From the IMG/VR virus record IMGVR_UViG_3300046532_004322, positions 17,329 to 81,328 of that record: a stretch of 64,000 bases of DNA. One strand, written 5' to 3'. Below, one piece after another: positions 1 through 64,000 of this stretch. Both the position numbers and the translations under genes were made by a program. Position 1 is the first letter of the stretch, and every line of letters begins with the position of its first letter. This DNA comes from a virus. The notes beneath the pieces were generated by a model. It was not told the DNA's origin. It saw nothing but the letters and a program-made list of their open reading frames with translations, and did no database searches.

Positions 1-1138
1 CTTCATTTACTGAATTCCAAAACATATTGGCTGGTATAAAATCTCCATGAATTAAATGAGTTGTTGTTTCAATTTTTCTACCAACTTTTTCAAAATCTTT
101 TAAAAAGCTTTTTACTTCAAAATCTTTACTCCTGGATTTTGTCTTTTCCAATATAAAATCAAAAGATGAATAGTTGTATTCGTATTTAATCATTTGCATA
201 TAGACATTTTTGCATGCGCCTAATATTTTATTCCATAAGTCAATACTTCTATCAAAAAATAAATACAATTCTCTCACAGAAGGGCTATTTATTTTCTGCA
301 TTACGTAACTAGATTCTTCGCTATACATATCATAATCTAATAATTTTGGCGTTCTCGATTTTAATATAGTTGGGATATTTTGATACCAATTTATTTCATC
401 TATTATCTTCTGGTTCTGTCGGGATTTTTTTACAACAGTGTTGTCTATAAATTGAATTGAATTGAAATCCCTGCCTTTTTTAATACCTTTGTTTTTAAAA
501 TATTTCTCCACGCTGCCAAAATCTAGAACTTGTAAATTTTTAGTTTTAAACTCACATCCCATCAATGTTAGGGCTGATGAAATAGTGTATTCTCCATTAA
601 TTTTTATGTCTTGTAATATTTGTTCGTTAATAGCGGAAGATAATTCTTTAGAGCTTGTTAAAAAATATACGCCTGTTAAAGCTTTATTTGTATCTGGCTG
701 TTCCTCGGGTTTTTCTAAAAAAGCATTTTTGCGAGGGTCAAACATACACCATCTAGACCAGTCTTTAACTTTAGATGTTGACACCCAATTAAACTCTTCC
801 TCGCCTGGGCTATCATGCACTATCATGTCGCCTAGCATTATCATTACAGATGTATCATCTTGTTTTTCTAATGCTGATTGAATAGAAATCGATAAACCTT
901 GATTATTTTTAGGAGCTATAATATTAACTGGTAGATTATAATCTTTTGCAACCTCTGAAATTTTTTCTTTTTGATGATTTGCGACAACATATATTTGTTC
1001 GCAACCCTGATCAATTAACCACTTTACATTGTATGCTAGCAAAGGCTTTTCTTGATAAGGTAATATGCATTTAGGGTATGCTTTGCCTAATTCAAAAAAT
1101 CTACTTCCAAGTCCTGCACAAGGCATTATACCTATCAT
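1..1138 (-). CDS. Sugar-phosphate nucleotidyltransferase fused to an APH/choline-kinase-like domain (runs off window start)
   Basis: Not in the ORF track. Manual translation from ATG 1138 gives MIGIMPCAGLGSRFFELGKAYPKCILP (NTP-transferase AGxGxR...PK motif). HLIHGDFIPAN near position 50 is a kinase HGD motif. ATGA overlap with the upstream gene. Confidence 0.75.
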   Translation of the reverse strand, partial: MIGIMPCAGLGSRFFELGKAYPKCILPYQEKPLLAYNVKWLIDQGCEQIYVVANHQKEKISEVAKDYNLPVNIIAPKNNQGLSISIQSALEKQDDTSVMIMLGDMIVHDSPGEEEFNWVSTSKVKDWSRWCMFDPRKNAFLEKPEEQPDTNKALTGVYFLTSSKELSSAINEQILQDIKINGEYTISSALTLMGCEFKTKNLQVLDFGSVEKYFKNKGIKKGRDFNSIQFIDNTVVKKSRQNQKIIDEINWYQNIPTILKSRTPKLLDYDMYSEESSYVMQKINSPSVRELYLFFDRSIDLWNKILGACKNVYMQMIKYEYNYSSFDFILEKTKSRSKDFEVKSFLKDFEKVGRKIETTTHLIHGDFIPANMFWNSVNE

Positions 1139-1527
1139 TCAACACCCCCTGTTATCGTATTGAAATTCTTAACAAACATTTCAGGCGTCATAGCTTTATC
1201 ATCTACGTACACCGCTGCCCATGTTTTACCTAGTATTAACTCATCATACGGTATTTGGTGTTTTTTGAGAGAGTGTTTTATTTCCTTCTCTACTTCCTTA
1301 GCCACATCCTCAATATTGTTATTACTCCTACCCATACCTCTAGCTGTATGTAGAACCACTCTCCAACCAAGCTGTTTTAGATTTTTTATCTTCTCGACAA
1401 CTGATTCAATTGGTTTGCTATTTGCATAATCTCTATCTTTTGTAGTTAATACAGTTTCGTCTATATCAAAAACGATTGTTTTGTCTGCACTGATATTATT
1501 TTTAATATTGACAGCCTCCAGGATCAA
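1135..1527 (-). CDS. HAD-family phosphatase (capsule-biosynthesis EcbF/BcbF-like)
   Basis: VFDIDETV motif I, LHTAR motif II, GK...YVDDKA motifs III/IV. Confidence 0.8.
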   Translation of the reverse strand: MILEAVNIKNNISADKTIVFDIDETVLTTKDRDYANSKPIESVVEKIKNLKQLGWRVVLHTARGMGRSNNNIEDVAKEVEKEIKHSLKKHQIPYDELILGKTWAAVYVDDKAMTPEMFVKNFNTITGGVE

Positions 1528-1924
1528 TTTTATTAAGTTGTCTATTAATTTTTTTCCAGAAGGATTCAGATTTTTTCCATCTTAATGTTATAACTAAGCT
1601 ATTTTCCAGGAACTCAAATTCATGAGGAGCATCTGGGCTCCAGTATATGTAATCCCCCTCTTCTTTCATAAAAAAATCTTCTTTACCGAAATTCATCCTT
1701 ATCTTACCATACACTATTATGGCAAGGGTTATGTCTTTTTTATTTAAAACTTTCTTAGGCTTGCGTAAAAGACCTTTTTTTTCTTTTTGAAACTTTAATT
1801 CAAAGTCTTTGGAGTTAAAGTTATTGTCCTCGACGAAAGATCCTATGATCCAGTCTTTGTATTGGTTTTTATGAGTAGAAAAGAAATGACCAGTTTTAAT
1901 TTTAGGGACAAGGGGGGTATTCAC
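1502..1924 (-). CDS. Cupin-fold protein (start uncertain; GTG 1924 or upstream)
   Basis: IIVYGKIRMNF...EGDYIYWSPDAPHEFEF cupin pattern. Confidence 0.6.
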   Translation of the reverse strand: MNTPLVPKIKTGHFFSTHKNQYKDWIIGSFVEDNNFNSKDFELKFQKEKKGLLRKPKKVLNKKDITLAIIVYGKIRMNFGKEDFFMKEEGDYIYWSPDAPHEFEFLENSLVITLRWKKSESFWKKINRQLNKIDPGGCQY

Positions 1925-2760
1925 AGTTATTGTTCGGGTCTCTTGATATAAATGATCCGTCAGGACATTGAAGTACGGCTGGGTCACAACCAGAGGCTGC
2001 CTCGGCAGTCTCTGTAGGGGTTAGGCTAGGAGTAACGGTCTCTGTGGGGGTTAGGCTAGGAGTAGCGGTCTCTGTGGGGGTTAGGCTAGGAGTAACGGTC
2101 TCTGTAGGGGTCGAGGATGGGGGTGAGGCCGATGCAGGGCCACCGTTTTCATAATGCCAGTCTTGGATAAGATTAACGGAATAAAGTTGTGAGTTTATAC
2201 ATGGATCATCAGTACAAAGAATTGACATTGATACATCCAAGGGGTAAATTTGCTCACTGGTAAAGCCCATTATCCATCCTATATAATCGTCTCTGTCATA
2301 AGTTAAGTCGTCATTGCAGTCAAAATAAAAAGTATCTCTATTGTCAAAGGAAGAGTTCGATAATAATTCAACATTAGTTACTTCTCCGCTGGCAGATTCC
2401 ACGACCTCAGAGAAGCTAACTGAGGCTATTGTATCGTCATCCACGAGGCGAAGAACAATTTGCGTGGGAGGGCCATTTTTGAACTTTATGGCAATGGGAC
2501 CATCTTTAATATCAAAAGACGACCAATCGCTTAAAGATAAATTATTGGAGTCGCCAACGGCACCTTCAGAAACAAAGCTATAATCAATAGTCTCGGTTTC
2601 GGCATTAAAGAAAACGGTAAAAGAACCAACTCCGTCTAGAATGAAAGTCCCACCAGGATTTACGCCGCTTAGAGCTTGGGATATTTCCGTTAATTGAGTA
2701 ATTGGGCTATTAGAGAAAAAGCCCGTAGGTAAAAGAGGGAGGGTTAGATCATTTAAAAGT
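1902..2760 (-). CDS. Thr/Pro-repeat protein with C-terminal CxxxxxxCPDGS..R..C...CP motif; probably the C-terminal part of a frameshifted gene starting at 3202
   Basis: The frame of ORF 1902..2444 stays open upstream to about 2771 with no ATG/GTG/TTG and abuts an A9 run. Confidence 0.6.
2008..2110. repeat. 30-bp coding tandem repeat, about 3.3 copies (TPSLTPTET[VA])
   Basis: gtctctgtRggggttaggctaggagtaRcg repeated. Confidence 0.9.
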
Positions 2761-3202
2761 TTTTTTTTATATCACTGCACTTGACATACTTGATGCCAAA
2801 ATCACAGCTTTCATATAATACTCCATACTTTTTTAAATGAGGTCTGTATATCGGGGTGTGACTTTCGTTAATTGTGAAGTCACCTTTTCCAGTAAGCTTT
2901 ACTCTCGTATAAGCAAAATTATATATTTCTTTATAATGAAACGTTTCAGAAAGAGAAGCTTGGACGTCAGCATAAAAAATCGTTATCCAGTTAGCGCCCA
3001 CAGAAGGGTCGCCGTTGGTTACTTGAACGGAAACGGAGCAGCTTAATGGAGATGTATCACTAACTATGAAGTGATACGAATGAGTATTATACAAATGTAT
3101 TGGTATATACTCGGTATAATTAACCCCTGAAGAACTAGCTTCAAGAATTGATTGGGAAAAAATTTCTGCTCCCCGCGACTGAGTTATTTCAGAATAAGAC
3201 AT
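2753..3202 (-). CDS. Hypothetical protein (N-terminal part of putative frameshift fusion)
   Basis: ORF track; ends ATA AAA AAA AAC TTT TAA. Confidence 0.65.
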   Translation of the reverse strand: MSYSEITQSRGAEIFSQSILEASSSGVNYTEYIPIHLYNTHSYHFIVSDTSPLSCSVSVQVTNGDPSVGANWITIFYADVQASLSETFHYKEIYNFAYTRVKLTGKGDFTINESHTPIYRPHLKKYGVLYESCDFGIKYVKCSDIKKNF

Positions 3203-3259
3203 TAAGTGTAATTATGCTTTACGAACATAAGTTACACATCTTTACACTAAAAATCTTAA

Positions 3260-4201
3260 TTATTTTCTAGAGTCAGCCTCAAGCTTGTTTTTTAAATACC
3301 ATTCAATAGTTAACTTCAGGCCAACTTCAAAAGAGACTGGCTTGAAATCTGGGAATTTTCTCCTCATTCTTTCTACATCGAGAACTTTCCTGGGGACGCC
3401 ATTGGGCTTTGACGAGTCCCAAGTTAAGGCTCCTTCGTATTTTATATATTTTGAAACAAGTTCAGCAAGCTCAAGTATGGTGGTTCCTTGACCAGTGCCA
3501 ATATTTATTGGTTCTAAATCATGCTCTAGCTCAACAGATCTAACTATGGCTTCAGCCGCATCTTTCACATATAAAAATTCCCTAATTGGGCTTCCGTCCC
3601 CCCAGTTGATTGTAAATGGGCTACCCTTTTCCTTCTCATCGGAAAATCTTTTTATTAAGGCAGCAACGACATGAGATCGATATTCGGTAAAAACGTCGTT
3701 TTCTCCATATAGATTAGTTAAACAAAGATGGTTTCCTTCGATGCCATATTGTTTATGGTAAGACTGTTGGGCAATTAACTGTATCTTTTTTGAGGAACCA
3801 TATCCAATAACGGATTCATGCATGGGGCCGCTCCAGAAGTCTTCTTCCTTCATGAAGCCTGCGACATCTCCAGGGTATGCACAGGCAGAACCAACTGAAA
3901 CTATTTTTTTTACGGAATTATGAGCCGCAGCTTCAAAAAGATTGGTTGTCATTAATGTATTTCTATTAAAAAGATTAGCTGGCTCTTCCGTATTAATCTT
4001 TAATCCTCCATAGTAAGCCGCAGAATGAATTATAACCGAAGGCCTGTATTTCTCTAGATATTTGTAGGTAGAGAAATAATCGTATAGATTACATTCGGAG
4101 CTAGACGGGGATATTATTGTCTCATATTTTTCCGAACACTTGGAAACTATTTGTCGCCCAAGAAACCCAGATCCCCCCGTTATCATTATTTTATCATACA
4201 T
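3260..4201 (-). CDS. fcl: GDP-L-fucose synthase
   Basis: GGSGFLG, SACAYP, YxxxK, NLYG, SHVVAALIKRF, WGDGSPIREFLYV; near gmd. Confidence 0.9.
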   Translation of the reverse strand: MYDKIMITGGSGFLGRQIVSKCSEKYETIISPSSSECNLYDYFSTYKYLEKYRPSVIIHSAAYYGGLKINTEEPANLFNRNTLMTTNLFEAAAHNSVKKIVSVGSACAYPGDVAGFMKEEDFWSGPMHESVIGYGSSKKIQLIAQQSYHKQYGIEGNHLCLTNLYGENDVFTEYRSHVVAALIKRFSDEKEKGSPFTINWGDGSPIREFLYVKDAAEAIVRSVELEHDLEPINIGTGQGTTILELAELVSKYIKYEGALTWDSSKPNGVPRKVLDVERMRRKFPDFKPVSFEVGLKLTIEWYLKNKLEADSRK

Positions 4202-5126
4202 TTTTATATTTACTCCTATTATCTAAGGCTGGAGAGGCATCAATTAATTCTTTAATACCCTGCTCGACGGTTTTTGAAATTGAAAATCCTGCATCATTGA
4301 TTTTTTTATAAGAAACCTCATAGTTTCTCTTGTCCTCGTCTTCGCCTATCTCTGCAAAGTGAAGATAGTAATCAACTTTATCTTTTATCATTAAAGCTAT
4401 CTCTTCTTTATTGTAATTATTGAAATCCCCGCCAACGTTAAATGTGTTATTTTTCATTGAGTCGTAATTTTCAATAGCATATACAATACTCTTTGCCATA
4501 TCGTCCACATGAATAAAAGTCCTCTTGAATGTTTTTTCAAACATGACGAGAAGCTTATTGTTTATAGCTTGATAAACAAAGTCATTAATCAATAAGTCAA
4601 GCCTCATTCTGGGGGATAGACCAAATGCAGTTGCAAATCGATAAGCAACCGCACCATTTTCATTTAAAAATATTTCTTCAGCTTCTGTTTTAGTTTTTCC
4701 ATATAAGCTGATTGGGTTAAGCGGAGTCTCCTCCGTACAAATTTCGTTTTCTATAATTCCATAATTAGATCCAGTCGAGGCATAAACAGTACCTTGATCT
4801 TTCGATAGCAATGAAGATATAAGTCTAGACGAATCCACGTTCACGGATTTAGCAAGATCAGGATTTTTCCTACAAGCAGGGAATCCTACTATTGCTGCTA
4901 AATGAATTACGAATTCAAAATTATGAACGAGGGGTTCCATAAAAGCCTTGTCCCTGGCGTCGCCTTTTATGAATTTAAATTTAGAATTTTTAAAATGATG
5001 TATTAATGTGTGACCATTATCATACATTAAGTTATCTACGACACAAACCTTATACCCTTTATCGAGAAGTTGTGGAACTAAAACGGAGCCTACATATCCA
5101 GCGCCCCCTGTAACCAATATCTTCAT
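4194..5126 (-). CDS. NAD-dependent nucleotide-sugar epimerase/dehydratase
   Basis: TGGAGYVGS, HLAAIVG, YGKTK; extended SDR. Confidence 0.9.
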   Translation of the reverse strand: MKILVTGGAGYVGSVLVPQLLDKGYKVCVVDNLMYDNGHTLIHHFKNSKFKFIKGDARDKAFMEPLVHNFEFVIHLAAIVGFPACRKNPDLAKSVNVDSSRLISSLLSKDQGTVYASTGSNYGIIENEICTEETPLNPISLYGKTKTEAEEIFLNENGAVAYRFATAFGLSPRMRLDLLINDFVYQAINNKLLVMFEKTFKRTFIHVDDMAKSIVYAIENYDSMKNNTFNVGGDFNNYNKEEIALMIKDKVDYYLHFAEIGEDEDKRNYEVSYKKINDAGFSISKTVEQGIKELIDASPALDNRSKYKNV

Positions 5127-6148
5127 AATAAATTGTAATCGTGATTATACATTTTTTCTACCAAGCCCATAAAAGAACATTTTGGATTCCAGCCTAATTC
5201 ACTAATTGCTAATGCAGGGTTTCCTTGTAATAAATTTACTTCTGCTGGTCTATAATATTCAGGATTGACTTTTACTAAAACATTATCTCTGTCGTCAGTA
5301 AATTTCTCATCAACATCCTTTCCATGAGAAGAAACTGTTATTCCTGCAACCTGAAAACATGTAGTTATAAAATCCCTAACAGTATTGACTTCTCCACTTG
5401 ATAAGACATACTCTTGGGGATGCTCTTGGTTAAGCATAAGCCAAATGCCTTCGATGAAATCTTCAGCATCACTCCAGTCTCTCTCTGCATTCATATTTCC
5501 AACTTCAAGTGGGATTATTTCAGTGCCATTCTCTATTGATTTTTTAATTTTCGCAATTGTTGATGTTATTTTTCTAGTAACAAATTCATAACCTCTCCTT
5601 GTACCTTCGTGATTAAACAGGAAGCCTTGAATTGCATAAATTCCATAAGACTCCCTGTATACCTTAACTAGGTGCCTTGCTGATGCTTTTGATGCACCGT
5701 AAGGGCTTCTTGGTCTAAGAGGATGCTTTTCATCTTGAGGTGAATAAATAACATCACCAAATTCTTCAGAAGACCCTGCATTATAAAATCTACATTTAGG
5801 ATGATGCGTTCTAATGGATTCAAGTATATCTAAAACTGAAGTAGAATTAACTTCGAAAGTTTGCTTTGGAAAGTCCCAACTAGAACCAACAAAACTTTGG
5901 GCGGCGAAATTAATAAAATAATCTGGTTTGTATTTTAAGATGGATTGTTCTATGCTATGAGAATCAGATAGGTCAATATTTACAAGTTTAAAACGATTGC
6001 TATTAATATGATTAATGTTAACATGATTTGTAACACTAAGTCTTCTTACCCCTCCATAAATTTTATAATCAGTATTATTGAGAAGATAGTCTACCATGAA
6101 ACTTCCATCTTGGCCTGAAATTCCAGTCGTTATTATAGTTTTATTCAT
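5123..6148 (-). CDS. gmd: GDP-mannose 4,6-dehydratase
   Basis: TGISGQDGS, AAQSFV, SSEEFG, PRSPYGASK, FNHEG.RRG.EFVTRKIT, YYRPAEV. Confidence 0.95.
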   Translation of the reverse strand: MNKTIITTGISGQDGSFMVDYLLNNTDYKIYGGVRRLSVTNHVNINHINSNRFKLVNIDLSDSHSIEQSILKYKPDYFINFAAQSFVGSSWDFPKQTFEVNSTSVLDILESIRTHHPKCRFYNAGSSEEFGDVIYSPQDEKHPLRPRSPYGASKASARHLVKVYRESYGIYAIQGFLFNHEGTRRGYEFVTRKITSTIAKIKKSIENGTEIIPLEVGNMNAERDWSDAEDFIEGIWLMLNQEHPQEYVLSSGEVNTVRDFITTCFQVAGITVSSHGKDVDEKFTDDRDNVLVKVNPEYYRPAEVNLLQGNPALAISELGWNPKCSFMGLVEKMYNHDYNLL

Positions 6149-6180
6149 ACATAAGCATGTTAAAGATTAAATTGGAAAAA

Positions 6181-6957
6181 TCAACAAATAGAAGCTTTAA
6201 AATAATTATCTTTTATTTTTTCTAGTTTCCATTTTTTTTTAACATCAGATTTAAGCCAAGGATCTCTTTTGCAAAACAGCCTATTTGATTCTATTTTATG
6301 AGATAAAGCTTTGTTAATGTTTTTATATTCAACGTTTCCGAATTCTTGTTGGTTTACTATTCTTTCTAGGTCTTCGTTTGGTATATGATAAATATCTTTA
6401 GGCTTTATATATTTCCGCTTAACTCCTGAATTACTCATGCGATTATAAAGATCGTCATCATCAAATCCGTAGGATACTATTCTTTCGTTGTATCCATTTA
6501 TGTTATCAAAGGCTTGTCGAAAAAAATATACCTGACCGTTAAGGTGGTTTTCATTTTCGTTTCTTGCGAGCTTCCAAGACCCTCTAAAGAAACTATTTGA
6601 ACTAAGCCGATAAAGATCTAAGAAATTGGAAGGAAGGATTATGTCGGAATCAAGCTTTAGAACCTTGTCGAAAGTGGTTTGTGAAACGGCAAGATTGTAA
6701 GCCCATGACAATACCCACCTGAACATTTTGTCAACTCTAATGAGCTTAATTCTAGAATCATTCAAAAGCTCAATATTTTTAATTAAGGGCTTTTGAGAAG
6801 ACCAATCGACAATTATTATTTCATCTATGTTTTCGACTTTTAACCAATATCTTAAGGAGGATAGTAAATTTCTGTTTCTATCCATGCAACAGCATGCAAT
6901 TGACGTCCCTTCCTTACTGGCAGCTTTCACAAGAATCGCCGCTTTTAGAAGCTTCAA
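6181..6957 (-). CDS. Glycosyltransferase (GT2/GT7-like); start uncertain, overlaps nrdA end
   Basis: IIIVDWSS, LKLDSD (DxD), GYNERIVSYGFDDDDLYNRM GT7-C-like motif. Confidence 0.85.
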   Translation of the reverse strand: MKLLKAAILVKAASKEGTSIACCCMDRNRNLLSSLRYWLKVENIDEIIIVDWSSQKPLIKNIELLNDSRIKLIRVDKMFRWVLSWAYNLAVSQTTFDKVLKLDSDIILPSNFLDLYRLSSNSFFRGSWKLARNENENHLNGQVYFFRQAFDNINGYNERIVSYGFDDDDLYNRMSNSGVKRKYIKPKDIYHIPNEDLERIVNQQEFGNVEYKNINKALSHKIESNRLFCKRDPWLKSDVKKKWKLEKIKDNYFKASIC

Positions 6958-9352
6958 TACTGCAAGTTTTTACTTCTTCGGTATCTGATTTTTCAATTTT
7001 AGTTGCAGCCCTATTTCTTAAATAGTAGGTGGTTTTCAACCCATGATCCCAGCAGCTCATGTAAATATCATTTAAATACTTTAAGGATGTTCCTTTGTTA
7101 TAAAGATTAAAGCTAATAGATTGATCGATCCATTTCTGCCTAATGGAATTACATTCAATAAGTTTAAACATGTCTCTATCGAAAGCGGTTTTATATTTTT
7201 CTTTTAAGTCTTCGGGCAGATTTCCATTGAGAAGGGATAGATCTCCGTCCACGCTTTTTATCATGGCGGGCATTTCAGGAGTCCAGAGATCCCTGTCTTT
7301 CATGTCTTTTATAAAGTGCTCATTAGTTATATAGAAATTGCCGCTCTTGTTTTCATAAACAAACAGAACAGAAAAGTTAGGCTCAATGCTTTGCTCTACT
7401 CCATTGATGTAGCCAATAGTAGCGGTAGGGGCAATAGCCATAACGTTCGAGTTTCTCATTCCAAATTCACCAACATGAATTCTTACTTTTTCCCATTCTT
7501 TAAGGGTTTGTCCATGGCCAGTCAAAGGCTTCCCCGTGACAGAAGATTCGGGTGCTTTCCGCTTACCTTTATAAACCATTAGGTTGTTATAAGAGTCTAT
7601 AGGGAATACCCCTTCACTCCATAATGAACCATTATAAGTCTCGTAAGAACCTCTTTCCTGAGCCAACAAAGAACTGGCGTAAATTGCGTGGCAAGAATAA
7701 AATTCAAAAATCTTATCGTTAAAAGCTAATGCTTTATCGCTATCGATCTGAATGTTTAGTTTATGAAGGATATCGTGAAAGGCCATTACCCCTAATCCTA
7801 TAGGCCTATTTCTTAAGTTCGACTTTTCAGCCTCCTTTGTTGGGTAGAAATTTAAATCTATAACATTATCCAGCATTCTAATTGCGGTATAAATGGTATT
7901 TTTAAATTTTTCATAATCTATATCGTCTCCAGATTCATTTAAATGATTTAAGAGGTTTATGGATCCAAGATTACAAACAGCCGTCTCACCTATTTCCGTT
8001 TTTTCTCCTTGTGAGTATTTTGAAGCTTTTGTATGTAGGGTAATTTCAGTGCAAAGATTAGAGCTGTGAACTATTCCCTCATGTTGGTTTGTGTATCGAA
8101 TATTACAAGGGTCTTTAAATGTATTCCAGGGGTGAGACGTTTCAAAAAGAACCTTGAGCATTTTTTTCCAAAGTTCTTTGGCGGGCATTTTTTTCCAATT
8201 GGGTACATGACCGTTTTCGGCTAAATCAATTAAGGCATTGTATCTTTGGTCAAACTCCTCGCCGAAGCAATCATGAAGGTCTGTCTCTGCTGGATTAAAG
8301 AAATACCAATCTTTTTCATCCTTAACTCTCCTCATGAATTCATCGGGAATCCATGAGGCGGTGTTCATGTCGTGACATCGTAATCTGTCGTCTCCAGTAT
8401 TCCTTCTTAAATTAAGAAAGCTTTCGTAATCTAAGTGCCAAGGCTCTAGATAAGCGCACCCAGCGCCAGGTCTTTTACCTCCTTGGTTGACGGCAATTAA
8501 TAAATCATTATATATTTTAAGCCAAGGAACAAGTCCACTAGATATACCATTAGTGCCTTTTATGTATGAACCCGTAGACCTAAAGGGGGTAACGTCTAGA
8601 CCTAACCCTCCTGCGAATTTTGATTTTCTAGCTTCTTGCCAAGCTCCGTCAAAGATCCCGTCGATACTGTCATCGAAAGTATTTAAATAGCAAGAGCTTA
8701 ATTGAGAATGGGTAGTTCCGCTATTGAATAGAGTTGGAGTAGATGGAGTATAATGAAGCCGACTCATTATATCGTAAAATTCAATAGCCTTTTCCTCTTT
8801 GTCCTTTTCGTTTTTAGCCAAACCCATTGCAACCCTCATCCAAAAGCATTGAGGAGCCTCCATTACGTTGCCTTCGTGTTTTATAAAGTATCTGTCAGAT
8901 AATATTTGTATTCCGAGATACTTGAATAACTTATCATTTCTTATTCTTAAACTCTCGGAAAGTTTAGTTAAGTCATAATCAAGAAGATCTTTATTTAAAA
9001 AATCCAACTTAACCATCTTCTTTATGTTTTGGATGAAGCTCTTTCTATACTGGAGATCAAAGGCATCAGAATCCACCCCTTCGTTGAATACCTCTTTGTA
9101 TAAACAATTCAGCAACATTCTTGCAGCAGCATAAGAATAATTCGGTTCCTTAGATATCTTTTCTCTTGAAGATAGTATTAGAGCTTGATCTATTTCGGAT
9201 GTCGTAATTTTATTGAACAATTGTAGCTGGGCATCCAAGACCACTTCACTGGCAGAAACATTTTCGATCCCCTCGCATGCCCTTTCTGCACAAAAATTAA
9301 TCTTATCAACCTTAAACTCCTCTAATCTTCCGTTTCTCTTCTTAACTTGCAT
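6914..9352 (-). CDS. nrdA: Class I ribonucleoside-diphosphate reductase alpha subunit with N-terminal ATP cone
   Basis: VKKRNG ATP cone, PSTPTLFNSG, QLSSCY, SNLCTEI, AVCNLGS, APTATI, LKTTYYLR, C-terminal CESCQ. Confidence 0.96.
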   Translation of the reverse strand: MQVKKRNGRLEEFKVDKINFCAERACEGIENVSASEVVLDAQLQLFNKITTSEIDQALILSSREKISKEPNYSYAAARMLLNCLYKEVFNEGVDSDAFDLQYRKSFIQNIKKMVKLDFLNKDLLDYDLTKLSESLRIRNDKLFKYLGIQILSDRYFIKHEGNVMEAPQCFWMRVAMGLAKNEKDKEEKAIEFYDIMSRLHYTPSTPTLFNSGTTHSQLSSCYLNTFDDSIDGIFDGAWQEARKSKFAGGLGLDVTPFRSTGSYIKGTNGISSGLVPWLKIYNDLLIAVNQGGKRPGAGCAYLEPWHLDYESFLNLRRNTGDDRLRCHDMNTASWIPDEFMRRVKDEKDWYFFNPAETDLHDCFGEEFDQRYNALIDLAENGHVPNWKKMPAKELWKKMLKVLFETSHPWNTFKDPCNIRYTNQHEGIVHSSNLCTEITLHTKASKYSQGEKTEIGETAVCNLGSINLLNHLNESGDDIDYEKFKNTIYTAIRMLDNVIDLNFYPTKEAEKSNLRNRPIGLGVMAFHDILHKLNIQIDSDKALAFNDKIFEFYSCHAIYASSLLAQERGSYETYNGSLWSEGVFPIDSYNNLMVYKGKRKAPESSVTGKPLTGHGQTLKEWEKVRIHVGEFGMRNSNVMAIAPTATIGYINGVEQSIEPNFSVLFVYENKSGNFYITNEHFIKDMKDRDLWTPEMPAMIKSVDGDLSLLNGNLPEDLKEKYKTAFDRDMFKLIECNSIRQKWIDQSISFNLYNKGTSLKYLNDIYMSCWDHGLKTTYYLRNRAATKIEKSDTEEVKTCSIEASKSGDSCESCQ

Positions 9353-9425
9353 TTTTTTATTATTAGGGTACGCTTTATATCATACAGTATTTTACTATTT
9401 AAATCAAGGACTAATTTCAAAAAAG

Positions 9426-9434
9426 TTATTCACA
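9426..9434 (+). promoter_or_regulatory. DnaA-box-like 9-mer TTATTCACA
   Basis: Matches TTWTNCACA; lies upstream of nrdA next to an AT-rich tract. Confidence 0.4.
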
Positions 9435-9445
9435 TAAAAAACTAC

Positions 9446-9473
9446 TTGACATTTTTTTCTTTTTAGATATAAT
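9446..9473 (+). promoter_or_regulatory. sigma70-type promoter
   Basis: TTGACA-16 bp-TATAAT. Confidence 0.65.
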
Positions 9474-9555
9474 ATCACTATTGATATATTAATATATATA
9501 TATTACTATTGATATATTATATATAATAATCTATATAGTTATATATATAATTTTA
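9474..9555. repeat. Extremely AT-rich tract with direct repeat ACTATTGATATATTA x2 and (TA)n runs
   Basis: Seen directly between divergent transcription units. Confidence 0.7.
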
Positions 9556-9572
9556 AAAAAACAAAAATTGAC

Positions 9573-9601
9573 TTGACCTTTTGGGAATTATTTGATATAA
9601 T
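9573..9601 (+). promoter_or_regulatory. sigma70-type promoter
   Basis: TTGACC-17 bp-TATAAT with TG extension, 11 nt before ATG 9613. Confidence 0.75.
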
Positions 9602-9612
9602 GCCCAAATATT

Positions 9613-9906
9613 ATGATTAAATTAAGAGAAAGCGATATAAAACAAACTTATTTTATAACCTCTGCAGACTGGGAATCTGTGGTTGAGTCTACATCGTTCG
9701 ATAACGCAGTATCTTCATCCCTCGAAGAAGCCTTTAATATCATTGGTGAAGATTTAAACCTATCTACTGCTATTATAGTAGTAGATATGACTAACTTCTG
9801 TTTGAATTTTAATGAAACTCACACAAAGGTGTTTTCGACTCCAGAAGTTTTAGCTAATATCGGTAAGCATAACCTAGCAAAGACATTTAAAAATATGAAT
9901 CAATGA
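9613..9906 (+). CDS. Hypothetical protein
   Basis: ORF after promoter, ATGA overlap with next gene. Confidence 0.7.
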   Translation: MIKLRESDIKQTYFITSADWESVVESTSFDNAVSSSLEEAFNIIGEDLNLSTAIIVVDMTNFCLNFNETHTKVFSTPEVLANIGKHNLAKTFKNMNQ

Positions 9907-10463
9907 TAATTGGAGTCTCAGGAGTAGCTAGATCAGGAAAGGATACTTTTTACAATCTACTTTGTAAATGTATGGAAGCTGACGGAATGTATTTCAAGAG
10001 GTTTGCTTTTGCTGACAAACTAAAGGCAGATATAAGACTCCTTCTTAAAAATAATTTTAACATAGATATATATAACTGCTCAGACGAAGATAAAGAAAAA
10101 GTCAGACCCTTAATGGTAACCTACGGAAAACTAGCTAGAGAAATAGACGAACAGTATTGGATTAATAAGCTTATGCCTCAAATATTATCATATAAAGATC
10201 CACGGACCCCCGTCATAACCGACGTAAGATACGAAAACGAACAATTGTATCTTAAAAAACGTTTTGATAATTGCATAAATATCTATATATCAAGAGTAAA
10301 TTTTAATCCAGCTAACGAAGAAGAAGCCTTGAACGATCCGAAGTTAAAAGAAAATGCCGACTATACATTACACTGGGGCACTTTCAATAGATCGGAAGAC
10401 GAAGGAATCCCTCAAGTTCAAAAATTTATAAATGAAAGAATTAAGCGACGAACAATTAATTAA
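9903..10463 (+). CDS. Deoxynucleoside monophosphate kinase
   Basis: IIGVSGVARSGKDT P-loop, FAFADKLK, VITDVRYENE. Confidence 0.85.
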   Translation: MIIGVSGVARSGKDTFYNLLCKCMEADGMYFKRFAFADKLKADIRLLLKNNFNIDIYNCSDEDKEKVRPLMVTYGKLAREIDEQYWINKLMPQILSYKDPRTPVITDVRYENEQLYLKKRFDNCINIYISRVNFNPANEEEALNDPKLKENADYTLHWGTFNRSEDEGIPQVQKFINERIKRRTIN

Positions 10464-11037
10464 CAACATAAAGAAGGGGAATAAAGACAGCGAAGATCTG
10501 TCGGAATCTTTTCTGGAAATTTGTCACAGGCATAAAAATTTGTTTTATCAAACTATATATAAATATACCTGCGGAAGAAAGAAAATAGTTAGAGACGACT
10601 TTTTGAAAGATATATATATTATATTCTACAAATCTATTATGGATTTCAATGAAGCTAAAAATTCTAAATTTAGTACTTACTTGGCGAATAGAACTAAATG
10701 GATGTGCATAAACGATTATCACAAAAACAAAAAAGAAGATTACTTGATAAATATAGAGGACTCCACACTACAACTAGAAGATAAAAGAGATAAGACTTTC
10801 GATCTATCAGACGTTAATGCCGTCTTATCTAAGATAAAAAAAGAAAAAGATAAAAGGCTTTTTAGGATATTCAATTTAAGATACTGCAAGGGCGAGGGTA
10901 ATAAATTAATGCCCTGGAGACAGGTATGTAAAAATTCAAAGATAAATTTAAGTGTTCAAGGATGTATAAACGTCCACAATAATTATATTAACAAAATAAA
11001 AGTGAAAGGAAAGCGAAATGGCTTTTTACCTAAATAA
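10432..11037 (+). CDS. Phage sigma70-family sigma factor
   Basis: LSDEQLI, region-2-like DFNEAKNSKFSTYLANR, C-terminal RIFNLRY...MPWRQV region-4-like. Confidence 0.75.
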   Translation: MKELSDEQLINNIKKGNKDSEDLSESFLEICHRHKNLFYQTIYKYTCGRKKIVRDDFLKDIYIIFYKSIMDFNEAKNSKFSTYLANRTKWMCINDYHKNKKEDYLINIEDSTLQLEDKRDKTFDLSDVNAVLSKIKKEKDKRLFRIFNLRYCKGEGNKLMPWRQVCKNSKINLSVQGCINVHNNYINKIKVKGKRNGFLPK

Positions 11038-11536
11038 ATATGACGTAGTCGGAAATCTCGTTGCCGACCCAGAGTTAAAAAACATCGGAAAAGATAAAAA
11101 GGTTTGCAAGTTCAGAATTGCTGTAAACAATCCTCATAACGAAGAAGCCCTATTCTTCTATGTTGATGTATGGGGTAGAGAGGGGGAAAAGTGTGGAATG
11201 CTTAAGAAGGGAGCTTTAGTATTTATTACAAACGCTTCCGTAATCCCAAAGCAATACGAAAAAACAACTCCTTCTGGAGACGTAGTTAAAATGTCTACTT
11301 TTACTATAAACGTAGATGGTTATTGCGGAAAGGTACAATTTGGCCCTAAGTCCGAATCCGAATCCGAATCCGAATCTGAGCCTTCGTCAAAACCAAAATA
11401 TAAAAAGCCCAACCCTCCCGCTAATAAAAAAGAGTCCAAAAAGGAACCTGTTGAAGATCCTGAACCTTCTGAAGATTCTTCCAATGCCGATTCGCCAGGA
11501 GAGATTTCTTCTTTTGAGGAGGAATTTGAGTTCTAA
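11018..11536 (+). CDS. ssb: Single-stranded DNA-binding protein
   Basis: LNK..VVGNLVADPELK, FRIAVN, FFYVDVWG, LKKGALV; acidic tail ending EEEFEF. Confidence 0.88.
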   Translation: MAFYLNKYDVVGNLVADPELKNIGKDKKVCKFRIAVNNPHNEEALFFYVDVWGREGEKCGMLKKGALVFITNASVIPKQYEKTTPSGDVVKMSTFTINVDGYCGKVQFGPKSESESESESEPSSKPKYKKPNPPANKKESKKEPVEDPEPSEDSSNADSPGEISSFEEEFEF

Positions 11537-12834
11537 AGAAAGTGCGCTCCAGAATTTTTTTGAGGATTTGGGTTTTTAGGAATACTTTCGTCAATCTTAT
11601 TAACTAAAGGTTCTTCAAGGTTTTTAGTAGGCTGTTCTTTAGCTATTATTATCTTTGGGGTTCTTAAAGCCATCTTTGCCTTTTTTTTAGAAGATCTATC
11701 TCTAGTATTAAGAGAAAAAAGATCCTTAACTCTACCTAAAAGCATTCCATAAGAAGACTCTCCTTCTGACCCATCCCTTATCTTTAGGTATGTTATTTGA
11801 GCCGCCACTATAAGAAGTATAGCTAAAGGATCGAATACAACCATAAGTACCAACACCAAGAACCTTACCGCTTGCCCTGAATCTATATCTTTTCCAGAAA
11901 AATCCTTAACCAAACCTACGAGATACTTTAGCGGCCCGATCTCTGCCTCCAGTGACCTTACAGATTCTCCATACTTATTCTTTTCTATTTGCATGGATTG
12001 AACAAGATCCATAGACTTTCTTATTTTTTGATCATACTCGTCTATCTTTCCTAGGTTGGCATTGCTTGAACTAGAATCTCTATTTCTATAATCCTCTATT
12101 ATTTTACTAGACTTTTCAAATTCCTTATTAAATTCGTTCCTGAAGGTCTCTATATTAGAATTATATATTTCAATATTTTTTGATATAAACATCCTTTCTT
12201 CCTTTTGATAGCTTACAAGTTCCTCTATCTTTTTCTTTTTGTTTGAAAATAGTCCACCCGAAGAAGCCTTTAAGTCACTTAATTCTTTATCTAGATTCTT
12301 CTTTATATTACTTAAACCACCAATCCTATTGGTTTCTATTTCTATATCTTCCCTTAACTTTTTTGTTAACCCTTCTATTTTAGATTGTTCTCTTTCTATT
12401 TCCTTATCAGATCTATTTTCAGAAGTGTCAGAATTATTCTTAAAATCTTTTATATTATTTTCGTATTTTTGAATCAAGCCTTTTTCTTTTTCGATCTTGG
12501 TTTCTAGATTTTCCATCAACGCGACTTCATTGCTTGCAGAGTTTTGATGCTCAAGATGAGACTTACTTAAAAATCCGAAAATACCCAAACTCGTTATACC
12601 CATTAGTACTAGGACCGCAAAGCAAAAATAGCCTTTTATCAAGAGAGACGTTTTTTTCCAGTTTCTATGGAGCCATAAAACGGTTATTATCTTCCCTATC
12701 TCAAGTACTATGCCCATTATGATTATGGAAGTTTTTGACCCAGGAAATATGCTAGCCAAGCCTAATATGCTAAAATATGCACCAACAAGAGATATAGCTA
12801 ATGCAGATATTAATGTAGTTATAAAAGAAAACAT
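11533..12834 (-). CDS. Membrane protein with large coiled coil
   Basis: Three N-terminal TM segments, coiled coil, EAEIGPLKY, VFDPLAILL TM. Confidence 0.7.
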   Translation of the reverse strand: MFSFITTLISALAISLVGAYFSILGLASIFPGSKTSIIIMGIVLEIGKIITVLWLHRNWKKTSLLIKGYFCFAVLVLMGITSLGIFGFLSKSHLEHQNSASNEVALMENLETKIEKEKGLIQKYENNIKDFKNNSDTSENRSDKEIEREQSKIEGLTKKLREDIEIETNRIGGLSNIKKNLDKELSDLKASSGGLFSNKKKKIEELVSYQKEERMFISKNIEIYNSNIETFRNEFNKEFEKSSKIIEDYRNRDSSSSNANLGKIDEYDQKIRKSMDLVQSMQIEKNKYGESVRSLEAEIGPLKYLVGLVKDFSGKDIDSGQAVRFLVLVLMVVFDPLAILLIVAAQITYLKIRDGSEGESSYGMLLGRVKDLFSLNTRDRSSKKKAKMALRTPKIIIAKEQPTKNLEEPLVNKIDESIPKNPNPQKNSGAHFL

Positions 12835-12866
12835 ACAGTAGTTTACACATAAAACCTTCTTTTTGG

Positions 12867-12894
12867 TTGATTTTATATTATTTTATTTTATAAT
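12867..12894 (+). promoter_or_regulatory. sigma70-type promoter, leaderless
   Basis: TTGATT-16-TATAAT, 5 nt before ATG 12900. Confidence 0.55.
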
Positions 12895-12899
12895 AAGAT

Positions 12900-13289
12900 A
12901 TGCCAACCTACGTTTACAAGCATCCCAATGAAGAAAGGTATATTGAGGTAATTCAGTCAATGAACGACGAACACACACATTTTGACGAAGATGACGTTGA
13001 GTGGAAAAGGGTTTTCGTAAATCCTCAACTCAATGTCGAGTCCAATATTGATCCTTTTAGTAATGTAGATTTTATAGAAAAAACTGGAAAAATGAAAGGA
13101 AGCTATGGAGATGTAATGGATTTATCCAAAGAGCTTTCGGAAAAAAGAAAAGAAGCTAATGGAGGAATAGATCCCGTAAAAAAATCTTATTATGAAAAAT
13201 ATTCTAAAGAAAGAAAAGGAGCCAAGCACCCACAACAAACAAAAGACGAGGGGTACGAAAGTAAGAACGTTAAAATAACATATGACTAA
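12900..13289 (+). CDS. FmdB-like small protein lacking the Cys ligands
   Basis: MPTYVYKHP N-terminus resembles FmdB MPxYxYxC. Confidence 0.5.
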   Translation: MPTYVYKHPNEERYIEVIQSMNDEHTHFDEDDVEWKRVFVNPQLNVESNIDPFSNVDFIEKTGKMKGSYGDVMDLSKELSEKRKEANGGIDPVKKSYYEKYSKERKGAKHPQQTKDEGYESKNVKITYD

Positions 13290-13822
13290 TGAGTATATCA
13301 ATATATAAACCAACCGCCAAGAATACAGGATGCGCATTTAGCTTCAGATATGGAGTTCAAAAAGATGGAGAGCCCTGTCTTTTCTTAAACGCAATACATC
13401 AATACAGCTGGAACAAAGATTCTAAAACTGGATCTTTTTCTGCAAATTCTGGAGATCCAGCTAAGAATTTAAAAATAAAATTTAATGAATTCGAGTGTGG
13501 TTCAATATTAAGTTCATTTAAGAGGCGTTACGAATATAATACCTTCCATACTTACGAGGAAAATAAAACAACAATAAAAATATCTCCTTGGGATAAAGAA
13601 ATAAAAATTTCTTTCCTAAATCACTCTACAAAAAAAATAGAAGAAAAGAAGCAAAAGATTCCCGCCTTTGGTATATCCGTAACCAGAAACGGGTCTGATA
13701 ACTTCAAGATATCTCTAGAGCCTGGAGAGGTAGAGGTTATCTCTGAATTTATAAGGTCTATTTTATCGAGAATAACTGAATTCAGAATTTCAAATCAGAT
13801 AGAAAATATAAAAAACTCTTGA
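13289..13822 (+). CDS. Hypothetical protein, possibly Whirly/PC4-like ssDNA binding
   Basis: Repeated beta-strand/helix pattern (IKFNEFECGSIL; ISLEPGEVEVI); weak. Confidence 0.4.
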   Translation: MSISIYKPTAKNTGCAFSFRYGVQKDGEPCLFLNAIHQYSWNKDSKTGSFSANSGDPAKNLKIKFNEFECGSILSSFKRRYEYNTFHTYEENKTTIKISPWDKEIKISFLNHSTKKIEEKKQKIPAFGISVTRNGSDNFKISLEPGEVEVISEFIRSILSRITEFRISNQIENIKNS

Positions 13823-13847
13823 CATATTGAATCGCATATGGTATTAT
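13819..13847 (+). promoter_or_regulatory. sigma70-type promoter, leaderless
   Basis: TTGACA-17-TATTAT with TG extension, 7 nt before ATG 13855. Confidence 0.75.
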
Positions 13848-13854
13848 ATTGACT

Positions 13855-14703
13855 ATGCCAAAAGGAAGACCTAAAAAAGAAGTCACTCCCGATGCCGAAA
13901 AGTTGACATCGATAATGGAAGAAGTAAATATGGAAGAAGTAACATCCACAGATAATAGTTTTGGTCCGTCACTCTTCAAAAGAGACGAACACGGCCTACT
14001 TGAGAACGCTAAATACACCTTTAATGAAGACGGCTCTATAAACTGGAGGTCTATGGTTAAGGAAGAACATTTATTCCCTAATAAAGCATGGTTTGAAAGG
14101 TTTAAAAAACCTATTCCAAAAACAATAGATGGACTAAAAGACCATCAACTGTTAATTAAGCTTTCAGGAATTAAGGAGCTAGCTAGACTAAGGGGTTTTG
14201 ACTCCGTATCTTATGAAGTGTCAAAATGTGAACTAAACCACGTCGCTGCAAAATGTTCGGTATCCTTCATTCCTAACTACGAGACGGGAGGGAGATCTAT
14301 ATTCTACGAAGACATGGCAAACGCTACAACCAATAATTGTAGTAGTTTTGCAGTTAAATTTCTAGAGACAATAGCCTGTAATAGATCCTTTGTGAGAGCA
14401 GTCAGAAACTTTCTCAATATCCATATCGTAGGACTAGACGAAATGGATACCTCCGATTCAAACTCCATTAATCAAGCACAAGGCTCCAGCCAATCATCTC
14501 TATCCATACAGTCCAGCCTTGAGAAGAACGCAAAAGACCTACTTGACTGCGTTGACTTTGATGACTTCCTCACTTATTTAAAGGAGCTAAAAGACTCCAA
14601 TTCTTATATATGTAAAGAAGTAGAATCTTGGTCTAGCTTTTCAGATATTCCATCTAAAGAAGCTAGGGTTTTATTAAAATTAATCAAAGAGACGTACTCT
14701 TAA
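13855..14703 (+). CDS. Possible ssDNA-annealing protein (Rad52/Sak-like)
   Basis: FLETIACNRSFVRAVRNFLNI helix resembles SSAP A..RA..RA.R motif; close to ssb. Confidence 0.45.
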   Translation: MPKGRPKKEVTPDAEKLTSIMEEVNMEEVTSTDNSFGPSLFKRDEHGLLENAKYTFNEDGSINWRSMVKEEHLFPNKAWFERFKKPIPKTIDGLKDHQLLIKLSGIKELARLRGFDSVSYEVSKCELNHVAAKCSVSFIPNYETGGRSIFYEDMANATTNNCSSFAVKFLETIACNRSFVRAVRNFLNIHIVGLDEMDTSDSNSINQAQGSSQSSLSIQSSLEKNAKDLLDCVDFDDFLTYLKELKDSNSYICKEVESWSSFSDIPSKEARVLLKLIKETYS

Positions 14704-15050
14704 TTATTTATTCTTTTTAATACTGGGTGTATTAAGACAGGATAAGATAAAAAAGAAATTGGTATTATATAAATAGGTGCCTGAAAAAAATAGTAAAATG
14801 CGAAAGAAACTATTGCACCAACCCAATGACTTAAGCATATTGAGCAAGACAATAATTCTCCAAGAATTCCCCAATTAAACCCAACGTAATCGTCAAAATC
14901 CATTGGGGTATAAACTTCAGCTTTTCTCCTTCTTAAGAAAAGCCAGGCCTTTAGCATTTTAACTTTTAAAGTTGTTGCTTGCCAAGAAAGCATACAATTT
15001 AGGGATATTAAATATCCCCATAAATAAAATTCAATTATTTCCGAGGTCAC
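14700..15050 (-). CDS. Membrane protein, DUF1360-like
   Basis: GELLSCSICLSHWVG motif plus TM helices. Confidence 0.6.
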   Translation of the reverse strand: MTSEIIEFYLWGYLISLNCMLSWQATTLKVKMLKAWLFLRRRKAEVYTPMDFDDYVGFNWGILGELLSCSICLSHWVGAIVSFAFYYFFQAPIYIIPISFLSYPVLIHPVLKRINN

Positions 15051-15488
15051 TTAAAGCTTTCCAAATGGAGCTCTTGTAATGTCTTGAACTTCATTTTCTT
15101 GCTTTTCCTCTTGACTTACCCCAGGCTCCACTACCTCTTTGTTTCCTCCAGGGTTTGGAGGTATTAATTCTGGACTAACATAGCCAGGAGGTTGCTGACG
15201 CTGGCTTGCATTTGAGTTTTGTGGTGGATTGGGCTGTTGCCTTACGGGAGGCTTTGCTGCACTTGGGGGTGGAGCCTTTGGATCTATCTCTGAATTTAAT
15301 ATACCCATTATCCTTTGCGTGTATTTAGCTCTGCATGCATTCCTAATGCACTGAGTACACCCAGGTTGAACTAATTCTTTTTTATACGCATCCCTTAAGG
15401 GTACAAAGTTTTCCCGATATTCAGATTCCAATAGTTCAGAACTGTCATCTAAGAAGTTATTTAATATTTTAAACTTATCTTGTTCCAT
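15051..15488 (-). CDS. Hypothetical protein with CxxC and Pro/Gln-rich tail
   Basis: Start reassigned to MEQDKF (ATG 15488) to avoid overlap with upstream gene. Confidence 0.65.
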   Translation of the reverse strand: MEQDKFKILNNFLDDSSELLESEYRENFVPLRDAYKKELVQPGCTQCIRNACRAKYTQRIMGILNSEIDPKAPPPSAAKPPVRQQPNPPQNSNASQRQQPPGYVSPELIPPNPGGNKEVVEPGVSQEEKQENEVQDITRAPFGKL

Positions 15489-15538
15489 ATATATTATATT
15501 AATAAAAAATAATAAAAAATCAAGTTCTTTTTGAAAAA

Positions 15539-17422
15539 TTAAAAGTTTTCTTTTTTTATTGTTATCACTCCACCTATTTTTGATTGATGGATCGTAGGCT
15601 TTGATTGCCATCCTAATGGATTTTGAGCGTCCTCTTTGTCTTCGTTCCAAGTTATGAAATACCCAGGTCCACTTTCATTACCCGCTGTTTGTAAAGAATC
15701 TAGAAAATATATATATCTTCCTGAAGCACAAGACTTTATTGGAGACCATGTATATTCAAAATTATCATACCCCACGCTAGGATTGGTTCTGAAAAAATTT
15801 GGAATGGTTGAGGCTGATATCCACCCCGAGCAACTCGTTCCCTTCTTGTTCGTTAATCCTGTAAAAGTTTTTTTATCAAATCCATCCTCTTTAATCGTCA
15901 TGCCTAACCCTTTCCAGCATGCCACATGAACCTTTTGGTTTTCAAATCTTCTAACGTCCGAAACAAAACACTCTGTATTATCAGCTGTTATATTTAAGTC
16001 GTTTATCAAACTTAAGTTAAATGACATCATGCCATACGTATTACGCACAGATGAATACACCCAGCTTAAAAACCCCCCCAACAAACCTAAGTCTCCACAA
16101 TTATGTATTGATTTTGGTATTCCAGGCTTATCTGGAATAATTTCCGTTATGTTTAAATCATTATTAAACGTACAACTCTCTTCATTTCCATCCCCAAAAT
16201 CATGTACCCCAGAAAAATGAGACCCAGTAGGTGCATTTTTCGAATACCTTGTTCCAGTTGTCAGGTATATTTTTTCACCATCTGCAGTGATTGACTTTAT
16301 GGGCTGTTTATACTCAGTCGATCCGTTTGCAATAAAGTTATGACTATTATGGACATGAACATAATCCCTTTTCCCATGCTCTTGCGGATTCTCTGTATCA
16401 TCTATTATTGGCCTTGAGGCTATATACCTTAATGCACCCCCTTCGTATTCCATGTCTTGACTAGTAGACTCTTTACTATAAGTTCTTCCCATTGCTATAT
16501 AAATAGAATAATCCCCCGATCCATCTATATCACCATCCATCAAGTAAATGTCATTTATTCCAAAATCCCTTCCTCCAGTCACTCCAGCCAGGGCCGTCTT
16601 AAAAACAAGCGAGTTAGGGCTAGTAGGAAGAATAGGCACCCCTCCCTCTAACGTTTCGAATTCATCTATTCTTAAAACTTCAACACCTAAAGGATCTATA
16701 TCGTCTGGATAATTATTGTAATTTTGATCGAACTGATGCCATAATCCTTCATTAGCTGGTTTAGCGTATCCAGTTGTTCCAATAAATAGAAACTCTTTAT
16801 GTCTTACTACTTTATTGAAAATCGTGCTCTTTGGATTATTTGGGTCAAGATCTACAGCATCACGAACCCTACTTGAGTTTCCCGTTTCAGTATCTACATA
16901 ATATAATCCACCTTGCCCTACCGCTACATATATTTTTCTTGATTTTTTTGAACTACACAACGAATACGCTCCATGAAATGGGGATAGTTCATATCCATAC
17001 AAACTACCTTTATTCCCGCCTATTACCAAACCTCCAGCAAGAGACTCATCTGAGCTTCTTGAAGCCAGTCCTAATTCTGTCTGTATTGTTCTTTCCAGAA
17101 CCAAGGTTCCATTTTCATTTTTAAATACCTGGACTCCAAGATCTCCGCTTGCTACATAAACATACCTCCCTCCCTTTTCTGACATTATGTCATACCCAAA
17201 TATTCCTACGTTTTCATCTTCATTCATATTGAACCCGTCTGAATGAAACTTTGAGTTATATGGCCCATCGGGATGAGAGTCATCTAGCGGAAAATCTATT
17301 TCTGGATTTTGCTTTCTATTGTCCCCAATATTTAATATATCCCAATTAAGTGAACATGATCCAGTATATCCCAGTATTCTATATTCACCTACCCCCTGAT
17401 CACAGCAATTACCGAAGCCCAT
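15539..17422 (-). CDS. Putative tail/receptor-binding beta-propeller protein
   Basis: YVYVASGDLGVQVF and IYVAVGQGGLYYVD LVIVD-like blades; end of tail module. Confidence 0.5.
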   Translation of the reverse strand: MGFGNCCDQGVGEYRILGYTGSCSLNWDILNIGDNRKQNPEIDFPLDDSHPDGPYNSKFHSDGFNMNEDENVGIFGYDIMSEKGGRYVYVASGDLGVQVFKNENGTLVLERTIQTELGLASRSSDESLAGGLVIGGNKGSLYGYELSPFHGAYSLCSSKKSRKIYVAVGQGGLYYVDTETGNSSRVRDAVDLDPNNPKSTIFNKVVRHKEFLFIGTTGYAKPANEGLWHQFDQNYNNYPDDIDPLGVEVLRIDEFETLEGGVPILPTSPNSLVFKTALAGVTGGRDFGINDIYLMDGDIDGSGDYSIYIAMGRTYSKESTSQDMEYEGGALRYIASRPIIDDTENPQEHGKRDYVHVHNSHNFIANGSTEYKQPIKSITADGEKIYLTTGTRYSKNAPTGSHFSGVHDFGDGNEESCTFNNDLNITEIIPDKPGIPKSIHNCGDLGLLGGFLSWVYSSVRNTYGMMSFNLSLINDLNITADNTECFVSDVRRFENQKVHVACWKGLGMTIKEDGFDKKTFTGLTNKKGTSCSGWISASTIPNFFRTNPSVGYDNFEYTWSPIKSCASGRYIYFLDSLQTAGNESGPGYFITWNEDKEDAQNPLGWQSKPTIHQSKIGGVITIKKENF

Positions 17423-17425
17423 TTG

Positions 17426-17827
17426 TTAATCTACATCATAAGGTTCGCTGGCAAAAACCAATATCTTTTGCTTATTGCCATCGGCATCACAATAATCAAG
17501 CTCTCTAAGCTTCATGGTTATTATTTCGCCTTCGTTTCTTTGCGGGTCTTGATCCGTAAATTCTTCGGTTTTATCATCATCAATTTCATTAAATACTTTT
17601 CCAGTATCGATTTCAAGCATTATGTTTAACCCCTCGCTGGAATTGTCCTTGGAATCATCGGTACAAATTTTAATGAACTGCATCTTTTTTTCTACGTAAG
17701 GCTCTCCGAGCTCTTTCCCAGAACTGGCTTTCCCCGTTCCTATCTCATAGCCCACTCTGGGCTCATCTTCGCCAGTAACTTCTGATTTGTGGTGGCGAAC
17801 TAATGGTGTTGGATGAATTCTTTTCAT
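17426..17827 (-). CDS. Hypothetical tail-region protein
   Basis: ORF in tail operon. Confidence 0.55.
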   Translation of the reverse strand: MKRIHPTPLVRHHKSEVTGEDEPRVGYEIGTGKASSGKELGEPYVEKKMQFIKICTDDSKDNSSEGLNIMLEIDTGKVFNEIDDDKTEEFTDQDPQRNEGEIITMKLRELDYCDADGNKQKILVFASEPYDVD

Positions 17828-17831
17828 TTTT

Positions 17832-20465
17832 TTACATTATAAGGTTCATTCGGCTTGCTCTTGCAGCACTAATTCCCAGGTAATCTGGTAACATAACTTT
17901 TTGAGAAAACGCATAACTTGCAGTTAAGGTTCCACCGCTAACGTTTATACTCATTGATTCTAAATATTTTTTTGTGTTTATCCAGTCATTATGCGAGAAG
18001 TCTATCAGTTCTCCAACTAGAGTAAATTCTATCCTGTCCAAACTTTCAACACATGCTGGACCCTGATTTAAGAATAGATTGTATGCATTTAGATTAATCT
18101 TTCCATCCGTTCCATAATATCTATTATAATGGTTTGATCCATCCTTAAACTCTGTAGTTAATTCTGCTGAAAAGGTTTTTAAATTTCTATTTGGATGAAT
18201 ACATCCAGCATTCCCCTCCAGTGAATTATGCCTTAATACCTTTTGTACATGAACTGGGTTTGACTCACTCCCACTTACGGGAAGCTGTCCTGGTACCCAA
18301 AGGGGTTGACCCTGCCATCCCTGACCAACGTTTTCTATTTGTCTATATGTCGGGGAGGTCCTAGTTCCCGATCCATAATATCTTAATGTATCATTTATCT
18401 CACTCCCGCCATGACTAATAGTGTCACGGCCTGCGTTTTCAAAAATAGTTTGTCCGAATTCACGTAAATCATTTAAAATATTAAAAACTATCGGAGTTCC
18501 TCCATATAAAGGAATAACTAAAATATCATCACTATAATCTTCTCCAGGAAGATGTGGAAATGAATAATTTGAATAAAAGGACTTTTCTTCTGTATATGCA
18601 GAGATTATTTCCGAAGCTTCTTCTTGGTAATATACGGGCTTTACTCCTTTGTCCGTTAATATAATTCCTTGCAACCCTTCAGATTCATCAGGAAACTGGC
18701 TAGGAAGTATTGGTAGCGACGCCTTTCCCCCAATTGCACTCCCAGACCCAAAGAAGAAATCCTTAACCGTCATATCATCATACCCAGTAGCTTCAAAATT
18801 ACTAAAAAATGAAAATGGAGAATCCTTAATTTTTGTCGTTACCGAAACAAATGACACTTCGCTCCCTTCATCCGTATACCAACTTTTTGACCCGCAAGGA
18901 TCATACGAAGTTCCTAGAGTTTCAAAAGAAAACGTATCCATAAAGTCATTAACGGTATATCCATATACATCTCCATTTTGAGTTATTGCTTTGTATCCCC
19001 ACTTCGATTTTATTTGCCACCTTTCTTCGTTTCCTAGAAAAAACTCCATAACTGCAGGATTAACTCTTTCTCCTTCGGGAGATTCAGTATTTAAATAGCA
19101 ATTCTTCCACGGCCCTGGAGAATTTATTTCTTCTGGGTCCTTACCCCAGGAATTAACCCATTCAACTAAGTCTCCTGCGTTTTCAAAAACCTCATAGCGA
19201 TCTACATTAATCTCTCCTTCTTCGTCCTTAAACTCTGAAAACTTATTAAGCAATGCGAGTTTTCTGTCTTCATTCACGACCCTTGAGGTTCCAGAATCTC
19301 CGTTATATGCTCCAAATGCAAGTTCATATTCTTGAGCTAATCCAGCTTCGTGCATTTTTTCAACAGCGAAAGCCTGAGCTTGCCCTGGAGTAGAACTTGG
19401 TAATTTATGACTATATTTATCGCTATTAATTTTTTGCGACCATCCAGTTATTACATCTTGAAGCTCAAATATCGCATCGGTTTCATCCGCATCAGATTCC
19501 CTGAAGTTTATTTCCATCGTATGTGCATTCCCTCCGCTTTTTGAATCTGGTTCGGAATTTGGATTAGTACCATTGGACCACTTTCTAATAAACGCCCCAG
19601 AACTATATCCAGACAAATAATCTTTTTCCAAAGATGAGCTTATTGCGCTATCTGGAACAACTACTCCAGCACTTTGCAAAACTTCTTTTTTTCCAAAATC
19701 GCTCCCTAGCGAATGAATATAAAAACCTCCAAGAAACGGATTCGCAACAAAAATTTTTGAAAACCTTGATAATATTGAATTCATTACATCAAAAAATGAA
19801 CCTGTATCAGAATATAACCCCGATACCCCCTGTAGTTCTTGAACGGGCAAAGGTAATGGACTTACTGAGAACAGCTTTCCAGCGGGATAAAGGATTTGTC
19901 CGTGCTCTAAAGTTGGGTCTGGTACATTTCCTATCATCCCCCCCATATCTCCATTTTCCTTGTTTTTCCAGTGGTTCGGGTTTGAGGCTAAATTACCTGC
20001 TGAATTTATATAATGACTTCCGTCTTTAACTCTGTTATAATATGAAAGAAGCCTATTTCTTGAGAATAATAAATCTTGTGGTATCCCAATCCCTTCTGGA
20101 TCAGGAAGCCCCCTTACTGAATAATATTCATCCCCAATCATTACATCCCCACCAATTCTTCCAGAAAGTCCCACCATAAAACTTGCAGCCGTTATTGATG
20201 CGTGGTCCTGTAATGAGTATGAAGTAATCACTCCAGACTCTGATCTAGAAGACTTTGCTTTTACAACCTTAAATTCTTCTTCGAGAAAGGGTAAGACATC
20301 TCCAAAATTGTTTTTTAAACTAAATATATCTCCATCCAAGTCGGGCTCGTCCTTAGCTCCTAATACTTGAACCTCAACGGATGTATTATTAAACGATCCA
20401 GAATTAAATGATACCGATGAAAAATTCTTACAGAATTCGTCTATGTTTTTTATTAAACAGCTCAT
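17832..20465 (-). CDS. Putative tail tip/hub protein
   Basis: 877 aa, third gene after the tape measure gene (synteny only). Confidence 0.5.
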   Translation of the reverse strand: MSCLIKNIDEFCKNFSSVSFNSGSFNNTSVEVQVLGAKDEPDLDGDIFSLKNNFGDVLPFLEEEFKVVKAKSSRSESGVITSYSLQDHASITAASFMVGLSGRIGGDVMIGDEYYSVRGLPDPEGIGIPQDLLFSRNRLLSYYNRVKDGSHYINSAGNLASNPNHWKNKENGDMGGMIGNVPDPTLEHGQILYPAGKLFSVSPLPLPVQELQGVSGLYSDTGSFFDVMNSILSRFSKIFVANPFLGGFYIHSLGSDFGKKEVLQSAGVVVPDSAISSSLEKDYLSGYSSGAFIRKWSNGTNPNSEPDSKSGGNAHTMEINFRESDADETDAIFELQDVITGWSQKINSDKYSHKLPSSTPGQAQAFAVEKMHEAGLAQEYELAFGAYNGDSGTSRVVNEDRKLALLNKFSEFKDEEGEINVDRYEVFENAGDLVEWVNSWGKDPEEINSPGPWKNCYLNTESPEGERVNPAVMEFFLGNEERWQIKSKWGYKAITQNGDVYGYTVNDFMDTFSFETLGTSYDPCGSKSWYTDEGSEVSFVSVTTKIKDSPFSFFSNFEATGYDDMTVKDFFFGSGSAIGGKASLPILPSQFPDESEGLQGIILTDKGVKPVYYQEEASEIISAYTEEKSFYSNYSFPHLPGEDYSDDILVIPLYGGTPIVFNILNDLREFGQTIFENAGRDTISHGGSEINDTLRYYGSGTRTSPTYRQIENVGQGWQGQPLWVPGQLPVSGSESNPVHVQKVLRHNSLEGNAGCIHPNRNLKTFSAELTTEFKDGSNHYNRYYGTDGKINLNAYNLFLNQGPACVESLDRIEFTLVGELIDFSHNDWINTKKYLESMSINVSGGTLTASYAFSQKVMLPDYLGISAARASRMNLIM

Positions 20466-22141
20466 TATACTATTTCATTAAAATATTGCTTTTCAAAACT
20501 TATTGAAATCATATTTCTTTCCTCTACTTTTGATATCTCATCTCTAGTTATTAATCCTTTATCCTTAATTACACCCATTAATGAACACTCAAGCTCTTCG
20601 GTTAGCTCGTTGATCGTGTTTCTAATTTTTAATTCCGCAATTACTGCATGATTTGTATTGTCATAAGTTCCAGAACAAGATATGGATATTAATCCTTTTT
20701 TGAATCCAGACCTAGATATGATAAACTTATCCATTCCTCCTCCAGCGTTATGTTTCAAGTTATAGCTTGGAGAAGGAAATGATACTGAAGAGGTGTGTTC
20801 AAAACTAGAAAACCCATCTGGTCTATCAGAAGTTTCGAATAAATAATTATAATGTATCTCCCCTCCCTTTCTGTTTTCGGTTACAGAATAAGATGACGGA
20901 GTGTCCTTTAGTTCGGAACTTGGAATTCTTTCCTCACAAGTCCCAGGGGTAGGAGTCGGAACAGGCTGTGATTGATAATATGATCCCAGCTCTGCTTTTG
21001 CATTTGAGAAAATATTAGATTTTATATTATTATAAAATTCATTTTCCACAAGGTTAAATCTTTTTGATATAGGGCCTCTTGAGGAAACTACCCCTGACAC
21101 CGAAACGCTCATTTTATCAGAAGAGTTTTCTATTGAATAATCAACTTTATTTGATACCCCGCAAGAATTAAAATTAAAATCATTATCAAATGCTATGTTG
21201 AAATTTATTCTTCCCCCCGCAGGGTCCTCAACTATGTTTTCTGTAATGGGAAAATTAACAAGGCTTTCTCCAGATTTACTTTCGGCTTCAGATAAAAATC
21301 CAAAATTCTTATATCTGCTCCTGACTTTTTCAAAATCTTCTTCTATTCCATACTCTATAGATCCAGCAATTTCAACTAAAGTAAATTTCCCAAAACTATT
21401 ACTCGTATTTACTGCGTATCTCATTACTCCAGAATCACTCGACCCCTGTGTTGCATCAGCTATGTATACCTCTTCTATGGAGTATGAGCTTTTTACCCTA
21501 TTAATCGACTCGCTTCTTTGAGTTAAGTATATCTTAAGTGATGGGCTCCCTTCTGGTAATAAAACATTTTCCTTCCCAGACCTACTTTCTACGAAATCTA
21601 TTGCATTTTGAAGAGCTGAAGAAATCGAAGATGTATTACTTCCAGATAGATTTCCATCCTGCAAGTTTATCCCTTCTGCTGATATGGATCTTTTTATTGT
21701 ATATTGTTCGCTTCCGTTTTTTAATGTTGATGTTTCATTAGAAGGATTTATTATTCCATAAAATTCATTATGAAGCTTCTCGTCAATACATTCTAACTCT
21801 ATGGAGTAATTTACCTGACCGACATATCTGGAATCGCTAAAGGATATACTTTTTACTTTTGCGAAATCTTTATTAAATATCTCAGTTCCAGATTCCTCTA
21901 TTACAAGGCTCTTGTAGTCCTCGCTGAAGGCGTCTATGATTGAAGTCCTTCTAGCTGTTAAAACCTCAAAATCATCACAATTCTCTTCGTCGTTATATAT
22001 TTGTCCAGATAAAACAATTGACTCACTAACTCCTTTTCTACTCCCCTCGAAAATAACGCTAGAACTCCTAGATACAAAAGGGGTGGGCATTCCATTTATC
22101 TTGAACGGATCAGATCCATTATATTTTACTAATACAGACAT
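20465..22141 (-). CDS. Putative tail tip protein
   Basis: Ser-rich beta-type sequence, synteny; resembles the adjacent 797-aa ORF. Confidence 0.5.
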   Translation of the reverse strand: MSVLVKYNGSDPFKINGMPTPFVSRSSSVIFEGSRKGVSESIVLSGQIYNDEENCDDFEVLTARRTSIIDAFSEDYKSLVIEESGTEIFNKDFAKVKSISFSDSRYVGQVNYSIELECIDEKLHNEFYGIINPSNETSTLKNGSEQYTIKRSISAEGINLQDGNLSGSNTSSISSALQNAIDFVESRSGKENVLLPEGSPSLKIYLTQRSESINRVKSSYSIEEVYIADATQGSSDSGVMRYAVNTSNSFGKFTLVEIAGSIEYGIEEDFEKVRSRYKNFGFLSEAESKSGESLVNFPITENIVEDPAGGRINFNIAFDNDFNFNSCGVSNKVDYSIENSSDKMSVSVSGVVSSRGPISKRFNLVENEFYNNIKSNIFSNAKAELGSYYQSQPVPTPTPGTCEERIPSSELKDTPSSYSVTENRKGGEIHYNYLFETSDRPDGFSSFEHTSSVSFPSPSYNLKHNAGGGMDKFIISRSGFKKGLISISCSGTYDNTNHAVIAELKIRNTINELTEELECSLMGVIKDKGLITRDEISKVEERNMISISFEKQYFNEIV

Positions 22142-22142
22142 A

Positions 22143-24536
22143 TTAAACAGGCGTTAAAGTTGAGGTCACGGACGGAGAGGTTGTTGGGGTAACTGTTATT
22201 GTAGGAGTAATATAAAACTCCCTTTCTAGAGGAGTAGGAGTCTGCGGTATCGGAGTATACGGAATACCACTATCAAAATCATAATTTGGTGTTGGTGTTG
22301 GAAAGTAAGTAAACTGAGAATCAATACTTGATAAATGCAATCCAAAACCAGGGGTTACCGTTGGTCTAGGAGCATTCTCACATTCCGATAGGTCTAAAAC
22401 CGCCCTATTGTATTTCAATGAATTACTTGAATTAGAAAAAGAAAAACTTTCTTCCGTTAAAAAGACCTCAGTTCCTGAAGGTACTGAAACAAGGGCTGAA
22501 TTTACACCATGCATTAACCCTTTTTCTTCTAATTTTTCTTTTGTTTTTTCTAGTATTAAAGATATACTCTTTCCTGCGAACCCTACGGATGATATTGATA
22601 TTTTTCTCTCCACAGGGACCACCAAGTCTCCCAGTAATTGAGCGACATTAATACATCCTATTTTAAAGTCATTAAATTTTTGCAATACCTTGGATTCAGA
22701 AACTTCAATCTCAAAAGATTTTATTATTCCGTTGGACATCTCCTCTTGACCATCTTCATTTGAATATACATAAGAATAATTTATTGCCCCCGCATGCATA
22801 CTTAAGTTTATTGATTTTTCTTTTTGGTAAAATGTTGTCTTCGTATTTGGATCAAGAGCTATAACATTAAATTTTACATCATTTATATTCGATACGATAT
22901 TTGGCTCTATATCATTTGTGAATGCATTTTTTGCGTTTAAATATCTTTGGCTTATTACATCTCCACCACCCGTTATGTTTCCCTCTTGTGATATTGTAAA
23001 ATTTCCACCAGAATGAGATATTTGATACTTTTCTTCATGAAAATAATTTTCACTTTCTTGTTTGGGATGGTCGGAAAATGCAAAACTTATCTCCGCAGAG
23101 CAATCGAAAGAATTTCTAACTATTCTTTTCGATATCGGATTAATTGATAAGGATGCCGTGGATATAGGGGTTTTTTCAACACCCTCACAACCATATTCAA
23201 AACTAGAGGAATAAGATGAATACTTCTCAGCACATCTTGACCTCGTCCCACCTAATAAATTTTCTATTACCTTATCTAAATTAGAATCACTTTTATTCTG
23301 AAGTATTTTTACGAAACAAGATTCTTCAATCGTTATTTCTCCGCTAACATCCATGTTCAATGATGTATTTCTTTTTACCGAATGATCTTTATCCATTCCT
23401 GGCGTAGGAGTAATAAAAGATCCTTCCATCTTATTTATTAGCCTTGCATAAGATATTGATCTTGTCCTTTGGTAACTAAGGTTGGACTCATTGAAGTTTT
23501 CTTCTGTTTCTTGGTTTTCCCAATTTGAAGAGTATTGATATATTCCAGAATGATCTCCTGCCATTAATCCATATACAGGATTGCTATTCATAAATAATGT
23601 TGAAATAGTCCTACTTCTTTCGATTGACGTATCTGATTTCTTAAAGAGTTTTATGTTCTTATAAAACGCATTTTTCCCAGCAGGAGAAAATAATTTGATA
23701 GTTATACTTGATGATGAAGTGGTAAACTCTATCTTGTGATGACCTCTTCTTGAGAAATCTTTTTGAACTTCTGACCCAGAGCCCAAATCTATAACCGCTT
23801 TTGACTCGGTTTTGATCGATGGAGATTCATCTATACCCAGGAAATCAAAAGATAATATATAATCTTCACCTACATCCAAAGAGCTTTTTGATAGGTTTGA
23901 ATTTTCCCATTGAGCGGAACCGTCCGCCTGCACCTTTAATGAAGCTTTTGCCCTATTTCCTAAGTTTGCTAATTTATTGTTTTGCTTCTGACCATTAGCC
24001 CACTGCGCAATATCTTTGGAAATTATACTTTTTGATTCCAAAAACAAACAAGATACGGAGTGATTTATTGACATCTGAGAATTATTGTCTTCCGAAAAAT
24101 TCATCGATTCATCAAAAGAAGAAAGATATCTCAAGTCCTCCTTTCTGACCAAAGATTGCTTCGATTCGTCAAACTCCAAATCATTACCACCTCCTGAAAA
24201 TTCTATATCAGATAGGTTTTTTTCTTCGTATATCGTTAAGCTTATTTTATATTCAGCAGTCCTTATGAATTCTCCATCTACTGAAAAGCTTTCTATAAAT
24301 CCTTCACCAAGGTTTATCCCATTAATAATAACATCTTGATGATCATGCGAAGCGGACTCTAAGAATTCCTCGGAAGCTTCGATATTGCCTTTTACTCCGT
24401 TTGAATTATTTAAATCAAGAAGAAGCCCAGTAACTCCAACTACCTTCTTGTTTTTAAACGTTAATCCATTTTCGCCAAACTTCTGATTCTCTTGACTATA
24501 AGATAATAACGTTGCATCTGAAAAATCTAAAGCCAT
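22143..24536 (-). CDS. Putative distal tail protein with Thr/Pro-rich C-terminus
   Basis: Directly downstream of the tape measure gene. Confidence 0.5.
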   Translation of the reverse strand: MALDFSDATLLSYSQENQKFGENGLTFKNKKVVGVTGLLLDLNNSNGVKGNIEASEEFLESASHDHQDVIINGINLGEGFIESFSVDGEFIRTAEYKISLTIYEEKNLSDIEFSGGGNDLEFDESKQSLVRKEDLRYLSSFDESMNFSEDNNSQMSINHSVSCLFLESKSIISKDIAQWANGQKQNNKLANLGNRAKASLKVQADGSAQWENSNLSKSSLDVGEDYILSFDFLGIDESPSIKTESKAVIDLGSGSEVQKDFSRRGHHKIEFTTSSSSITIKLFSPAGKNAFYKNIKLFKKSDTSIERSRTISTLFMNSNPVYGLMAGDHSGIYQYSSNWENQETEENFNESNLSYQRTRSISYARLINKMEGSFITPTPGMDKDHSVKRNTSLNMDVSGEITIEESCFVKILQNKSDSNLDKVIENLLGGTRSRCAEKYSSYSSSFEYGCEGVEKTPISTASLSINPISKRIVRNSFDCSAEISFAFSDHPKQESENYFHEEKYQISHSGGNFTISQEGNITGGGDVISQRYLNAKNAFTNDIEPNIVSNINDVKFNVIALDPNTKTTFYQKEKSINLSMHAGAINYSYVYSNEDGQEEMSNGIIKSFEIEVSESKVLQKFNDFKIGCINVAQLLGDLVVPVERKISISSVGFAGKSISLILEKTKEKLEEKGLMHGVNSALVSVPSGTEVFLTEESFSFSNSSNSLKYNRAVLDLSECENAPRPTVTPGFGLHLSSIDSQFTYFPTPTPNYDFDSGIPYTPIPQTPTPLEREFYITPTITVTPTTSPSVTSTLTPV

Positions 24537-24574
24537 AATATATTATTATAATAAAAACATTCAAAAAATAAAGC

Positions 24575-27500
24575 TTAATTTATTTGATCAGGCCTTATAT
24601 TAAGCCTTCCTTCAAGCGCCCTAGCCATAACTTCACTTATAATTGGATCGAGGAGCATATTTTTTAATTGATCGAACATTACTGGACCTAAAGCCTGAGA
24701 GAACATTTCGGTATTGAAATCCAATGTAACATTTCCAGTTATTCCATGGTTAAAAATTACAGACTCCAATTCGTTCTTCATTGCCTTAGGTAATTCATTT
24801 ATTGATTCAGAGACCTTATTGACCCCTTCTGTTGCCGCTTGATCTATTTGATTTACCTTTCCATCTTTTCCTACTTCATGAATAGTATGGTCCGCCCCAG
24901 GAGTGGACGCAATATACGGGCTCGGCGGCATGACATTTTCTTGAGTATCGTGAATAAACGGACCGCCCTGAACTGGACTCCGAAGAGACCCGCCCCACGA
25001 TGTTGCTCTTCGAGAGCCTGAATTTGAAACAGGGGAGAACGTCGGCATCGTGGGGGCGGTGACGGAGGGTTGATTGATTGCCTGGGTTCCTTTGTCGAAC
25101 CAAGCCTTCCAGCTCTCCTTCATTTTCTCGATCTCAAGTACAAACCCCTTCTCATCTTTTGCCCACTGGGGTATATTTAATTGCCCGTAACCACTGACGT
25201 CAACATCCGCTTGTTTTAAGAAATCGCGCTGTTCGGGCTTTAACATCTGCGTAACTCCATCGTTATCCCCCGCTTTTCTAACCATTTTGTCTTGTAATAT
25301 CGAATCGATTTGAACATTCTCGATATTGTCATAACTTTTTAATAAAGCTTCGATATTGTCTTTCAAAATTCCAAAGTTGTCTTGTTGGGAAGCTTGTCGT
25401 TGCCCGTAACCAGGTGCAAGGTGGGGCGAGTCGGTGCCAAGAACGGGGGGCATATCCCCTATGCCCATATTTTCGAATTTAGTTGCCTCTATGGGCCAAA
25501 GACCAGCCGAAGGGGCATTACCTTTATTCTTTAGTTTCGTAAAATGAGGCAGACTTGCCACCCGATTTTGTTGCTCTCTGATTATTTTTGTAGCCAATTT
25601 TATCGTATCATTCTTTGGTGTCAATGTCGAAAGCCAACGCGGGTCCTCTCCCTTGTCTGCAAGGTTCTGCGTCCGCCAGTTCGGCTTTGATTTTAGGAGT
25701 TCTAGTTTTCTTGCTAAATTTGAAACTAAATCATTGGTGAGTATGTCACCGTTAGCGTCCTTCGCCTCTTCACTCAATGCAGCCAGAAAATGCAGGTTTT
25801 TTGTTTGCGCAGGTAGTTTCTCTAGATCCGTCCCTGCTTTATTAAGCGGGTCGTCACTCCCTGCAAACTGACTTATTGGACCTGCTTTAGGATCGCCCAA
25901 GTGCCATTTTGTCACTTGCTTGCGATTACGCTTCCAATAGGGGTCCCTTACCTCCTGAAACCCCGTTTGCCCGCTTTTCCCTCTTACACCTGAAACCTTA
26001 ACTGGGGCAAAAACTGTCGGTGTCTCGCGTTTTTTCTTAGCCTCAGCCGCACTAGCAGCTCTATCGCCTGCAGAGTCGGTCTTCTCGCCCAAATCTTGTT
26101 TTACCGAATCTCCTAACATGGAACTTATTGAATTCGCTATTCCAGTAGCTATTCCACTTTGAGAAGTCGTGCTTATATTTATCCCGCTATTACTAGCTAA
26201 TTTGAAAAGACTTTCAGTATTATCGGCAATACTAAGAGTGGATGCTAGCATTTTTCCATTATCAGACAAAGAATCAGAAAGTTCGCCTCCATATCCAATA
26301 TTATTAAACTGACTCTTCTGCATCTGATCTACCGAGTCTATATTGGCAAACGCAACTTTTTTTCTTTTTTCGAGAAAGTCGATAAGCGGATCTCCATCAG
26401 GTCCGATGTCCTTATCCATCTTTTCTATATTTCTATTAATCTTAGCTTTTCTCTGATCCAGTCCAGTCCTCCCAGTCAATCCCGATAAATTTATTCCTAA
26501 CGATTCCTCAAGAAAAGCTTGAGATTGCGAATTAATTGCTTCGTTCTCTTTTTCCGAAACGGTCCTACCTAATCCTTTAACAAATTTAGATCTTTCTCCC
26601 TTGCGATTCAATCCCCCAGTTCTTATCGCATCGTTTAACTTCGTCGTATCATTAGTGCCTAAAATAGAACTTCCCATTTTGTTGATAAATTTGGCATCCA
26701 ATTCCAGCATTTTATTTCTATTTTCTGATTTTAATTGATTTAATTGGGCGGAAAATACTGCACCGTTTCTCAGTTCTATATTTCTCATGTCAGTCTGTAT
26801 CCTGTTGGAATATTCATTACTACTATTAAGAGTTTCAAGAAATCCCTTTATTTCTACTAGTGTAACGTTACCATCTGCATTTTGCTTCATGAAATCAGTG
26901 AATTTATTTGTAAATTCTTCGCGCTCAGGACGCTCTTTCTTTTCGTTTTCTTTTTTCTCTCTTTCTAAAAATGTCCCTTCATCCTTCTCTGCACTCAATC
27001 CTTTATCCTTAAGTATTTGATTCATGTCAATTAATGAATTTGGATCGGCGCCCTTAAGTAATCTTTCCATCATTGAGCTTCTGAGTTCTTGATTATTTGA
27101 ATCTCTAGCTATAATATTTTGAAGAGTATTTGATCTTGATACCTTTTCTCTTTCAGTTATAGCACCAACAGAGGATAATATATTATTTTTTCCTGAAAAA
27201 TCCCGTTCTATGGTATCCCTATTTATCGACCTTACTCGTTCAACGGTTTCCCTATTTTTATTAAAATCTTCAATAGCAAAATTTAACAACCTGACTTCTT
27301 TAATTAAAGATTTTAACTCATCTTCAATATTCTTTACTTTTGTCGCGTTTTTAGAGTTTGAATCAGCGTTGCTATCCAAGCTTTCTATTAATTTTTCCTG
27401 AGTTTGTATTTGTTCCTTCATCATTAACAAATTCTCTTTGGAAAGATTGTTTTCTGAAGGATCTATTATCCCCTCAACTATTTTATCAGCGGCAGCACTC

Positions 27501-30500
27501 TGCCCTCCATCTCTCAAAGCCTTTATGAAACTACTATTATTAAGTTTGTCTTTAGCATTCTTCTCCTCAAGATCACTTAAGTGGCCTTTCATAATACTGG
27601 CATTTTCCAAATCATCTTTGTCTCCATATAGCAACTTATTTTGATCGACACCTTTTCCGAATCTATTTCCTCGAATAGATCCCCTTAATATATCAAGCCT
27701 AGCTTCCTCCAAATTGCCAAAATCTTTCTGCATACTTGTCAAGGTCTCTCTTGCCGACTCTACTGCCGCCTGATCTTGAAAATCCTTACTAAACTCATCA
27801 AATGTTTGATCAAAACTTCCACCAGTTCGTGCTGCTAATACTTTCTTCCTATCAAATTCTTCTTGAGTTATCTCAGCTACGCTTTTTGTATTGGCTTGTT
27901 TGAAATTTGCTTTTAATTTCGAAGCAAAGTCTTTTGATTCCGATTCGTCCCATCTTGCACTGTCTAATTTTGCAGTCATGCCTCCCGCCCCAAACCAACT
28001 CGTCGGATCCATCCCCTCAGTCACTCCCGCCCCACTTCTCCATTGTGAAACCGCCGAAGATAAGCCAGCCGAGGGAAGAAATAGACCATAATCCACAAGC
28101 ATCTCCCCTGCGGACGACATTACACTTTTTTCCCTTTCTATTCCCGCCGATACGGCAGTTCCTATTTCCAGTGCATTCTTAGCGTTCTTGGCATTATTTT
28201 CAGCATCTTTAAGTACTCCTGATAAAGCCTCTATTTGATCCGAGAAGCTCATTGTTCCATTGGTTATACTATTTAATTTGTCAATTACGGAAGGATCAAC
28301 AATTGAAGCTATTGATTCACTCATGAGCTTTTGACCTTCTTTTATTTTTGTAATATCTCCAGATTTAAATGCATCATTTAATCCTTGCACTCCTTCCCTG
28401 TATTTAATCATGGCTTGGAGGTCTTTTAATTTTTCGTCTAATTTATCTTTTCCTTTTGAAAGGTCTTCCCCTATATCAGATAAAGCTTTGTTGTCTTTCC
28501 AATTCATCGCCGAATCCGCAGCTCCGTATGCCGCGCCACCAAGAGCACCAAAAGCCATTCCTGGCGTCCCAAGCATTGCTCCAAATCCAGCGCCCATCAG
28601 AGCACTTGAACCCATATTCTTAACAGCTCCTCCGAGACTCCCTCTGCCTTTCGCTGTTTGTCCAGCGTCAATTTGTTGTGAAATCATAGGCCCCATAAAC
28701 ATAGCTGCCATAGTCATTTGCGACATGCTCGCGTCCGTTTTCGCTTTTTGTTTCTCCCATTTGTCCCTTCTTTTTGCGAATTTATTTTTCGATTCGGAAT
28801 ATTTTTTACCGCGACTCGCTGGTATCGTCCGACCACCTGGCAGCTTACGACTTGGTCTATAGTTAGGGTTAATATTCCTTGTGGGTTGCGAGCCAGGCCT
28901 TAAGCCTTTAAGGAAACCCATTCCAAACCTAAAATTAGGAACAAAACCTTCACTCATACCATGAGCTTTAGGATCTATTCCCATTGCCATTGATCTATTT
29001 ATTCCCTGACCCAAACCAAACCTTTCATCCACCCTATTTGTTATCGCAAAACCTCCAGGATTAAGCCTATGATCTACAAGCTTCGGACTTCTTTCCATCC
29101 TTATCGCGCTAGAAGGAATACCCCTTTTCCTTAGGGCGGACTTTTCTCTATTATATGCATTTTCCAATGGATTTGAAAAGCTTGGAATATATCCTCCAGA
29201 GAAAAACCCTTGAAAGATATCGTCCATTTTATCTAAATGGAGTTTCTCGGAAATTTTTTGTAGTTTTTGCGATTTATCTACAGCCCAAACGAAACCAGCT
29301 TCGTCCACTCGCCTATTTGCCGCCTTACGCTTCCTAGTGCCACTTAAAAAACCATCTTTATTAAATCTTCTAAACTTTCTTCCTGGACGGGCAAAATTCG
29401 GAACAAAACCTCCAGCTGCTCCACCTTTTAATTTTGACGCATGACGGAGTATTTTAAGCTTTTGTTGCGTATTGCCTATGTTATCCATTGATCTTGCCAT
29501 ATAATCATTTTGATCTTGAAATTTTTTGGGATTGTTCCTGAGTATTAATGCTTGATCTTGTAATAATTTTGCAATTTCTTTTTCTCCTATCTCACCCCTT
29601 CTAATACCATCTATGTAGGATTGTGTAAGATTGTTTTTTCCAGGATGAGGACTTCCCGCTCCAGGATGGCGATTCCCTCCCCCTCTGGCAAAGTTGGGAA
29701 TAAAACCACCAGCTCTACCTCGACGGGGAGTACTTGATTTTTTTTTATGCCCATATGGGTTAGCTTTTATTTCAGCAGCTCTCTTAAGAGCTTTCATCGC
29801 ATCATCTATAAAACTACTGGTGTAAGGAGTAACGCCTCCTCGCTTCTGCCTTCCTATTCCTCGCCTGCGTTCTTTCTTAGCTTTTTCAAGAATCTCGGCT
29901 TCAGATAAATCTGGAAATTTCGCTCGCAAATCTTTTAAAGCATCAACTCCTGCTTTATGCCCTGAATCTACAGGCATTGGTCGATCCGAGCGTCTATAAA
30001 TATGACTTTTATCACTAAGACCTTTCTCCCTAAGACCTTTCGTGATTTCCGCGTCAGACATTCTTGGGTTTACCGCCTTTTTTATCTCAAACGCCCTTTT
30101 AAAATCTCTTGATTCCTGATTGTTTTCAAATTTTCGTTCGTTAGAGTAAACCATAACTCCGCTCCCTGTTTGAAAAATTTTATCTTGATATTTATGCCTT
30201 TCAGGCTGTCCATAATAATTCTTGCCCTTCCCTTTATCAAAAACAGTATCCCATTCTTTCATCCCCTTGTTGAATTTTACCCTTTGCTCAGCTTTTTTCT
30301 TGTCGCGAACAAACTTCTTTTGTCTCTTTAAATATTTTTTGTGGGTTTTTTTGACTCTCTTTTGAAATTCCGCATTTCGTTTACTTATATGCTTACTCAT
30401 GAAATACGCCATAATAGCAGCAGGAGGAAGACTCATAGCTGCCCCACCAAGTATTCCTCCAGCTGTAGATAAAGCACTTCCTCCAGCGACCATTTTCAAA

Positions 30501-33500
30501 AAAGCACCGAATCCTAATTTTGACCCAACAGCTCCTCCTACTCCGACCCCTGTTCCAACCCCTGTTCCAACTCCAACCCCTGTTCCAACCCCTGTTCCAA
30601 CTCCTACCCCTGTTCCAACCCCTGTTCCAACTCCTACCCCTGTCCCAATTAATGAAGCTAAATACTTCCCGCCCAAAACCCCTCCTCCAAATAATCCCGC
30701 TCCAATACCTGTAAGGGCTAATCCTTTTCCTTTCCCTTTCATCATTGACTTCATAAACGCAGCTCCACTTGACCCCCATTCACCTGCGTGACTGCCAGCC
30801 ATACGCAAGTTCTGCATCCCGCTTGATCCAGCTTCACCCGCCATCTGACCCATAAATCCCAGACCTTTCATCCCAAGCTTGCCAGTATCTTCAGCTCTTC
30901 TCATTCCCCAATTGAGACTCCTTGATCCTAAGTCTCCCATTCTATTCCAAATTGTTTTTTTCGACCCCTGCCTAAGCTTGCTTTTCCTTACCTCCTTCAT
31001 CCTTCTCTTTTGCAACTCGTTCATAGCTTTTTCGCTACCACCAGAACTCTTGTCGCCTTTAGTATCATAGCCTGGTATGATTTTTCCAAATATACTTTTG
31101 GCATTCAAATTTGAAAAACTACCAATTCCCTTAATTTTATCAGATAACCAGCTATTAAATTTATCCTTAATCCCAACCTTTCCCTTATTCTTTTCACGAT
31201 AACCCGATAATTGATCCTTCGTATTCATGAAAGCCAATTGTAACTGAGTTATTAATCCTGGTTTTCCAGGTTTTCTTCTAGAATCCCCTTCTGATTTGCG
31301 ACCAAAAAGATTACTATCTATTTCAAATGGCGGAGTTAGCTTAAACATATTTTTTAAACTTTCCCATTTCTCCTTTCGCCTTTTCGACCTATCTCTCCCC
31401 CTTCTTTTCCTTTTGAGTCTTGCAGCCTCAAGATTCCTTCCTTTATTCCTTTTGTGTCGAGCCTTTTCCTCCAAACGTTCTTCTTCAATCATTGTAGACA
31501 TCTTGGATGTTGAGGTATCGTATATTTGATCTGCACCATAAGCGTCAAATATATATCTAGCTTGATTAGCTCCCGCCTTAATACCCCTCATTACTCCGCC
31601 CCCAACCGTTTTTCCTCCATGATAAATATCAGAAAGAACATTTGCACCTCCAGAAATTAACTTTCCAGCAGAGTCCATAAATACGTGTTTTCCAGCCTTG
31701 GCTCTTCCTGCGATTTTCTTATTATCTTTTTCTTTCTTCGCTAAATGATCCCTACGTTTGATATCTTCTGGGTTTAAAGGAGACTGGTATTTGTAATTTG
31801 CCTTGTTTAACCGCCTTAGTTCAGCAAGTTCCTTATTCGCTCTGTTTGCTATATTTTTTTGGTGCTGAATCCTTTCTTTTTTCTTTTCTTGAGATGTTTT
31901 TCTTTCTTCTGGAGTCATCGAATGCCAGTTATACAATCTAGCCAGCTTTCCACCCCTCGTTTCTTTTCCATCTTTCCCTCCATACCCCATAATCTTGAAA
32001 AATCTTTCTCCCAATGATAGTTTTCCCCTTTGAGCCTCATTGGCTAAGGTCGTCGCATCTTGAGCGCCCCTCTTCCCACTGAAAGCTCTCGCATTTGGCC
32101 CTTGAGCGACATGGCTCACCATCAAGCCTTTCACTAATTCATCTATGCCTATATTTTGCGCCCCAGTTATTCCGCCTTTTAGTAAATTATCAAACCCGCT
32201 TCTCGTAATTTGCGGAATTCCGTGTTTTAAATCCTTTTTTCCCCAATTTATAAAATCAAATAATCCAGCAGGCGTTCTTGTTTTGAAATCAGCATTATTC
32301 GAATTCCCAGAACCAATAAGTCTCTTGGACATTCCTAATACCTCATTTTTCATAGCCATTTTTTGAGGATCTATAAAAACGTTCCCAAAAAGACCCCTGA
32401 TCTTTCCAGATAGTCCTTCATTATATAAGGAAATGGATTTTATTCTATCGTTTAGTCGATCCAGCATTTTTCCCTGCAAGTCTTTATTGTTTGAAATTCC
32501 TAGCTGAATATGCTTATTGTTTGAAGGATTAGGTATTGCATTTCGCATTCCTGGCGAGCCAGGGGCATTTTCTACTGGACCCAAAAATCTTACCGATCCC
32601 TTTTTATTATCTATGTCCACTTGAATATCTTTACTTCTCAAGTCATTAATAAATCCCTCCGTCCCTTTTCCTCCACGAAGAATTTCTTTTTCTAATAAAT
32701 CATCAATAAATCCATACCCGCTCGCTTGCGTTCCCCCGCTTGTTTTTCCGCCTGCAAAATTTGGTATATATCCTGACGCACCATTATAATTATATCTGGC
32801 GTCTTCTTTATATGCGGACGCCCAAGGGTCGATTTTTGAAGAATTTGATGAAACCTTAGACTCTAAAGAAGCGACTCTTGACTCCAGGCTTGATACCCTT
32901 GCGGTATTCCCCGCCGATGAAACCACTCCAACCCGTCCTGCGAACCCAGCTGTTTTAATATTTGAATCTAAATTAATTGGCGATTTAGTTCTGGAATTTA
33001 AGCGTGGATTATAATACCAATTATCCCCCGCTCTTTGATAAACTGGTTGTGCTATTCCACCCACTACCCTAGTTGTTCTTGCCCCTCTTTGCTCTTGAAC
33101 CTTCATGCTTTGAGCTTTCCTATAAGCCCTTGTACCCTTTCCTCCACTCTTCCGTGTCGGACCCTTTCCTTTCCGCCTCCAATGCATCGCACCTTTTGCA
33201 AAATTAGGAACGAACCCGTCGTCCATATTTGGAATAAATCCTTCGCTCATGTTTGCAATAGCTTTATCCGTATGACCTAATTGCTTAAGTCTTGATGTTG
33301 CGGAAGTCCACCCATGCAGCGAACCCATTCCTGCTCTTGTTCGTTTAAAGCCAGCTTTAATATGCCCTTTTTCTAGTTCGGCTCGATCTTCCGCCCCCGA
33401 TTCTATCCGTTTGTTTGCGTTATGTACAAGATTACTCTTGCCCTTCTCTCCAGTTTTATTATATAGAGTGAATATTTTTTTCACCATACTAGCTCTTGAA

Positions 33501-36500
33501 TCCTTATTGTCCGATATTTTTGCATCTGCAAATGTAGTATTATATCCGAACAAATCTCGCAGGCTTTTTCCTGGGGCTTGAACTATATCAAATGTTGCAC
33601 TATTCGTCGTGAAGGCAGTATTTTTTGAAATAGATTTTAATCCACTTTCAAAAACATGCCCACTTAACACTCCGATATGCTGATCAATATCTTTAGATAA
33701 GCTTGCGTGTGGCGAAGGAAGGGGTTGCTTTGGTCCAAGTTTTGGGCCGATTAATTTTTTAGCCGTTCTTCCCACCATAGCATTGAACACACGCCTGGAA
33801 TCCGTTTTTATTTTGTCTTGTACAGTCGGCCCATCTTGAGGTCTTTTTATTCCTTCTACGTTAAATTTTACTCTCCTTTCCCTACCTCCTTTTTTTCTTG
33901 GACCAGCCCAATTAACCTGCCTTCTGTAACCTTCCTGAGGAACAAGCATTGTTGCTAAATTTCTTGCATCTAAAGTTTCGAATGTAGAATTTCTAGCTTT
34001 CATCTTGCTCTTGTCCTTAGATTCTAGGTTTGTCAGCTCGGAAGCAGTCCTACGTTTTCCTTGAGAATCAAATTCTCCGTATACCGATGCTCTTCCTGCG
34101 CTCGTTTTACTTGCGCCTCCTCTATATTCGTTTAATAGTCTTAGCGACTGTTCGTCCAACATGGATTCGGTTACCTTAACCCCCCCATCCCGAGTTTTGC
34201 CATGCGAAATGAATGAGTTTTCGTCTTTAAATTGGCTCCAAATGTTACCATTTGCCTTTTTTCCAGAATCTATAAGCGGCCCACCAGCCTCCGTTCTATA
34301 CTTAACATTTAATCCTCCAGCAGCATTTATAACATCTCTAGTTAATTTCGTATCTTTAGCTGTTATTAAATCTATACCAGTCTTAAATAAACTTGTTGCT
34401 CCCAAATCTATTTTCTCAGACATTCCATTGCTATGATTTACTTTCGGATTTGATAAATATAAATTAGCGGCTTTTTTCAGAACTCCCAATGTATTTTGTT
34501 TTCTTTTCCCCTTTACTTCAAAATGTCTTCCTCCAGCCAATAAATCAAAATATTTATTTCCTTTCAATAGGTTGACTGATTCTTTTCCTTTCAACCCAAA
34601 TTCTCCCCTACTCCTCTTTAAATGTCTTCTAGCTTCGCTTTCCGCCCATAACCCCTTTATTCCACCCACTGCATTTTGAAACTGTCCCTCTTGCCAATGA
34701 ATATCTTTTGTACTTTTTGGATCAACCCATTTTTTAGTTAAAGAATCAATGGAAGTCAAGGCTCCTTTCCCGTTTCCAGAACTCAAAAGGGACCCGTATA
34801 TTCCATTGGTCATAAGCTTTTTTCTTACGCCAGTTATGTTTTTATACTTTGGATTTATTATATATTTTTCTTTCCCAGCATTTTTCCCTATTCCGATTTC
34901 TTTTTCAAATATAGAATTAACTCCTAAATTAGGAGGCCCGTCTCTCCACTTTGGATGCCCGTCTTTCCATCTTGATTTCGCATTTTTCCCTGCCAAAATA
35001 CGATGAGCTTTGCTTCCCATTTCTGCAGAAGTTTTTGAGAGCTTTGTAACTCTTAGATTTCCAGAAAATACATCACTACTATCAGAAAATTTTGAAATTG
35101 GACTGGCTCCCCCCAGTCTCCACCCTAACTCGGAAGATTTTGCAGACATCTTCATCAATCCTTTTGAGAAATTCGGAACAAATCCTTCGGAAGCAGTGAT
35201 TCTCCTTGCTCCCCTTGGCATTCCGTATCTTTTAATCATTGATCTATTAAATATTGCCGTTCCTCCAGACCCCCTAAAATTAGGAACCTTCCATTCTCCA
35301 GTATGAGCAACTACACTTCGCCTTTTCCCTCCACCCATCGCATGATTTCTCAACACTACAGGCCTATCTCCTCTTCTTGCACCACCTACATTATTTCTTA
35401 TTGATCTTTGTTCTCTATTTACCGAAGGGAGAAATCCTGACGCCATGCCCAAAGTTTTGCGACCTCGTCTTTTGTTCCAAGGCCTGCCCGCTGGCACAAA
35501 GCCCGCCTCGGAAGCTCCTACACCCCTTAGGGAAGTCCCAGCGGCTATTCTTTTGACCAAAGCTTCCTGCTTCATTCTTTCAACAGTCTCTTGCTTTATT
35601 AATTTTAATATAATTTTTTGTTGCTTCGCGGTATTCCCAGAAGCAGCCATTATCTTTTGGTAAACTCCGCTATTTGATGCAAGGATAGAACCAATGGACG
35701 CTTGAAGGCTTTTTTGTCTTTTGGATTCTGAATTCATCCCAATAAGGTCTGAAAAAGCTTCTCTTGCGAACTTTGCTACAAGTACAAATATCTTAAGAAA
35801 AGCCGCTGTAATAATTGCAAATCCTGGACCAGCCAAGAATTTACCAAATCCCTTTACGATATTTTTTGCAAAATCGCTACCCGTATTTTCATCCAAAGCT
35901 TTATTTAACCACTCAGCTAATTTTCCAACCACTTTTAAAATCGACTTAAAGCTATCACTTACCGCAAGCTCTCCAAGCCTTGCCGCCAATTCTTTAGCAC
36001 TTAAAGATGTTTGGGTAAATATAGCACTTAGGGTCTTATTAAGTTCCTCGTTTCTTTTTATAGCTTCGTCAGTTGTTCCGTTTGCCGTTTTTAATGCTTT
36101 GTCGTAAATTGAATAACCATCTCCCAAGTCTTGAATCAAAGCTTGAAGATTTTGAATTTGAAATACCCCAGCTATTTGTTCGGAAGTAAATGCTTTTTGT
36201 GAATCCGATAGCGTTTTGTATACTTTTGCATAATCTTTAAGTATTGCAATACCAGATCTAAAATTACCATTCAAGTCTTTTGTAGAGACTCCAATTTCTT
36301 CAAGAGCTTCCCTGACCCTACTTCTTTTTATCCTTGTAAATATACTCTTGAATCCATTTCCTATTACGGAACCACCTCTAGCGGTTCTTTGTTGAACTGC
36401 AGTTACAATTGAAGCGAGTTCATTAAATGAAACCCCAGAAGATTGAGCAACTGCACCAGCTCTAGAGATAGCTTCTGCCAAATCTTTTGACGAAACCGCA

Positions 36501-37108
36501 AAAGCTGCATCTACATTAGCCATCCTGTTTACAATTTGCTCGTGAGTTATCCCTTCCTTATTAAAAGAGTTAATTGCAGCGGTTAAGGTTTCTGTGGACT
36601 TTACAGCACTTAATCCAGAAAGTCTTGATAGAATTAATGCAGAATTAACCCTGTCAAGAGTTTCTTGCGCTCCCAAACCTTGCCTAGCTAATTCAACGGC
36701 TGATTCGGATACGGTCTCAAAACTTGTTGCGGTATTTTTCGCTACACCAAACAAGCCTTGACCAAATTTCATCATTTCCCTGTTTGTCGCTTCCATCACG
36801 ACCTGAATATCCTTCAGTGCCTTTTCCACCTCTGCAGCGGATCTAACCATAGTTGCAAAGGCATTTGATATTCCATTAATTATTCCTACCGCAGCTCCAA
36901 ACGCAAATACACGAGCCGCAGAAGCATCCATTGATTTCTGAAATTCACTTGCAGCATTCGTTATTTTTCCAAGGGGCTGAACAAATCCTCTTGTGTTCAG
37001 CTTCGGAGACATTTGCATCCGATTAACCACTCTTTGTGCAGACACGGCTTGGCCGACAATACTGCCATGGAAACCCACTGCTGCGGTTGGAATATTTACT
37101 ACACTCAT
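24575..37108 (-). CDS. Tail tape measure protein (TP901-family core), 4177 aa, with inserted domains
   Basis: N-terminal ELARQGL..., DLAEAISRAGAVA, RGGSVIGNGFKSIFTRI core; follows tail tube and chaperones. Confidence 0.92.
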   Translation of the reverse strand: MSVVNIPTAAVGFHGSIVGQAVSAQRVVNRMQMSPKLNTRGFVQPLGKITNAASEFQKSMDASAARVFAFGAAVGIINGISNAFATMVRSAAEVEKALKDIQVVMEATNREMMKFGQGLFGVAKNTATSFETVSESAVELARQGLGAQETLDRVNSALILSRLSGLSAVKSTETLTAAINSFNKEGITHEQIVNRMANVDAAFAVSSKDLAEAISRAGAVAQSSGVSFNELASIVTAVQQRTARGGSVIGNGFKSIFTRIKRSRVREALEEIGVSTKDLNGNFRSGIAILKDYAKVYKTLSDSQKAFTSEQIAGVFQIQNLQALIQDLGDGYSIYDKALKTANGTTDEAIKRNEELNKTLSAIFTQTSLSAKELAARLGELAVSDSFKSILKVVGKLAEWLNKALDENTGSDFAKNIVKGFGKFLAGPGFAIITAAFLKIFVLVAKFAREAFSDLIGMNSESKRQKSLQASIGSILASNSGVYQKIMAASGNTAKQQKIILKLIKQETVERMKQEALVKRIAAGTSLRGVGASEAGFVPAGRPWNKRRGRKTLGMASGFLPSVNREQRSIRNNVGGARRGDRPVVLRNHAMGGGKRRSVVAHTGEWKVPNFRGSGGTAIFNRSMIKRYGMPRGARRITASEGFVPNFSKGLMKMSAKSSELGWRLGGASPISKFSDSSDVFSGNLRVTKLSKTSAEMGSKAHRILAGKNAKSRWKDGHPKWRDGPPNLGVNSIFEKEIGIGKNAGKEKYIINPKYKNITGVRKKLMTNGIYGSLLSSGNGKGALTSIDSLTKKWVDPKSTKDIHWQEGQFQNAVGGIKGLWAESEARRHLKRSRGEFGLKGKESVNLLKGNKYFDLLAGGRHFEVKGKRKQNTLGVLKKAANLYLSNPKVNHSNGMSEKIDLGATSLFKTGIDLITAKDTKLTRDVINAAGGLNVKYRTEAGGPLIDSGKKANGNIWSQFKDENSFISHGKTRDGGVKVTESMLDEQSLRLLNEYRGGASKTSAGRASVYGEFDSQGKRRTASELTNLESKDKSKMKARNSTFETLDARNLATMLVPQEGYRRQVNWAGPRKKGGRERRVKFNVEGIKRPQDGPTVQDKIKTDSRRVFNAMVGRTAKKLIGPKLGPKQPLPSPHASLSKDIDQHIGVLSGHVFESGLKSISKNTAFTTNSATFDIVQAPGKSLRDLFGYNTTFADAKISDNKDSRASMVKKIFTLYNKTGEKGKSNLVHNANKRIESGAEDRAELEKGHIKAGFKRTRAGMGSLHGWTSATSRLKQLGHTDKAIANMSEGFIPNMDDGFVPNFAKGAMHWRRKGKGPTRKSGGKGTRAYRKAQSMKVQEQRGARTTRVVGGIAQPVYQRAGDNWYYNPRLNSRTKSPINLDSNIKTAGFAGRVGVVSSAGNTARVSSLESRVASLESKVSSNSSKIDPWASAYKEDARYNYNGASGYIPNFAGGKTSGGTQASGYGFIDDLLEKEILRGGKGTEGFINDLRSKDIQVDIDNKKGSVRFLGPVENAPGSPGMRNAIPNPSNNKHIQLGISNNKDLQGKMLDRLNDRIKSISLYNEGLSGKIRGLFGNVFIDPQKMAMKNEVLGMSKRLIGSGNSNNADFKTRTPAGLFDFINWGKKDLKHGIPQITRSGFDNLLKGGITGAQNIGIDELVKGLMVSHVAQGPNARAFSGKRGAQDATTLANEAQRGKLSLGERFFKIMGYGGKDGKETRGGKLARLYNWHSMTPEERKTSQEKKKERIQHQKNIANRANKELAELRRLNKANYKYQSPLNPEDIKRRDHLAKKEKDNKKIAGRAKAGKHVFMDSAGKLISGGANVLSDIYHGGKTVGGGVMRGIKAGANQARYIFDAYGADQIYDTSTSKMSTMIEEERLEEKARHKRNKGRNLEAARLKRKRRGRDRSKRRKEKWESLKNMFKLTPPFEIDSNLFGRKSEGDSRRKPGKPGLITQLQLAFMNTKDQLSGYREKNKGKVGIKDKFNSWLSDKIKGIGSFSNLNAKSIFGKIIPGYDTKGDKSSGGSEKAMNELQKRRMKEVRKSKLRQGSKKTIWNRMGDLGSRSLNWGMRRAEDTGKLGMKGLGFMGQMAGEAGSSGMQNLRMAGSHAGEWGSSGAAFMKSMMKGKGKGLALTGIGAGLFGGGVLGGKYLASLIGTGVGVGTGVGTGVGVGTGVGTGVGVGTGVGTGVGVGGAVGSKLGFGAFLKMVAGGSALSTAGGILGGAAMSLPPAAIMAYFMSKHISKRNAEFQKRVKKTHKKYLKRQKKFVRDKKKAEQRVKFNKGMKEWDTVFDKGKGKNYYGQPERHKYQDKIFQTGSGVMVYSNERKFENNQESRDFKRAFEIKKAVNPRMSDAEITKGLREKGLSDKSHIYRRSDRPMPVDSGHKAGVDALKDLRAKFPDLSEAEILEKAKKERRRGIGRQKRGGVTPYTSSFIDDAMKALKRAAEIKANPYGHKKKSSTPRRGRAGGFIPNFARGGGNRHPGAGSPHPGKNNLTQSYIDGIRRGEIGEKEIAKLLQDQALILRNNPKKFQDQNDYMARSMDNIGNTQQKLKILRHASKLKGGAAGGFVPNFARPGRKFRRFNKDGFLSGTRKRKAANRRVDEAGFVWAVDKSQKLQKISEKLHLDKMDDIFQGFFSGGYIPSFSNPLENAYNREKSALRKRGIPSSAIRMERSPKLVDHRLNPGGFAITNRVDERFGLGQGINRSMAMGIDPKAHGMSEGFVPNFRFGMGFLKGLRPGSQPTRNINPNYRPSRKLPGGRTIPASRGKKYSESKNKFAKRRDKWEKQKAKTDASMSQMTMAAMFMGPMISQQIDAGQTAKGRGSLGGAVKNMGSSALMGAGFGAMLGTPGMAFGALGGAAYGAADSAMNWKDNKALSDIGEDLSKGKDKLDEKLKDLQAMIKYREGVQGLNDAFKSGDITKIKEGQKLMSESIASIVDPSVIDKLNSITNGTMSFSDQIEALSGVLKDAENNAKNAKNALEIGTAVSAGIEREKSVMSSAGEMLVDYGLFLPSAGLSSAVSQWRSGAGVTEGMDPTSWFGAGGMTAKLDSARWDESESKDFASKLKANFKQANTKSVAEITQEEFDRKKVLAARTGGSFDQTFDEFSKDFQDQAAVESARETLTSMQKDFGNLEEARLDILRGSIRGNRFGKGVDQNKLLYGDKDDLENASIMKGHLSDLEEKNAKDKLNNSSFIKALRDGGQSAAADKIVEGIIDPSENNLSKENLLMMKEQIQTQEKLIESLDSNADSNSKNATKVKNIEDELKSLIKEVRLLNFAIEDFNKNRETVERVRSINRDTIERDFSGKNNILSSVGAITEREKVSRSNTLQNIIARDSNNQELRSSMMERLLKGADPNSLIDMNQILKDKGLSAEKDEGTFLEREKKENEKKERPEREEFTNKFTDFMKQNADGNVTLVEIKGFLETLNSSNEYSNRIQTDMRNIELRNGAVFSAQLNQLKSENRNKMLELDAKFINKMGSSILGTNDTTKLNDAIRTGGLNRKGERSKFVKGLGRTVSEKENEAINSQSQAFLEESLGINLSGLTGRTGLDQRKAKINRNIEKMDKDIGPDGDPLIDFLEKRKKVAFANIDSVDQMQKSQFNNIGYGGELSDSLSDNGKMLASTLSIADNTESLFKLASNSGINISTTSQSGIATGIANSISSMLGDSVKQDLGEKTDSAGDRAASAAEAKKKRETPTVFAPVKVSGVRGKSGQTGFQEVRDPYWKRNRKQVTKWHLGDPKAGPISQFAGSDDPLNKAGTDLEKLPAQTKNLHFLAALSEEAKDANGDILTNDLVSNLARKLELLKSKPNWRTQNLADKGEDPRWLSTLTPKNDTIKLATKIIREQQNRVASLPHFTKLKNKGNAPSAGLWPIEATKFENMGIGDMPPVLGTDSPHLAPGYGQRQASQQDNFGILKDNIEALLKSYDNIENVQIDSILQDKMVRKAGDNDGVTQMLKPEQRDFLKQADVDVSGYGQLNIPQWAKDEKGFVLEIEKMKESWKAWFDKGTQAINQPSVTAPTMPTFSPVSNSGSRRATSWGGSLRSPVQGGPFIHDTQENVMPPSPYIASTPGADHTIHEVGKDGKVNQIDQAATEGVNKVSESINELPKAMKNELESVIFNHGITGNVTLDFNTEMFSQALGPVMFDQLKNMLLDPIISEVMARALEGRLNIRPDQIN
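30538..30647. repeat. Coding low-complexity repeat (GVGTGV)n inside the tape measure gene
   Basis: ccaacccctgtt / ccaactcctacc units. Confidence 0.9.
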
Positions 37109-37138
37109 ACTTACCTTTTACCTTTTAAGGTAATACAC

Positions 37139-38140
37139 TTATTTTTCGTGAATTCGAATAAAATCATCCATATCAAGAGAACCGTCCTTTCCTTCTTCTG
37201 TGGCAACATCGTGTAAATCTTTCGTCCCAGAAACATCCAGGCCAGCCTCAACCATGTCTTCTTTCGAGGCTCCCATATAACTATATCCGCTCGAAGCATT
37301 TAATCTTTCCTTGGAATCTTGTACTCTTTTGGATTTCTTATCGGAATCTTGCATGAAGTCCATTATCTCCTTTGCGTTGTCCCTAATTTTTTCAGGTATT
37401 TCCTTATTTTTGAAAACATTTAAAAACATTTTCGCATAATTCAATACGTTTATCTGGTAATAACTTAATTCAAAATGATTTCTATTGAAAAACTTCGAGA
37501 CATTGGATCCAAATAAATTCAATATAGAAGTAAAAAATGGCTCTATTGATATTTGTCTTACATTATCTGTTGAAAATTCGAGTAATGCTTCATTATATAT
37601 ATTGTATAACGTAGCTAACTCAGACCTGTCCAGCTCTTCAAATTCTTCATCTGTGAAAAATCTTTCCGTTAACTTTTCATCCTTAAAGAAACAACGAGAT
37701 ATAAAGCTTTCATTTGATTTTTTTCCTGCATATTCTTCTGCAGTATTCCTTATTAAATGTCCTCTTTTTTCCTCACTTATCCTTATTCCTTTTTCCAGCT
37801 TCTCTATGCTTTTTTCCATAGATTTTCTTTGAGCTTTTATTATAAGATTCGAGACTGTTTTTTTTAAGTTTTTTATCTCTTCTCTTTTCTTTGAGGATTC
37901 TTCTTCTTCTTCTTTTGTCCATGTTTTTTCCTTGTCTAAAAAATCAAGTAATTCCTTTTCGGTCATTACCCCCATCTTCTTTGCCTTATTGAGATACCTG
38001 TCATGCATATCCCTTAAGAATCCCATATCATTAAGATCCGTATGCTTAATGAAAACAGGGGTTCCCGAGAATTCAGTTCTCGAAAACCCCTGCATTAACT
38101 TAAGAAAAATATTTTCTAAATTTTTATTGTCATTTTGCAT
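37139..38140 (-). CDS. Putative tail assembly chaperone
   Basis: Directly upstream of the tape measure gene; helical and charged. Confidence 0.55.
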   Translation of the reverse strand: MQNDNKNLENIFLKLMQGFSRTEFSGTPVFIKHTDLNDMGFLRDMHDRYLNKAKKMGVMTEKELLDFLDKEKTWTKEEEEESSKKREEIKNLKKTVSNLIIKAQRKSMEKSIEKLEKGIRISEEKRGHLIRNTAEEYAGKKSNESFISRCFFKDEKLTERFFTDEEFEELDRSELATLYNIYNEALLEFSTDNVRQISIEPFFTSILNLFGSNVSKFFNRNHFELSYYQINVLNYAKMFLNVFKNKEIPEKIRDNAKEIMDFMQDSDKKSKRVQDSKERLNASSGYSYMGASKEDMVEAGLDVSGTKDLHDVATEEGKDGSLDMDDFIRIHEK

Positions 38141-39008
38141 CGACTAACTCTTCTTCGCTAGCCTCTTCATCTTCGGAATCTTCTTCATCCTCAAGGTCTT
38201 CTTCCTCTTGAGTCTTTTCCATTTCTTTCATAAGCTCTTCCAGGCCTTCTTTTTCTTGAGATCCGCTTATATACCAAATCGTTAATATTGAAGATATTTT
38301 ATCTATTGATCTTGAGTAAATTTCATCATCAATTTCTTCAAGATCTACATACTTTTCATACCTTTCTTCGAAACTCGTTCCTTCAAACATCGGCTCGATG
38401 GGGGCCTTTTCGTCCTCCCCTTCGGAGAAATAACTTAAATGCAAGACATACCACATTATGGTTCTGTTCCTAGCCTTTACATCTGCAGTATGATCAAACA
38501 ATGAATTTTGCAACATTTCATACTCAGTTAATTCCTTTCTTATTTCAGCCATTTCTCTTGTAGCTTGTTCCAGTTTCTCTTGCTGTCTTTCCGATAACTT
38601 TCCTTTGTTATCTCCAAAGACCGAAAACTCTTGAACCTCAAGTTGTTTTTGATGCATTCTGAAAACCAAGTCGGAATAAAGCTTCTGTTCTTTTTCCGTC
38701 CACACTCCACCGTTTGATCCATATTGCTTTGCGAGCATGGCTTTAGTCAGGAGCCCCATCTTAATATACTTATTAAGCTCCAAGCTGTAGAACATGTCTC
38801 CGTCCTCTAGCTGGCTCCTGGTGGGCTTTTTAATGCATATGTTGAAGGGGACCTCCTTTTTGGTGTTAACGGTCTCCTTGGTCACTACCGTATCCATCTT
38901 TCCAGTCTCCTTGTTCTTACGCTTCTTTTTCTTTTCTATCGTTTCCTCAACATCTCTCTCGATGTTCACTTGAAACGAATACAATACCTTTTTTTCATCA
39001 ATGTCCAT
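38130..39008 (-). CDS. Putative tail assembly chaperone
   Basis: Between tail tube and tape measure genes; acidic tail. Confidence 0.55.
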   Translation of the reverse strand: MDIDEKKVLYSFQVNIERDVEETIEKKKKRKNKETGKMDTVVTKETVNTKKEVPFNICIKKPTRSQLEDGDMFYSLELNKYIKMGLLTKAMLAKQYGSNGGVWTEKEQKLYSDLVFRMHQKQLEVQEFSVFGDNKGKLSERQQEKLEQATREMAEIRKELTEYEMLQNSLFDHTADVKARNRTIMWYVLHLSYFSEGEDEKAPIEPMFEGTSFEERYEKYVDLEEIDDEIYSRSIDKISSILTIWYISGSQEKEGLEELMKEMEKTQEEEDLEDEEDSEDEEASEEELVDAK

Positions 39009-39061
39009 AATACCTTATACCTTGGTTATAGTTAATACAATATATATTATAAATTAAAAAA

Positions 39062-39346
39062 TCATTTTTTAAAGTTAATATCAAAATTTTCCATACAAGC
39101 AAACAATTCCCTCCTTAGATCGTTTCCAGAATCCAAGATCTTTTTCCTTATATGATTGAGTTGAGCCTCGTCCAAATACTCAGCTTGATTTAACAACTTT
39201 TCTTCTTCAGGAATAGCTTCCTTGAGCTTCTTGAATTGCGTCTTATGTTCTTCGCTTAAATCTTCTATTGTTCCCAAGAACGATTTATACAAATTAGTTA
39301 TTCCACGGAGTACTTGAAACTCCAATAGTTCTCTTTCTGATTTCAT
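39062..39346 (-). CDS. Hypothetical protein
   Basis: ORF with upstream GTGTA and AAGGTA motifs. Confidence 0.65.
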   Translation of the reverse strand: MKSERELLEFQVLRGITNLYKSFLGTIEDLSEEHKTQFKKLKEAIPEEEKLLNQAEYLDEAQLNHIRKKILDSGNDLRRELFACMENFDINFKK

Positions 39347-39376
39347 AATTTACCTTTTACCTTATGTGTAAATACA

Positions 39377-39412
39377 CAAAAAACCCTCGAATGGGAAATC
39401 CGAGGGTTTTTG
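39377..39412 (-). terminator. Intrinsic terminator after tail tube gene
   Basis: AAAAACCCTCG...CGAGGGTTTTT stem with A/T tails. Confidence 0.75.
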
Positions 39413-39434
39413 TTACTAATAGTAATTCTTTAAA

Positions 39435-40700
39435 TTACGGGGTCAATGTTGGAGTTTCAGTAAACTGAGGAGTATTATCCTGCGATGTGAACAAGAATAT
39501 TCCATTATCCGAATCGTTAGCTCCGCCAACTTGAGCGGAGAAGGTAAGATCAACAGTCTTGTTATCTCCAATGGAAGCACTAAATGCTTCGGTATCGAGG
39601 ATAGCATTACGCATGACATAAGTCATGAGATTATTGCTTCCGCAACGATCCTTCATGATCAATGCGATATCACGCTTTTCTTCAGCTCCACAAATAAGAC
39701 CGTCAAGAGATCCTTCGTCAAAATCAGTCATCAATGCCGAAGCACTGAGCGTCATTGTAACTGGGAAATCAATCTTCCGAGCGAATGGGAAGTGATTCCC
39801 AAGTCTTGTCATCGGAGTTCTTCCAATTGGAACTTCCAAGGATACATTCTGAATGTGAACAGCAGTTTTTGAGCCCGTCCCGAAACCAGATCCAGGAAGG
39901 ACTGCTCCACCAACTTGTAAATCTCCAGCGCTTGTTGCATTACTGAAAAATCCAGTAGCATCAAAATCAATCGTAATGTCTCCAGGGCGGATAGCAAAGA
40001 TTTCACTACCACTTTCTGTATTTCCTGTAGTTCCTGTGTTTGAAATAACGCTAGAAAAATTAACTTTATTACTGAGCTTTGATCCACTCGTCGAACTAAC
40101 ATCAATTGCTGGATTATCCATATTGCCAGAAAGATCATTCTTAAAAAGCATATTCGAAGCTTCTACGGAAACACTTGCCGAAGCTAATTCTCCAACCGCA
40201 GCACTTATTGAATAACTCGTAAGAAATCCGTTACCAATTGCAATACATCCATGATTAGCAGTATTAACTCCAGTCGTATCATGCAAGTCGTCACCTTCTT
40301 TTGTCGTTACGACGTAAAAATTCAATTCATCTGCATTTGCTCCATGAACATTTTGAATATTTGTACTATCAAGAAGGCTCTTAGCTAATGGATCTGCAGT
40401 GGCAACTGGAAAAATCGTATCTGCATTTACATCAAGCCCAAGATTCTGCTCTTGGATACCTGTTGTGAGCAAGTACGAAAAATCAAGACTTACTGTGGGG
40501 GGCTCAGTTACTTCTCTCGAAAGAGCGGCAAGCTGACCAAACTCGTTAATATCAGTACGGGCTACTTCTAAATTGTAGCTCATGTCCTGAACGCGATTTA
40601 TTTCTTTAATGTTCGCACTTGTAATATTGCCCCCAGCATTGGGGTCGATCTTACTTGCGAACAAATTCTCACTCTGGTAAATAACTCTATCTCTTGGCAT
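39435..40700 (-). CDS. Major tail tube protein
   Basis: RVIYQSE, INRVQDMSY...DINEFGQLA, PPTVSLDFSY; followed by a terminator; synteny. Confidence 0.75.
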   Translation of the reverse strand: MPRDRVIYQSENLFASKIDPNAGGNITSANIKEINRVQDMSYNLEVARTDINEFGQLAALSREVTEPPTVSLDFSYLLTTGIQEQNLGLDVNADTIFPVATADPLAKSLLDSTNIQNVHGANADELNFYVVTTKEGDDLHDTTGVNTANHGCIAIGNGFLTSYSISAAVGELASASVSVEASNMLFKNDLSGNMDNPAIDVSSTSGSKLSNKVNFSSVISNTGTTGNTESGSEIFAIRPGDITIDFDATGFFSNATSAGDLQVGGAVLPGSGFGTGSKTAVHIQNVSLEVPIGRTPMTRLGNHFPFARKIDFPVTMTLSASALMTDFDEGSLDGLICGAEEKRDIALIMKDRCGSNNLMTYVMRNAILDTEAFSASIGDNKTVDLTFSAQVGGANDSDNGIFLFTSQDNTPQFTETPTLTP

Positions 40701-40759
40701 AATTTTAAATGGTTTGTGTGTTATTACTAATTACAGTAAAAAGTTTAGAATGGGAACTT

Positions 40760-41632
40760 TTATCTTTTAAAATTTTCCCTAGGAGTTCTGGGCATTGAAA
40801 CGGTAAAGTCAATGAACCCTATTTTATAATCTTTTGATGATGTGATTCTTTCTCTGGCTCTGTCTGTAATTTTAGAACAATTAGCGCTTTCTATAAAACA
40901 ATTCTGAGAAGAACCAGAAGACAAATCGCTGTATTTATAAGGGTGAGATTTTATATGATTAAACTCTCCAAATGGAAAATCATTGAAGTTTATCATGGAA
41001 AAACAACTCCTTGCAGAGTCTCTAAATAATGAAAGCGCTCCATCCAATGTATAATTTGAGTCCGCTATTACCACCCCTCTTATATTACATATCGTATTAT
41101 CCATTCCTCCAAAAGCAAATGGTTCATTATTTGAATTAGCTAATGTCAGAAATACCGCAGGTACGGTATATATCTTATCTGTAAATCCTCCGTTTTGTTG
41201 TAAAAATGTTTGATTTAAAGGGGATATTGTAAAATCACTATTTAAAATTACATTCTCTTCAGTCTCATCAGTTATATATACATTAACCGTTTTATATGCA
41301 AAATCTCCAGTTATGGTCAATCCCGTTCCAGAATATACGGAAGTATCCAATAAGACCCTTCCATTATTATAATCTATGTATATATTATTTTTATCAGCAA
41401 CTTGAACGCCATCTATAGTAACGAAATCATTTACTGTATTTTTGTCAGAAGACCAAACGAATTGTCTATAGGGGCTATAGTAAGCCATATAATTAGACGG
41501 CAAATCTGGAGAGTCAACATGTTGAAAGGTATGAGTGATGGAAGGCATTACAGCTTCTCCGAAATAATTTAACCTATCGTCAAACCACAAGTAAAAACTT
41601 GATAAAAGCTCATGATCAAATCCTACTTTCAT
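40760..41632 (-). CDS. Putative tail terminator/neck protein
   Basis: Synteny upstream of the tail tube gene. Confidence 0.5.
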   Translation of the reverse strand: MKVGFDHELLSSFYLWFDDRLNYFGEAVMPSITHTFQHVDSPDLPSNYMAYYSPYRQFVWSSDKNTVNDFVTIDGVQVADKNNIYIDYNNGRVLLDTSVYSGTGLTITGDFAYKTVNVYITDETEENVILNSDFTISPLNQTFLQQNGGFTDKIYTVPAVFLTLANSNNEPFAFGGMDNTICNIRGVVIADSNYTLDGALSLFRDSARSCFSMINFNDFPFGEFNHIKSHPYKYSDLSSGSSQNCFIESANCSKITDRARERITSSKDYKIGFIDFTVSMPRTPRENFKR

Positions 41633-42249
41633 CTTCTTCTCGAAATATAAGATCTTAAATCATTTAATATTTGACTTAAGTATTTTGTGTTTCTAAATCC
41701 CCCAGACCATGGTCCGTTTTTAACCTGGAAAGCTCTGCCCGACCTACTCTTATCCGAAGCGTGTCTTTCTGGCAAGGCTAAATATTTCCCTAATCCAGAT
41801 ATTCCTTTTTCTATCCCTTCCACCCAGCTCCTTCCAGAATTCCAAGGCATGGGAGTAGCTTCGAATATTTCTTCCTTAGATGGCAGTTCCACTGCGAAGT
41901 TCATTATCATCGTTCTTTGGCTCCCAGGCAAAGATCTTATCCTTAGCATCTTTTTTAATATTTTCCTGATAGGCCAAATTGGATCCGTCCCCACTTCAAA
42001 ACCTATAAAGCTATATAGATCTCCATACCCTCCTAGCGTACCACTTATATTGTCTGCGTCAAGGATCCCCCCTTGGGTAGAATCTATCTCTCTTGTTATT
42101 AAATGGTTTTCAAATTCATCAAGCATTCTATCTTGAGCTTCATCAACCATCGTTCTAACTTCCTTCATGGCTTCCTTTCTCACTATTGGCAATACTTTGA
42201 CACTGGCGATTTTCCGCAAAGCTTTGGAATTTATTATAGGCCTCTTCAT
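41629..42249 (-). CDS. Putative neck/tail-completion protein
   Basis: Synteny; basic protein. Confidence 0.45.
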   Translation of the reverse strand: MKRPIINSKALRKIASVKVLPIVRKEAMKEVRTMVDEAQDRMLDEFENHLITREIDSTQGGILDADNISGTLGGYGDLYSFIGFEVGTDPIWPIRKILKKMLRIRSLPGSQRTMIMNFAVELPSKEEIFEATPMPWNSGRSWVEGIEKGISGLGKYLALPERHASDKSRSGRAFQVKNGPWSGGFRNTKYLSQILNDLRSYISRRR

Positions 42250-42686
42250 TAACCTCTTCTTTTTAAGAAAATTTGATAATATTTTACGGAGAACATTCCA
42301 GCTTTTGCTGGATCTGATATTACGTCAAATAATTCACCATCTATTTCTACGTCTTTTGATTGAGTTAATATATTATAACCAGTTTCATCAATTTTTATCC
42401 TTACGGAATCTTTAGGAACTGATATTCCAGTCCCAGCGTTATATTCGTCTTCTTTATATGTAGAAATAAAATAAGATATTCTAGCCTTAACCTTGACCCC
42501 TTCAACTTCTTTTTCGTTTCCTTGTTGGTTCGCCACTCTTGAGTATAGCGCATTATATGTAGAGTTTGTAGCTACGAATGTTTTTTTAAGGGCTTTATAT
42601 ATAGTTATTTCTCTAGCAAAAGTATCATGCAAGTCATCAAATACAGAATCTATATTAGCCTTATCTGATGGTGGTATCAAATCCAT
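42249..42686 (-). CDS. Putative head-closure protein
   Basis: Synteny; VEIDGELFDV beta pattern. Confidence 0.5.
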   Translation of the reverse strand: MDLIPPSDKANIDSVFDDLHDTFAREITIYKALKKTFVATNSTYNALYSRVANQQGNEKEVEGVKVKARISYFISTYKEDEYNAGTGISVPKDSVRIKIDETGYNILTQSKDVEIDGELFDVISDPAKAGMFSVKYYQIFLKRRG

Positions 42687-42697
42687 CTTTTAATCAC

Positions 42698-43288
42698 TTA
42701 AGTTGGGGTTGTAGTTGGCGTTGTCGGAGGACAGCTTTCAGGACCACTAAAACAACCCGATGATTCTGGAGCATCAGCTCCCGCTACTTGCCTCGGAGAA
42801 GATTTATACATATTATAACTATGAACGAGATTCTTTAGTTTCGCTTCAGCCCCATCAGAAAAAGACTTGTAGGCCTGGGACATTTGAACTTTCTGTTGAG
42901 GAGAAGCTGTTTGAGAAACTCTTTTTATTGAAGAGTCTCCCTCCCTAAGCTCTGTCCAGTCAGACATTGTAGTAGTCTGATTTGGAGTGCTAGGAGTGAT
43001 TATTATAGAACTTGCTGATTTTAATATAGATTGAGCTTGTCTTTTATAATAATACTTTAAGTATAGTTGTATAAATATAGCTTCCTCTTCCTTTTGAAGT
43101 ACTGGGCATATATCGTTTTTATAATCAACTCTATAGGATTGATTAATTAATATATTGAGATGACCTATATTAGTTTCCAGCCAAGCTGCTATTTGAGCTT
43201 TTCGATTTTGTATATACGCTGGAGTTCCTATTTCGTCGTAAAATTCGCTATCGAAAATTTTCTCAGCAATGACGTCTGTATATCCCAT
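42698..43288 (-). CDS. Putative head-tail adaptor
   Basis: Synteny; WTELREGDSSI; Thr/Pro tail. Confidence 0.5.
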   Translation of the reverse strand: MGYTDVIAEKIFDSEFYDEIGTPAYIQNRKAQIAAWLETNIGHLNILINQSYRVDYKNDICPVLQKEEEAIFIQLYLKYYYKRQAQSILKSASSIIITPSTPNQTTTMSDWTELREGDSSIKRVSQTASPQQKVQMSQAYKSFSDGAEAKLKNLVHSYNMYKSSPRQVAGADAPESSGCFSGPESCPPTTPTTTPT

Positions 43289-43660
43289 TTACTCAAAGTT
43301 AAAAAGTTTCTTTTGTTCTTCGGTTAAAGATTCTTTCTCAATTATTGGTTTTGTTTGTTGGACTACATTACCCTTTCCGAAGAAAAACTTTTTCCTGAAC
43401 TCCTTTTTTAGTTTGTTTTTAAGAGTAGTTCTATTTCCAGAGGGAAAAACTCCTATCTCTACCGCTAGAGACTGAAGTTCGGGCAGAAGCATGTCTCCCA
43501 TATTCTTAATAAAATCGTCCTCAATGGTTGTCTTAAATGGATTATAACCAGCTGAAGGATTTAATATTTGTTCCAAATCTTGGATCCTGGTTTCTCCTTC
43601 TGCTAGAGCTCCGTCGGTATACGACATTATTTTTTTATTTTTTTTGGTTTTATTTTGCAT
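43289..43660 (-). CDS. Hypothetical head-region protein
   Basis: ORF after the capsid terminator. Confidence 0.6.
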   Translation of the reverse strand: MQNKTKKNKKIMSYTDGALAEGETRIQDLEQILNPSAGYNPFKTTIEDDFIKNMGDMLLPELQSLAVEIGVFPSGNRTTLKNKLKKEFRKKFFFGKGNVVQQTKPIIEKESLTEEQKKLFNFE

Positions 43661-43707
43661 GGTTAGTCCTTTTCTATGGATTACACTTTTATTATAAGCC
43701 TGGGAAT

Positions 43708-43737
43708 AAAAAAATCCACCCGTAGGTGGATTTTTTT
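43708..43737 (-). terminator. Intrinsic terminator after major capsid gene
   Basis: Minus strand ATCCACC-TACG-GGTGGAT followed by a T run; C(UACG)G tetraloop. Confidence 0.9.
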
Positions 43738-43762
43738 AAACTCTTAGTATGTCTATTAAGTA

Positions 43763-44920
43763 TTAGACAACAATCCCAGTCAACGCTCTCTTGTCGAGAA
43801 CCATGCGACCTTCTTCGATAGAACCGTAGTAACCTATCTTCTGTTGTCGAACAGAATATTGGTCATCAGCAATAAGCCTAAGATCAGCGCCCGTATCAGA
43901 ATCGACTGCGACAGCCCTAATAAGAGCTTCCTTAGTGCGATCAATACCAACGATAACTTCGTCTCCACCAGTAGCGTTTCCGCCCCAGGTGTTTCCAGCT
44001 CCGTGACCAACGTCACCCTTCTTGCCAGTTGTTCCACCTATAAGTGCGTCATAGACACCGTTGAAGCGCTGACCACTACCAAGCTCATTGATTTCGGTAA
44101 TGCTGATTCCGTAAATTTCGGAAACACCAGCGTTTCGGTAAACTTCATTCCTGAACTCATCTGTTCCAGCAATTCCGTTCTCAGAACCGTTACCTGCAGT
44201 ACCTCCAACTGAAGGGGAACCCTTCGAGTTGAGGGGATTGTAAGCCATTGCGCGAATTTCACCCATAATTTCAGGGGAAACGAGCAAATCGGTTACTCCG
44301 CGAGAACCAGTAACAGGAGTGCCACCATTCCAGGCCGTATTAAGGCGCTTGGCGCGAGTAATAAGCTTATTGACATCGTCAATAAGGAATTGATCGGCAG
44401 TAGCAGACTTAATCACGTGAGAAAGACTATTAGTATCAGCATTAGCAAGAACTCCCAGAAGAAGATTTGCAGATGTATGCTCTTGTTTAAGCATTAACTC
44501 TTGTGCAATCCTCGAGAAGGTTTTACTAATTACGTCAAGCCTCGAACGAGCAGCGTAGCGACGTTCAAACTCTACAGCAGTTTCCATCCTGTAAGTTGTG
44601 AACTTCAGTTCGCTGTGAGTCGGGATTATAGTATTGGAAGGAAGCCCACCAGGAACTGATTGGCTATAAACTTCCAAGTAATCGGAATCGGTAATATCGT
44701 GATACAAATCCAACGGAATGGAAGGATTGTCGTCGTCGTTAAACTGAAAGCTTTGGAACATGTTTCCAAGAGAAGGAGCATTGTTCATGACCTCTGAAAG
44801 GACAGGGCCAATAAATTCAGCAGCAGCAGCTTGAGCTTCGTAGGCAACATTCCTGTTCTTGGAAGCCATTGCCTTAATAAGCTCTACTTGTTCGTCTGTA
44901 CGTTTTAATGTAATATTCAT
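43763..44920 (-). CDS. Major capsid protein
   Basis: 385 aa after protease and decoration genes; DLLVSPE, QQKIGYYGSIEEG HK97-like end; strong terminator follows. Confidence 0.85.
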   Translation of the reverse strand: MNITLKRTDEQVELIKAMASKNRNVAYEAQAAAAEFIGPVLSEVMNNAPSLGNMFQSFQFNDDDNPSIPLDLYHDITDSDYLEVYSQSVPGGLPSNTIIPTHSELKFTTYRMETAVEFERRYAARSRLDVISKTFSRIAQELMLKQEHTSANLLLGVLANADTNSLSHVIKSATADQFLIDDVNKLITRAKRLNTAWNGGTPVTGSRGVTDLLVSPEIMGEIRAMAYNPLNSKGSPSVGGTAGNGSENGIAGTDEFRNEVYRNAGVSEIYGISITEINELGSGQRFNGVYDALIGGTTGKKGDVGHGAGNTWGGNATGGDEVIVGIDRTKEALIRAVAVDSDTGADLRLIADDQYSVRQQKIGYYGSIEEGRMVLDKRALTGIVV

Positions 44921-44943
44921 TTTTTTATAATTCCTTTCTGGTA

Positions 44944-45630
44944 TTAGAGTGCTCGTCCGCCAGCGCTATTGAACATCGAAAAGAAAACGTTGGGGTTAGC
45001 AGCGCCATCTCTCGTTCCAGAAGCGAGGATTAATCCGCAACTAGGACTTCCGCTTGCGGGGGTACCGCCAGCAAGATTTCCGTTTGCATTCGGCCTAAGC
45101 TCGTCACCAGGTCCATCCGAAGATCCGTCAAGTCCAGAATCGCTAGAAAAGGTAAAGAAACCTCTAGTTGCGATAGGAACTGTTTCACCAGGAATCAAAC
45201 ATTGCAACTCATCCTTCTTCACACTATAGTAAAGAAGCTTTTCGCCGTTTTCATCGTAAGCAAGCGTAGGTCTCAAGGATATTCCAAGAATACTCGTGTC
45301 ACTTGCTCCAGCTACTTCTACAGACATTGGAGCTTCAGGATAAATTGATCCCCACTGAGGAGAATACCCTTGATCGCCAGATCCGATAGCGCCTAAATAA
45401 GGAGCGTTATTTGTAGCGGTTCCGTGGAGCCCAGAAGGATCACTTCCTGTCCAATCATTACTGGTAGCAGGCTTTACAACTGTGCCGCTCCAAAACTCTT
45501 TATCCGTAAAGGCACCTGTTGCGGTTCCTCCAGGAACAAGCGAAGAAAGATTAGTTGATCCAAGCGCAAGCTTGAATAAATTAACTACGTCTTTTTCGTC
45601 GTACTGTCTAAATGGTAATAACTTATGCAT
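44944..45630 (-). CDS. Putative capsid decoration/cement protein
   Basis: Gly-rich, between scaffold and MCP; PGETVPIATRG. Confidence 0.6.
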   Translation of the reverse strand: MHKLLPFRQYDEKDVVNLFKLALGSTNLSSLVPGGTATGAFTDKEFWSGTVVKPATSNDWTGSDPSGLHGTATNNAPYLGAIGSGDQGYSPQWGSIYPEAPMSVEVAGASDTSILGISLRPTLAYDENGEKLLYYSVKKDELQCLIPGETVPIATRGFFTFSSDSGLDGSSDGPGDELRPNANGNLAGGTPASGSPSCGLILASGTRDGAANPNVFFSMFNSAGGRAL

Positions 45631-45645
45631 TTTTAATTTTGTTTG

Positions 45646-47244
45646 TTAAAGTTTAATTGTTAAATTTTCTTTGTCGAAAACTTTGGCGAACTTTTCCCTA
45701 AGGGAAGGTTCTTCGGTAGCAATATCACTGTTATTGTTAGCTACGGTTTCTTTTTCAGGCTCGACATTTTCGAGAACTTCTTCAATAGATTTTTCCTCGG
45801 CCTCTTCTGTTTCGTCGGAAGCTTCGGATATCTCAGACAATTCTCTTTTTTGAATTTCAGCTTCGAGGCGATCAGTAAAGACCTTCTCTTGCTCTTCAAT
45901 ATAAGTCTTATTTTTATGAGCCCACATTACTGAGACCTTAGACTTGTACTCTTCAAAATCAGAATCTTCGAGACTTATACTCTTAACTTCAGAAGCGAGT
46001 AACACTCGATCTTCTTTGGATAATTCGTATTCAGAATCTATTTGTTCCATTCTCGCATCAAAAGCCTCTTCAGACTTTCGAGCTTCAATTTCTTGTTTAA
46101 GGTCGCCGAGTTCAGATTGAGAAGATTCAAGTTGAGACTTGAGCTCTTCTACATCTTCTTGCATCTTCTTTTCAGTTTCTGCGAGTTTCACTCTTTCTTC
46201 CTCAATTGCAAGAAGCTCTTGCTCGTACTGTTCGCTCTTTGATTTAATTGCGTCACCAATTACGCGACCAACGTTAGCTACCACCTCTTGATTGAATCCA
46301 TGGTTAGGAATCTTCTCGTCGAGAATAGTTTTGAAATCTTCTAATAAATCTTGTTTGTCCATAGTTGAAATTTTGTTTATAGATTCTATTACATGTAATT
46401 CACCCTTTTGTGAAATATTTTTTTTATTTTTAATGAAATAATCTTTATTATCCACAGTTATTTTCTTTAATGTTGAGTACGTTTCGGTGGAATTTTCGCT
46501 ATCTTTTTTTTTCTGCCCATGCATGTACAAGCCTTTTACTTTTGCAGCTGGATTAGCCGTAAATCCAATGCCTAAGGGGTAAACCTCTCCGACAACCAAT
46601 CTATAAATAGGAGTGCCGTCTTTAAGTTTTCCGTCCCCGTCAAAAGCTTTTAAGTATTGGGATAATTCTTTTATGTGCTTTTCCTCTGAAATTATTTCCG
46701 CCTCATTCAAATTCTCGCTTCCAGCAGCAATTAAATAATCATTAAAACCCAATTCCCAGCTAGCAGAGATCTTCATATATTTATCCCCTTCGGGATTAAC
46801 TGAATCTTCTACGAGTTTTGCGAACTCTTTATTTGCAGAAGCATAAACTACAGCGCCCATTGACAAGTTAAAAGGATTTAAATTCCCTGAATCCAAATCC
46901 TTTATGATACTACTATCTTCTATAGAAGAAAACCCCGTAGAGACTATATGTCCAACCACTTTCTTTTTATCGTGCTCTATGTTGGTTGGCTTATGGATGA
47001 AATAATCCTTTATCGCCATTGCGGTGGACGTATCTATTCCGTCTCCGTTTCTATTGAATGTATTTATTAATGCCCCATTAAATGCGACTCCCAACAAATC
47101 TATATTTTTTTTAAAATCTATATCTTCAGGAATTAAACTTTTTAAGTTATCTAAAGAGGCTTTCGAACTTTCGTTGAAATTCTGAATTTGTCTCTCAGAA
47201 CTCGTTATAGGGTTATTAAATTTAGTGGTGTATTTAAATTTCAT
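45646..47244 (-). CDS. Prohead protease fused to scaffold
   Basis: NRNGD, KPTNIEHD...VGH, SASWELGF, GIGFTANPAA; acidic coiled-coil C-terminus. Confidence 0.75.
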   Translation of the reverse strand: MKFKYTTKFNNPITSSERQIQNFNESSKASLDNLKSLIPEDIDFKKNIDLLGVAFNGALINTFNRNGDGIDTSTAMAIKDYFIHKPTNIEHDKKKVVGHIVSTGFSSIEDSSIIKDLDSGNLNPFNLSMGAVVYASANKEFAKLVEDSVNPEGDKYMKISASWELGFNDYLIAAGSENLNEAEIISEEKHIKELSQYLKAFDGDGKLKDGTPIYRLVVGEVYPLGIGFTANPAAKVKGLYMHGQKKKDSENSTETYSTLKKITVDNKDYFIKNKKNISQKGELHVIESINKISTMDKQDLLEDFKTILDEKIPNHGFNQEVVANVGRVIGDAIKSKSEQYEQELLAIEEERVKLAETEKKMQEDVEELKSQLESSQSELGDLKQEIEARKSEEAFDARMEQIDSEYELSKEDRVLLASEVKSISLEDSDFEEYKSKVSVMWAHKNKTYIEEQEKVFTDRLEAEIQKRELSEISEASDETEEAEEKSIEEVLENVEPEKETVANNNSDIATEEPSLREKFAKVFDKENLTIKL

Positions 47245-47297
47245 TTATTACTATATAAAGTATACACAAAAATATGAAACTTTATACGATAATAAAA

Positions 47298-49319
47298 TTA
47301 TTTTCCGCTATGATATAAAATAGCAGAAGGATAATCAGGCAACTCATGCTCTGAAGATATATCTAGAACTTCACTTAAATGAATTAATGACTCCATTTTC
47401 TCTGGAGACTCCATACAGGCATTCATTTCCGATTCCCAGTTTTCCTTTTCTTGAGATACTACAATCGATTCTATTAAATTGTCAACTATTTCATTTTGAG
47501 CTTTACTTAATCTTTTTGTAGAATATTTTTCTTTCACCTTCTTTATAGTGGAAGACCTTAATTTTTCTATTTCTCCGACGATCTCCTGTATCCCTTTTCT
47601 AGAATAAAGCGCAGAGGCCGTAGCTCCCGTTGGTCTTCCAGCTTCTTTTGGCGTTTTCTTGAGGGGGGCGGATTTTGCCTTATCAGCTGTCTTAGCTGAT
47701 TTTTCTATTTGTTTTTCTTTTAATTCTCTTTCTTCCTCGGCTCCAGGAGCTTCAACAGAAGGAATTCCCCCAACTAATGGATTATACAAACCATCCTCCC
47801 TCTCTTCTGCATACTTTTCCTGAGCTTCTTTTAATGAATCTGGATGAGGAAATAAACCAGTCCTTATAGCCTGTACTCCTTGCTCTGGAGATATTATCCC
47901 TATTTCAAGCAATCTAGTTATAACTCTTTGGAATTGGACTTCGTCCTTTATATCCACTTCTTGAAATCTAACCGTAGGATATTTCCTGAAGCCCAAAGCC
48001 TTACAAACCAGCTTAATTTGAGGCATTAAGAAATCATTAAGAAAAGCATTCCTAGCTTCTTTTAATCTTTCTAAGAAAATTTGAGCCTTAATTTGAGTAC
48101 TTGAATAGTTTTCTTTTCCAACTATAATGTTCTGCAAGCCCTCTCTTATGTCCTGATTTACTATTTCATATTTTTCTGGACCTAATATTTTATTAATGTC
48201 AGGAATGATGAAATCAGCTTTAGTAGTGTAATCGCTCACTAGAACTCTACCGATACTTTCATTTTGAAAAAGACACTGCATCGCAGTTAAACTATGAGGG
48301 TTTATTCCGCCTTTATCTGGCTCAGCTCCCATAGTTATTAAAAGAACCACATTTTCTATAGTTCTGCTTATGGCTTGATCAATCTTCTTTAGCTCTATTT
48401 TCCAATTGAGATCATCCAGCACAGGGTATCCAAAAGGTATTGCAAACGGCTCATAATCTTGTTTTTTATAAAATGAATAGATAAGTTTTTTAGGGTCAAG
48501 CTCTACTTCTAGGCCAGTTAAGTTAAACCCTCCTTTTTTTATTTTTTCTTTTGTTTCTTGAGGTAGAGCGTTAAAGACCTCTTCGTCTTCTTCTGTTTTT
48601 GGAGTCTTTAATCTTTCCAGCTCGTATTCTGAAAGTATTTTCTTATAAGCTCCATCATCAAATGACGTACTCCTTGTAGATACTATATCGTAAGGATTTA
48701 ATACAATATATTTAATAGGTATTTTTCCTGGATTTAAATATTCTCCACTACCATATATTTTATTCAAACTCTTAAAGTCGTCATTGTTAAACTTTCCGTC
48801 TAACCTATATAAGAATATATTTCCAGAACGATAATACTCTCTAAAGAATTGGTCTTTGAGCTTCCATAGATTTATCTTCTCAAACCATTTATACATAAAA
48901 CTTCTAGCATTTTCGCTACCCCCCTCTAGGTACATATCTGAATTTGAGAATTCAGCCATTACATCTATGGCATTTCTAAATATAGGTATATTGGCGTAAG
49001 CTTTTTGACAAAGCTCTATAGACTCTCTGCTATCTACACCCTCTGCGGTTACCTTGTAAGGCATACCTCCCGCAGCTATGTTTGCAAACTTATTTGCCTT
49101 AGCGGACGAATGACTACTATTTGACCTTCTTGAAGTTGAGGATTCACCCGACTCCCTAAGCCCCTCAAATGATCCCGAAGCTTTTATTTCATTTCCATAA
49201 TAACTTGTCCCACAAATTGTAGGTTCGTAACTTTCATTTGTAACTTTCAACTCTGAAGCTTTTGAAAATTTACTCCAATAAGCCGACTTTTTAACGTATT
49301 TTCTTTTGGAATCACTCAT
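47298..49319 (-). CDS. Portal protein
   Basis: After TerL; AYANIPIFRNAIDVMAEF, REYYRSGN, C-terminal GRP motif. Confidence 0.8.
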   Translation of the reverse strand: MSDSKRKYVKKSAYWSKFSKASELKVTNESYEPTICGTSYYGNEIKASGSFEGLRESGESSTSRRSNSSHSSAKANKFANIAAGGMPYKVTAEGVDSRESIELCQKAYANIPIFRNAIDVMAEFSNSDMYLEGGSENARSFMYKWFEKINLWKLKDQFFREYYRSGNIFLYRLDGKFNNDDFKSLNKIYGSGEYLNPGKIPIKYIVLNPYDIVSTRSTSFDDGAYKKILSEYELERLKTPKTEEDEEVFNALPQETKEKIKKGGFNLTGLEVELDPKKLIYSFYKKQDYEPFAIPFGYPVLDDLNWKIELKKIDQAISRTIENVVLLITMGAEPDKGGINPHSLTAMQCLFQNESIGRVLVSDYTTKADFIIPDINKILGPEKYEIVNQDIREGLQNIIVGKENYSSTQIKAQIFLERLKEARNAFLNDFLMPQIKLVCKALGFRKYPTVRFQEVDIKDEVQFQRVITRLLEIGIISPEQGVQAIRTGLFPHPDSLKEAQEKYAEEREDGLYNPLVGGIPSVEAPGAEEERELKEKQIEKSAKTADKAKSAPLKKTPKEAGRPTGATASALYSRKGIQEIVGEIEKLRSSTIKKVKEKYSTKRLSKAQNEIVDNLIESIVVSQEKENWESEMNACMESPEKMESLIHLSEVLDISSEHELPDYPSAILYHSGK

Positions 49320-49369
49320 TAGCTATATGATACACACAAAAGTTAACTTTTAAAGTTATTTTTTAACTT

Positions 49370-51232
49370 TTATTTTATAAACATAGGCACAAAACTGTTT
49401 ACAGTCTCAGATTTATAATTCTTTATGTCATTATGAATTTTAATCATCCAGCTACCCAATACCAAAGCGGAATAGCAATCTTTTCTAGCTTTACCAGGAC
49501 CAGTTGTTTTCTTTAAATTCAAAGGCAAGTCGAATGTTTGAATCCCTTGAGGAGAAGACTTAACCACTATAAGAGCGCACTGCCCTTTAGTATAATCCAT
49601 CATCTCATGTAAGTGTTCAACTAAGTCTATCATCCTTGAGCCATTCGTTTCGTTTTCGTCTCCATCATTAAAATTTAAAAACTTCAATGAAGATATCGGA
49701 ATCTTTTTGTTTCTTTGCTTTTGATAATCATCATCTATAGCTTGAGATGCAAACCATATCCTCTTGTGGTCAAAATTTCCCTGAAGCAACTCGTTAGCTC
49801 TTCTTATCCAGTCAGAGGTTGGCTTCCTTAAGCAGCAAGGTATTCCATCTTTCGAGAACTCTGTCTTTGCAAGCCTTAAGGACTTTTGATATTCTTCAGC
49901 ATTATCAAATTCCGTTTCTATTAAATTTATCTTTTTCTTTGAATTTTTATACAGAGAGCTTTCCTTGAAGGCGTTTAAGAATTGAACTCCTCCGTTATAA
50001 TCTCCAACCATTGCTACTATATCAAAATTATTAATTAAATAATTAAAATATTTCATATGATTCTTTAAGCTTTCTCCTGCCATAGCATATACATGAACCA
50101 AGGTTCCTTGTTGGTTTTTTTCGTTTAACTTGAATACCTGCATAGCGAAATCGTCAGAACCTTCGTTCTCTGCCCAGCTGGGGTCAAAAGACAATAGATA
50201 GTCACACCCTTCCTCCCCTTTAACCTCAACGCATGGACTGTTACCTTCTTCTACAGTACATCCTTGCATTTTTGATATCTTAAAGTATCCAGAACTATCA
50301 TCCGTAAAAACAGCTCCGAATTCTCGATCATACTGACTTTGACTCATGGTTGACTTTGCTTGGTCAATCAAATTTTGGTCAAACAGTTGCTTTGGCGCAC
50401 AATCATAAGAAAAGTGCATTATAGTTCTAGTAGCTTTATTAGAGCTCTTCTTCTCATTAATTAAACGCTCAAAGTTCTCATAGAGTTTATAAAGGTATTC
50501 AAATTTATAAGAAGCTGAAGAGAGCATTATTAGTTTATTGTTTGGCCAGACATACCTTTCTTCCTCCGTCATTTTTCCTTGACTTATTAGATTTGTTTCT
50601 AAATTATATAGATTATCTCTTTCTTTTGGATTCTGAACTACAGACAGAAAGGGAACTACGACCTCATTATAAATTCTTTCAGGCATAAGTAACATTTCGT
50701 CAATGATTATTCTATGAAACCTAAAGCCACGGAGCTTGGAACCATCACCCAACGGAAGAGCCCTTATTGAGCTTTCACCTATCTCCATAACCCATTCATC
50801 GTTAGCCTTAGAAATCTTCTTTATGCATTGCTGAAGATATCCAGCCTCAGGCTTGTTAGCAATATCTTCAATTTTTTTAAATATCATCTTCGCTTGTCTG
50901 AAGGATTTTGATAGAATACCAATCTGGACACCTTGATTCATCATGGCATCCATAAATGCAAATATTCCAGTAGTCCAAGATTTAGACATTCCTCGAGACC
51001 ATATCCCCAGGAAGTAATCGCTTTCAAACATAGACTTAATAGCCAAATGCTGAAAAGGGAAAAGGTCCACTCCCGCAATGAGATTAGTAGAGAATGTAAC
51101 GTTCTCCCTTAAAAATCTATACAATAGCAACTTAGCTTCTTTCTCGTCCAGGAATCCTTCCTTGGATTCCAGAAGCTTGTTGATGTCCACTTCTTTTCGG
51201 TTTCTTTTTTGAGTTCCTTCGTCCCAGGTCAT
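49370..51232 (-). CDS. terL: Terminase large subunit
   Basis: LFPFQ, SRGMSKS Walker A, LRGFR...IIIDE Walker B, SSAS, FDP and KDCYSA nuclease residues. Confidence 0.9.
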   Translation of the reverse strand: MTWDEGTQKRNRKEVDINKLLESKEGFLDEKEAKLLLYRFLRENVTFSTNLIAGVDLFPFQHLAIKSMFESDYFLGIWSRGMSKSWTTGIFAFMDAMMNQGVQIGILSKSFRQAKMIFKKIEDIANKPEAGYLQQCIKKISKANDEWVMEIGESSIRALPLGDGSKLRGFRFHRIIIDEMLLMPERIYNEVVVPFLSVVQNPKERDNLYNLETNLISQGKMTEEERYVWPNNKLIMLSSASYKFEYLYKLYENFERLINEKKSSNKATRTIMHFSYDCAPKQLFDQNLIDQAKSTMSQSQYDREFGAVFTDDSSGYFKISKMQGCTVEEGNSPCVEVKGEEGCDYLLSFDPSWAENEGSDDFAMQVFKLNEKNQQGTLVHVYAMAGESLKNHMKYFNYLINNFDIVAMVGDYNGGVQFLNAFKESSLYKNSKKKINLIETEFDNAEEYQKSLRLAKTEFSKDGIPCCLRKPTSDWIRRANELLQGNFDHKRIWFASQAIDDDYQKQRNKKIPISSLKFLNFNDGDENETNGSRMIDLVEHLHEMMDYTKGQCALIVVKSSPQGIQTFDLPLNLKKTTGPGKARKDCYSALVLGSWMIKIHNDIKNYKSETVNSFVPMFIK

Positions 51233-52173
51233 TATAATTTTATCTTTCTATTGTCTATGTAATATTGAATGTCAGAATTCCATACCTCAGGGCCAGCCCT
51301 CAATAGTAATGGTATTAAAATCTTTGATCTATTTCTTCCTCCAGAGAATATAAATTGACATACCCTCGGAAACATATGCGTTATTTTTCTCATTTGATGC
51401 CATACGAATTTAAGGTTTGACTTGTGATATCCAAAGGAATTATTCCTTATTATCTTCTCGACGGATGTTTCTATAACTATGTATAAAAACGAATCGAAGC
51501 TAGAAGCTCTTTCGAGCTCCCTTATGAACCTATCGTACCCAACAGTCATGGTAGACTTAAAATCCACTTCGCTTTTTCTATCTACATAGGTTTTATTGTA
51601 ATTTTCTCCTGATGCAGTATAATCCCCAAAGTCCAATTTATGAGGCTTTCCATTTGGAAAGCTTAAAGGAGTTTGCTCTCTAGTGTCTATCATAATCTCC
51701 ATTTCTTTTAAATTTTTATCATACATAAAAAATTTCTTACTTATCGCTTTGTTATATATTGGTTCAACTTGAAGCCTACGACAGGCTTCATTATATGAGC
51801 CAAAATACCTTTTATATATGTTTATAGACGGAAAGTTATTCAATAGTAAGTCTAAATGATTAGGAGCGTATTTCAAATCCTTACTAACTATTCTATCCTT
51901 TAACATCTTTAATATTATATCTTTTACTTCTTCATCTTCAGTGATATCAACCCATTTGTCAATTTCATCAGAATTAAAAAAATAAGTGGAAAAATATTGA
52001 GATTTGTTTTTAAACGGTATAGGTTCCTTAGAGTAGAGATTAAACCTGGGGTAGTAAGTGACATAGTAATCAGCCAAAAGCACCCCGTGGGCCTTTATAT
52101 GGGCATGTAATGAGCGTTCTGATTTAAAAGATTGCTCGCAAACCTTGCATTGATACTCTAAACCTTTAGCCAT
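51232..52173 (-). CDS. C2H2 zinc finger plus ERCC4/XPF-type nuclease
   Basis: CKVC...HAHIKAH; IDTREQ, LDFGDY, VDRKSEVDF. Confidence 0.75.
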   Translation of the reverse strand: MAKGLEYQCKVCEQSFKSERSLHAHIKAHGVLLADYYVTYYPRFNLYSKEPIPFKNKSQYFSTYFFNSDEIDKWVDITEDEEVKDIILKMLKDRIVSKDLKYAPNHLDLLLNNFPSINIYKRYFGSYNEACRRLQVEPIYNKAISKKFFMYDKNLKEMEIMIDTREQTPLSFPNGKPHKLDFGDYTASGENYNKTYVDRKSEVDFKSTMTVGYDRFIRELERASSFDSFLYIVIETSVEKIIRNNSFGYHKSNLKFVWHQMRKITHMFPRVCQFIFSGGRNRSKILIPLLLRAGPEVWNSDIQYYIDNRKIKL

Positions 52174-52850
52174 ATCGATTGTTTTATATCCAATAAGCAA
52201 ATATACCCATCACTTTCCAATTGTTTTTTAACAAGAAAAGTTTGAGAGCCGCCAGGATAATCGTTTCCTTCTAGTAGCACCACAGAATGATTTGACATCT
52301 GATTTCTAAAAATTCCATATTCATCTAACATCTTTTTTTGAGAAGGATATATTATATGTTTATAATTTTCATTAATCTCTTTTATACTTATTGAATTTAA
52401 TATATTCCTACCTTCTAAATAGTTTATATCTTTTATACATACTTCTTTTATTAACTCTCTTATAGGGAAATGTATATCATTTAATATCAAAAGGTCTATT
52501 TTACCCTTGACTCGATTATGATCATAGCTCTGCAGGTCACCTATGGATATCCTTTCCCTACAGTCGCTGTAGTCTGAGAATATTTTCTTTGAAATTCTTA
52601 ATTCAACCCTCTCATTCTCAAGATCTTCTCTTTCGTGGAAGATAAAGTAATTGTACTCTTTATCGTTATAGATCAAATTTGCATATATATCAAATACATC
52701 AAAATCAGAATGCTCAGACAACCTCCTTTGACTGCCTGATTGAACTATATTAGTGCCGCCGAAACCTTCAAATAAGTTATTCGCCAAAGATATTCCGTAA
52801 TACCTTTGTCCTAAGTTCGAATAGTTCTTATCCAGTAAACTCAGCTTCAT
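52158..52850 (-). CDS. Hypothetical protein
   Basis: ORF in operon. Confidence 0.6.
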   Translation of the reverse strand: MKLSLLDKNYSNLGQRYYGISLANNLFEGFGGTNIVQSGSQRRLSEHSDFDVFDIYANLIYNDKEYNYFIFHEREDLENERVELRISKKIFSDYSDCRERISIGDLQSYDHNRVKGKIDLLILNDIHFPIRELIKEVCIKDINYLEGRNILNSISIKEINENYKHIIYPSQKKMLDEYGIFRNQMSNHSVVLLEGNDYPGGSQTFLVKKQLESDGYICLLDIKQSIWLKV

Positions 52851-53896
52851 ATAGAATCATTTTTAGAAATCCCCAGAACCCTAGCTTTCCATATGCCCAT
52901 ATCTTCTATTGCGTCAGCTTCCTCTCTAACAAGCAGTTTTTGCTTTTCAGCTATATTGAGCATTCTTTTCCTGTCTTCTTCGTTTTGAAAAAGTCTTACT
53001 AGCGACAAGATAGATGCGTTACTCTTATGCCTATCCTTGACTCTTTCCTTTCTATCTCCATTTAATCTTGCAATAAGAGTCTCTTGCCTTTTTTCACATT
53101 GATTGTATTCTTCACTTTTAGTTTTAAGCAATTCAGCTAGTCTGACAGTCATATCTCTCTGATCATCACACTCTTCAAACATCCGATTCAATTTATCTAT
53201 AGCTTTGCTTATATTTTTTAAATGTATATAATCCATGCATACATTTATATATAAATTTAACTCATCACTTGTTAAATCTGGTTTATCCCATACAGATCTT
53301 ATAAACTCAGCCTCAAAAAGCCTTCTATCCTCAGAACCGCTGTAAGTATTTATAACTTGAATAAACCTAGGAGCCCCTAAAAACTTTATACAGCTAGCTG
53401 CATTATCTATCTCTTCCCTAGTCATTTTCTGCTCATTTACATCCGCATGACAATATTCGTTTATTTTCTTTACCATCCTAGTCTGAGATCTAGGCGGGAA
53501 ATACTTTTCGTTTAAAGAATCTTCACTCTTCGAAACCAGACTCTCGTCTTGATTTTTTATAAAATCAGCAACTTCCAGAACTTCTTTACTTAAATTAGAA
53601 ACGTTTACCCCTGGGAAGAGAATTCTCGAAATCTCATAAGAGGTCATTCCCTCCTTAGCGTATTGAAGTATGAATTCTTGCTGTTCTTCATCGAACTCTA
53701 TGTCTTCACGCTTTTCTTTCTTGGTCGTACTAAATTCTATGTTTTGGTCAACTAAGAATTTCCTTACCGCTCGACCCTCTTTCGTTCTACCATCTAACTC
53801 CTCATCTTCAAAGGTCGCTCGAGTGAGCTCTATCAAATCGGTAATCTCGTCCTTATTACTTGTAATGAATTCTTTTTGTTCTTGTGTTAATTTCAT
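52847..53896 (-). CDS. Hypothetical HTH/coiled-coil protein (terminase small subunit candidate)
   Basis: GMTSYEISRIL HTH-like segment; upstream of terL. Confidence 0.4.
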   Translation of the reverse strand: MKLTQEQKEFITSNKDEITDLIELTRATFEDEELDGRTKEGRAVRKFLVDQNIEFSTTKKEKREDIEFDEEQQEFILQYAKEGMTSYEISRILFPGVNVSNLSKEVLEVADFIKNQDESLVSKSEDSLNEKYFPPRSQTRMVKKINEYCHADVNEQKMTREEIDNAASCIKFLGAPRFIQVINTYSGSEDRRLFEAEFIRSVWDKPDLTSDELNLYINVCMDYIHLKNISKAIDKLNRMFEECDDQRDMTVRLAELLKTKSEEYNQCEKRQETLIARLNGDRKERVKDRHKSNASILSLVRLFQNEEDRKRMLNIAEKQKLLVREEADAIEDMGIWKARVLGISKNDSI

Positions 53897-54627
53897 ATTA
53901 TATCTTCCTCTTTTAATAACTTTTGAGCTAATGCCTTAAATACTTTTTCAAAATTCTTTATTTGTTTATACCCCGCCCTTCTTCCTTTTTCGTTACTTTT
54001 ATAACCCATAATCTTCCCTACCTCAGAAATACTCTTATTATCAATGTATAACATTTTATATATGGTATATTGTTTTTCACTTAAATATACTTTCATTAAT
54101 TTATTCAATTTATCCTTAGATTTATCTATATCAAAATCTATCCCATTCTTTTCTGCTGAAAAATTTAATACGTCATCTATGTTAGCCGCCAGGTTAATAT
54201 CTTGTGAGTATTTCTTTGATTTACTCCATTTCTTAAATAACGGACAGTTGCAATCTTGTTTTTTTGAAGAAGTCCAAGAGCAAGCGTTTTCCATCTCTTC
54301 TTTACTTATGGCCCCAGAAGTGTTGAATGGGCATTGAACACAAGGTCTAATGAAATTGGTATAATGATTTCTTAGGACATTCTTTATCTGGTTAGATATT
54401 ATCCTATTCAACCAAGGCTCAAGAGGTCTTTTCTGATCCCATAAGTGCCATTTCTTATAGATATGGGCGCAAATTATTTGAGAAACATCATCCCAGCCTA
54501 TCCAGTTAATGGCTTTAAGAAACCATTTCCCTTTCCTTTTTCCTATGCTTCTTTGGATTATCTCAAACTTATCTTCAAACCTTATTTTCTTAGGTCTTCC
54601 TCGTTTTTTCTTCTGAGGTTCCGCCAT
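53893..54627 (-). CDS. ECF-like sigma factor with Cys-rich insert
   Basis: WDDVSQII...LEPWLNRIISNQIKN region 2; LSEKQYTIYKMLY...SISEVGKIMG region 4; CVQC...C...CNC insert. Start reassigned to MAEPQ. Confidence 0.75.
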   Translation of the reverse strand: MAEPQKKKRGRPKKIRFEDKFEIIQRSIGKRKGKWFLKAINWIGWDDVSQIICAHIYKKWHLWDQKRPLEPWLNRIISNQIKNVLRNHYTNFIRPCVQCPFNTSGAISKEEMENACSWTSSKKQDCNCPLFKKWSKSKKYSQDINLAANIDDVLNFSAEKNGIDFDIDKSKDKLNKLMKVYLSEKQYTIYKMLYIDNKSISEVGKIMGYKSNEKGRRAGYKQIKNFEKVFKALAQKLLKEEDII

Positions 54628-54913
54628 TATTTTCGTTTGGTAAGTTAAATAAGTCTTCGGCCTTGAATGTTTTATTTTCAAAAGGCGAAACGTCATATTG
54701 TAAGGAATCTATATGAGGTATGAAATCGACATCCGTTTCATCCTCAGAAAGTTTTTCGGCCCTTTTCGCTTCAGGAGCTTTTCTCGCCATAGTTTTTCTA
54801 CCTGAGGAGGAGGCCTCCTCACCAAAAGGTTTTCCACAACTTGAGCAAAACTTAGGAGCTATTCCTAAGAATTGTGTTTTTGAGCCACACGATTTACAAT
54901 ATTTAAATGCCAT
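54590..54913 (-). CDS. Zinc-ribbon protein
   Basis: YCKSCG...FCSSCG. Confidence 0.75.
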   Translation of the reverse strand: MAFKYCKSCGSKTQFLGIAPKFCSSCGKPFGEEASSSGRKTMARKAPEAKRAEKLSEDETDVDFIPHIDSLQYDVSPFENKTFKAEDLFNLPNENNGGTSEEKTRKT

Positions 54914-55161
54914 TATTTTATAACTATTATTTTTTCGATTTTTACTCCTTTTTCCCCGTCATTCCCGTCAGATTTTAAAAGTCTTCTTGGTATTTTAGAA
55001 TCTTGAGTCTGTATAATGAAAATATTAGAATCTTTAATCGCTAATTTCCCCTTTAGGTCTTCTACGACATCATCTTGCTTCTTAAAGTACCATCTCCTGT
55101 GTAAAATAGCTACGACTAAAGTAGCAACAGAGCTTATTACAGCCGCAATTATAGCCTCCAA
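54913..55161 (-). CDS. Small protein with a single N-terminal TM helix
   Basis: IIAAVISSVATLVVAIL. Confidence 0.6.
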   Translation of the reverse strand: MEAIIAAVISSVATLVVAILHRRWYFKKQDDVVEDLKGKLAIKDSNIFIIQTQDSKIPRRLLKSDGNDGEKGVKIEKIIVIK

Positions 55162-55220
55162 TTCAAACCTCCATTTAATTTAATTAATTTCATTATTACT
55201 ATAATAACAAAAAAAATAAA

Positions 55221-55409
55221 TTATTCAATTATTTTTTCAAGTTCTACCAAAGCGTCTCCCTCATAGAACTTTAGGTCATCATTGTATACAAATATCACGG
55301 CGAACATCTTATCGTGTCTATCGTACCCCGTTTCTTTATATATTTTAATTATTTTTCCGCATAAAAGCTTTCCGTCTTTCTCAAACTTTACGGATTGACC
55401 TTCTTCCAT
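55221..55409 (-). CDS. Hypothetical small protein
   Basis: ORF overlapping subtilase end. Confidence 0.55.
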   Translation of the reverse strand: MEEGQSVKFEKDGKLLCGKIIKIYKETGYDRHDKMFAVIFVYNDDLKFYEGDALVELEKIIE

Positions 55410-56686
55410 TTTTCCCTCATCTCATCATCAAATTTACCATCAAAATCTACATCCCCATTCTCATTAATATGTGGAACATAAATATTATTATCTTCCAGCT
55501 TGTTATTTAAATAGACTATAATCCCTAATAAAACTATTACCAAAATACTTATTCCTCCCCATAGATATAAATTTTTTCTTGACTCGTACTTTGGGGAATT
55601 TCTATCTGGATAAGGCTTCGGTATGTCTGGCTCAGGCTTAGGTCTAGGCTTTGGCTCTGGCTCTGGCTCTGGCTTTAATACGGGAGGTTTCTGCGGAGGT
55701 TTTGGCTTTTGGGGTATAGGTTTAGGATCGGGCTTCGGTTCAGGTTTCGGTTCAGGCTTCGGCTTCTGGATTTTTTCCTTTTCTAAAATTAAACTTTCTA
55801 CATCAATAGTTCCGTACCCCCATAAATTGTCTTTTCCAATTACGCCTCTATCTTTTGAATACTTTAATAAATGCTCTCTTATTCCTGCGACAGTTTTACA
55901 ATCATTTCTCATCCCTTCTTTTTGTTGCTTTTTGTGCTTTGAAAGCATTAGGCATATCACTCCAGTTATAAAAGGGCAGGCCATAGATGTCCCGCTTAAT
56001 TTCGCGTATCTATTATTTAGAAAAGTACTATATATTTGGACTCCTGGAGCAGCCCACTCGACTTGTTTTCCTCTTGATGAAAATTTTGCTATATCACCAG
56101 ATTGGGAAAATGCAGCCACGGCAATCGTTTCATCGTAAGCCGCAGGCCAGTTAACTCCGCCCTCACCAGTATTTCCCGCAGCACACACAACTGGGATATT
56201 CATTGAGCAAAGTTTTTTAATTCTAGATTCTATTTGTGAAGACGGTTTGTTTCCCCCTAAGCTCATAGACACGACGTCGGGTTTTATTTCTATCGCATAG
56301 TCTAAAGCTTGAGCTAAAGTCTGATAGCTACCACTGCCATTTTTATCCAAGGCTTTTACTGATATGCATTTAGTCTTAGGCGCAACGCCAACCATACCTT
56401 CTTCATTATTCTTCGCGCATATTATTCCCGCGCAATGAGTGTGGTGACCGTTTTGATCCATTATAGTTTCGCTCCGTATAAAGGTTTTTCCCTTTATTAC
56501 GTTATCACCTAAATCGGGGTGAGCGGGATGTCCAGTATCTATAATCATTGCAGTTATACCTTCGCCCTGCGTGACCTTCCATGTTTCGGGAACATTAAAT
56601 TGATTCAATCCCCAATCAATGACTTGAGCGAGAGCCCGTATTCTGGTATCTATTTTAAACTCAGGTAGATTTGTTGCTTCTCTCAT
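55388..56686 (-). CDS. S8 subtilase with Pro/Lys/Glu linker and C-terminal TM helix
   Basis: IDTG, NGHHTHCAG, AAGN, GTSMACP; (PKPE)n linker; WGGISILVIVLLGIIVYL. Confidence 0.92.
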   Translation of the reverse strand: MREATNLPEFKIDTRIRALAQVIDWGLNQFNVPETWKVTQGEGITAMIIDTGHPAHPDLGDNVIKGKTFIRSETIMDQNGHHTHCAGIICAKNNEEGMVGVAPKTKCISVKALDKNGSGSYQTLAQALDYAIEIKPDVVSMSLGGNKPSSQIESRIKKLCSMNIPVVCAAGNTGEGGVNWPAAYDETIAVAAFSQSGDIAKFSSRGKQVEWAAPGVQIYSTFLNNRYAKLSGTSMACPFITGVICLMLSKHKKQQKEGMRNDCKTVAGIREHLLKYSKDRGVIGKDNLWGYGTIDVESLILEKEKIQKPKPEPKPEPKPDPKPIPQKPKPPQKPPVLKPEPEPEPKPRPKPEPDIPKPYPDRNSPKYESRKNLYLWGGISILVIVLLGIIVYLNNKLEDNNIYVPHINENGDVDFDGKFDDEMREKWKKVNP

Positions 56687-57407
56687 TTAATTCTATTTTT
56701 TTAATAATATACTTTAATATTACACTCCTTTTGATATCTTTAAAGTCAAAAGTGAAATTATGTATTCCTTGCTTCTTACTAGCGTCATCATTAAATACCC
56801 CTTTTATCTTACTAAATCCGCTCCTTCCGTTGATGTCGCTCTGCATGGGATCTCCGCAAATAAACATTTTACTATTCTCTCCAATTCGGGTAATTAACGT
56901 AATTAATTCCTTCTCGCTGAAATTTTGACACTCGTCGGCAACTACTATCTGATTATTAATACTCGCTCCTCGTAGATAATTTATGGGCATCGCAGATACG
57001 ACTTTTTTATTAATCATGGCGCGCGCATCCGAGGCTTGTAATAATTCGAATAATTTATCCTCGAGAGGCATCATGAATGGACAAAACTTCTCGTCAACAC
57101 TTCCTGGTAGTGCTCCCATGCCTCTATCGGCGCTTTCTATTATGGTTCGCACATAACTAATGTTATATTCATTGTCTTGATTAAATAATTGGAGAGCTCC
57201 ATATATTGCCATGAAGGTCTTGCTCGTCCCTGCTGGACCACTCAGAAAAATAATCTTAGTGTCCTTGTCGAACATTATCTTCAGTAACTCTTTTTGCTTG
57301 TCGGAAAATTCTATCTTTTTAAGCTTAATTTTCGTTTTTTTAAACGAGCTTATTATATTTTCTATTTCCTCGGAATCCTCTATGTCGGGTTTTTTGCGCC
57401 TTGGCAT
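56661..57407 (-). CDS. phoH: PhoH-family ATPase
   Basis: GPAGTSKT, GALPG, YLRGASI, DECQN, TRIGE, GDPMQSD. Confidence 0.92.
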   Translation of the reverse strand: MPRRKKPDIEDSEEIENIISSFKKTKIKLKKIEFSDKQKELLKIMFDKDTKIIFLSGPAGTSKTFMAIYGALQLFNQDNEYNISYVRTIIESADRGMGALPGSVDEKFCPFMMPLEDKLFELLQASDARAMINKKVVSAMPINYLRGASINNQIVVADECQNFSEKELITLITRIGENSKMFICGDPMQSDINGRSGFSKIKGVFNDDASKKQGIHNFTFDFKDIKRSVILKYIIKKIELNERSNKST

Positions 57408-57608
57408 ATTATTATATGCTATATGTTACAGCTATTTTTTGCAAAGTGCCGATTTTTTTTCAAAAAACTATATATTATAATAAAATAATGCTTCAGACTT
57501 TGAGTAAAACCACCCCCCCTCCGCCAGCAAAGCAAGGCAACTCCAAAAAATTCAAAAAACGGGGGGGGATCGTGCAACTTTTTAGTTGAAATGAAAGTCG
57601 TTATCGGT

Positions 57609-57637
57609 TTGCGTTTGGGTCGAAGTTGTCGTACCTT
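57609..57637 (+). promoter_or_regulatory. Cassette promoter P1
   Basis: TTGCGT-17-TACCTT. Confidence 0.7.
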
Positions 57638-57680
57638 GTTAATAGTTAATCATTCGTACCTATTCAAAAAAATCAAAATT

Positions 57681-57905
57681 ATGTCAAAAAAATTCGAAAA
57701 AGGAAAAATCAAATCCCTGAAGGTTGGAAGTCTTTACCATTCAACGACTAACAATAAGTGCGTTCGTTTGGTCGAGTTACATATCCAAGCAAGAATTTGC
57801 ATAATAAAGCATCATACTCAAGATCACTTGTTTCAATCGGAAGTCTTTTTCCAAGACTTGGAAGTTGCTACAGGTGAACAGGTTAAGAAATATTTTCAAA
57901 GGTAA
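57681..57905 (+). CDS. Small cassette protein, paralogue of 59616-59834
   Basis: Start MSKKF; about 74% identity (49/66 by hand) to paralogue. Confidence 0.8.
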   Translation: MSKKFEKGKIKSLKVGSLYHSTTNNKCVRLVELHIQARICIIKHHTQDHLFQSEVFFQDLEVATGEQVKKYFQR

Positions 57906-57931
57906 AACCAAAAAACAAAAGGAAAATTATA

Positions 57932-58174
57932 ATGGAAGACGAAAAAACGGAAGAAGAAAAGTCAACTTTTTACAGGCTTGACTTAACTCGGGATCAATGG
58001 GATAACTTAAAAGCTTCATTGTATCGTGCACAAACTATCGCAAAGGACAGGATGGAAAAATTGATCGAGGAAAAAGATCCTGCAAAGGAAACTATTCTTG
58101 ATCTTTTCGAAGATATGCAAAAAGCCCGTCAAGCTGTCGATCTTGCTTGGAATTATAACTACATTCTAAAGTGA
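57932..58174 (+). CDS. Small helical cassette protein
   Basis: AAGGA RBS; ORF track. Confidence 0.75.
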   Translation: MEDEKTEEEKSTFYRLDLTRDQWDNLKASLYRAQTIAKDRMEKLIEEKDPAKETILDLFEDMQKARQAVDLAWNYNYILK

Positions 58175-58221
58175 TTTTCGTAATAATCTTTGCTGTTTTC
58201 GTTGCTTGGATAAATCAATAA
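58171..58221 (+). CDS. 16-aa hydrophobic micro-ORF MIFVIIFAVFVAWINQ
   Basis: GTGA overlap with upstream stop; similar to 60191 and 62514 peptides. Confidence 0.5.
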   Translation: MIFVIIFAVFVAWINQ

Positions 58222-58261
58222 AAGAAAGGGAAAACACAATGTCCTTTTAAACAAAAAAGTT

Positions 58262-58293
58262 GCCCGATCTTCGCAAGAGGATCGGGCTTTTTT
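58262..58293 (+). terminator. Cassette terminator T1
   Basis: GCCCGATCTTC-GCAA-GAGGATCGGGC then T6; compensatory variant of T2-T5. Confidence 0.9.
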
Positions 58294-58385
58294 ATGCCCG
58301 AATCAGTCACAAGAGAATTGTGCAATAGATTGGCAGGATCGTGCTTGGAATAGTGCAACGATGTAACGCGATCAGTCAACTGTCA

Positions 58386-58458
58386 TAAGTCACTGATGCC
58401 CAAGGGTTTAGGGACGGCGGCAGCCGCCCACGCTAAACCTTTGGGGGTCAACGACTTA
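58386..58458. repeat. 73-bp double-dyad element, copy A
   Basis: TAAGTCACTG ATGCC CAAGGGTTTA GGGAC GGCGGCAGCCGCC CACGC TAAACCTTTG GGGGT CAACGACTTA. Confidence 0.95.
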
Positions 58459-58596
58459 CGACACGCCATGTACGAGAGAATTGTGCAATACAAAAGTGTA
58501 ATCAGGCAACTAAAAAGTTGCACAATACGATTGCCCTGTGATAGGATAGTGTAAGAAAACAGGCGAATGTTCTTGGCATATTTGGTCAAATATAAT

Positions 58597-58625
58597 TCGC
58601 TATTCGGCGGGGTTTGCCGTACCTT
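58597..58625 (+). promoter_or_regulatory. Cassette promoter P2 (leaderless)
   Basis: TCGCTA-17-TACCTT-7 nt-ATG. Confidence 0.7.
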
Positions 58626-58632
58626 GTATTAT

Positions 58633-58878
58633 ATGAAATCGCTCTCTTCTCTCTTTTTGCATTCTCACGCCCGTAAAGGGTCTTTAGCTGAACAGCTTTT
58701 TTGGATGGCTCGGATTGATTTTCTTTTGGAAAATCCGAATTCTCCAATGATTCAAACAAGGCAAGATCTTTCGCCTGTTTGCGTTCTGCCTGAAATCGAA
58801 ACTTTGAAAAAGTCATGGCTTGAACAAACCAAACAAGGTGAGGTTAATCGCCTTAAGACTTCGCCTTTAGTACGATAA
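58633..58878 (+). CDS. Small cassette protein
   Basis: Start reassigned to MKSLS at promoter. Confidence 0.7.
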   Translation: MKSLSSLFLHSHARKGSLAEQLFWMARIDFLLENPNSPMIQTRQDLSPVCVLPEIETLKKSWLEQTKQGEVNRLKTSPLVR

Positions 58879-58899
58879 CCAAATAAGGAGAAAAACAAT

Positions 58900-59163
58900 A
58901 TGAGCTACGAAATCGAAAAAAGAATAGACGAATTGCAAAAATTAACGCAAGACAGATGCGATCTCGAAAACGAAAAACCCGAAAACGAAGAGGAGGAATC
59001 CGAACGGCAGAATTCTCTTGATTGCAACGCCTACGAATCGGAAGAAGTGACTAAGGAAATCAAAAGCCTTTGCGCTTCCGCAGGTGAGCAAATCGAAAAT
59101 GCTGAAAATCTTTTAGGAATAACTGAAGGAAAAAGTCAATTTCCAATGTGGACAATCAAATGA
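58900..59163 (+). CDS. Small acidic coiled-coil cassette protein
   Basis: AAGGAG RBS. Confidence 0.8.
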   Translation: MSYEIEKRIDELQKLTQDRCDLENEKPENEEEESERQNSLDCNAYESEEVTKEIKSLCASAGEQIENAENLLGITEGKSQFPMWTIK

Positions 59164-59225
59164 TTATCATCGAATTAAGTTGCATAATCGCACCGCCCGC
59201 CTTAATCGTTCTTTACCTACTCTGA
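59160..59225 (+). CDS. 21-aa hydrophobic micro-ORF MIIIELSCIIAPPALIVLYLL
   Basis: ATGA overlap; ends just before terminator. Confidence 0.45.
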   Translation: MIIIELSCIIAPPALIVLYLL

Positions 59226-59231
59226 AAAGTT

Positions 59232-59263
59232 GCCCTATCCTCGCAAGGGGATAGGGCTTCTTT
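59232..59263 (+). terminator. Cassette terminator T2
   Basis: GCCCTATCCTC-GCAA-GGGGATAGGGC then TTCTTT. Confidence 0.85.
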
Positions 59264-59355
59264 ATGCCCGAATCAGTCACAAGAGAATTGTGCAATAGAT
59301 TGGCAGGATCGTGCTTGGAATAGTGCAACGATGTAACGCGATCAGTCAACTGTCA

Positions 59356-59428
59356 TAAGTCACTGATGCCCAAGGGTTTAGCGTGGGCGGCTGCCGCCGT
59401 CCCTAAACCTTTGGGGGTCAACGACTTA
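59356..59428. repeat. 73-bp element, copy B (core inverted relative to A)
   Basis: Arms identical to A; 23-bp core is the exact reverse complement of A's core. Confidence 0.95.
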
Positions 59429-59579
59429 CAACACGCCATGTACGAGAGAATTGTGCAATGCAAAAGTGTAATCAGGCAACTAAAAAGTTGCACAATACGA
59501 TTGCCCTGTGAGAGCATTAGTCAACTTCCTAGTAATCGAATCGTGCAAGAAAATAGGTGAATATTTGGAGCGATTTAAT

Positions 59580-59608
59580 TCGCTATTTACCCCTTTTGCT
59601 CGTATCTT
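59580..59608 (+). promoter_or_regulatory. Cassette promoter P3 (leaderless)
   Basis: TCGCTA-17-TATCTT-7 nt-ATG. Confidence 0.7.
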
Positions 59609-59615
59609 GTATTAT

Positions 59616-59834
59616 ATGAAATTCGAATACGGAAATATCGACTCGCTGAAAGAGGGTACTTTGTACCATAGCAAGCAAAACAATAAAGTCGTGCGACTCG
59701 TAGAGTTGCACAAACAAGCAAGAATATGCATAATCAAGCACCATGCACAAGATCACTTGTTTCAACCCGAAGTCTTTTTTAAGGACTTAACCAAGGCAAC
59801 GAGCGATCAAGTCGAGGCTTACTTTCAAAGGTAA
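59616..59834 (+). CDS. Small cassette protein, paralogue of 57681-57905
   Basis: Start reassigned to MKFEY. Confidence 0.8.
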   Translation: MKFEYGNIDSLKEGTLYHSKQNNKVVRLVELHKQARICIIKHHAQDHLFQPEVFFKDLTKATSDQVEAYFQR

Positions 59835-59861
59835 GCTTTCAATCAAAACAAAAGGAAAATC

Positions 59862-60188
59862 ATGCGACAAGTAACGGAACATATCAAAAACGCCTTTTGT
59901 CAAGGCTTATCCTTGACAGTTGGAAACACTAAAACAGATGGTACAAGCGTCTTTCTTCACGGCAACGAGATTGTCAGGAGAGATCCAAGCGGGTTAGTCT
60001 TTGCTACGCTTGCGGGTTGGAACACTCGCACGACAATGGAAAGAGTCAACGGCATTACAGGAATGAATTTTCATCAAGTCGGGTTTGTTGCTTGTCTTGA
60101 TGACGAACCAATTTGCGAAGACGATTGGTTTGTGCAAACCCATGACGGAACGGCAACCGCCTTGCCTCCTCCTCCTTTGTCAATATAA
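59862..60188 (+). CDS. Phage hypothetical protein (LHGN.I / GW.T.TT..R.N type)
   Basis: AAGGA RBS; motif pattern recalled from phage accessory regions. Confidence 0.75.
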   Translation: MRQVTEHIKNAFCQGLSLTVGNTKTDGTSVFLHGNEIVRRDPSGLVFATLAGWNTRTTMERVNGITGMNFHQVGFVACLDDEPICEDDWFVQTHDGTATALPPPPLSI

Positions 60189-60190
60189 TC

Positions 60191-60244
60191 ATGCTTTTAG
60201 CAATTGTACTTTACTCTTGTTTAGTTGCCTATTCGAATTGGTAA
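60191..60244 (+). CDS. 17-aa hydrophobic micro-ORF MLLAIVLYSCLVAYSNW
   Basis: ATG 2 nt after upstream stop, before terminator. Confidence 0.5.
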   Translation: MLLAIVLYSCLVAYSNW

Positions 60245-60261
60245 AAAAACCTTAGAAAGTT

Positions 60262-60293
60262 GCCCTATCCTCGCAAGGGGATAGGGCTTTTCT
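60262..60293 (+). terminator. Cassette terminator T3
   Basis: Same hairpin as T2 then TTTTCT. Confidence 0.85.
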
Positions 60294-60316
60294 ATGCCCC
60301 AATTAGTCACCTTTCA

Positions 60317-60389
60317 TAAGTTACTGATACCCAAGGGTTTAGCCTTGGCGGCTGCCGCCGTCCCTAAACCTTTGGGGAGCAACGACTTA
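60317..60389. repeat. 73-bp element, copy C
   Basis: TAAGTTACTG ATACC CAAGGGTTTA GCCTT GGCGGCTGCCGCC GTCCC TAAACCTTTG GGGAG CAACGACTTA. Confidence 0.95.
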
Positions 60390-60474
60390 CAAGAAGTGAC
60401 CGATACCACTAAAAAGTTGCATCTTGGTGCTGATCCGCAAGCGGATCGTGCAATAAGATAGTTGAATATTTAGT

Positions 60475-60503
60475 TCGCTATTTGGAGGGGCTTGTCGTAT
60501 CTT
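60475..60503 (+). promoter_or_regulatory. Cassette promoter P4 (leaderless)
   Basis: TCGCTA-17-TATCTT-6 nt-ATG. Confidence 0.7.
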
Positions 60504-60509
60504 GTACTT

Positions 60510-60734
60510 ATGATAAATGATGATTCCCTCGCCCGCACCGCTCACGCTCTCGGCATGACTGATGTCGAATTTACCGCACGGGAGGCGATTCTCGCACTTC
60601 CTCCCGTCTCGGATATTCCCCCGCCCCCGCCTATTCCCAAAGGCGTTCGTCCTCTTCCTCAAATTGAATCCACCCCCAAGGAACTCAGCGATTGGGTTAC
60701 TCAGGATCTTCTAGACGGGGCGTTCGACGACTAA
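60510..60734 (+). CDS. Small Pro-rich cassette protein
   Basis: Single-gene cassette bounded by promoter and terminator. Confidence 0.75.
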   Translation: MINDDSLARTAHALGMTDVEFTAREAILALPPVSDIPPPPPIPKGVRPLPQIESTPKELSDWVTQDLLDGAFDD

Positions 60735-60740
60735 AAAGTT

Positions 60741-60772
60741 GCCCTATCCTCGTAAGGGGATAGGGCTTTTCT
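60741..60772 (+). terminator. Cassette terminator T4
   Basis: Same stem with GTAA loop (GNRA kept). Confidence 0.85.
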
Positions 60773-60795
60773 ATGCCCCAATTAGTCACCTGTCA

Positions 60796-60868
60796 TAAGT
60801 CACTGATGCCCAAGAGTTTAGCGTGGGCGGCTGCCGCCAAAGGTAAACCTTTGGGGTGCAACGACTTA
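60796..60868. repeat. 73-bp element, copy D
   Basis: TAAGTCACTG ATGCC CAAGAGTTTA GCGTG GGCGGCTGCCGCC AAAGG TAAACCTTTG GGGTG CAACGACTTA. Confidence 0.95.
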
Positions 60869-61013
60869 CGAAACATGACTGATACTACCATAATAATGAA
60901 CAATCCTTTAATATAATAAGTCAACTTTATAATATAATATATACATTAACCTATTTACCTATTTTATTGTATTATTCTATTTGATAGAAAAGTATTATTT
61001 TGTTAAAATAAAT

Positions 61014-61042
61014 TTGCTATTTATCGAAAAGTGGCTTACTCT
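61014..61042 (+). promoter_or_regulatory. Cassette promoter P5 (leaderless)
   Basis: TTGCTA-17-TACTCT-6 nt-ATG. Confidence 0.65.
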
Positions 61043-61048
61043 ATATAT

Positions 61049-61351
61049 ATGAAAGAGAAAAACACCGATTCACAAAGCTTTTCAATATTCGATCTGATCG
61101 AAAAGGGTCTTCATACTAATGAAGTTGCATATGAAGGAGCAAAAGTTTTAATGGATTTGCATGTGCAGTTAAATGCAATTAAAAATGTAGTAAAAAGCAA
61201 GAAAGACAAAAAGGGAGTTTATGCCAACGATCTTTCTGATGACCCTAATTCTATCTTGTGCGTAACCATAATTGATTGGATGGAACAAGAATTGAAAAAA
61301 ATCGAAAAGCATTACAATAAAACGCTTAATGTAAACCATTACGAAAGATAA
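61049..61351 (+). CDS. Small cassette protein
   Basis: Start reassigned to MKEKN. Confidence 0.75.
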   Translation: MKEKNTDSQSFSIFDLIEKGLHTNEVAYEGAKVLMDLHVQLNAIKNVVKSKKDKKGVYANDLSDDPNSILCVTIIDWMEQELKKIEKHYNKTLNVNHYER

Positions 61352-61355
61352 GAAA

Positions 61356-61592
61356 ATGAAAATCCAAAAATCCGAAAAAGACGAAAACACTTTAATCATA
61401 GCGGACGAGATCCTCGTCCGCTTGTGCGATGAAACCAATAAAATTCTTTCGGTAGAATTTCCTAAGAATTACTTGGAAAATCTAGAGGATGAAATCAAAT
61501 GGATGGTAATTGAATATCTTGACGCAAGATCCGAATGCTTGGCTTTCGGTAACAATGTTTGGACTGAAGCGAATCCTAAATGGGAATTCTAG
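61356..61592 (+). CDS. Small acidic cassette protein
   Basis: ORF ending at terminator. Confidence 0.75.
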   Translation: MKIQKSEKDENTLIIADEILVRLCDETNKILSVEFPKNYLENLEDEIKWMVIEYLDARSECLAFGNNVWTEANPKWEF

Positions 61593-61598
61593 AAAGTT

Positions 61599-61630
61599 GC
61601 CCTATCCTCGCAAGGGGATAGGGCTTCTTT
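61599..61630 (+). terminator. Cassette terminator T5
   Basis: Identical hairpin to T2. Confidence 0.85.
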
Positions 61631-61722
61631 ATGCCCGAATCGGTCACAATAGAATTGTGCAATAGATTGACGGGATCGTGTTCGTGATCGTACAATAGGG
61701 TAGTGCGATCAGTCAACCGTCA

Positions 61723-61795
61723 TAAGTTGCTGATAGCCAAAGGTTTAGCGTGAGCGGCTGCCGCCGAGGGTAAACCCTTGGGGAGCAACGACTTA
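61723..61795. repeat. 73-bp element, copy E
   Basis: TAAGTTGCTG ATAGC CAAAGGTTTA GCGTG AGCGGCTGCCGCC GAGGG TAAACCCTTG GGGAG CAACGACTTA. Confidence 0.95.
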
Positions 61796-61884
61796 CGAAA
61801 CATGATCAATACCACAGGAAAATTGCATCTCGGACGCTAATGCCCCGCAAGCGGATCGTGCAATAAAATAGTTGAATATTTAGT

Positions 61885-61913
61885 TCGCTATTTGGAGGGA
61901 CTTGTCGTACCTT
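61885..61913 (+). promoter_or_regulatory. Cassette promoter P6 (leaderless)
   Basis: TCGCTA-17-TACCTT-6 nt-ATG; near-identical to P4. Confidence 0.7.
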
Positions 61914-61919
61914 GTACAT

Positions 61920-62258
61920 ATGAAATTAACTATAGAGTTTGACGAGGTTACCGAATCTGAATTTTCCGCAAATATAGAATTTGCAGACGGGAGATCGTTT
62001 TGGGTAGAAGGTGAAAACGACACCGATGAAATGGAAAATCTTTATGGCGATCAAGTAGAGTCGATTTCTACTTTGGCTAGATTCGACTCGCTTAGCGATG
62101 TAAAGCCCTATGATCAAGACGGGGAAAGTTGCAACTCAATTTCTCTTTCTGAAATTGAAACAATTAAAAAGGCTCTAGATTCAGGACTTCGGGATTATGA
62201 AATTTCAGCACAAAAGTACAAGGTTGACTATTCTCCTAGATACTACGATTTAATATGA
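61920..62258 (+). CDS. Highly acidic small cassette protein
   Basis: Start reassigned to MKLTI. Confidence 0.75.
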   Translation: MKLTIEFDEVTESEFSANIEFADGRSFWVEGENDTDEMENLYGDQVESISTLARFDSLSDVKPYDQDGESCNSISLSEIETIKKALDSGLRDYEISAQKYKVDYSPRYYDLI

Positions 62259-62377
62259 GGGTCAAAGTCAGAATCCCAATAAGTAAACAAGCTTGGAGCA
62301 AATCCATGCCACATAAGAGGAATAATAAAGTCCTTCCTCGCAAACAAAAACACAAGGAAAAAATATGTACATCCTAG
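62255..62377 (+). CDS. 40-aa basic peptide with RKQKHK motif
   Basis: ATGA overlap; MRVKVRIPISKQAWSKSMPHKRNNKVLPRKQKHKEKICTS. Confidence 0.5.
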   Translation: MRVKVRIPISKQAWSKSMPHKRNNKVLPRKQKHKEKICTS

Positions 62378-62514
62378 AATCAATCCCGTTTCTTAATAAA
62401 ACAGGTTGGATTGCCGAGAGCATTCCAATGTTCAAGAGAGAAGCCGAGGCTTTGCTAAAGTCAAGACGAGCTTTCGAGGATCGCAAGTTTCGCTATAAAC
62501 TCACAAAAGTATAA
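62365..62514 (+). CDS. 49-aa cassette protein
   Basis: AAGGA RBS; MYILESIPFLNKTGWIAES...RYKLTKV. Confidence 0.6.
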   Translation: MYILESIPFLNKTGWIAESIPMFKREAEALLKSRRAFEDRKFRYKLTKV

Positions 62515-62573
62515 TGGAAATTTTAACTATTCTCTTATTCTCAGCCTTAGTCTTTTATGTAAACCAATTGTGA
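62514..62573 (+). CDS. 19-aa hydrophobic micro-ORF MEILTILLFSALVFYVNQL
   Basis: TAATG overlap; last ORF before element F. Confidence 0.5.
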   Translation: MEILTILLFSALVFYVNQL

Positions 62574-62589
62574 AATAAGTCAACTTACA

Positions 62590-62662
62590 TAAGTTACTGA
62601 TAGCTAAGGGTTTAGCGCGGGCGGCAGCCGCCAAAGGTAAACCTTTGGTGGTTAAGGACTTA
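62590..62662. repeat. 73-bp element, copy F
   Basis: TAAGTTACTG ATAGC TAAGGGTTTA GCGCG GGCGGCAGCCGCC AAAGG TAAACCTTTG GTGGT TAAGGACTTA. Confidence 0.92.
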
Positions 62663-62968
62663 CAGAAGAGTAGCCTTCACAACCTTGGTGCATTGCCAAA
62701 CCCAATTGCCACCCTTGCCATTTAAGCCCTTGTAGTAACGCAAGCCCGCCTGCCAAGCATTCTTTCCGTACTGACGCACGACAAAGGAATGGTTCATAGT
62801 GCGGTTCTGTACAGTTAAGGCATATAGATTGCCAGTAGTATGAGCTTGCCAAAGCCTTTGCCTACCTCTCCATACAGGATCGAAAGGAATATTGCTCTTG
62901 CAATCAGCAGAGTCATGCAATCGCTTTTGTTGAGCAAACCAATCTAATTGTGCTTGTGTTAGGTTCAT
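62660..62968 (-). CDS. Small cassette protein (inverted cassette)
   Basis: Stop codon is the terminal TTA of element F. Confidence 0.75.
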   Translation of the reverse strand: MNLTQAQLDWFAQQKRLHDSADCKSNIPFDPVWRGRQRLWQAHTTGNLYALTVQNRTMNHSFVVRQYGKNAWQAGLRYYKGLNGKGGNWVWQCTKVVKATLL

Positions 62969-62972
62969 CGTC

Positions 62973-63179
62973 TTAGAATTTTAGTGATTTTAGTGAGGTG
63001 TTCTTTTTGAGCCATCTCCTTAATGGATGGAATGCTTTTGCGGAGAAATGTGCGAGATACTGCTCGCCATTCTTTGCGAGTATCATTTGACCACTCGCAG
63101 TCGCCCGAATCTCTGCAATTTCGGGACATTTTTTCAGCTGTTTTAATACTTTTCGAGTTCCGCTTTCTGAATGTTTCAT
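62973..63179 (-). CDS. Small basic protein, possibly HicA-like fold
   Basis: Helix-RATASGQMIL-beta-H-helix pattern; Q in place of the catalytic His; leaderless promoter upstream. Confidence 0.5.
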   Translation of the reverse strand: MKHSESGTRKVLKQLKKCPEIAEIRATASGQMILAKNGEQYLAHFSAKAFHPLRRWLKKNTSLKSLKF

Positions 63180-63185
63180 ACTTAT

Positions 63186-63214
63186 AAAGTACCACGCTAA
63201 ACAAGGGAACGCAA
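63186..63214 (-). promoter_or_regulatory. Cassette promoter P7 (minus strand, leaderless)
   Basis: TTGCGT-17-TACTTT (TG extension)-6 nt-ATG 63179. Confidence 0.75.
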
Positions 63215-63240
63215 GAAAAATCTTAGTGAAAATGCTTTCG

Positions 63241-63313
63241 TAAAGTGTTGATGACCAAGGCTTTAGCCTGGGCGGGTGCCGCCGAGTGTAAACCTTTGGG
63301 GAACAACGACTTA
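63241..63313. repeat. 73-bp element, copy G
   Basis: TAAAGTGTTG ATGAC CAAGGCTTTA GCCTG GGCGGGTGCCGCC GAGTG TAAACCTTTG GGGAA CAACGACTTA. Confidence 0.92.
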
Positions 63314-63411
63314 CGAGAAGTGACTAATACCACAGAATAGTTGCATCTCAGAGCTAATGTCCCGCAAGCGGATAAGTCAATAAAATAGTTGAATATTTGG
63401 AGTTATTTTAT

Positions 63412-63440
63412 TTGCTCTTTACCTGTTTTTGTTCTATATT
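63412..63440 (+). promoter_or_regulatory. Cassette promoter P8 (leaderless)
   Basis: TTGCTC-17-TATATT-6 nt-ATG. Confidence 0.65.
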
Positions 63441-63446
63441 CTATTT

Positions 63447-63857
63447 ATGAAAGTTAATTATTCCTTATCCCTTGAGAGTATTGAAGAAATGAATGGTGGT
63501 ATGTTCGATGCAAATTGTATTGTTACCATCTCCGCAAGCAATGATGACGCACCCGAATCAATTACGGACTTGATGATCTACGCAAGCGTGGATTTCCTTG
63601 CTGATTGTGACGAGGGAGGTTTTTCCCTTCGTGCTGATGTTCGAGGGTTTCAAGTTTACGATTCCAACGAAAAGGAAATTTGCCCTGCCGATCACTTCGA
63701 CTCAATCGAAGATCGAGACATTGAAAATTTTCTCGAAAGTGACGGAAATTGGAACATCAACGAGGCTTGGAATTGGATGGACGATAGACTCCAAGGAATA
63801 GCTGAAAGCTCAAAGCTCGAGTCTCAACTCTCAAATCTCGAAAGTCGCCAAAAATAA
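63447..63857 (+). CDS. Highly acidic cassette protein
   Basis: Start reassigned to MKVNY; stop TAA is the first triplet of element H. Confidence 0.75.
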   Translation: MKVNYSLSLESIEEMNGGMFDANCIVTISASNDDAPESITDLMIYASVDFLADCDEGGFSLRADVRGFQVYDSNEKEICPADHFDSIEDRDIENFLESDGNWNINEAWNWMDDRLQGIAESSKLESQLSNLESRQK

Positions 63858-63927
63858 AGTACTGATAGCCAAGGGTTTAGCCTAGGCGGCTGCCGCCGAG
63901 CGTAAACCTTTGGGGAACAACGACTTA
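63855..63927. repeat. 73-bp element, copy H
   Basis: TAAAGTACTG ATAGC CAAGGGTTTA GCCTA GGCGGCTGCCGCC GAGCG TAAACCTTTG GGGAA CAACGACTTA. Confidence 0.93.
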
Positions 63928-63953
63928 CGCAACGCTATTCTGCCATGATGCAC

Positions 63954-63979
63954 AAAAAAAGCCCGCCTCGTGGCGAGCT
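63954..63979 (-). terminator. Minus-strand intrinsic terminator (end of a probable further inverted cassette)
   Basis: Minus strand AGCTCGCC-ACGA-GGCGGGC followed by T7. Confidence 0.7.
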
Positions 63980-64000
63980 AATTCTTTTAAAAAATTATTT

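Follow-up and report, generated by a model that had tools for sequence, protein, structure and literature searches.

The final 6.4 kb of an 81-kb viral contig holds an array of small gene cassettes separated by copies of a palindromic element, and comparison with related phages showed that these modules are reordered between genomes, with junctions in or at the element. The stretch analysed here (hereafter the window) comprises 64,000 nt of IMG/VR virus record IMGVR_UViG_3300046532_004322 (positions 17,329 to 81,328), and its right end is the contig end. We lean towards the view that the element is a lineage-conserved boundary site of double-stranded DNA, with half-sites that are bound by protein and with a sequence that serves as portable homology for general recombination. 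The shuffling is most likely ordinary homologous recombination, rather than the work of an integron-like enzyme.

The element and its cassettes

Eight copies of the element, each 73 bp and free of indels, were present where the preliminary description had placed them (Table 1), and a 20-base core pattern matched all eight versus none expected from shuffles; within the contig, copies are restricted to this array. Each copy consists of two dyads of about 25 bp, i.e., four half-sites TAAnTnnTTGAT, that flank the core GCGGC-W-GCCGC. The palindrome was correctly described as imperfect (46-56 of the 73 positions are self-complementary), and its palindromic look stems from the four half-sites around the GC core. 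The element (about 74 bp) is all that the eight intergenic regions have in common, and other blocks recur in subsets of them. The array is incomplete at its right, since the window stops at the contig end, the reads contain at least one additional copy, whose left arm differs, and a minus-strand terminator beyond copy 8 implies a leftward unit past that end.

The common terminator reported for five units (GCCCTATCC-TCGCAAG-GGATAGGGC followed by a T-run) was found in five, each time 26-100 nt upstream of an element, and three units without a terminator of their own end directly at an element. The single promoter per interval given in the preliminary description would correspond to a candidate box, GTAYCTTGTA, that lies 6-7 nt before the ATG and is conserved in four to five units, with variants in the rest. 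On both strands, the predicted layout runs from terminator to element to promoter, and the spacing from element to next predicted promoter varies, being about 60 nt for leftward units and 121-188 nt in the window; this variability speaks against the element being a classical operator. Nearly all cassette ORFs are orphans; the family D ORF is leftward and adjoins an element in all five of five relatives.

Table 1. Positions of the array features in the window
Feature	Position	Strand	Remarks
Promoter-like box, first of array	57607-57644	+	contains …TTGTCGTACCTTGT…; no element upstream
Related promoter-like boxes	58590-58628, 59573-59611, 60468-60506, 61878-61916, 63378-63445		end 6-7 nt before the unit's first ATG
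Cassette 0	57681-58174	+	family A ORF, 80-aa orphan ORF
293-nt block	58255-58547	+	95% identity to 59225-59517 except the 21-nt element centre, which is reverse-complemented
Intrinsic terminator, unit 0	58262-58295	+	
Recurrences of unit-0 terminator	59232-59257, 60262-60287, 60741-60766, 61599-61624		
Element copy 1	58386-58458	+	centre flipped relative to copies 2 and 3
Cassette 1	58633-59163	+	two orphan ORFs
Element copy 2	59356-59428	+	
Cassette 2	59616-60188	+	family A paralogue, Kyano_Gp96/phrog_554-like ORF (family P)
Element copy 3	60317-60389	+	
Cassette 3	60510-60734	+	one orphan ORF
Element copy 4	60796-60868	+	in run X1, alternative downstream sequences attach right after 60868
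Cassette 4	61049-61592	+	family E ORF, 78-aa ORF; AT-rich divergent promoter region
Element copy 5	61723-61795	+	
Cassette 5	61920-62514	+	family Q ORF, 49-aa ORF
Element copy 6	62590-62662	+	final 3 nt are the stop codon of minus-strand ORF 62660-62968
Leftward unit	62660-63179	-	102-aa ORF, family D 68-aa ORF
Element copy 7	63241-63313	+	between predicted divergent promoters
Cassette 7	63447-63857	+	single 136-aa orphan ORF
Element copy 8	63855-63927	+	initial 3 nt are the stop codon of ORF 63447-63857
Intrinsic terminator, just right of copy 8	63960-63979	-	

Distribution and half-site conservation

The element represents a conserved family of boundary sites in one phage lineage. A homologue search (covariance model R1 plus nhmmer) returned 134 unique copies of 67-74 bp, and the length invariance claimed earlier thus holds inside this genome but not across relatives. 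These homologues belong to one uncultured marine phage clade, where they are spread over at least 30 IMG/VR contigs recovered from many seawater metagenomes, and their carriers are relatives only (TerL 67-85% identical); TerL of this phage has at most 26% identity to that of any cultured phage. Relatives always have a single array, near TerL/PhoH, with 6-10 copies (8 in the window), and in G006, a 206-kb record rated complete, the elements are confined to one region of about 9 kb. No true copies were found in the bacterial candidate loci that we scanned. The array lies in the accessory, probably early, region beside PhoH/TerL in a clade with genomes of up to about 200 kb.

All 134 unique copies have the ends TAAGT … ACTTA(C), with 100% conservation of A2, A3, and T9 in each of the four half-sites. 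In three of the four arm pairings (Lo-Ro, Lo-Li, and Ri-Ro), Watson-Crick complementarity across these copies equalled the shuffle expectation (MI z about 0.5), half-site positions 6-7 were mostly non-complementary, and no G·U strand bias was detected, with G·T and A·C mismatches equally common. Pairing within the palindrome is not under selection, unlike in attC, and the lack of covariation above chance together with the lack of G·U strand bias is consistent with a site that proteins bind in double-stranded form rather than with a hairpin. The reverse complement of the half-site resembles the IHF consensus (PMC9452768). This likeness, also pointed out in the preliminary description, is borne out for the family, where exact WATCAANNNNTTR matches inside the relatives' elements number 6-14 per array (about 100-fold enriched), but the window has no exact IHF 13-mer and retains only the reduced core CAA-N4-TTA (20-fold enriched). 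A search of five phage records for an HU/IHF-family gene found none. Element polarity follows transcription direction: the AC/GC-type half-site is on the left in 14 of 15 elements in >E> contexts and in 0 of 20 in <E< contexts, where the GT type takes that place in 12 of 20.

Module exchange and its possible mechanisms

No module boundary in the six related arrays lacks a copy of the element, and module order differs between genomes, so the order is not fixed and the array is indeed one of cassettes delimited by the element, as had been suggested. For example, the order of the four modules that separate (F G) from N is 6-7-8-9 in L102, 8-6-7-9 in L098, and 6-9-8-7 in L100. Element pairs sharing only one flank numbered 34, and those sharing both flanks numbered 9. 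The three-way test placed the switch point anywhere from the 5' edge to the core, with the right arm nearly always accompanying the right-hand module, and recent events had their junctions in several places, namely the left edge, the inner left half-site, the boundary of core and right arm, and a point just beyond the right edge. These junction analyses draw on a small number of independent events (roughly 4-8), and gene conversion between copies at a later time could have blurred a junction that was precise at first. One contig of run X7 (depth about 4) joins 61867 to 60458 inside a 79-nt promoter repeat, a join that could come from a circle or a tandem duplication. The cassette inversion proposed earlier was not seen: orientation is constant among relatives, the only inverted HSP of at least 150 bp between arrays covers just an element, and the minus-strand unit is on the minus strand in all relatives and is therefore ancestral rather than a recent inversion.

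Phage_integrase (PF00589; search controls positive), Resolvase, and Y1_Tnp were found in neither the contig nor G006, and no RAYT or transposase was present. Nor was a general recombinase (RecA/UvsX, RecT, Erf, or Rad52) recognisable in this complete relative, where a Sak4-type match appeared below threshold only; exchange would thus require either the RecA of the host or some unrecognised protein.

Under the reading that we favour, the element would sit in the gap that separates one small unit's terminator from the promoter of the following unit, and protein binding may be what maintains its half-sites, the candidates being an IHF-like architectural host factor and a phage regulator or insulator. 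As the same 70-85 bp recur at every boundary, the element could act as a portable homology patch, and general recombination joining two copies, whether of one genome or of co-infecting relatives, would then delete, duplicate, excise, and re-insert self-expressing units whole while leaving genes uncut. The PeSL cassettes of T4-type phages have been described as following such a logic. The flipped centre of copy 1 may be a by-product, arising from a short exchange or template switch between the inverted inner arms.

Among the alternatives, a purely regulatory or architectural site (a polar transcription roadblock or insulator comparable to stoperators, or a site that bends DNA for the next promoter), with passive shuffling and an element that is simply the sole sequence common to the units, seems rather unlikely to us. 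The protein-site-like conservation of the half-sites, the placing of the element, which follows terminators and precedes promoters on either strand, the polarity that tracks transcription, and the precedent of many oriented repressor sites between units (PMC9283540) all agree with it; however, the variable distance to the promoter and a first-unit promoter that has no element upstream do not, and it departs from the favoured reading in emphasis only. We consider less probable still a dedicated integron-like system, in which an unrecognised phage protein or host recombinase would bind the half-sites, excise units as circles, and re-insert them at other elements. Like recombination sites, the element has four boxes around a central region; its presence on every boundary of permuted modules, its fixed polarity, and the near-constant company of right arm and right-hand module would suit such a system, and the centre flip shows recombinogenic DNA. 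A general recombinase is likewise unrecognisable, and since most phage genes are orphans, a novel recombination enzyme could hide among them. Nevertheless, the recombinase families sought were not found in contig or complete relative, junctions vary over the whole element, one natural variant recombined outside it in the promoter repeat, inversions are lacking although a palindromic site should permit them, and attC-like structural covariation is absent, and the site-specific integron/shufflon mechanism initially proposed for this array thus finds no backing in our data.

Both remaining alternatives appear very improbable. One is a structured nucleic acid, either an RNA hairpin (3' stabiliser, RNase III site, or terminator) or an extruded DNA cruciform. 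Single copies do fold, with energies of -24 to -43 kcal/mol and z-scores that reach -7.9, and the three units without a separate terminator end at an element, but the 134 copies contain no excess pairing covariation, folding is about equal on both strands, the element lies downstream of canonical terminators, and Rfam covariance models gave no match at gathering score over the whole window. Cruciform extrusion is moreover disfavoured by a GC-rich centre. The other, to which we give as little credence, is a selfish MITE/REP-like mobile element that colonises intergenic spacers. Its hallmarks would be the discrete ends (TAAGT…ACTTA), the inverted termini, the small uniform size, and the flanks of copies 6-8, which are unlike those of copies 1-5. 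Such an element is hard to reconcile with a single array even in a complete 206-kb genome, no copies in the bacterial candidate loci, no transposase or RAYT, occupancy of every module boundary, polarity linked to transcription, conservation down to 67% TerL identity, and the absence of a separate target-site duplication.

These arrays provide an unusually clean natural system for the exchange of accessory and host-takeover genes in large phages, as each unit boundary bears the same recognisable element, which a simple model detects. The element explains assembly breaks at this region in these phages and can be used as a marker to delimit the hyperplastic region. If a protein binds it, that protein would open a new way into the early-gene organisation of an abundant clade without a cultured member. 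If exchange were enzyme-directed, cassette capture would have been invented independently a second time; that the element is the site of an unrecognised phage or host recombination protein, and the array a gene-capture platform of large virulent marine phages independent of IntI/attC, is a possibility that we rate as low.

Comparison with known systems

Bacterial genomes carry REP/BIME elements with IHF sites (RIP/RIB) and Correia elements throughout, in association with RAYT or transposases. They share with the element described here the form of short extragenic palindromic composites with IHF-consensus sequences (IHF-like half-sites here) at the 3' ends of transcription units; unlike them, it is phage-specific, array-restricted, and unrelated in sequence. 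Cluster A mycobacteriophages, which are temperate, have stoperators all over the genome; these are asymmetric, 13-14 bp long, and recognised by a known monomeric repressor (PMC9283540). As in that system, many sites of a protein-binding type (binding being predicted here) lie between transcription units with orientation tied to transcription, whereas our element is a composite of about 73 bp in one array only. A shufflon (Rci/sfx) was considered and rejected, as neither PF00589 nor inverted cassettes between arrays were found.

Integrons likewise contain arrays of units split by four-box imperfect palindromes, with permuted units and an element that mainly moves with one neighbour. However, the element lacks the attC ends (no RYYYAAC … GTTRRRY), as had been recognised from the outset, no IntI is present, and the carrier is a virulent-type phage genome. 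Sequence is conserved here and folded structure in attC, the single fixed attC crossover contrasts with a junction position that varies, and attC cassettes are promoterless and served by a common Pc, whereas the units here each have their own promoter-like box (promoters predicted) and mostly their own terminator.

The PeSL of T4-type phages have variable crossover points and no known dedicated recombinase (PMC2839356, PMC4122927). In both systems, a repeated intergenic motif, with 8 copies here and 9-10 in each relative array, surrounds ORFan-rich, self-expressed units (expression being predicted here) in a plastic region, relatives vary at the motifs by insertion, deletion, replacement, and reordering, junction positions are variable, and a dedicated recombinase is not known. 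Excised mini-circles are a further mark of PeSL-type shuffling; the X7 join could reflect such a circle or a tandem duplication. A PeSL, however, combines a sigma-70 early promoter with a terminator stem-loop, whereas the 67-74-bp module described here is neither promoter nor terminator, its phage is unrelated to T4, and its module boundaries are fully occupied. Because terminator and promoter box are distinct features on either side of the element, the array works like PeSL without being a member of that family: modules are shuffled in a PeSL-like manner, with a new boundary element as the basis.

Element and array in the window phage and its relatives

The eight copies of the element, a 73-bp imperfect palindrome bounding small gene cassettes, were found where the preliminary description had placed them (see table), each 73 bp long with zero indels, and 46–56 of the 73 positions per copy were self-complementary, in keeping with the palindrome described. 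The 20-base core pattern matched 8/8 copies and had 0 matches in 100 shuffles. The length invariance described earlier holds within this genome but not across relatives, whose homologues measure 67–74 bp, and is thus a property of this genome only. No further copy was found elsewhere in the source contig, an 81,328-bp IMG/VR viral contig (estimated 66% complete) of which the window is the final 64 kb, and the promoter-like box GTAYCTTGTA, the common terminator, and the element were all confined to 57600–64000. When the eight intergenic regions were aligned, only the ~74-bp element (TAA…TTAC) was common to all; the terminator, a 75-nt upstream block, the GATCCGCAAGCGGATC hairpin, and the promoter box each occurred in different subsets. 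The motifs TTGTGCAAT and TCGTGCAA are repeated in intergenic regions other than the three with the GCAA-loop hairpin. The array reaches the contig end, and a strong minus-strand terminator close to that end indicates that it probably continues with leftward units, as in relatives, the assembly having broken in repeats.

The cassette ORFs are orphans almost throughout, and a protein atlas gave no usable lead for the small conserved ORF families A and D; family A supplies the first rightward gene beside PhoH in 5/5 relatives. First cassette genes have no Shine-Dalgarno sequence and a conserved TAYCTT box 6–7 nt upstream of their ATG, which suggests that they may be translated from leaderless mRNAs; second genes carry AAGGA-type sites. 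The labels “early” and “promoter” for array units are predictions.

Features of the window (positions in nucleotides)
Feature	Position	Strand	Remark
Element, copies 1–8 (starts)	58386, 59356, 60317, 60796, 61723, 62590, 63241, 63855		last copy ends at 63927
Promoter-region repeats, 79 nt	60435–60513, 61845–61923		95% identical
Small perfect hairpin (GAT)CCGCAAGCGG(ATC)	60437–60452, 61847–61862, 63356–63371		GCAA loop; three intergenic regions, element-promoter interval
TAYCTT box	58619–58635, 59602–59618, 60497–60512, 61907–61922		one before each cassette's first ATG
Strong terminator	63960–63979	minus	close to contig end
Family A paralogues	57681–57905, 59616–59834		two in the array
4177-aa ORF	24575–37108	minus	PhageMin_Tail domain at N-terminus

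We searched for homologues with a covariance model made from the eight window copies and recovered more with nhmmer. This profile scan of the contig and related phages, which had been proposed as a check, found the element in relatives with TerL 67–85% identical and there in the arrays only: 6–10 copies per array, always within one 9–12 kb region lying 5–17 kb from TerL, with no copy outside the array in a 206-kb relative rated 100% complete. At least 30 contigs carried two or more copies, and 134 unique full-length copies were collected. Exact core-pattern scans of viral, metagenome, and genome collections gave 0 matches, a count that is no measure of rarity. The 85-kb record of one relative (G001, L009; protease 70% identical) contained no element near the protease or elsewhere and had no DNA similarity. 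The element is present in G010 and in the clade with TerL at least 77% identical, and is missing from G001, G007, and G009. Candidate bacterial copies retrieved with an 18-mer right-arm pattern were rejected, the 120+ matches being about the chance expectation and the model confirming 0. The 18-mer TAAGTGCTTRRTAAWCAA recurs on several contigs of one Microscillaceae metagenome-assembled genome (MAG) (L229, L241, L251, L261, L278) and of one Verrucomicrobiota MAG (L223, L240, L243); such repetition within single MAGs exceeds one-genome chance, the full element is absent there, and these matches could represent a repeat family that the two MAGs carry and that has no relation to the element.

On its minus strand the window phage encodes TerL, PhoH, a ribonucleotide reductase, a protease, and a tape-measure protein of extraordinary length (4177 aa); ARAGORN found no tRNA in the whole window. 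No cultured phage exceeds 26% identity to its TerL, 441 relatives were found in IMG/VR, and 24 metagenome runs (seawater, marine or ice) from 21 studies contain the array stretch. Two TerL relatives at 64–66% identity, G007 (L045) and G009 (L052), are classed as proviruses in IMG/VR and lack the element; temperate phages may occur in the wider clade.

Module order and exchange points

Synteny by protein families (single or double letters) was compared across six arrays with the nhmmer element sites added, and the element was present at every module boundary. Between (F G) and N lie modules 6 (S Ac I), 7 (J V Ad), 8 (Ab Ao H), and 9 (K Ae W L M T), in the order 6-7-8-9 in array L102, 8-6-7-9 in L098, and 6-9-8-7 in L100, with different orders again in L099 and L101. 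The comparison between relatives thus bears out the cassette reordering that had been proposed. The proposed inversion found no such support: module orientation was always kept, and no inverted match of at least 150 bp was found between arrays except one spanning only an element. The window's minus-strand unit (family D) is minus-strand and element-adjoining in every relative too, so its orientation is ancestral in this sequence comparison and not a recent inversion. Two module genes of L098 (10478–10891 and 11218–11943) are homologous to mycobacteriophage L5 gp82 (PF25735) and GP88 (PF17338), families typical of non-structural early regions.

Evidence on where exchanges occur comes from few independent events. 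Pairs of elements shared the upstream flank only in 21 cases, the downstream flank only in 13, and both in 9. Arms were compared by MAFFT/hmmalign-based analyses; in downstream-only pairs the right half of the element was also common, with identity falling through the centre (Wilcoxon p = 2e-4; pairs not independent). A three-way informative-site test compared upstream-like with downstream-like sites: the 5' flank gave 89:8, the left arm 24:26 and 21:36, the core 8:34, the right arm 6:57 and 9:57, and the 3' flank 20:104. In four recent events, where the sequences were nearly identical on one side and unrelated on the other, the junction was sharp and its place differed each time: at the left edge, within the inner left half-site, where the core meets the right arm, and slightly past the right edge. 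Logan contigs, which are short and broken at repeats, contained alternative sequences whose junctions coincide exactly with element ends (after 60868 and 62663, before 62584 and 63234) and one more element copy whose left arm differs. A join of 61867 to 60458 in one contig of the metagenome run X7 falls within the 79-nt promoter repeat; it points to a circle (1410 bp, two cassettes), a tandem duplication, or another order, formed via homology outside the element.

The 293-nt blocks around copies 1 and 2 have 95% identity, yet in the 21-nt centre one copy is the exact reverse complement of the other; comparison of the raw centres identified copy 1 as the flipped one, and at least one independent flip was seen in relatives. 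The simplest reading would be that the inverted inner arms underwent a short exchange or a template switch. Invertase action was rejected since the 21-nt segment is too short for synapsis.

Half-sites and polarity of the element

The family consensus comprises a left dyad, TAAGTCnTTGAT-A-ATCAAGCACTTA; a middle of 4–6 variable bases, the core GCGGC-W-GCCGC, and ~4 variable bases; and a right dyad, TAAGTGCTTGAT-A-ATCAACGACTTA, followed by C. Each element thus holds four half-sites, TAAnTnnTTGAT, in all of which A2, A3, and T9 are invariant (134/134 copies). Both inner half-sites of the window copies are changed to TAAACCYTTGGG, with TAA and TTG kept. Read inward, the half-site is ATCAAnnAnTTA, and the consensus of IHF is WATCAANNNNTTR (PMC9452768). 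The resemblance to IHF sites pointed out earlier holds for relatives, in whose elements WATCAANNNNTTR is ~100-fold enriched, but only in part for the window, whose copies have just CAA-N4-TTA (20-fold enriched) and 0 exact 13-mers. No HU/IHF gene was found in five of these phage records, so the putative binder would come from the host or be a phage protein that escaped recognition.

The outer half-sites are consistently unlike (…TCACTGAT vs …TCGTTGAT). The AC/GC-type stood on the left in 14/15 elements between rightward units and 0/20 between leftward units, where the GT-type took that place in 12/20; the GT-type end always faces the promoter of the next unit. Whole-element orientation was uniform in 8/8 window copies, and on either strand the element sits 3' of canonical terminators.

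Single copies fold well on both strands, as expected of any palindrome. The Watson-Crick fraction was at the column-shuffle level for the outer-outer and both intra-arm pairings (MI z ~0.5), half-site positions 6–7 were non-complementary in most cases, and G·T and A·C mismatches were equally frequent. Only the inner-inner pairing had modest covariation, contributed by the window's own lineage, and Rfam gave no match in the whole window at the gathering threshold. Since this comparative evidence speaks against selection for pairing, we conclude that the palindrome is best read as incidental to the presence of four similar recognition half-sites in the DNA duplex.

Candidate mechanisms and known systems

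At the level of sequence comparison, the element is shown to be a polar boundary sequence that occurs throughout the lineage, is restricted to the array, and is conserved in the manner of a protein site; module boundaries are fully occupied, and relatives differ in module order, the junctions lying at varying positions in or at the element. A protein may bind the half-sites as an architectural factor, insulator, or regulator, while the repeated 70–85 bp could provide portable homology for general recombination. An enzyme-directed system moving the cassettes seems to us unlikely. A co-occurring site-specific recombinase had been anticipated, and searches with positive controls found Phage_integrase, Resolvase, and Y1_Tnp absent from the window contig and the complete relative, in whose array no recombinase was found, its genes being L5 gp82-like, GP88-like, GT47-like, or orphans. 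We keep such a system in consideration because orphans make up most of the phage genes and junctions that were precise at first could have been blurred by later conversion. The complete relative had no recognisable RecA/UvsX, RecT, Erf, or Rad52, the sole Sak4-type match being below threshold, and this absence favours neither host RecA nor a novel protein.

The integron likeness suggested in the preliminary description does not hold, as IntI, attC ends, structural covariation, and a fixed crossover point are all absent, and the cassettes, by their predicted promoters, are self-expressing. A REP or MITE family was rejected because copies are not dispersed and no transposase accompanies them. 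Also set aside were a coding element (PKGL..AAAA..KPLG appears in both reading directions, but changes between copies are non-synonymous), an N4/crAss-type hairpin promoter (the 4177-aa ORF being the tape-measure protein), sigma-54/UAS sites (GG/GC spacing unfit on sequence inspection), and a Fur box, which TGATAATCA resembles and which is missing from the window's copies.

The closest likeness is to the PeSL (promoter-early stem-loop) cassettes of T4-type phages, which have variable crossover points and mini-circles and lack a dedicated recombinase (PMC2839356, PMC4122927). The array reproduces the PeSL logic, with a circle as one candidate reading of the X7 junction, yet it is not PeSL, since its common element is neither promoter nor terminator.
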